Translations under genes and position numbers: made by a program
Shown here: positions 1 to 27,325 of the stretch, in pieces
How positions within the stretch are numbered: the stretch's first letter is position 1
Layout: each line of letters opens with the position of its first letter
NCBI GenBank assembly: GCA_031364845.1
Contig: JANLWX010000196.1
Span: forward strand, 1-27,325
Direction of reading: 5' to 3'
Origin: Candidatus Eiseniibacteriota bacterium
GTDB taxonomy: Bacteria > Eisenbacteria > RBG-16-71-46
DNA: 27,325 nt
Notes under the pieces: model-generated
The model's input: only the letters and a program-made list of their open reading frames with translations
Database searches by the model: none
What the model was told of the DNA's origin: nothing

Positions 1-3000
1 CTGGTCTTGTCACTGCTCGTCGTGAACACCGCACCCGCCGGCAGACCCGAAGCAATCAGCGAGGCGATGGTATCGCCGTCGGGATCGGCGGCCGTGACGG
101 CGACGTTGAGCGCCGAGCCTTCCGAACCGCCGTGTGTGGCAGGTGCCGACACCACCGGCGGCCGGTCGCCTTCGGTGATCGTGATCACCGTCGCCGCACT
201 TGCGCTCATGGCGTTCTCCGCTGTGAACGTCACCGTGTAGGGGCCCGGCCCATCACCCGAACCCGGCGTCCACTCGAGCGTGCCACCGGTGTTGGTTCCG
301 TTCGGCGTGAAGGACGCGCCCGGCGGCAGGTTCAAGGCACTCAGCGACGTGATCGCGTTGCCGTCGGGATCGCTCGCCGAAACCGTGAAGCTCAATCTCG
401 AACCCTCGATGCCGGTCCGGTTCGCCGGTGCCGTGACGGCCGGAGCACGATCGACGTTGGTCACCGAGATCGCGGTGCTGGTCGAACCGGCGAGTGCGTT
501 GGTCGCGAGGAACGTCACCGTGAACGGGCCGGGTGCCGCCGAGAAACCAGGCGTCCAGGTAAACGTTCCGCTCGTATGCGAAGGATTGGCTGCAAACGTC
601 GCACCCGCGGGCAGATTCGCCGCCGCCAGGCTGGTGATCGCGTTTCCATCCGGGTCGCTCGCGTTCACCGTGAACGACACCGGCGAGTTCTCCGCCACCG
701 TCGTCGTGCCGGGCGCGGACACCACCGGTGACCGGTCGAGATTCGTCACCGCGATCGAAGTGCTCGCCGTGCCACTGAGCGCGTTGGTCGCCGTGAAGCC
801 GACCGTAAAGGGACCCGGCGCATCGCCGAACGTCGGCGTCCAATTCAGAACACCCGCCGTGCGGTTCGCATTCGGGGTGAACACGGCGTTGTGACCGGCC
901 GGCAGGCCGCTCAGATCCGCCGTCAGATTCGTGATCGGGTCGCCGTCGGGATCGGAGGCCACGATGTTCACGACCACCGCGGAGTTCTCGGTGGTCGTGA
1001 AGGCGGAGGCCACCGAAACCACCGGCGGAGCGGTGCTCGTCGAGACATAGGCCACGACGTTGTCGAGCAGGAACGTTTCACCCGCAGCCGTCGGAGTGTC
1101 GAGCACCTGCAGGTCGAGTTGATTGCCATTGCCCGCGGCAACGTGATCGACCGTCAGGTATTGCCACCCCGGAGACAGCGTCGTGGCGGGCGACAGGGTG
1201 ATCGCTCCGACCAGTCCGCCGGAGGGACCATATTCCCGGATGCGCAGCTGAGTCTGACCGGTGCCTGACGCCGATCGCACCCACGCCGAATAACGGTAGC
1301 GCGCACCGGCGGTGGTGTTGGTCACGATACCGGGGGAATCGTTCGCGCCGAAGATCGCCGTCGAATTCGGGGCGGTGACCCGGGCCGCGAAGGAGCCCGA
1401 CTGCCCACCCGCGACCCGCACGAGCGTGGCACCGGAGTAGCCGTTCCAACCACTCGTGTTCGACTCGAACGACGGATTGGACACCAGGTTCACGATCGCA
1501 TCCACGATGGTGAGGGCGGTCGTGCTGGTCGCGTTGAGCGCATTGGTTGCGGTGAAGGTCACGGAATACGGGGCGCTGCGACCGTCGTTGGACGTCGGCG
1601 TCCACGTCAGGGTGCCACGCGTCTTCGACGGATTGGTCGTGAACACCGCGTTGTGGCCGGACGGAAATGCGGACAGATTGGCGGTCAGCGAATTGATGGC
1701 GTCGCCATCAGAATCGCTAACGGCGACTTCGACCGACACGGGCTGGTTCTCGCTGAGCGTCATGGTGGGCGGCGCTGAAATCCACGGCGCGCGGTCGACA
1801 TTCTCGACCGTGATCGTGGCCGATGCGACACCATTCAACGTGTTGACCGCCGTGAACGTCACCGTGTACGAGCCGGGAGCGTCGCCGAACCCTGGGGTCC
1901 AATTGAAGACGCCTGACGTGCGGGATTCGTTCGTGATGAACATTGCCCCGGCCGGCAGTCCCGTCGCGACCAGTGAGGAGATCGGCTCGCCGTCCGGATC
2001 CGAGGCGAAGACCGAGAACGACAGCGCGGCGTTTTCCGCCACCGTCTGCGCTGACGGCGCCGTCACGACCGGCGGACGATCCGCGGTGATCGAGGTCACG
2101 GCCGTGGCGCTGAGCGCGTTCTCGGCAGCGAACGTCACCGTGTAGAGACCCACGGCGGAGTCCATGGTCGGCGTCCATGAGAAGGTTCCCGCGGTGCGCG
2201 AACTGTTCGGCGTGAACGTCGCGCCGGCCGGCATCCCGGAAGCCGAGAGCGATGCGATCGGTTCGTTGTCCGGCTCGACCACCGTCACCGTGAATGTCAT
2301 CAGCGTGCCCACGTTGCCGGCGAGCACCGCGGGCGCGGTCACGAGCGGAGCGCGATCGACGTTTTTGACGGTCACCACCGTGCTCGAGGTGCCCGTAAGC
2401 CCATTGGTGGCGGAAAATACGATCGTGTACGGACCCGGAGCGGCCGAGTAACCCGGCGTCCATGAGAACGTGCCGGAGCGGTTCAGGCTGTCGGGGACGA
2501 ACGTGGCGCCTGCCGGAAGCGCGCTCGCGACCAGTGCAACGATGGCCTCGTTGTCGGGATCGGAGGCGGTAACCCCGAAGGTCACCGGCTGGTTCTCCGT
2601 ACACGACGCGGTCGCGGGCGCCACGACCACCGGGGTACGATCGCCCGTCAGGGTGGTGCTCGAGGAGTGCGTGAGCGCATTGGACGCCGTGAACGTGACC
2701 AGGTAGGGGCCCCTGCGAGCTTCGCCGGCGCGCGGCGTCCAGGTCAGCGTGCCGCCGCTGCGGGTTGCATTGGGCGTGAACACCGCATCGTTCACCGTCG
2801 GCAGACCGCTCAGATTGGCCGTGAGCGCGGTGATCGCGTCGCCATCCGGATCCACCGCCGTGATGCCGAGGGTGAGGAGCGTTCCGTCCGTGATCTCGAG
2901 TTTGACCGGCGCCACCACGACCGGGGCACGGTCCAGGTTGACCACGGCGATCGAAGTCACGGCGGAGCTCGAGAACGCGTTCGACGCCGTAAACGTGACC

Positions 3001-4690
3001 GAATAGGGACCGGGTGCGGCGCTGAAGTCCGGCGTCCACGAGAAGGTGCCGCTGCTGTGCGCCGGATTGGTCACGAACGTGGCACCCGCCGGCAGGCCTG
3101 CGGCGTCGAACGTCGCGATCGCGTCACCATCGGGATCGGATGCCGTCACCGTGAAGGAAAGCGGGCTGCCTTCGACGACGCTCTTGGAAGTCTGGGCGGA
3201 GATGACCGGCGCGCGACCGACCGTGATCACCGTCGTGCTCGAAGCCGAAAGCGCATTCACCGCATGGATCGTCACGGTGTAGGAGCCGCCGCTGAAGTCA
3301 CCGGCACCGGGCGTCCACGTCAGGGTTCCGCGGGTGTTGTCCGCTGCGCGCGTGAACACGGCGTTGTGCCCCGCCGGCAGTCCCGAAAGTTCCGCCGAAA
3401 GAGTGGTGATCGGGTCGCCATCGGGATCGGACACCGTGACCGGCACCGACACTGGCCGGCCCTCGGCCGCCGCGACGGTCGCCGGCACTTCGATGATCGG
3501 AACACGATCGATCGTCCCGACATGGATCGCGGTGGTTGCGCTGCCGCTCGCAGAGTTCGCGGCCGAGAAGTTCACGATGAAGGTGTTGGGCGCATCATCG
3601 AAGCCCGGCGTCCAGGTGAGGGTTCCCGCGGTGTTCGTGGCGTTGGGCGTGAACACCGCGCCCGATCCCGGCGGCAGTCCTGCCAGGCTCGCGCCCAGTG
3701 CCAGAATCGTCTGACCGTCCGGGTCGGCTGCCGTGATCGTGAGGCTGAACGGCGTGCCTTCGAACGCGTTGACGTTCGCCGGCGCCGTCACGCTCGGTGC
3801 CCGGTCGAGGTTCGTCACGGTGATCGACGTGGTGGCGCTGCCACCCAGGAGATTTCCCGCGGTGAACGTCACATCGTACGGACCGCCGGCATCGCTGAAC
3901 GACGGGGTCCATGAGAACGTGCCACTGGCGTTGCCGGAGTCAACGCTGAAGGTCGCCCCTGCCGGCATTCCGGCTGCGGTCAGGCTCGTGATCGCGTCGC
4001 CATCGGAATCGGCGGCGAGGACCACGAAGGTCAGCGGCGCATTCTCATTGATGGTCACCGCCGCGGGGGCGGTCACCACCGGCACGCGATTGACGTTGAT
4101 CACGCTTATCAGCGTGGTGTCGCGACCGCTCAGCGCGTTCGTGGCGGTGAAGCGCACGGGATAAGGTCCGCCCGAGTCCGAGTAGGTCGGCGTCCAGATC
4201 AGCGTGCCCGAAGTCCGGGAAGAGTTGGTGGTGAAGGTGACGTTCGCACCGGGCGGCAGGCTCGACACGTCGGCATCGAGCGAAAGGATGTGATCGCCGC
4301 TGTCGGGATCGGCCGCCGAGACGAACACCACGATCGGCGCGTTCTCCGCTCCCGACTTGGTCACCGGCGAGGACACGACCGGCGCGCGGTCGGTGTTCGT
4401 CACCTGAACCCAGGTCGACGCGGTGGAGCCGAGCGCGTTCGCCGCGGTGAACGACACGAAGTAGGCGACCGGACGCGCATCGGTGAACGACGGGGTCCAC
4501 GTCAGCGTGCCCGAAGTGCGGTCCGCATTGGGGACGAATATCGCGTTGTGACCCGCGGGCAGTCCCTGGAGATCCGCGGACAGGCTCGTGATCGCATCGC
4601 CGTCAGGATCGAAGGCGGTGACCTGCATCGTCACGACGGAACCTTCGGCCTGAACCGAAGGACCGGGCGCGGTCACGACCGGCGCGTGAT
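1..4690 (-). repeat. Tandem protein-level repeats of about 95-100 aa (Ig/cadherin-like); 11 before and at least 4 after the CBM
   Basis: Recurring (D/N)RxPVV...E...DPDGD.I..L.A..LP.GA.F...GT(L/F).WTP...G.Y.VTFTA.N units spaced about 280-300 nt apart; diverged at the DNA level. Confidence 0.85.
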
Positions 4691-6248
4691 CGGAGGCGCC
4701 ATCGGGCGGAATGAATTCGTGCGCCCCGCGATCCGCGAACGTGATCGACCCGGTGCCGTTGTTGGAGGTCGACGGATCGTCCAGTCGAACGCTGCCCGCC
4801 GCGTCGTTCGCCGGCCATCCGCTGATCGCGCTGTTCGCATTGTCGATCGCGGGCGAACCCGGACGCAGGCGGAAGTCGCCGGCCGCGGGGTTCACGAACA
4901 TCGGGTCGAGTTGGATTGAATGAACGTCGTTGCCGCTCGCTGCGGTGTAAGCGGCGATCGTCGCGTACTTCGCGCCTTCGATCCGGATCGGGCGCTGATC
5001 GTTCGGCTGCCAGAAGATGTTGTAGTCCGAGACGAAGCCCGAGTGGGACTCGACGTCCACCCACAGGTCGTATTCGTCGGAGGTGAGGCCGTTCTGCACC
5101 GAGATGCAGTTCATCACCGTGTTGCCCGGCGAGATGCCCTCGATCGAGAACCCGTCCTTGAAGTTTCCGTAAGCGATGTCGCCGAGATGGACGACGCCCG
5201 AGGTGCTCAGGTGGTCATAGCCATGATCGCCATTGTTGTAGGACATGTTCTGCAGCGAGAAGTTGTTGTCGGCGTCCTGGAAGTGGAGCCCCGTGTCCTG
5301 GTTGTCGTGCAGCCGGTTGCCCGCGATCGTCGTGTTCGTGGTCAGGGCCAGGTAGATGCCGTTCGCCGCGCGCTGATTGGGGCGCCAGTTGCCGAACGAA
5401 TCGTTGCCGCGCACGAGGCATGAGGTCATCTGCGACAACTGGATCCCGTGATCGTTGGAGTACGACACGGTGTTCGCCTCGATGGTGACGTTCGAGGAGA
5501 CGCTGCTCCCGATGCCGAACTTGTTCGCGTAGGAGATCACGTTGTTCGCGATCACGCAGAAGTTCGAACCCGACGACAGATAGATGCCACGATCCTCGGT
5601 GCGCATGATCGTGAAGCCGCGCACCTCGACGTAGGGCTTGGTCGAAAGACGAATGCCATACAGGCGCCGGCCGACGTCGATCTGCTGCGAACCGGGGTTC
5701 GGACCGCCCGCGTTCACATAGAGTCCGGCGCCGCTCACGTAGCGATACGAGTTCGCGGGCATCAGTGCGGGATCGGCGGTCGATGCCGCGAGGCGCGCGC
5801 CGTTCATGAACACTTGCAGCGGACTCCAGGTCACCGATGCCGCGAGGAACACGGTGCCGGACACGGGAGCCCATGAAGCCGGGTTCGAGCGATCGTCGGC
5901 GCCGTTGATCACGACTCCGCTACCGACCGCCTGCAGCACGAACGGCTCACCGGCAGCGCCGGCGCGCTGAACCGTCACCTGCTCGCGGTAGATCGCGGGC
6001 TTGACCCGCACCGTGTTGCCGGGGCCGCTGGCGGCGTTCACGGCCGCCGTGATGGTCAGGTACGGCAGCGCCTCGGTGCCCGGATTGGAGTTGGACGCGG
6101 CCGGATTCGCGGCATCGACGTACACCGTGATCGCGTGGGCGGTCACGGGCGCGACCAGCAGCGCCAGGGAAAGTAGCGCAGCACGGAACCCCGCCCCGCC
6201 GATTCGGCGGCTGCGAGCGAGGCGGGTACTGCGGATGTTCACCAGCAC
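1..6248 (-). CDS. Giant secreted protein (>2080 aa, 3' end outside window): signal peptide, DUF1565-like/right-handed parallel beta-helix domain, about 15 Ig/cadherin-like repeats and one CBM4_9-like domain
   Basis: Manual translation. GTG at 6248 with AAAGGA 6 nt upstream. N-terminus MLVNIRSTRL...LLSLALLVAPVTAHA|ITVYVDAANPAASNSNPGTEALPYLTI; Asn/Gly-rich beta-helix repeats (GIYL, NRLHDNQDTGLHF); DPMFVNPAAGDFRLRPGSPAID. The same frame still reads SGLPAGAVFTTSSDKT at the left edge. Absent from the ORF track because no stop lies in the window. Confidence 0.9.
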   Translation of the reverse strand, partial: MLVNIRSTRLARSRRIGGAGFRAALLSLALLVAPVTAHAITVYVDAANPAASNSNPGTEALPYLTITAAVNAASGPGNTVRVKPAIYREQVTVQRAGAAGEPFVLQAVGSGVVINGADDRSNPASWAPVSGTVFLAASVTWSPLQVFMNGARLAASTADPALMPANSYRYVSGAGLYVNAGGPNPGSQQIDVGRRLYGIRLSTKPYVEVRGFTIMRTEDRGIYLSSGSNFCVIANNVISYANKFGIGSSVSSNVTIEANTVSYSNDHGIQLSQMTSCLVRGNDSFGNWRPNQRAANGIYLALTTNTTIAGNRLHDNQDTGLHFQDADNNFSLQNMSYNNGDHGYDHLSTSGVVHLGDIAYGNFKDGFSIEGISPGNTVMNCISVQNGLTSDEYDLWVDVESHSGFVSDYNIFWQPNDQRPIRIEGAKYATIAAYTAASGNDVHSIQLDPMFVNPAAGDFRLRPGSPAIDNANSAISGWPANDAAGSVRLDDPSTSNNGTGSITFADRGAHEFIPPDGASDHAPVVTAPGPSVQAEGSVVTMQVTAFDPDGDAITSLSADLQGLPAGHNAIFVPNADRTSGTLTWTPSFTDARPVAYFVSFTAANALGSTASTWVQVTNTDRAPVVSSPVTKSGAENAPIVVFVSAADPDSGDHILSLDADVSSLPPGANVTFTTNSSRTSGTLIWTPTYSDSGGPYPVRFTATNALSGRDTTLISVINVNRVPVVTAPAAVTINENAPLTFVVLAADSDGDAITSLTAAGMPAGATFSVDSGNASGTFSWTPSFSDAGGPYDVTFTAGNLLGGSATTSITVTNLDRAPSVTAPANVNAFEGTPFSLTITAADPDGQTILALGASLAGLPPGSGAVFTPNATNTAGTLTWTPGFDDAPNTFIVNFSAANSASGSATTAIHVGTIDRVPIIEVPATVAAAEGRPVSVPVTVSDPDGDPITTLSAELSGLPAGHNAVFTRAADNTRGTLTWTPGAGDFSGGSYTVTIHAVNALSASSTTVITVGRAPVISAQTSKSVVEGSPLSFTVTASDPDGDAIATFDAAGLPAGATFVTNPAHSSGTFSWTPDFSAAPGPYSVTFTASNAFSSSAVTSIAVVNLDRAPVVVAPVKLEITDGTLLTLGITAVDPDGDAITALTANLSGLPTVNDAVFTPNATRSGGTLTWTPRAGEARRGPYLVTFTASNALTHSSSTTLTGDRTPVVVAPATASCTENQPVTFGVTASDPDNEAIVALVASALPAGATFVPDSLNRSGTFSWTPGYSAAPGPYTIVFSATNGLTGTSSTVVTVKNVDRAPLVTAPAVLAGNVGTLMTFTVTVVEPDNEPIASLSASGMPAGATFTPNSSRTAGTFSWTPTMDSAVGLYTVTFAAENALSATAVTSITADRPPVVTAPSAQTVAENAALSFSVFASDPDGEPISSLVATGLPAGAMFITNESRTSGVFNWTPGFGDAPGSYTVTFTAVNTLNGVASATITVENVDRAPWISAPPTMTLSENQPVSVEVAVSDSDGDAINSLTANLSAFPSGHNAVFTTNPSKTRGTLTWTPTSNDGRSAPYSVTFTATNALNATSTTALTIVDAIVNLVSNPSFESNTSGWNGYSGATLVRVAGGQSGSFAARVTAPNSTAIFGANDSPGIVTNTTAGARYRYSAWVRSASGTGQTQLRIREYGPSGGLVGAITLSPATTLSPGWQYLTVDHVAAGNGNQLDLQVLDTPTAAGETFLLDNVVAYVSTSTAPPVVSVASAFTTTENSAVVVNIVASDPDGDPITNLTADLSGLPAGHNAVFTPNANRTAGVLNWTPTFGDAPGPFTVGFTATNALSGTASTSIAVTNLDRSPVVSAPGTTTVAENSPVSFTVNASDPDGNAITSLAAANLPAGATFAANPSHTSGTFTWTPGFSAAPGPFTVTFLATNALAGSTSTAISVTNVDRAPAVTAPANRTGIEGSRLSFTVSASDPDGNAITSLSALNLPPGASFTPNGTNTGGTLEWTPGSGDGPGPYTVTFTAENAMSASAATVITITEGDRPPVVSAPATHGGSEGSALNVAVTAADPDGDTIASLIASGLPAGAVFTTSSDKT
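1041..1490 (-). other. Carbohydrate-binding module (CBM4_9/galactose-binding-like) embedded in the repeat array
   Basis: NLVSNPSFESNTSGW...YRYSAWVRS...GWQYLTV...FLLDNV matches the NLxxNxxFE...YxxSAWV...DxV pattern typical of this fold. Confidence 0.75.
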
Positions 6249-6343
6249 CAGACTTCCTTTCGGACCCGAGCGGGTCAGTATCAAAGACAACGTGCGGCCG
6301 GAACAACGGACTGCGATGCGAGAGGTTCTCAAGGGGTTACAAA

Positions 6344-6360
6344 CGCAGGAAGCGTACCAA
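6344..6360 (-). promoter_or_regulatory. Putative sigma54 (-24/-12) promoter for the giant secreted protein
   Basis: Minus strand TTGGTACGCTTCCTGCG has GG-N10-GC and is close to TGGCACG-N4-TTGC; about 95 nt upstream of the start codon. Confidence 0.6.
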
Positions 6361-6795
6361 TGAAGGCGCGGAGCACGATCCGTTGCGTCCTGCAGGGCGC
6401 GGTGCGCATCCTGCGGGAGTCGGATCGAGGGCTTTGTGGATTGAAGCCCGAGCCGTCGAGGATCAGAGGACTCGCACCCAACCGAAAGCAAGGCCGCCCA
6501 TCGCGTTGCTTCGACAGGGCTCACCACCTCGAGCCCGGCGGCGCTTCCGTTTGCGGCTGCGGGAACCGCAATGGGGTGGAGTGCGTCGTGGGCCCACTTC
6601 CCCCATGAAGACCATGTGATGGGAATTCCCCCGCACCGGTTGGGTCGGGTGGCAGAGACGCCCGGCCTGGCACGGGTCTCTTTGAATCGATGCCGCCACC
6701 GCTGGAAGGACGATGCGAGCAGGCGGCATGAGCGGATCCCACTCTCGATTCGCACGGCCGGACATGGTCGTGCCGAATAGTGTCAGCAGAACCGT

Positions 6796-6854
6796 CACTC
6801 GGGTTGGGTCTTTGAGCCCAATTCCCACCGGGAGCGCATTCGCTCCGGCGAGTG
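6796..6854 (-). other. Branched stem-loop right after the last operon stop codon (possible terminator or stabiliser, no U-tract)
   Basis: CACTCG/CGAGTG closing stem enclosing GGAGCG/CGCTCC and TTGGG/CCCAA hairpins. Confidence 0.35.
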
Positions 6855-6857
6855 CCC

Positions 6858-7718
6858 TCAGGCGCGCGAAGCGGTCCGGGCCGGGGGATCGTCCTCGTCG
6901 TCGGCGGAGACCGGCTCCGGCCGATCGACGGCAGGCGCATCCGAGGCCAGATACACGGCATGTTCGCCGATCTCGTCCTCGAGCTTGAAGACGAAGTAGT
7001 AGTAGGCCTGGAATGCGAGCATCACGAACAGGCCGATGCCGCTCGCATACAGATACCACCGGATCGCCGGCCAGCCGGTGAAGGACTCCGCCGCGTACGC
7101 GAGCCCGAGCGCCGGTACGGCCACGATGAACATCCGGAACCCCTTGAGCGGCCGCATCGCGCGCAGCATCAGCCGCAGGCCGCTCGCGGCTTCGTGGCGA
7201 TGCGTATCCGGGCGCTTCCGCGTGCCCTTCATGTGCTTGAACATGATGTAGGCCGACAGGTGCTGATGCTCGTCGACCAGATTGCCGACCGCGACGATCA
7301 CCCACGCCGCCATCCACGCGGCGAGCACGCGAGAGTCCATCCAGTCGTGCCACGCGGCGGCGAGGAAGATCAGCGGCTCGACCACCAGGTGGTGGAGCCG
7401 GTCGAGCATCAGGCCCTTGACCGACGACACGCGCCGGTAGCGCGCGATCTCGCCGTCGACCTTGTCGAGCAGGAACGAAAGATAGAGCACGAAGAACGCC
7501 GCGATGTTGGCGGCCGCCGAGTGCGGCACCAGCAGGGCCGCGCCGGCCACGCCGGCCAGCATCATCAGGCCGGTGACCTGATTGGGCGTGATCGAAGTGT
7601 GCAGCAGGACCCACGTCACGTAGATCGACAGCCGCCGGTGCACGAAGTACCACCCGGGGTCGGCTTCCTTGCCGGCCTGGCACATCGCGCGCAGTTGAGT
7701 GGGGCTTTCGATCGCCAT
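6858..7718 (-). CDS. CDP-alcohol phosphotransferase family membrane protein (286 aa)
   Basis: TPNQVT motif and DKVDGEIARYRRVSSVKGLMLDRLHH (DxxDGxxAR...GxxxDxxxD, last D replaced by H); about 6 hydrophobic segments. ATG 7718 lies just after the upstream stop at 7733. Confidence 0.88.
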   Translation of the reverse strand: MAIESPTQLRAMCQAGKEADPGWYFVHRRLSIYVTWVLLHTSITPNQVTGLMMLAGVAGAALLVPHSAAANIAAFFVLYLSFLLDKVDGEIARYRRVSSVKGLMLDRLHHLVVEPLIFLAAAWHDWMDSRVLAAWMAAWVIVAVGNLVDEHQHLSAYIMFKHMKGTRKRPDTHRHEAASGLRLMLRAMRPLKGFRMFIVAVPALGLAYAAESFTGWPAIRWYLYASGIGLFVMLAFQAYYYFVFKLEDEIGEHAVYLASDAPAVDRPEPVSADDEDDPPARTASRA

Positions 7719-7732
7719 CGTTTCGCCGCTCG

Positions 7733-9208
7733 CTAGTTCTTGAGGTTGCCGAGCGGCCGCAGGCGCACGGTCGGTTTCACCACGCGGTTGCGCTCGAGGC
7801 ACTCCATCACGAGATCGATCGGCTCGGCCGAGCGCATCGGAACCTCCGAGCGCCGCACGATCTCCGCGTTCTTGCCGCGCGACATCTTGAGCCGCAGCAC
7901 CGAACCCGCTTCCTCGCCGAGACGGTCGTGTTCGCGGAAGTGCTCGATCAGATTGCCGGCGCCGTGATCATAGGAGGACAGGCGCTGCTCGTCGCCTCCG
8001 TCGAGACCGATGCCGAGGTACGACGCCACATCATACGAGCCGGCCACGATCGCGGGGCCTCCCGGCGTGAGCCGGCAGGCGTTGTGGCGCGCCACCCATC
8101 CGTGGCGGCCGCCCCACGTCTCTTCGTTGATGCCGTTGTGCGGAATGTCGCACAGCAGCTCGGACTTCACGTTCGGTGAGATCGCCTCGTTCAAGCCGTC
8201 CATGATCGCGCGCACGGTGCCGAGCCGGTAGGCGTAGCCGAAGTTGAGCGCCATCGCGAGCGCGCGGCGGAACAGCTGCCCTTCCTCGGAGCGCACCGGG
8301 AACGGCGTCCAGCGGTTCTGGCGGAAGTGCATCGCCCACGCGCGGGCCGGGTTCGTGCGGCCGAAGCGCTGCACGAAGTGGAAGAACAGCTTCGACATGA
8401 AGAACATCGGGACGCGATGCGACTTGAGCTTGGTGCGGCGCGAATAGTGGTGGAGCAGCGTGCCCGAGAACGGTCCGGGTCCGAGGTGGTACATCACGAC
8501 CACCTGTCCCTCGCGCAGTCCCCACGTGTTCGCGGAGGAATCGAGCACCTTGTCGACGACCTGCACTTCGAGGAAATGGTTGCCGCCGAAGTTGAGTCCC
8601 ATCTCGGAGCGGCTGAAGCGCGTGGTGAGCAGGTGGATCGGAACCACCTCCTCCGCATCGACCTCGTCCGCGCCGCGCACGACGCCGCCGTTTTCCATGC
8701 GCCCGACGGTTTCCTCGGAGAAGCCGTAACGGCCGGTGAGGCCGTGGCCGCCTTCGACCAGCACGCGCCGCAGTTCGTCGGTCGTGATGCTGTAGCGGTT
8801 GCCGTCGAACGGATGCGCCGCGGAGTTCGCGTTGACCTTGGTGAAGAACGCCGTCAGCCGCTCGGCCGTGAGCCCCGACGCATCGATGTCGGTGACGACC
8901 ACGCCCATGCCGTCGTTGACCGCGGCCGAGGTGAACTCGGGCACGATCACGTCGCGCGTGGTGACCGCGATGCTGGACGGAATCTCCATCATCTCCTTCT
9001 GGTGCACGTCCGGCAGCGCCAGGATCTCATCGACGTACGGGAGTTGCGCCATCTCGGCGAGCGAGCGGTCGATGAGCTCGTTGTTCTCGATCCCGAGCGA
9101 CAGGGACTTAAGCTTCGAATTCGGTTCCACGATCCGTCCCGCCGGCGCCGAACGTGATCCGGTCCGATCCGAAACGTTGCCCAACACCGAAAGCCCCGAG
9201 TGCGACAT
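7733..9208 (-). CDS. Divergent RtcB-family protein (RNA 3'-phosphate ligase fold, 491 aa)
   Basis: Ordered RtcB motifs: LPDVH, GGNHFLEVQVV, VMYHLG, DIPHN, PAIVAGSY, DHGAG and C-terminal RLRPLGNLK. GAGGAG RBS upstream. Confidence 0.88.
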   Translation of the reverse strand: MSHSGLSVLGNVSDRTGSRSAPAGRIVEPNSKLKSLSLGIENNELIDRSLAEMAQLPYVDEILALPDVHQKEMMEIPSSIAVTTRDVIVPEFTSAAVNDGMGVVVTDIDASGLTAERLTAFFTKVNANSAAHPFDGNRYSITTDELRRVLVEGGHGLTGRYGFSEETVGRMENGGVVRGADEVDAEEVVPIHLLTTRFSRSEMGLNFGGNHFLEVQVVDKVLDSSANTWGLREGQVVVMYHLGPGPFSGTLLHHYSRRTKLKSHRVPMFFMSKLFFHFVQRFGRTNPARAWAMHFRQNRWTPFPVRSEEGQLFRRALAMALNFGYAYRLGTVRAIMDGLNEAISPNVKSELLCDIPHNGINEETWGGRHGWVARHNACRLTPGGPAIVAGSYDVASYLGIGLDGGDEQRLSSYDHGAGNLIEHFREHDRLGEEAGSVLRLKMSRGKNAEIVRRSEVPMRSAEPIDLVMECLERNRVVKPTVRLRPLGNLKN

Positions 9209-9226
9209 CTGGAGTGGCTCCTCTGA

Positions 9227-10756
9227 TTACGATCGAGGTCCGGCGGGCCGTGCGGCCGCCATTCCCGGAATACCGAACGACGCGAGCATGCCGCGCATCA
9301 GCCGCAGCTCGTCCGGCGTGAACGCCCGCACCAGGAACAGCAGTGCGACGTAACTGAACGCCCCTCCCACGACCACGACCGCGAGCGGCGTGGCGCGCAA
9401 CGCCCACACCACGGCCGCCATGCCGGCGGCCGCGAGCGCGGGCCGCACGACGTAACCGAACAGCTGAGCGACCGGGACGTACTTCGACAGTGCGATCTGG
9501 CACATCACGAGGATCGCGATCTCACCCGCGAGCAGCGCGTAGCAGGCGCCGGCGAAACCCTGCCCCGGAATCAGCAGCGCGCCGATGCCGACGTTGGCGA
9601 CGAGCCCCACGATCACGGCCTTCAGGTACACCTTCTGCAGATCGATCGCGGCGAGCACGTAGCGGGACATGAGGTTGATGAAGATGAACGCGAGCCCGAG
9701 ACTCATGAGCTTGAGCGTGAAGCCCGCCCGCGCGAAGTCCGCGCCCTTGAACAGCAGCGGAATGACGCGTTCGGAAAGCATGAACAGTCCGACCATGAGC
9801 GGCAGCGTGACCACCAGCTGATACTTGGACGTGCGCCGCAGCGCCGAGGCGAGCGCGTCGTGTCCGCGCTGGGCGCGGCGCGCGAGTGCCGGAAACGCAG
9901 CCATGCTGAGCGCGGTCGAAATGAAGCCGAGCGGCTGCGACAGCATGTAGCCGACGTTGAACAACGCGACATCGGTCTTGCTCGCGAGCGCCTGCAGCAT
10001 CAGCACACCGATGCGGCCGTACAGCACCACCACGAACATCGCGAGACCGAACGGCAGCGCCTGCAGCACGAACGCCTTCAAGCGCGGCCAGTCGGGCTCG
10101 AACACCGGACGGTAGAACTGCCGCCGCACCATCCACACGCCGATCCCCACGCGCAGCAGGAACGCGGCGAGCGCGCACGAGACCAGCCACGTCAGCGAGA
10201 CCTTCATTCCAATGCCGACCCAGATCAGGCCGAACCACACGACATGATTCAGCAACTGCAGCCCCGCCTCGAGGTCGAGGCGCTCGTGGGCGCGCAGGAT
10301 CCACACCGAGACGTCCTGGCTGAAGTCGATCAGCGCGGTCGCGCACACCACGGTGATCAGCGCTGCCTTGAGCGGATCGAACATGACCCATGCCGATCCC
10401 GCCACGCCGACCAGGATCACGACCGAGATCGCACCCTTGATCATGAGCGCATCGCCGTAGTACCGCGGTCCCATCAGGCGGTCTCGCGCGATCGACTTGG
10501 TGATCATCACGCCGGCCCCAAGATCGCCGAGGCTTCCGATCAGCGGGATGAGCGCGTAGTAGTAGACGTACTCGCCGTATCCGACCGCGCTGAGATAGTT
10601 GCCGAGCATCACCATCTTGGCGACGTTGATGAGCGCGATGAGGACCTGCGCCACCATGCGGAACGAGAAGTTCTTGCCGATGCGCGCTGCAGTGCTCGAC
10701 GACATGCCGGCGGACATCACCGGCGGTCCCGACTCCGCGGGGATCGGCTCGCTCAC
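9227..10756 (-). CDS. wzx: Wzx flippase (MOP/PST family)
   Basis: 509 aa, about 12-14 hydrophobic segments, KNFSF..AQ / YG.Y.Y / DLG..V...K.IAR N-terminal pattern; GTGA overlap with the upstream GT stop. Confidence 0.9.
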   Translation of the reverse strand: MSEPIPAESGPPVMSAGMSSSTAARIGKNFSFRMVAQVLIALINVAKMVMLGNYLSAVGYGEYVYYYALIPLIGSLGDLGAGVMITKSIARDRLMGPRYYGDALMIKGAISVVILVGVAGSAWVMFDPLKAALITVVCATALIDFSQDVSVWILRAHERLDLEAGLQLLNHVVWFGLIWVGIGMKVSLTWLVSCALAAFLLRVGIGVWMVRRQFYRPVFEPDWPRLKAFVLQALPFGLAMFVVVLYGRIGVLMLQALASKTDVALFNVGYMLSQPLGFISTALSMAAFPALARRAQRGHDALASALRRTSKYQLVVTLPLMVGLFMLSERVIPLLFKGADFARAGFTLKLMSLGLAFIFINLMSRYVLAAIDLQKVYLKAVIVGLVANVGIGALLIPGQGFAGACYALLAGEIAILVMCQIALSKYVPVAQLFGYVVRPALAAAGMAAVVWALRATPLAVVVVGGAFSYVALLFLVRAFTPDELRLMRGMLASFGIPGMAAARPAGPRS

Positions 10757-11946
10757 GGCTTCACCGCGTGCGACAACACCGCCTGGGCGGCCACACCTTT
10801 GGTACGCAGCGTCTGGCGATAGACGGTCGCCAGCGACTCGACGATCTGAGCTTCGTCGAACTCGGCGAGCACGACTTCGCGCCCGCGCCGGCCGAGCTTC
10901 GTGCGCAGTTCAGGATCCGCCGCGAGCCGCGCGAGCTTCTCGGTCAGTGCGTCCGCGTCGCCGTACTCGATGAGATAGCCGGTCTCGCCGTCGCGCACCG
11001 TCTCCTCGGTCCCGACCACGCGCGTGCCGATCACCGGCAGCTCCATGGCCATCGCCTCGAGCAGCGCCCGCGGGATGCCTTCCTTGACCGAGGTCAGCAC
11101 CGAGACGTCGGCCTGCGCCAGCAGCGCCGGAACATCGTCGCGGTAGCCGAGGAACTCGACGCGATCAGCGATGCCCATGGATTCGCACAGCGCCTGGTAA
11201 TCCGCCTTGAGCTCACCATCGCCCACCAGCCACAGGCGCGTGGCGATGCCGCGTTCCTTCAGCTGCTTCACCGACTCGAACAGCTGCGGATGGTTCTTCA
11301 CCGGCTCGAGCCGGGCGGTGCAGATGATGGTGAGCGCACCGTCGGGTGACGCGGCGCGCGGCATCGGATGGAACTGATCGACGTTGATGCCGTTGCCGAT
11401 GAAGCGCAGCCGCTCGGGCGGCACCAGCCCGTAGCGGCCCGCGAGATCGAGGTCGGTGCGGTTCTGGCTCAGCAGCATGTCGGTGAACATCCCGCACAAC
11501 TTCTCGGCGAGCGTGTAGAGATTCCGCATGATCGGATTCCACCGGTCGTGCACGTGCAGGCCATGGATCGTGTGGATGATGACCGGAACCCCCGCGAGCC
11601 GGGCGGCGACGCGCCCGAGGATGCCGGGCATCGAGCAGTGCGTGTGCACCAGGTCGATGCGCTCGCGGCGCAGGTACGCGGCCATCTCGAACGTCGCCAG
11701 CAGCATGCGCAGCGGATTCACGCCGCGCGGCATGCCGGCGGTCTCGACCGGGATGCCTTTGTCGCGCAACGGGCGGACATAGGGTCCGTCGATGCAGATG
11801 ATCCGGTTGTCGACGCCGCGGGCGCGCATCGACAGGACGCGGTTCTTGAGCAGCGTGTTCGCCGACGAACTCAGATTGATGATGTCCACCAGCCGCACGG
11901 CCTCACGGGCCACGGTGGCGGGCTGGGAACTGGTCGGTTCGGTCAT
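10753..11946 (-). CDS. Glycosyltransferase family 4 (GT-B, retaining), 397 aa
   Basis: DLVHTH, HTIHG, IGNGIN, ARLEPVKNH, EGIPRALLEAMA (EX7E). Start moved to ATG 11946. Confidence 0.93.
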   Translation of the reverse strand: MTEPTSSQPATVAREAVRLVDIINLSSSANTLLKNRVLSMRARGVDNRIICIDGPYVRPLRDKGIPVETAGMPRGVNPLRMLLATFEMAAYLRRERIDLVHTHCSMPGILGRVAARLAGVPVIIHTIHGLHVHDRWNPIMRNLYTLAEKLCGMFTDMLLSQNRTDLDLAGRYGLVPPERLRFIGNGINVDQFHPMPRAASPDGALTIICTARLEPVKNHPQLFESVKQLKERGIATRLWLVGDGELKADYQALCESMGIADRVEFLGYRDDVPALLAQADVSVLTSVKEGIPRALLEAMAMELPVIGTRVVGTEETVRDGETGYLIEYGDADALTEKLARLAADPELRTKLGRRGREVVLAEFDEAQIVESLATVYRQTLRTKGVAAQAVLSHAVKP

Positions 11947-12247
11947 CCGTTGACGATCCTGACTTCGATGGGTGGAGTGCCGGCCAGAGCCGGATTCCTC
12001 GAGTAATGGACTCAAGGCCCTGCCTCGCGGGACACGACCTTCGATGCAAGCGGAGCGACTTCGCGCGGACCCGAGGGAGGGCCGTACACGCAAGGGCCCC
12101 TCGACCAAGCAAGAAGCATAGCAGGACGCAGGACGTCGATTATCAGCGGTTCTGCAAGGATTGGCGCGGAATTCACCCCAACGCCCGGGCAGGTTGCACG
12201 GATGGAATCGTAAAATGCCCCGACGATTCCCGACGCCGATCCGGCGT

Positions 12248-13594
12248 TCAGGACCTGCGGACGCGGGGGGACGTGATCTCGGGCTCGGCGTTCTCTCCGC
12301 GCCCCATCCGCACGCTCAGCGCGCACAGGAGGGCGAGGAAGAACCAGAAGTGCCTGAAGTGGAGCTTCTCGACCGTGAACGAGTGGATCGAGCTGGCGAC
12401 AATGCCCGCGATCAGCGCGGCGGTCCAGGTGCCCGCGATCCCCGCGCGCCACCGCGATCCGGGTGCCGACGACCATGCCCGCCACGGCCGCTGGATCGCG
12501 GCCCAGATCATGACCAGCAGCGCGATGAGCGCGAACGGCCCGCGCTCGACGGCATAGCCGAGATAATCGTTGTGCGCTTCCTTGCCGTAGTAGGAATCGG
12601 CGCGCTCGCGGGTCGCGATCGAGAGCTGGAGGAACTTGCTGTTGCCGGGCCCGATGCCGAGCGGCGACTGCTCGTAGCGCTGGCGCAGCTGGCCCCAGAT
12701 GCGCAGGCGGCTCTCGGAACTCTTCCCAAAGCGTCCGGCCACGGTCTGGCTCGCCGCAACATCCAATCCGCGCTCGCCGACGCCGAAGCCTTTGACCACC
12801 CACACCCCGAGCGCGCCGAGCCCCGTGACGACCAGCACCGCCGCGACCAGCGTGAGCCTGGAGGCGCGCCGCGTGAGGGCGCGCACGATGAACCACGCCC
12901 CGAGCCCGCCGACCAGCGCCAGCATGCCGCCGAGCGACTTGGACGCGACGATCCCGAGCAGGATCGCTCCGATCGCGGGCCACCGCACCACACGGCTCAC
13001 TTCGCCGCTCAGGCTCGCGATGACGAAGAAGCTCAGCACGAGATAGTCGGAATAGATGTTGGCGTTGCCGAACGTCGCCGCCGCGCGCTCACCCCTGGGG
13101 CTGAACAGGTCCGAGAATCCGTAGCCCTGGGACATCAGCGCCACGACGCCGTAGAGAGAGATCGCCACCGACACCCACATCCACGCGATGCGCACCGCGC
13201 GCAGATCGTCGTGGGCGCCAAGCACGTTGACGAGCATCACGAACCACAGGAACAGATACGCGTCCTGCGCGATCGTGAACAGACTCTGAGAGGGTGAGCT
13301 GGCGTTGGTGATCGCGAGCAGGCTCGCCGCCGAGATCACGAACACGGGAATCAGGAACGGCACGGAGATCGCGGGTCGCCGCGCGAGCGCCATGATCGCG
13401 AACGCGGCGAGTGCCACCATGTTGAACACGTCGGCGATCGCGAGCTGTCCCGGGCCGATCGGGGCCACGAACGGGATCAGCACGACCGTGAGGATCAGAT
13501 ACAGGTGCCACATGCGCCCGCTCGCGGCGGCTTCGGGAATCGCGCGCTCGGAAGGAGCGATGGCGGGACGGACACTCGGCGCGTGGGCGCTCAT
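12248..13594 (-). CDS. wzy: O-antigen ligase/Wzy_C family protein, likely the polymerase
   Basis: Multi-TM protein with RAAATFGNAN, SRLRIW, LGIGPGN and AHNDYL motifs; ATGA overlap with the upstream gene. Confidence 0.82.
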   Translation of the reverse strand: MSAHAPSVRPAIAPSERAIPEAAASGRMWHLYLILTVVLIPFVAPIGPGQLAIADVFNMVALAAFAIMALARRPAISVPFLIPVFVISAASLLAITNASSPSQSLFTIAQDAYLFLWFVMLVNVLGAHDDLRAVRIAWMWVSVAISLYGVVALMSQGYGFSDLFSPRGERAAATFGNANIYSDYLVLSFFVIASLSGEVSRVVRWPAIGAILLGIVASKSLGGMLALVGGLGAWFIVRALTRRASRLTLVAAVLVVTGLGALGVWVVKGFGVGERGLDVAASQTVAGRFGKSSESRLRIWGQLRQRYEQSPLGIGPGNSKFLQLSIATRERADSYYGKEAHNDYLGYAVERGPFALIALLVMIWAAIQRPWRAWSSAPGSRWRAGIAGTWTAALIAGIVASSIHSFTVEKLHFRHFWFFLALLCALSVRMGRGENAEPEITSPRVRRS

Positions 13595-16023
13595 GACATC
13601 TCCCCCGCGCCCGGGCGCGAACGTTCATCGGGAACCATGACCGGCACGACTCGGATCCGATCCTCGAGTGTGGCGAGCAGCGTGCGCAGTTCGTCGCGGC
13701 CCTCGGCGCCGGCGCTGCCGTTGGCGGCCATGAGAATCTTCGGATGCGGCGTCTTCCACACCTTCTCGTGGTCGTTGAACAAAGTCTCGAACAGCCGCTC
13801 GCCGGGACGCAGCCCCGTGAACACGATGTCGATGTCGCGGCCCGGATGCAGTCCGTGGAGACGCGCGAGGTTCTTCGCGAGATCGAGAATGCGCACCGGT
13901 TTCCCCATGTCGAGCACGAATATTTCTCCCCCGGCCCCGAGCGTTCCCGCGTGAAGGATGAGTTGTACCGCTTCCGGCACCGTCATGAACAGGCGCGTGA
14001 CGTCGGCGTGCGTCACGGTGATCGGACCGCCCTTTTCGATCTGCTCGCGGAACAGCGGCACCACGCTGCCGCTCGAATCGAGCACGTTGCCGAACCGCAC
14101 CACCATGTAGCGCGGCTGGCCCGGGCCGTTCATGCCGAGCACGGTCAGCTCCGCGATCCGCTTGGTGAGGCCCATGGTGCTCACCGGCTCGACCGCCTTG
14201 TCGGTCGAGATCAGGACGAAGACCTCGGCTCCGGCGCGCGCGGCGGCTTCGGCCACCACGCGGGTGCCGATGATGTTGGTCTTGTGCGCCTCCGACGGAT
14301 GATGCTCCATCATCGGCACGTGCTTGTAGGCGGCGGCGTGGAACACGACCTGTGGCCGCGTGGCACTCATGACCTCGGCCACGCGCGTGGCGTCGGTGAT
14401 GTCGCCGATTACCGGAACGATCTCGAGCTCGGGCAGCACGGCCCGCAGCTCACGGTCGATGAAGAACAGGCTGGCTTCGTGCTTCTCGAACAGCACCACG
14501 CGCGACGGGCGCAGGGTCGCGATCTGACGGCAGATCTCGGAGCCGATCGATCCGCCGGCGCCGGTGATCATCACGCGGCGTCCGGCATAGGACTTGGCGA
14601 GTCCTTCCGGATTGGCCGCGATCGGCTCGCGGCACAGCAGGTCTTCGGGCAGGAGGCCGTGCGGGGCTGCGGCAACTCCGACGCCGGTCACCAGCGCCTG
14701 GAGATCCGGGATCGCGCGCACCGGCTTTTCGAATACGGCGGCGACTTTCAGGATCAGGCGCACGCCTTCGTCGGTTTCGCCCGCGATCAGGATCTCGTCG
14801 GGATCTTCGCGCCGGATCACCTCGGCGAGCTTCGACTGATCTCCCAGCACCGGAACGCCGTGCAGCGTCGTGCCGCGGCGATCGGGTGTGCGCTCGAGCA
14901 CGCCGATCACCGAGTAGCCCGACTGAGTCTCGCCGGCCATGGTCCGCAACACGCGGTCGGCCACATCGCCCGAGGCGATCAAGACGCCGCGCCGGGTGCG
15001 AGGGATCTCGGTGCGCAGCCGGCTCTGCCCGCGCCGCGCGATGCGCAGCGCGCCGAGGGCGACCACGCTCAGCATCAGGTCGATCACGATCACGCCGCGC
15101 GAGTATCCGGCACCCTGCGGAACGAACGCGAGCAGCGCCGCGAAGGCGATCGTACTTGCAAAGGCGGCGAGACCCGTGCGCATCAGCTCATCGGTGCCGG
15201 CGTAGCGCCACAGCGTCCGGTGCAGCCCGCTGGCCTGGAGGGCCAGGAGACGCAGCACCAGCAGCCACGGCAACATCGCCAGGCATCGCTGCCACTCGGC
15301 GTCCGGCACGCGCGGCTCGAAGCGGAGCACGAACGCCGCCGCGTTGGCTAGCGCGAACACCGCCGCGTGGATTGCGATCGAAAGCAGCATGCGGAAGCGG
15401 CCGAGCTTATCCGCGGTCCGGTCCGCAGCCGACTTGGGATACACGAGCACGACCAGCGTGGTCATGATGAGGCCGAGGTCGTAGATCAGCGACGAGCGGC
15501 GCACGTAGTCCTTCGCCATGCGGATCTTGTCCGGCAGCACCACGGTTTCGTAATAGCTCTCGGGATCCTTCGCGCGCGCGAGCATGCCCGATTCGTCGCG
15601 ATAGACGATCGAGGCGAGATCGGTGATGCCGGGGCGCACCTTGAGGACCTCGGCGTAGTCCTCGGGATACACGTCGACGTAGCGTTTGATCTCGGGACGC
15701 GGGCCGACGAAGCTCATGTCTCCGCGCAGCACGTTGAACAGCTGCGGGAGCTCGTCGAGCTTGGACTTGCGCAGGAACTTGCCGACCGGCGTGACGCGCG
15801 CGTCGTTGCCGATCGTCACACCGGGCCCGAGCCTGGGGGCGTCGACGACCATGGTGCGGAACTTGAGGATGTTGAACAGCCGCATTCCCTGTCCGACGCG
15901 CTTCTGCTTGAACAGGACGGGGCCGTCGCCCCCCATTTTGATCAGGAGAGCGACGACCCCCATCACCGGCAGAAGAACCGTGATCCCGAACGCCGAGACC
16001 ACGATGTCGAACAGCCGTTTCAT
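13591..16023 (-). CDS. Fusion of monotopic phosphoglycosyltransferase (PglC/WbgY-like, about aa 1-195) and membrane-bound UDP-HexNAc 4,6-dehydratase (PglF/CapD/WbpM-like)
   Basis: N-terminal MKRLFD, KFRTM, LDELPQLFNVLRGDMSFVGPRP; then TM helices and ITGAGGSIGSE, HAAAYKHVP, STDKAV, MGLTK, RFGNVLDSSGSVVP, GLRPGE in one 810-aa ORF. Confidence 0.92.
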   Translation of the reverse strand: MKRLFDIVVSAFGITVLLPVMGVVALLIKMGGDGPVLFKQKRVGQGMRLFNILKFRTMVVDAPRLGPGVTIGNDARVTPVGKFLRKSKLDELPQLFNVLRGDMSFVGPRPEIKRYVDVYPEDYAEVLKVRPGITDLASIVYRDESGMLARAKDPESYYETVVLPDKIRMAKDYVRRSSLIYDLGLIMTTLVVLVYPKSAADRTADKLGRFRMLLSIAIHAAVFALANAAAFVLRFEPRVPDAEWQRCLAMLPWLLVLRLLALQASGLHRTLWRYAGTDELMRTGLAAFASTIAFAALLAFVPQGAGYSRGVIVIDLMLSVVALGALRIARRGQSRLRTEIPRTRRGVLIASGDVADRVLRTMAGETQSGYSVIGVLERTPDRRGTTLHGVPVLGDQSKLAEVIRREDPDEILIAGETDEGVRLILKVAAVFEKPVRAIPDLQALVTGVGVAAAPHGLLPEDLLCREPIAANPEGLAKSYAGRRVMITGAGGSIGSEICRQIATLRPSRVVLFEKHEASLFFIDRELRAVLPELEIVPVIGDITDATRVAEVMSATRPQVVFHAAAYKHVPMMEHHPSEAHKTNIIGTRVVAEAAARAGAEVFVLISTDKAVEPVSTMGLTKRIAELTVLGMNGPGQPRYMVVRFGNVLDSSGSVVPLFREQIEKGGPITVTHADVTRLFMTVPEAVQLILHAGTLGAGGEIFVLDMGKPVRILDLAKNLARLHGLHPGRDIDIVFTGLRPGERLFETLFNDHEKVWKTPHPKILMAANGSAGAEGRDELRTLLATLEDRIRVVPVMVPDERSRPGAGEMS

Positions 16024-17249
16024 CTGCGGTAGCGGTTGGCGATCCAGGTCACGGCATCGATGACGTCCTGAGTGTCACGCTCGCTCATCTTCGCGTAGAT
16101 CGGCAGCGAGAGGATGTTCTTGAACACCGCGGAGGCGTTCGGGAAGTCCTCGGGCTTGAATCCATACCGGTCGCGCCAGTAAGGATGCAGATGCAGCGGG
16201 ATGAAGTGCACCGACACGCCGATGTTCAGCGCCACCAGCTGGCGGATGAACTCGTCGCGATCGATCGTGAGCTTCTCCGGATCGACCTGGATGACGTACA
16301 GGTGCCAGCCGTGCTCCTCGTGGTTGCGCGTGGTCGGGATGCGCACGCCCGGCAGCTTCGCGAACGCCGCGTCATAGCGGCGCGCGACGCCGAGCCGCGT
16401 CGCGTGGTAGACGTGGGCGTTCTTCAACTGCGGAATGCCCATCGCCGCCGCGATGTCGGTCAGGTTGTACTTGAAGCCCGGTGCCAGGATCTCGTACGAC
16501 CACGAACCGGCCTGCGTGTAGCGCTTCCACGCGTCGCGGCTCATGCCGTGGAGGCACATGAGGCGCATGCGCTCGGCGAGCGCGTCGTCGTCGGTCGTGA
16601 TCATGCCGCCTTCACCCGTGGTGAGGTTCTTGGTGGCGTAGAAGCTGAACACGGTGACATCGCCGATCGATCCGATGCGGCGGCCCTTCCACATGGTCGG
16701 GATCGCGTGTGCGGCATCTTCGACGATCTTGAGGCCGTGCTTGGCCGCGATCTCGAGCATCATGTCCATGTCCGCCGACTGCCCGGCGAAGTGGACCGGC
16801 ATCAGCGCCTTCGTGCGCGGCGTGATCTTGGCCTCGATCTGGGACGCGTCGATGTTGAGCGTGTCCGGCTCGCAGTCGACCAGCACCGGCACGCCGCCGA
16901 GATGCTCGATGACGGCGGCGGTGGCGGTGAACGTCATCGGCGTGGTGATGACTTCATCACCCGGCCCGACTCCGACCGCTTCGAGCGCGAGATGGAGCCC
17001 CGACGTCGCGGAGTTCACCGCAATCGCGTGCTTGGCACCCGCCCACGCCGCGAACTCGTTCTCGAACTGCTTCACCTTCTGCCCGGTCGTGAGCCATCCC
17101 GAGCGCAGACAGGTCATCACGCCCTCGATCTCTTCTTCTCCGATCAGGGGCACGGCGAACGGCAGGAACGTTTCGCGAATCTTGGGCAGCTCACCGTTCG
17201 TCTCGGCGGACGCGGGAGCGGCACCCGGAGTGGCGGTCGATCTTTCCAT
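16020..17249 (-). CDS. DegT/DnrJ/EryC1/StrS PLP-dependent sugar aminotransferase
   Basis: NSATSGLHLAL, EDAAHA, FSFYATKNLTTGEGGM (PLP lysine), GFKYNLTDIAAAMG. Confidence 0.95.
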   Translation of the reverse strand: MERSTATPGAAPASAETNGELPKIRETFLPFAVPLIGEEEIEGVMTCLRSGWLTTGQKVKQFENEFAAWAGAKHAIAVNSATSGLHLALEAVGVGPGDEVITTPMTFTATAAVIEHLGGVPVLVDCEPDTLNIDASQIEAKITPRTKALMPVHFAGQSADMDMMLEIAAKHGLKIVEDAAHAIPTMWKGRRIGSIGDVTVFSFYATKNLTTGEGGMITTDDDALAERMRLMCLHGMSRDAWKRYTQAGSWSYEILAPGFKYNLTDIAAAMGIPQLKNAHVYHATRLGVARRYDAAFAKLPGVRIPTTRNHEEHGWHLYVIQVDPEKLTIDRDEFIRQLVALNIGVSVHFIPLHLHPYWRDRYGFKPEDFPNASAVFKNILSLPIYAKMSERDTQDVIDAVTWIANRYRR

Positions 17250-18394
17250 CAGCGTCGGTATGCTCCGTAGTAGTACGCCAGGGTTTCATCGTGACGAATG
17301 TCCACCTGGTTCAACACCACACCCAGCAGATTCGCCCCGATCTTCACGAGTTGATCCTTCGCCTGCTGCACGATACGCAGGTCGTATCCTTCCGCCTTCA
17401 CCACCAGCAGCACCCCGTGCGCGACCGAGGTCAGCGCTCCGGTCGGACTCGTCACCGCCACCGGCGCGCAGTCCATCAGCACCACGTCGAACGCCTTCGA
17501 CATCCGGTCGGCGAGAATCGAGAACGGACGGTCCGCCAGATCGAACGGCACCGTTCCGCTGGTCAGGATCTTGAGATTGTCCATGCCGGTGTCGGTGAAG
17601 TAGCTCGGGATCTGGCTCGACAGGAACGGATGCTTGAGGTATTCGCCGAAGCGTCCGGTGATGAACGCGTCGATCGAGGAGCCTTCGTCCTCCACCACGT
17701 CGCGGGACGCGGCACTCGCGACATACGGCGTCGCGGTCTCGGCGAAGTGATACGCCGGGCGCTGGAGGGTGATGATGCGATGGAGACAGTCCTTGAGCTG
17801 CGTTTCGAGTGCCGCGTCGAGGTCGGCGTTGCCGACGTAGCCGAGTCCGCGCAGCACGTCGCCGATCCGCCGCTGGCCTTCCATCTGTACCTTGAGCGCC
17901 ACGTCGCGCTGCTCGGCCGTGATGCGTCCGTCCTGGACCAGCAGGTGGCCAAGGCGTCCGTCTTCGTCCTGCGAGCCGCCCGACAGGCTGGTGATCCGTC
18001 CGCGCTGGAACGCGATCTGGAATTCGTCCGCGCCCTGCTTGACCGTGAGCATGCCGGTCTTGGTCTGGGCGCGCAGCAGTTCGATCCAGTCGCCGATGCC
18101 GAACTGTTCCGGATTCTCCCGAGCGAGGTCGATGCCGTAGATCTCGCCCAGCAGATTGCCGAGCCCGCGGCGGTTCTCGACGCCGAAGCGTTTGTGAAGC
18201 GCCGGCTTGTAGGGATCGGCATCGATCAGCAGCACGCTCTGACGTCCCGAGCGCGCGAGCGCGCGTCCGAGATTCGAGGTCACCGTCGACTTCCCTTCAC
18301 CGGGACCGCTGCTCGTGATCACGAACTTGCTGAGTCCCTTGGCGAGGAACGGCTGCAGCGACGACGCTAGAGGCTGGTATGCGGCGGTATCCAT
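17249..18394 (-). CDS. Stand-alone BY-kinase (CpsD/CapB/Wzc C-terminal type) with internal DUF4388 + MshEN insertion
   Basis: Walker A GPGEGKST, Walker A' LLIDAD, Walker B DVVLMD, GVVLN and C-terminal Tyr cluster YYYGAY; an extra segment of about 175 aa between A' and B. Confidence 0.88.
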   Translation of the reverse strand: MDTAAYQPLASSLQPFLAKGLSKFVITSSGPGEGKSTVTSNLGRALARSGRQSVLLIDADPYKPALHKRFGVENRRGLGNLLGEIYGIDLARENPEQFGIGDWIELLRAQTKTGMLTVKQGADEFQIAFQRGRITSLSGGSQDEDGRLGHLLVQDGRITAEQRDVALKVQMEGQRRIGDVLRGLGYVGNADLDAALETQLKDCLHRIITLQRPAYHFAETATPYVASAASRDVVEDEGSSIDAFITGRFGEYLKHPFLSSQIPSYFTDTGMDNLKILTSGTVPFDLADRPFSILADRMSKAFDVVLMDCAPVAVTSPTGALTSVAHGVLLVVKAEGYDLRIVQQAKDQLVKIGANLLGVVLNQVDIRHDETLAYYYGAYRR

Positions 18395-18398
18395 GGGG

Positions 18399-19749
18399 TC
18401 ACGCCTTCGGAATCAGGCCCATGACGGGCAACTGGAGGTAGTCGTCGACATCCTGCGGAGTCCGGATCGTCCGGCGCAGGTATTCGCGGAGGAAGGCGAG
18501 CCCGGTGCCGATCGTGAGGCCGGCGAACAGGCAGACGATGAAGTTGAGCAGCTTGCGCGGACGCACGGGGCTCGAGTTGGCAGCGGCGGGTTCGATGACT
18601 TCGACCAGCGGTCCGCGCGCCTGCCCGGTGATCTCCGCTTCCTTCAACTTCGTGAGCAGCGCGTTGTACAGCTCGCGCTGATTCGTCACTTCGCTCTCGA
18701 GCGTGGCGAGGTTGCGGCTGGCGTTTGGATCGTCCTGCGGCGCGAGATTGCGCGCGCGCGTCGGCCGCGTTCAGCTCGGCGCGGGCGGCGGCGGCGGCGT
18801 CTTCGAGTTCGCGGCGGATGTTCGCACGGATCGATTCGTTCTCCGACTCGAGCATCACGAGCCGCGGGTGGCGGTCCTTGTAGATTCCGCGCGCCTTCGC
18901 GAGTTCGGTCTCCGAGTCGAGCAGCTGCTTCTTGAGCGCATCGAGGGCGGCGCTGCGCGCCGGCAGGCGCTCGAGGTCGATGTTCTGCGACGCCGCGGCG
19001 TCACGCAGACGCGCATAGCGCTCGGCGGCGCCGGCGCGATCCCCGCTCGCCTTCACGTGCGCCGACGCCTTCTCGGCCGCCTGGAGGCTCTGGCGGACTT
19101 CCTGGATCTGCGAAGTGAGGTAGGTGACGAGATTCGAAGAGCCGGCGCTGCGCTGATCGACCTGATACTGGACGAACATGTCGGCCACCGTGTTCGCGAT
19201 CTGCTCGGCCGAGCGGGGCTTCGAGTGTTCGACGTGAATGTTCACCAGACGCGTGTCGCGCACCGGCTCGACGCTGATGTGAGTCAAGAGCCAGTCGACC
19301 TGGCTCTGCGGCACGGCACGCGCGAGCGGATCGCCTGTATCGGTCGCTCCGCCCATCTGGGCCACGGCCGCGGGGGCCGTGCGCCGGCCGAACAGCGTCT
19401 TGTACCACGGCGCTCCGGGTTTCTCGTTGCCGGCCAGCACGCCCTGCTCCCGCAGCGTGCCCACGACACGCGCGAGCAGCTTGCGGTTCGTGATCAGCTC
19501 GGCCGCGGTATAGAGCGCGAGATTGTCCGACTGTGCAGTCGGGCTCTCGAGCATCTCCCCCGTCAGCAGCGAGCGGGACGGCTCGCGCGAAATCTGGATA
19601 CGCACCGTCGCCCGATAGACGGGATCGGTGATGGTGTTGAGCATCATCGCGAATGCGGCCCCGCACACTACTGAGCCCAGCACCCACCATTTTCGTCGCA
19701 CGAGGATGCGACCGTAGTCGCGCAGATCCATTTCAGAAGTTTTGGCCAT
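18399..19749 (-). pseudogene. GumC/Wzz-type polysaccharide co-polymerase, split by a frameshift near 18750-18760 (real or assembly artefact)
   Basis: ATG 19749 MAKTSEMDLRDYGRILVRRKWW + TM1, YKDRHP motif and coiled coil in one frame; the C-terminal LYNALL..., PVRPRKLLN + TM2 + LPVMGLIP lies in another frame (18399-18689 ORF). Confidence 0.8.
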
Positions 19750-19757
19750 GGTCTCTC

Positions 19758-20684
19758 TCAGTATCGGCGGTGGGGCACGTCGACTCGATCGCCGGCGGCA
19801 ACTGCCAGATCCGGCGTTTTTCCACGGCGCACTTTGGACAGATCGACCTCGATCGTGCGCGTCTTTCCATTTTCGTTTCGCAACACCTTCACGCGATTGA
19901 GCGCCGCGTAGTTCGTGAACCCGCCGGCGAGCGTGCACGCGCTCAGCACGGTCAGGCCTTCCTGGGCGTTGTAGGCGCCCGGATTGCGCACCTCACCCGA
20001 GACGAACACCTTGCGCGCCTGATTGCGCACTGTGACCAGCACCTGCGGGTCGACGAAGAATTCGCGCGCGAGGATCTCGCGCATCTTGCCCGACAGCTGG
20101 AACGCCGTGGTTCCGGCGACGGCGATCTGGCCGATGAGCGGACTCGTCAGCGTACCCGCCGGCGAAACCTCGGCCGTGAAATCCTCCTGCTTCTCGCCGC
20201 CCGCGTAGATCGCGACGTTCACCATGTCGCCGGGGCCGAGCTGATAGGAGACTTCGTCCGATGCCGCCGCGGGATTGGAACTGCCGGGGAACAGCGAGAC
20301 GACGACCGTGTCGCGGTGTTTCGTGGGGTCGGAGACGACGAGCCGGATTTCGTAAGTGGTGCCGGGAGGTCCGTCCTGCTTCGGGACGAACGTCGCGTTC
20401 TTACCTTTGAAGCTCAGAATGCGGGCGCGCTCCTGGCCGACGTTGAAGGCATCGACGTCCCACTGGTAGGTGAGCTTGTCGTCCTTGTCCTCGTTGTCGG
20501 TGGCACGCCCGACCAGCGAGACGACCGCACCCGGCGTGTATGTCGAACTGTCGCGGGGCGACTCGATCTTCGCCACGGGCGCGGTTCCCCGGCCGCCCTT
20601 CTTCGCGGTCGCCGCAAATGCCGGCGCCGCCATGCACGCGATCAGTGCCACCAGGAACCCGCCCAACAGGATTCGCTTGCCCAC
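19758..20684 (-). CDS. Polysaccharide export protein (OPX/Wza-like, Poly_export + SLBB) with N-terminal Ig/PKD-like domain, 308 aa
   Basis: GTG 20684 with GGAAGGAG 8 nt upstream; signal peptide; YQLGPGD, LTSPLIG, VFVSGEVRNPGAY, LAGGFT, GDRVDVP. Confidence 0.88.
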   Translation of the reverse strand: MGKRILLGGFLVALIACMAAPAFAATAKKGGRGTAPVAKIESPRDSSTYTPGAVVSLVGRATDNEDKDDKLTYQWDVDAFNVGQERARILSFKGKNATFVPKQDGPPGTTYEIRLVVSDPTKHRDTVVVSLFPGSSNPAAASDEVSYQLGPGDMVNVAIYAGGEKQEDFTAEVSPAGTLTSPLIGQIAVAGTTAFQLSGKMREILAREFFVDPQVLVTVRNQARKVFVSGEVRNPGAYNAQEGLTVLSACTLAGGFTNYAALNRVKVLRNENGKTRTIEVDLSKVRRGKTPDLAVAAGDRVDVPHRRY

Positions 20685-20776
20685 TTCTTCCACTCCTTCC
20701 GTAACGGTCCGGTTTCCGGATGGCGTCTCCGGCCCGTTGCTACGCGTCATTCGCACGGCACATTCCCTCGTATGCT

Positions 20777-21985
20777 TCATTCCTGCCAAGGCCTTGCAGT
20801 CAACGTCAGTGTGAAACGGTTGCGGTCGAAGGCGGTGGCACTACCCGACTCCGGAGCATCCTGACGCATGTAATCCCAACCCAGTCTGCCGGTCAGCCAC
20901 GTTCCGAACGGTGCCGAGAATCCGGCCCCCGCCCGCCACAGGTCGATCTCCGGGCCCTGCCCGCGCAATGCCCGCGTGCGCCCGAAGCTTCCGCCGACAT
21001 CGATGACCTGTCCACCGTACAGCGTATCGCGGACCGTCGCCGAGCCCCGGCGCGTCAGCGTCGCCACGCGGTACTGGCCGCCGTCGGCCTCGATCGACGT
21101 GTCCCACGCGAGCGTGGCGGACCGGCCGTCCCGGTCGACGTCGAACGATGCCTCGACGGTCGTTGCAATGTCATCGGCCACTCGCAGCCGAAGTGTGACC
21201 GGAGCTTCGGGGTCCCCCCCTTTTCGGGTGAGTCCGAACGCCAGCGCCGGGCGGACTTCGACCCCGCCCTCGGCACCATAGTCGACCTGAACCCGGCCCG
21301 CGGTGTATTCGGTGGAAAACATCGCCGAGTGCTCGCGCTCGAGCGAAACGGTCTGGTAGTCGGCCCGCAGGGTCCGCTCATCTCCGATGCGCAACTCGCG
21401 GCGGCGGATCTCCAGTGTTCCCTTGGTGATATCGGTTCGGATCGGATACAACCTGCCGGATGCGTCGATCGCGTTTCCGTCGGCGAGCCCGCTTTCGTCG
21501 TAGTCCCACAGCCGATGACGGATGCCGGCGCCGATCCGGCGGAAATCCGCGCTGGCCCGGGCAAACAGATTCGTGACGTCGCCGCGCGTGGTCACGACCC
21601 CATCCTGGAAGTCGATCGGATCGACCGAGCGCACATAACGACCCCGCGCTTCGAGATGATTGAAGACCCCTGGCCTGTGCTCGAACGCGAGCGAGGCCAG
21701 GTCATTGCGCGAGGACGGGGCATTGGTGCGCGTGTACGACGTGAACGCGGTCCTGGCCTTCAATTCGTAGGACGTGATGGGATCGCGATTGAAGATCGTG
21801 AGCCCCGGCCGCACCGCGGTCACGAAGTCCTCGGAGCCTTCAGCGCGATGGAGGACGTTGTCGTCGTGGCGTCCCTCGACCTCGAGTTCGGGCAGCCACG
21901 TCACGGCATGCGCCGCCAGCGGCCCGGCGCACAGCACGCCGGCCCCGAGCAGCAACCCTGCCCACCTACCGCTCCAAGAACGCAC
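20777..21985 (-). CDS. Putative outer-membrane beta-barrel of the polysaccharide export system
   Basis: Signal peptide ending AHA; N-terminal HDDNV motif; alternating beta-strand pattern; C-terminal RNRFTLTLTA strand; 402 aa; directly upstream of the OPX gene. Confidence 0.75.
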   Translation of the reverse strand: MRSWSGRWAGLLLGAGVLCAGPLAAHAVTWLPELEVEGRHDDNVLHRAEGSEDFVTAVRPGLTIFNRDPITSYELKARTAFTSYTRTNAPSSRNDLASLAFEHRPGVFNHLEARGRYVRSVDPIDFQDGVVTTRGDVTNLFARASADFRRIGAGIRHRLWDYDESGLADGNAIDASGRLYPIRTDITKGTLEIRRRELRIGDERTLRADYQTVSLEREHSAMFSTEYTAGRVQVDYGAEGGVEVRPALAFGLTRKGGDPEAPVTLRLRVADDIATTVEASFDVDRDGRSATLAWDTSIEADGGQYRVATLTRRGSATVRDTLYGGQVIDVGGSFGRTRALRGQGPEIDLWRAGAGFSAPFGTWLTGRLGWDYMRQDAPESGSATAFDRNRFTLTLTARPWQE

Positions 21986-22367
21986 GATCCCTCACGACCC
22001 GGATTCTTGCGAAACCGGGACCTCGACCGACCCTAATTGGACCACCGAACCACCCCGGCACGGGGTGCAGGCAGAGAAAACGTAGCCACGTCCGCCGATA
22101 CGTTCCGGGCGCACGATTGCGCTCCCGGTCCGAAAGCCCCGCCCCCGGCGGACCGACGACTTCCGACCCGGGAGCAATGTAATGAGTCCGGGCCGAACCA
22201 TCAAACAATTGGCGCGAAATGAAATAGCGGTATTCTTCCCAGCTCGTGGCGATCCCACCCAGACTCAGCTACCGCCCGAACCACCGCAACTCCTTGCGGC
22301 GAAAGGTTGCCCGACGCGGTCGGCCTGCGGCGGTAAGCCTCGATCTCGACGATTCTCCATGGCTTCA

Positions 22368-22384
22368 TGCACGATACGGGCCAA
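22368..22384 (-). promoter_or_regulatory. Putative sigma54 promoter for the polysaccharide operon
   Basis: Minus strand TTGGCCCGTATCGTGCA has GG-N10-GC and is near consensus; it starts the intergenic region ahead of the first operon gene. Confidence 0.55.
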
Positions 22385-22393
22385 ACGCACGAC

Positions 22394-24199
22394 TCATGCG
22401 GCGGCACGAACCAGTCCGAGCCGCGGAATCAGGATCGTGAACTCACTGCCCTGGCCGGGCTCGCTGTGCACTGCGAGGGTTCCGCCATGGGCTTCGACGA
22501 TCCCGCGCGCGATCGCGAGCCCGAGCCCGAGGCCCGCCGAGCGGAACTCGAGCGTGTTCGACGAGTGGTGGTGCATCGAGTCACGCACCGCGAACGCTCG
22601 CGAGAAGATCGACTTCTGCTGGTCCGGCTCGATCCCGATCCCGCTGTCGGAGACCTCGACCAGGAACCCACTGGGAATGTCCTCGGCCCTCACCACGATG
22701 TGGCCTCCGTCGGGCGTGAAGCGGATCGCGTTGCGTACCAGATTCGCGATCGCATGCGTGAGTCGCGGTCCATCGATGAACCCGCGCCCCAGATCGGGCG
22801 CGATCCGCGGCTCGATCGTCAGCTCGCGGCCGGGCGCATCGCCGAGTGCGAGCTGGAGTGCCGCATCGACCACCGGCGCAATCTCGCACTCTTCGCGATA
22901 GAGGATGAGCCGCTCGCCTTCGATCTGGGCGATGCGCGTCGCATCCTCGGTGAGCCGGATCAGGCCCGAGATGCTGTCGTCGATCGCGGACAGCGCCTTC
23001 TGCTGGCGGTCGGTCACCGGACCCAGCGCGCCCTGATAGAACAGATCGTGGAACCCTTTGATCACCGTGATCGGCGTGCGCAGCTCGTGCGAGGCGACGT
23101 TGATGAACTCGGTCTTCAGCCGCGCGACTTCCTGAAGGCTCGTGATGTAGTCGCGTTCGCGGTTTCGCATCTCGCAGAATCGGGCGCCGAGATAGCCGAT
23201 CTCGTCACCATTGCCCGACGGAATCGGCGCGTCGTATTCGCCGCGCTCCATCGCCTCGGCGCCGCGCACGAGCTGGAGCAGCGGCCGGGTCAGGCGCTCG
23301 GCGGTGAATGCTCCGAGAAATGCGGCGATCGCGACCGCGATCAACGCCAGCGTCATGAGCGCGCGCTGCGCGCGATGCAGGAACGCCATCTCGGCCTCGA
23401 GCGAGCGCTGGATCACGAACCAGTGCGCGTTCTCCACCCGCGTCCCCGGCAACGGGCGCGCGAGCGTCACCCACGTGTTCTCGGCACCGCGCACTTCGAC
23501 CGGCGCGGAGGCCGCGCCGCCGGGCATCGCGGCGAGCCCCGCGAGCAGACTCTGAATGTCGGCGTCCGCGGTGAGCGAGCTGCCGCTGCTGGCCCCCTTC
23601 GTGACGAACGTGACCTCACCGCGCGTGAGGATGTGGAGTTCACGCGCCAGCTCGGCACCGACCTCGGCGCCGAGTAGCAGCGAACCCGCGAGCACGCCGT
23701 CGACCCGTACCGGCGTGAGCGTCACCTGCCACTGCGTGCCGTCGCCGTCCAGCAGTCCCGATATCTCCTCGCCGCGGAGTGCGGCTTCGTTCAGCCACGT
23801 GCGGTCCGCGGACTTCGCATCATCGGTGCCGACCGAGGCGAGCACCCGTCCCTGGCGGTCGCGGACTTCGAACAGATCGGCGTGCGTGATCGCATGGAAG
23901 TCCTCGGCGATGTCGCGCACGGTGGCGCGCGCGCCGGCGCTGGCAGCACCACCCGGCAGTGCGACGGCCGAGAAGAACCGCGGGTCGCGCGTGATGACAC
24001 GCCCCATTGTCGAGAGTCCCACACCGCGCTCGGCGAACTGCTTGTCGAACACCAGGGCCGCGCGCATGAGCGAGTCGTTGATCTCGGTGCGCACCTGGGC
24101 CGTCACGGCCCGTCCGAGATAGACGAACGCGACGATGCCGAGCACCGCGGGAACCACGACGGTGAGCAGCAGCAGGCGCCAGCGCAGCGGGAAACGCAC
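22394..24199 (-). CDS. Membrane sensor histidine kinase (periplasmic Cache-like domain, HAMP, HisKA, HATPase_c)
   Basis: Two TM segments, HAMP (LTRPL...GDEIGYL), SHELRTP, NLVRNAIRF, DSGIG, GLGLGL, GQGSEF. Confidence 0.95.
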   Translation of the reverse strand: MRFPLRWRLLLLTVVVPAVLGIVAFVYLGRAVTAQVRTEINDSLMRAALVFDKQFAERGVGLSTMGRVITRDPRFFSAVALPGGAASAGARATVRDIAEDFHAITHADLFEVRDRQGRVLASVGTDDAKSADRTWLNEAALRGEEISGLLDGDGTQWQVTLTPVRVDGVLAGSLLLGAEVGAELARELHILTRGEVTFVTKGASSGSSLTADADIQSLLAGLAAMPGGAASAPVEVRGAENTWVTLARPLPGTRVENAHWFVIQRSLEAEMAFLHRAQRALMTLALIAVAIAAFLGAFTAERLTRPLLQLVRGAEAMERGEYDAPIPSGNGDEIGYLGARFCEMRNRERDYITSLQEVARLKTEFINVASHELRTPITVIKGFHDLFYQGALGPVTDRQQKALSAIDDSISGLIRLTEDATRIAQIEGERLILYREECEIAPVVDAALQLALGDAPGRELTIEPRIAPDLGRGFIDGPRLTHAIANLVRNAIRFTPDGGHIVVRAEDIPSGFLVEVSDSGIGIEPDQQKSIFSRAFAVRDSMHHHSSNTLEFRSAGLGLGLAIARGIVEAHGGTLAVHSEPGQGSEFTILIPRLGLVRAAA

Positions 24200-24200
24200 G

Positions 24201-24911
24201 TCAGAACCTCAGATCGATCGCCGTGCCGAACCGGTGCAGGTCGACGGGCCAGCTGCGTTCCCCATACCGCGGGTGCCACGCCCGCACCCGGTACGATCCG
24301 GCCGGCAGCTCGGGCAGCTCGAAGGATCCCTTGGCATCGGGACGCGTGAACACTTTGGATGGAGCCACGAATACGTAAGCCGACGAATCCGAGTGGAGCG
24401 TGCAGAACACGCGCACCGTGCCCGCCTTGTCGAAGCGCAGCGAGCGTTTGCCCCGCGGCGGAATCGAGCCGAGATCGAAGCGGCGCGCCGCCGACACGCT
24501 GAAGGCGCTGTGGTAACGGCGGTCGCGGTTGACGAAATCCACCGAGTCGCCGGGTGCGACCGCGACCACGCGCGGCGCGAACCCGCCGGACTCGAGCCCG
24601 ACCTGGACGCGCGTCAGACGCGGCGGAACCGGAGCGGCGGCGTGCTTCGCCGTCTTGGACTTCGTGTGGGCGACCGGCGGCGGCGGCGGCGGATTCTTCA
24701 GCGGGTCGACGTAGATGATGTACTCCGACATCGACGCGGCCGTGGCACCTCCGGGAGTGCGCAAGTGGCCCTGGATCACGCCGGGCCGCGTCGCCGGATC
24801 CTTCGCGGTCCTCGGAAGCGAGGGCATCGTGTTCTGCCCCGTGGTGGCGCACCCGCACAGCGCGAGCAGCAGCGCAATGGATGCGAATCGCAGCGGTGAC
24901 ACCGTGTGCAT
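24201..24911 (-). CDS. Lipoprotein with cupredoxin-like domain and carboxypeptidase-regulatory-like beta-sandwich, 236 aa
   Basis: ATG 24911 after GGGAG; lipobox LCGC; FAPRVVAVAPGDSVDFVNRDRRYHSAFS, FCTLH and GSFELPELPAGSYRVRAWHP. Confidence 0.75.
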   Translation of the reverse strand: MHTVSPLRFASIALLLALCGCATTGQNTMPSLPRTAKDPATRPGVIQGHLRTPGGATAASMSEYIIYVDPLKNPPPPPPVAHTKSKTAKHAAAPVPPRLTRVQVGLESGGFAPRVVAVAPGDSVDFVNRDRRYHSAFSVSAARRFDLGSIPPRGKRSLRFDKAGTVRVFCTLHSDSSAYVFVAPSKVFTRPDAKGSFELPELPAGSYRVRAWHPRYGERSWPVDLHRFGTAIDLRF

Positions 24912-24934
24912 CGATGGAATCTCCCTGACACCTT

Positions 24935-24967
24935 TAGTGTTCCGACCCCGAAGGATTCGGAACACTA
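24935..24967. promoter_or_regulatory. Perfect 11-bp inverted repeat (hairpin or operator) in the leader of the lipoprotein-kinase operon
   Basis: TAGTGTTCCGA-N11-TCGGAACACTA; a cUUCGg loop forms on the minus-strand transcript. Confidence 0.6.
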
Positions 24968-25153
24968 GCCTGATGACGCACGAACTGCCGTTCGAGGTTT
25001 CGGCCTGTGGAGGCGGCCGCTTGAGGACTCGCGGGCCGGGCAAATTGCACGCGTGGGTTCGGGAGGCGTCCGCTGGCGGTCGCGGAATCTTCCGACTAAG
25101 GTTCCGCGCGGCGGCGCATGGTTTCCGCGCGTCCCGCGTTCGAGGAGGATGGC

Positions 25154-25600
25154 ATGGTCATCGACTGGAACTGGGTGCTGCTCATCGTCGGAGCGCTCCT
25201 GGTGCTGGTGGAAGTCGCCCTGGGTGGTTTTGCCGGATTCGATCTGGTGCTGATCGGATCCTCGTTCCTGCTCGGAGGCGCTCTGGGGCTCGCGTTCCAC
25301 AGCACGCCGGTGGGATTTCTGGTGGCGAGTGCGCTGTGCCTCGCCTACATCGTCGCCGGACGCCGCTGGGTCCGCGATCGCATGCGGCATCAGCCGCAGC
25401 CTTCCAACATGGACGCACTGCTCGGTGCCCACGGACTCGTCACCGTCCGCATCGACGCCCAGGAACCCGGGCAGGTTCGCGTTCGTGACGAAGTCTGGCG
25501 CGCGGTCCCGGCGCCCGGAACCGGACCGTACGAAGCCGGCACTCGTGTCGTCGTTCAGAGCGTCGAAGGTGTCACCCTGCAGGTGAAGGAGTCCTCATGA
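25154..25600 (+). CDS. Short NfeD family protein (YbbJ-like)
   Basis: GAGGAG RBS before ATG 25154; hydrophobic N-terminus plus OB-fold [12 protein letters not shown]...[12 protein letters not shown] overlap with the SPFH gene. Confidence 0.9.
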
Positions 25601-26472
25601 TCGGTCAGCTCGGATTGTTCCTGCTCGCCATTCTCCTGTTCATCATGTTCGTCGCACTCGCGCGCTCGGCACGCGTCGTCGCCCAGTACGAGAAGGGTCT
25701 GGTGCTGCGCCTCGGACGCTACCGCGGCACGGTCGGATCCGGCCTCACGTTCCTGGTGCCGGTGATCGAGGACATGGTCAAGGTCGACATGCGCGAGCGC
25801 GTGATCAACGTCGAACCGCAGAAGGTGATCACCAAGGACAACGTGTCGGTCGTGGTCGACGCGGTCATCTACTACCGGATCAGCGACCCCGTGAAGGCGA
25901 CGTTCGAAGTCCAGAACTTCGGTTACGCGGCAACCACGCTCGCGCAGACCAACCTCAGGAATCTGATCGGCGACAAGTCGCTCGACGAAACGCTGACCGC
26001 GCGCGACACGATCAATGCGAATCTGCGCGCGGTGCTCGACGAGGCGACCAACACGTGGGGCGTGAAGGTGACGCGCGTCGAAGTGCAGAAGATCGACCCG
26101 CCCGCCGACATCACCGAAGCCATGTCACGGCAGATGAAGGCGGAGCGCGACAAGCGCGCGAACATCCTCGAGGCGGAAGGCGTGAAGCAGTCGCACATTC
26201 TGCAGGCGGAGGGCGTGCGTCAGTCGGACATCCTGCGCGCGGAAGGCGATGCGCAGGCGCGCATCCTGCGCGCGAATGCGGAGGCCAAGTCGATCGAGCT
26301 GGTGTCGAACGCGGCCGAGCAGTACTTCAAGGAACGCGCGGAAGTCAGCAAGAAGCTCGACGTGCTGAACTCGGTGCTGTCCCAGCAGGCCAAGTTCATC
26401 ATTCCGTCGGGATCGGAACTGGTGAACGTGCTCGGTCTGGACGACAAAGCGGTGGTGCCGATCAAGCGGTAG
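25597..26472 (+). CDS. SPFH/band 7 (stomatin/paraslipin, QmcA-like) protein
   Basis: [40 protein letters not shown]; canonical pairing with NfeD. Confidence 0.95.
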
Positions 26473-26506
26473 GGCTTCGCCCGTTCGCGAGCCGCGGCGG
26501 AAGTTC

Positions 26507-27325
26507 CTACTCCGCGATGCGGATCACGCGGCCGGTGGAGACATGAGTGCCCGTGACGACGCGCGCTAGGTACATGCCCGCGGGCAGCGTGTTCATGGTG
26601 TGGGCGTCGATGGTCGTGCGCTGCGGACCCGTCGAGCTGGCGTTGGTGGTACGGCGGTAGAGCCGGCGGCCCGCGACGTCGTAGAGTTCGATATGCGTTT
26701 CGCCCGTGACCGGAAGTGTGAACGCGAGTGTGACCGAACCGCGCGCGGGACTGGGCCACGCGTCGAGGATGCCGGGGGCGGAATCGGCGTTCGCGAGGTC
26801 GGGTGAACCGGCGGCGCGCCAGGCTTTGAGCGTGAGCGTGCGCGCGACACCCGCGGCGGCCGCGAGACGTTCGCGGCGCAGTTCGGCCACGCGTGCGAAG
26901 TCGCCGGCGCGGTATGCGGCGTCGATGGCGGCGCGGCGTGAAACGCTCGCGACCGCGAGCTCGGCTCCCGCCTGTGGGTTGAGCGATGCGGAAGGCGCCG
27001 GCAGCTCGAGCGCGTCCAGATGGACGCCATCGAGATCGTCGCTGAACGAAGCATGCGCGCCCGGCGTTTCGTCATCAACCGAATCGCCGGCGAGATAGGG
27101 ATCAGCGAGATCCGCGGAGGCGATCGAGAGCTCGGCCAGTGCGGCCGTGATCTCCGCCGCCCGGCGAGAGCGGAATGCGTTCTCGAGATGCTCGACCGCA
27201 TCGGCGAGCCGGCGCGGCGCGAACCCGAGCACGCGGCCTTCGGCTTCGGGATCGAGATCGATGGCGGCACCCGGGGTGTAACGGTGCGCAGCGTCCGCCC
27301 GCTCCGGATCCGCGGTCTCCGCTTC
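26507..27325 (-). CDS. C-terminal part of a secreted protein with a T9SS/FlgD-Ig-like C-terminal sorting domain (5' end outside window)
   Basis: Frame is open to the right edge (EAETADPERADAAHRY...); ends AWPSPARG...IELYDVAGRRL...LPAGMYLARV...GRVIRIAE. Confidence 0.8.
   Translation of the reverse strand, partial: EAETADPERADAAHRYTPGAAIDLDPEAEGRVLGFAPRRLADAVEHLENAFRSRRAAEITAALAELSIASADLADPYLAGDSVDDETPGAHASFSDDLDGVHLDALELPAPSASLNPQAGAELAVASVSRRAAIDAAYRAGDFARVAELRRERLAAAAGVARTLTLKAWRAAGSPDLANADSAPGILDAWPSPARGSVTLAFTLPVTGETHIELYDVAGRRLYRRTTNASSTGPQRTTIDAHTMNTLPAGMYLARVVTGTHVSTGRVIRIAE

Follow-up and report, generated by a model that had tools for sequence, protein, structure and literature searches.

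A BY-kinase-derived protein with a nested, predicted c-di-GMP-binding PATAN/MshEN module in a Wzx/Wzy polysaccharide operon of Candidatus Eiseniibacteriota

Timing of polymer length and export in Wzx/Wzy pathways falls to BY-kinases. The window (here, the whole 27,325-nt stretch of DNA analyzed) encodes a kinase of this type whose catalytic domain is interrupted by a PATAN/MshEN module, raising the question of whether c-di-GMP, a second messenger, could control polysaccharide export directly. We give a probability of roughly 55% to the reading that this nested module binds c-di-GMP and tunes the kinase of a Wzx/Wzy export system, and thereby polymer length or export.

The kinase gene, its insert and its operon

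The gene and its parts, as delimited by its open reading frame, profile matches and structural models, are as follows.

17249..18394, minus strand: split-type (CapB-like) BY-kinase gene, 381 aa, with a PATAN+MshEN insert (ORF, profiles, model)
18143..18394, minus strand: kinase N-half, residues 1–84, with a degenerate O-motif helix, Walker A and Walker A′
18287–18307, minus strand: Walker A GPGEGKS with catalytic K35, in the N-half
18203–18223, minus strand: Walker A′ DADPYKP, without Arg, in the N-half
17621..18142, minus strand: insert of 174 residues (85–258), gap columns in 46 ordinary BY-kinases, at the site of Wzc loop L-alpha5
17966..18106, minus strand: first part of PATAN/DUF4388, a helix and three strands (Pfam PF14332, models)
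17798..17956, minus strand: tandem MshEN_N motif (alpha-clip), residues 147–199 (NF053729, 5HTL alignment, fold match)
17738..17797, minus strand: closing helix and strand of PATAN (Pfam, AF2 model)
17681..17725, minus strand: low-confidence linker, residues 224–238, pLDDT <50, varying across the family
17249..17620, minus strand: kinase C-half, with Walker B and the tyrosine tail
17462–17485, minus strand: Walker B VVLMDCAP, in the C-half
17258–17275, minus strand: tyrosine tail YYYGAY, in the C-half

The initial annotation had read this gene as a BY-kinase interrupted by DUF4388 and a tandem MshEN module, and profile scans for all three matched above their cutoffs, confirming the insertion. 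Specifically, DUF4388 (PF14332) covers kinase residues 97–224 (E = 5e-13; 49.5 versus a gathering score of 25) and sits, in Pfam, within the CbiA-type P-loop of the kinase ORF; the BY-kinase model TIGR01007 reaches 117.4 bits (cutoff 108.05) in a match of two pieces; and NF053729, the NCBIfam model of the MshE-type c-di-GMP motif, matches residues 147–199 over all 53 positions with 42.7 bits (cutoff 38). The insert, defined by the columns absent from ordinary BY-kinases, lies close to the span of 17615–18145 proposed earlier, and the two 24-residue motifs joined by a 5-residue spacer hold up as well, with a gap-free alignment to residues 9–62 of V. cholerae MshE (5HTL; spacing 24 + 5 + 24).

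Structure prediction gave the same picture. The AlphaFold2 model of the kinase, built from 105 sequences, has a pLDDT of 87.8; its modeled core matches the Wzc octamer 3LA6 with Z = 26.1 and an rmsd of 2.4 over 206 residues, and the modeled clip, a predicted four-helix bundle, matches c-di-GMP-bound MshE (5HTL) with Z = 10.6–10.8 and an rmsd of 2.0–2.4 over 59 residues, although for a helical bundle a Z near 10 is not conclusive by itself, so that the sequence motif bears the claim. For a model of the insert only, the top-ranked folds were MshE, PilF and GSPII-B, and no solved fold matched the PATAN strands in this search, whose rows covered mainly the clip. The kinase fold is thus predicted to be intact, with the insert forming a separate domain. 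Modeling two copies of the kinase together with c-di-GMP and ATP scored 0.00, a result that we counted neither way.

Both modules are known. PATAN is the same domain as DUF4388 (PMC12448109), and its alpha-clip has been likened before to the N terminus of pilus ATPases (10.1101/2021.06.11.447907). Regulators of the PatA type carry this domain with the same internal helical insertion, but the examples known so far are response regulators or free-standing proteins, whereas the PATAN domain of the window is embedded in an enzyme, with a clip that retains the ligand signature. Likewise, V. cholerae MshEN_N (5HTL) and T. thermophilus PilF GSPII-B/C share the 53-residue tandem motif and the four-helix bundle (rmsd of about 2 Å), but the module in the window has Arg at Leu25, no MshEN_C subdomain and a BY-kinase rather than a pilus ATPase as host; binding of c-di-GMP does not require the MshEN_C subdomain (PMC5013675).

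The kinase gene belongs to a minus-strand operon in the order barrel, Wza, co-polymerase, kinase, DegT, phosphoglycosyl transferase-dehydratase, Wzy, GT4, Wzx, RtcB-like and CDP-alcohol transferase.

20777..21985, minus strand: putative outer-membrane beta-barrel partner (weak BBP2_2, TIGR03016 below cutoff; beside Wza in relatives)
19758..20789, minus strand: Wza-like polysaccharide export protein (Poly_export + SLBB)
18399..19749, minus strand: polysaccharide co-polymerase, Wzz/CapA-type partner, about 450 aa (Pfam Wzz)
16020..17249, minus strand: DegT-family sugar aminotransferase (Pfam)
13591..16023, minus strand: fused phosphoglycosyl transferase and sugar dehydratase (Pfam)
12248..13594, minus strand: Wzy/O-antigen-ligase-like polymerase (Wzy_C)
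10753..12108, minus strand: GT4 glycosyltransferase (Pfam)
9227..10756, minus strand: Wzx-type flippase (Pfam, NCBIfam)
7733..9208, minus strand: divergent RtcB-like protein, a conserved operon member (Pfam, related loci)

The kinase gene directly follows the co-polymerase gene in the window and in all 20 related loci examined around the 34 full-length matches, and its product is the sole BY-kinase found among the TIGR01007 matches examined in the genome (97% complete). The other match examined proved to be a Soj/ParA protein beside ParB; three further matches are weaker. The co-polymerase frame breaks near 18749, in a GC repeat. Since the contigs of all four runs of one study carry two extra bases at this position (contigs hide rare variants) and the gene is continuous in 20 of 20 relatives, the break is most likely an assembly error, and on the strength of the extra bases we dropped the idea of a pseudogene or phase-variable gene.

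Several features of the wider locus were recorded in passing. The RtcB-like gene, which follows wzx and precedes the CDP-alcohol phosphatidyltransferase gene, occurs in 12 of the 20 related loci (several others end earlier). Its product keeps GGNHFLE, DxxHN and DHGAG and has AVNDGM at the metal-motif site, where RtcB RNA ligases canonically have a Cys-containing motif; it may be a GTP-dependent phospho-ligase for glycan or lipid. A genome search with this protein as the query revealed no other RtcB-like gene, and a literature search on this gene found nothing. One contig (loci L038 and L039, G156:C88) carries two such clusters ~21 kb apart, each with an insert-bearing kinase and an RtcB-like gene, and in genus g15 (L040, L041, L047, L048 and L050) the place immediately upstream of the co-polymerase is taken by a glycine-cleavage P gene, neither Wza nor a barrel gene being found there. 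An open-ended ORF at 3–6284 (−) of more than 2,090 aa encodes a beta-helix and, after it, numerous Ig-like repeats; its product may be secreted and bind or cleave polysaccharide, and large related proteins flank the operon in several relatives. Upstream of the operon lie a HAMP sensor kinase (22394–25043, −), a cupredoxin-like protein (25118–26472, +) and, beyond the latter, an NfeD/SPFH pair, all of them ordinary.

Distribution of the insert among homologues

The window comes from a metagenome-type assembly with one assembly error in the adjoining gene, which might suggest that the insert arose as a chimera of assembly or that its motif is due to chance. We found this reading to be almost certainly wrong. 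A homologue search and a 50%-cluster search yielded 265 proteins, a set biased toward clip-like matches because the window protein was the query; 179 of them have the kinase N-half, the insert and the kinase C-half (28 of these are Wzc-type fusions of ≥750 aa), and the rest comprise 46 proteins without the insert, 10 intermediates and 30 left out as fragments or weak scores. PF14332 is present in 118 of the best 120 homologues listed, and full-length matches occur in at least 30 of 206 genomes of the phylum among the matches listed. In addition, one independently assembled contig, possibly from the window's own source sample, covers positions 17000–20000 without interruption; no RNA data set was listed among the carriers of this sequence. 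Together, these homologues exclude the chimera that the initial annotation had named as a possible refutation. A locus search with the homologue alignment returned 79 loci, 10 of them full-length and the remainder ordinary kinases, and the same type of search with the single kinase protein as the query returned no matches. Named records of the window's clade are from Ca. Eisenbacteria, with single proteins from Rokubacteria and Verrucomicrobiales, and those of distant insert-bearing relatives are from Desulfobulbaceae and Desulfotignum.

The family is not uniform. Some relatives have no clip (P0137, P0162, P0183, P0202, P0219 and P0229), others lack part of it (P0102–P0104, P0107, P0108 and P0110) and P0131 is without the entire insert, indicating that the clip is dispensable in some lineages. 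P0138 and P0143 combine canonical kinase motifs with a perfect clip. In a kinase-only FastTree of 145 rows, presence versus absence of the insert required two changes on an unresolved backbone; the rows without the insert were top matches only, and P0241 and P0252, two of the 10 intermediates scored as having the insert, are not PATAN, so we read no single origin from this tree.

The predicted c-di-GMP pocket

MshEN contacts the guanine bases through two leucine platforms (Leu25/29/39 and Leu10/54/58), the backbone of Gly11 and Gly40, Gln32 and Gln61 (PMC5013675). Scored with permissive residue sets that we chose from the MshEN and PilF papers, the clip of the window fits 11 of 12 ligand positions. 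The equivalents of Gly11, Gly40, Gln32 and Gln61 are kept (G149, G178, Q170 and Q199), as are Leu10, Leu54, Leu58 and Leu29; Leu39 is replaced by Ile, and the single miss is Leu25, which is Arg163. The initial annotation had noted a few hydrophobic positions changed to Arg or Tyr, and these changes are real but unequal: R157 and Y186 stand at positions without contact to the base, while R163 corresponds to the guanine-stacking Leu25 of MshE.

On 53 dereplicated clips of the window's clade, Gly40, Gln61 and Leu10 are kept in 52/53 each, Leu58 in 49/53, Gly11 in 48/53, and Gln32 and Arg9 in 39/53 each. The Leu25 position is mostly Arg or Lys and is hydrophobic in 5 of 53 clips, Gln32 is replaced by His in 19 of 127 clade proteins and Pro at the Arg38 position is common across the kinase family. 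As a control, we used a stand-alone PATAN+clip protein encoded in the same genome, together with relatives from the phylum (50 loci out of 133 genomes, dereplicated to 24), a family of like divergence (identity 0.42 versus 0.44) that keeps the helical core but has lost Gly11, Gly40 and Arg9 in all 24 members. Because this family lost these residues at similar divergence, their conservation in the kinase clip reflects more than the needs of the fold, and the contrast, drawn from sequence comparison, is the best evidence for ligand selection on the kinase clip. The control protein itself (G000:C66:19102–19566, −; locus L057) has a clip of the non-binding type and is found in 133 of 206 phylum genomes.

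An alternative use of the module is docking or localization: PATAN would anchor the export machinery at a partner such as a pilus motor or the cell pole, and the clip would play a structural part, bind weakly or leave the kinase unaffected. A cyanobacterial (Synechocystis) PATAN protein binds PilB1 and PilC, and the PATAN domain alone localizes to the membrane (10.1101/2021.06.11.447907, a preprint), partners of this kind being known for cyanobacterial members only; PATAN-only kinases occur, a form that fits an 89-member Atlas cluster of 360 aa; the genome has four further MshEN-like matches, mostly PilB/GspE-type by sequence; and Leu25 is replaced by Arg. However, few positions of the kinase clip are better conserved than the ligand-specific Gly11, Gly40 and Gln61, which the control PATAN family has lost, and we therefore regard docking as unlikely.

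How far Arg at Leu25 would affect binding can be gauged from published variants. L25A and L25A/L29A MshEN retain a ligand stabilization of 9°C compared with 10°C for the wild type (PMC5013675), and no case of Arg at Leu25 appears in the available text of the MshEN and PilF papers (PMC5013675, PMC11731258). The non-binder XpsE carries I19R and L29R among eight listed changes (PMC5013675), and the window protein also has Arg at the Ile19 position. Changes at Arg9, Asp12 or Gln32 reportedly shift binding at most about fivefold (PMC5013675), PilF GSPII-B binds with 6 nM affinity with Lys and Leu replacing both Arg residues, and PilF GSPII-C, a c-di-GMP binder, has Pro at Arg38 (PMC11731258). It follows from the modest effect of Arg9 changes and from GSPII-B, which has neither Arg, that R147A, the variant proposed earlier for binding assays, would be a weak probe. 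Despite the Leu25 replacement, the residue pattern makes it probable that the insert binds c-di-GMP.

The genome has five GGDEF matches, at least three of which have an intact GG[D/E]EF site, but this co-occurrence, though necessary, does not discriminate, since all 206 phylum genomes have GGDEF. One GGDEF enzyme of the genome (G000:C200:13651–14121, −) has a GGDEF site and carries Ser at its Hypr position, spaced as in the Asn-Ser-Asp arrangement of GacA (PMC6456294), and is a possible 3′,3′-cGAMP synthase. This enzyme, together with the clustering of substitutions in one half-site (Leu25 to Arg, Gln32 to His in the proteins counted above), could indicate a pocket suited to another dinucleotide such as 3′,3′-cGAMP, which MshEN binds weakly (330 µM; PMC5013675). 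The Hypr assignment depends on a single residue, however, and the window protein keeps both Gly11 and Gly40, at which the backbone recognizes O6/N7 of guanine and would clash with an adenine (PMC5013675), making this specificity improbable.

Kinase motifs, proposed mechanism and meaning

BY-kinases are defined by, among other motifs, Walker A′ DXDXR and Walker B hhhhDXXP (PMC9800525). Counted on 121 proteins of the window's clade (6 of 127 were dropped, their Walker A not being locatable), the Walker A Lys is kept in 120, both Asp residues of Walker A′ in 119 and the Walker B Asp in all 121, and 101 of 119 have a C-terminal tail with at least three Tyr. In contrast, the Walker A′ Arg is found in 0/121 clade proteins versus 43/46 ordinary kinases and 28/35 other insert-bearing relatives, and the ring motif EX2RX2R in 0/121 versus 31/46 and 14/35, respectively. 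A second clade (n = 17) has likewise lost both, and in both clades the conserved PPNPSE loop preceding helix alpha7, which we infer to lie on the opposite ring face, is altered. Furthermore, the protein begins at helix alpha2 and therefore has no segment for the RK cluster. The O-motif serves as the dock for the phosphatase Wzb (PMC9800525). A crude pattern for in-frame LMW-PTP or CpsB motifs, which caught one of two known LMWPc genes, matched neither in the window nor in any of the 20 loci; the genome has no CpsB_CapC match, and its two LMWPc genes lie in unrelated contexts.

Compared with S. aureus CapB/CapA, E. coli Wzc and V. cholerae VpsO, the window protein shares the P-loop fold (Z = 25.7–26.1), Walker A, DxD, Walker B, the tyrosine tail and an adjoining co-polymerase gene, and, as in CapAB, kinase and co-polymerase are on two genes. 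The clade differs from these kinases in its 174-residue insert, the loss of EX2RX2R and of the Walker A′ Arg, the changed loop preceding alpha7 and the lack of a linked phosphatase among the genes found. The earlier claim of a tyrosine kinase is thus supported in part, by the BY-kinase fold, Walker A, Walker B and tail, while EX2RX2R and DxDxR are missing throughout the clade. Because these two motifs are lost, canonical kinase cycling is doubtful, and we file the protein as BY-kinase-derived rather than canonical; it is nevertheless likely to work like a BY-kinase.

The same losses raise the alternative that the clade protein is a c-di-GMP-responsive ATPase or a pseudokinase scaffold for the co-polymerase, not an autophosphorylating ring kinase. 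The joint loss of O-motif, Walker A′ Arg and PPNPSE loop in two clades, the start at alpha2, the phosphatase search results and the precedent of CapB1, an inactive BY-kinase (PMC3795738), are consistent with this view. However, conservation is strong for the catalytic Lys, the Walker A′ Asp pair, the Walker B Asp and the tail of tyrosines, and the tail in particular would be hard to account for absent phosphorylation, so that we consider a non-phosphorylating protein quite unlikely.

The insert falls between Wzc positions of about 586–588 and 592. In Wzc, I592 is part of loop L-alpha5; in the switch between open (inactive) and closed (active) states, this loop shifts along with helix alpha4, and it is linked to the ring faces (PMC11206214). 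Because the insertion site is this mobile loop, we infer that insert and kinase are coupled. In the mechanism that we propose, one c-di-GMP per subunit would bind the MshEN clip, the PATAN domain would transmit the ligand-induced change to L-alpha5 and the resulting shift in kinase state would tune polymer length or export. With the ring faces remodeled in this clade, the ligand state would likely outweigh the classic phosphatase-reset cycle. Going by what c-di-GMP usually does, we guess that the direction of control is activation of polymer output. Second-messenger gating, as first proposed, gains from the conserved architecture, the Wzx/Wzy operon and the selective retention of ligand residues, but the kinase of this clade lacks EX2RX2R and DxDxR. 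A stronger version, in which both canonical ring faces and the phosphatase dock are gone in the Eisenbacteria-type clade, c-di-GMP on the nested module has replaced the phosphatase-reset octamer cycle and the messenger itself sets the assembly and activity of the co-polymerase kinase, we consider unlikely; if true, it would give Wzx/Wzy polymer control an operating logic that is new.

The initial annotation had also described the architecture as one without known characterization, which our searches narrow. Methylobacillus EpsG, listed as 'MshEN_N - AAA_31', is a proposed chain-length tyrosine kinase and a predicted c-di-GMP binder (PMC5013675, Supplementary Tables 3 and 4). Like the window protein, it is a stand-alone BY-kinase in an exopolysaccharide cluster with an MshEN_N motif (the motif of the window matches positions 2–59 of the EpsG profile), but its MshEN is N-terminal with no PATAN listed, whereas that of the window is nested in PATAN within the catalytic domain; the window protein is also no EpsG member by profile (TIGR03029, 77.3 versus a cutoff of 313.8). 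E. coli NfrB likewise bears MshEN and belongs to a c-di-GMP-controlled exopolysaccharide pathway (PMC5013675, Supplementary Table 4) but is a glycosyltransferase, not a co-polymerase-regulating kinase. The literature searched held no binding or activity data for any family member, EpsG included, and c-di-GMP has no occurrence in the available text of a BY-kinase review (PMC9800525). The modules and the idea of a c-di-GMP-binding BY-kinase are thus already known, as is PATAN with its helical insertion, and the nested intra-catalytic layout appears in none of the open-access main texts searched; supplements and closed journals may hold more, given that the EpsG precedent itself is in a supplement. 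What the window adds is the control-family comparison and a clade with remodeled ring faces.

The nested kinase system is real, conserved and mechanistically plausible. The family comes with natural controls, namely canonical kinases with a perfect clip (P0138 and P0143), PATAN-only forms, the insert-less P0131 and two ring-remodeled clades, which makes both BY-kinase allostery and the 2016 EpsG prediction testable with soluble proteins. A kinase-borne site would link c-di-GMP, the main messenger in biofilm formation, directly and post-translationally to the Wzx/Wzy class of pathways.
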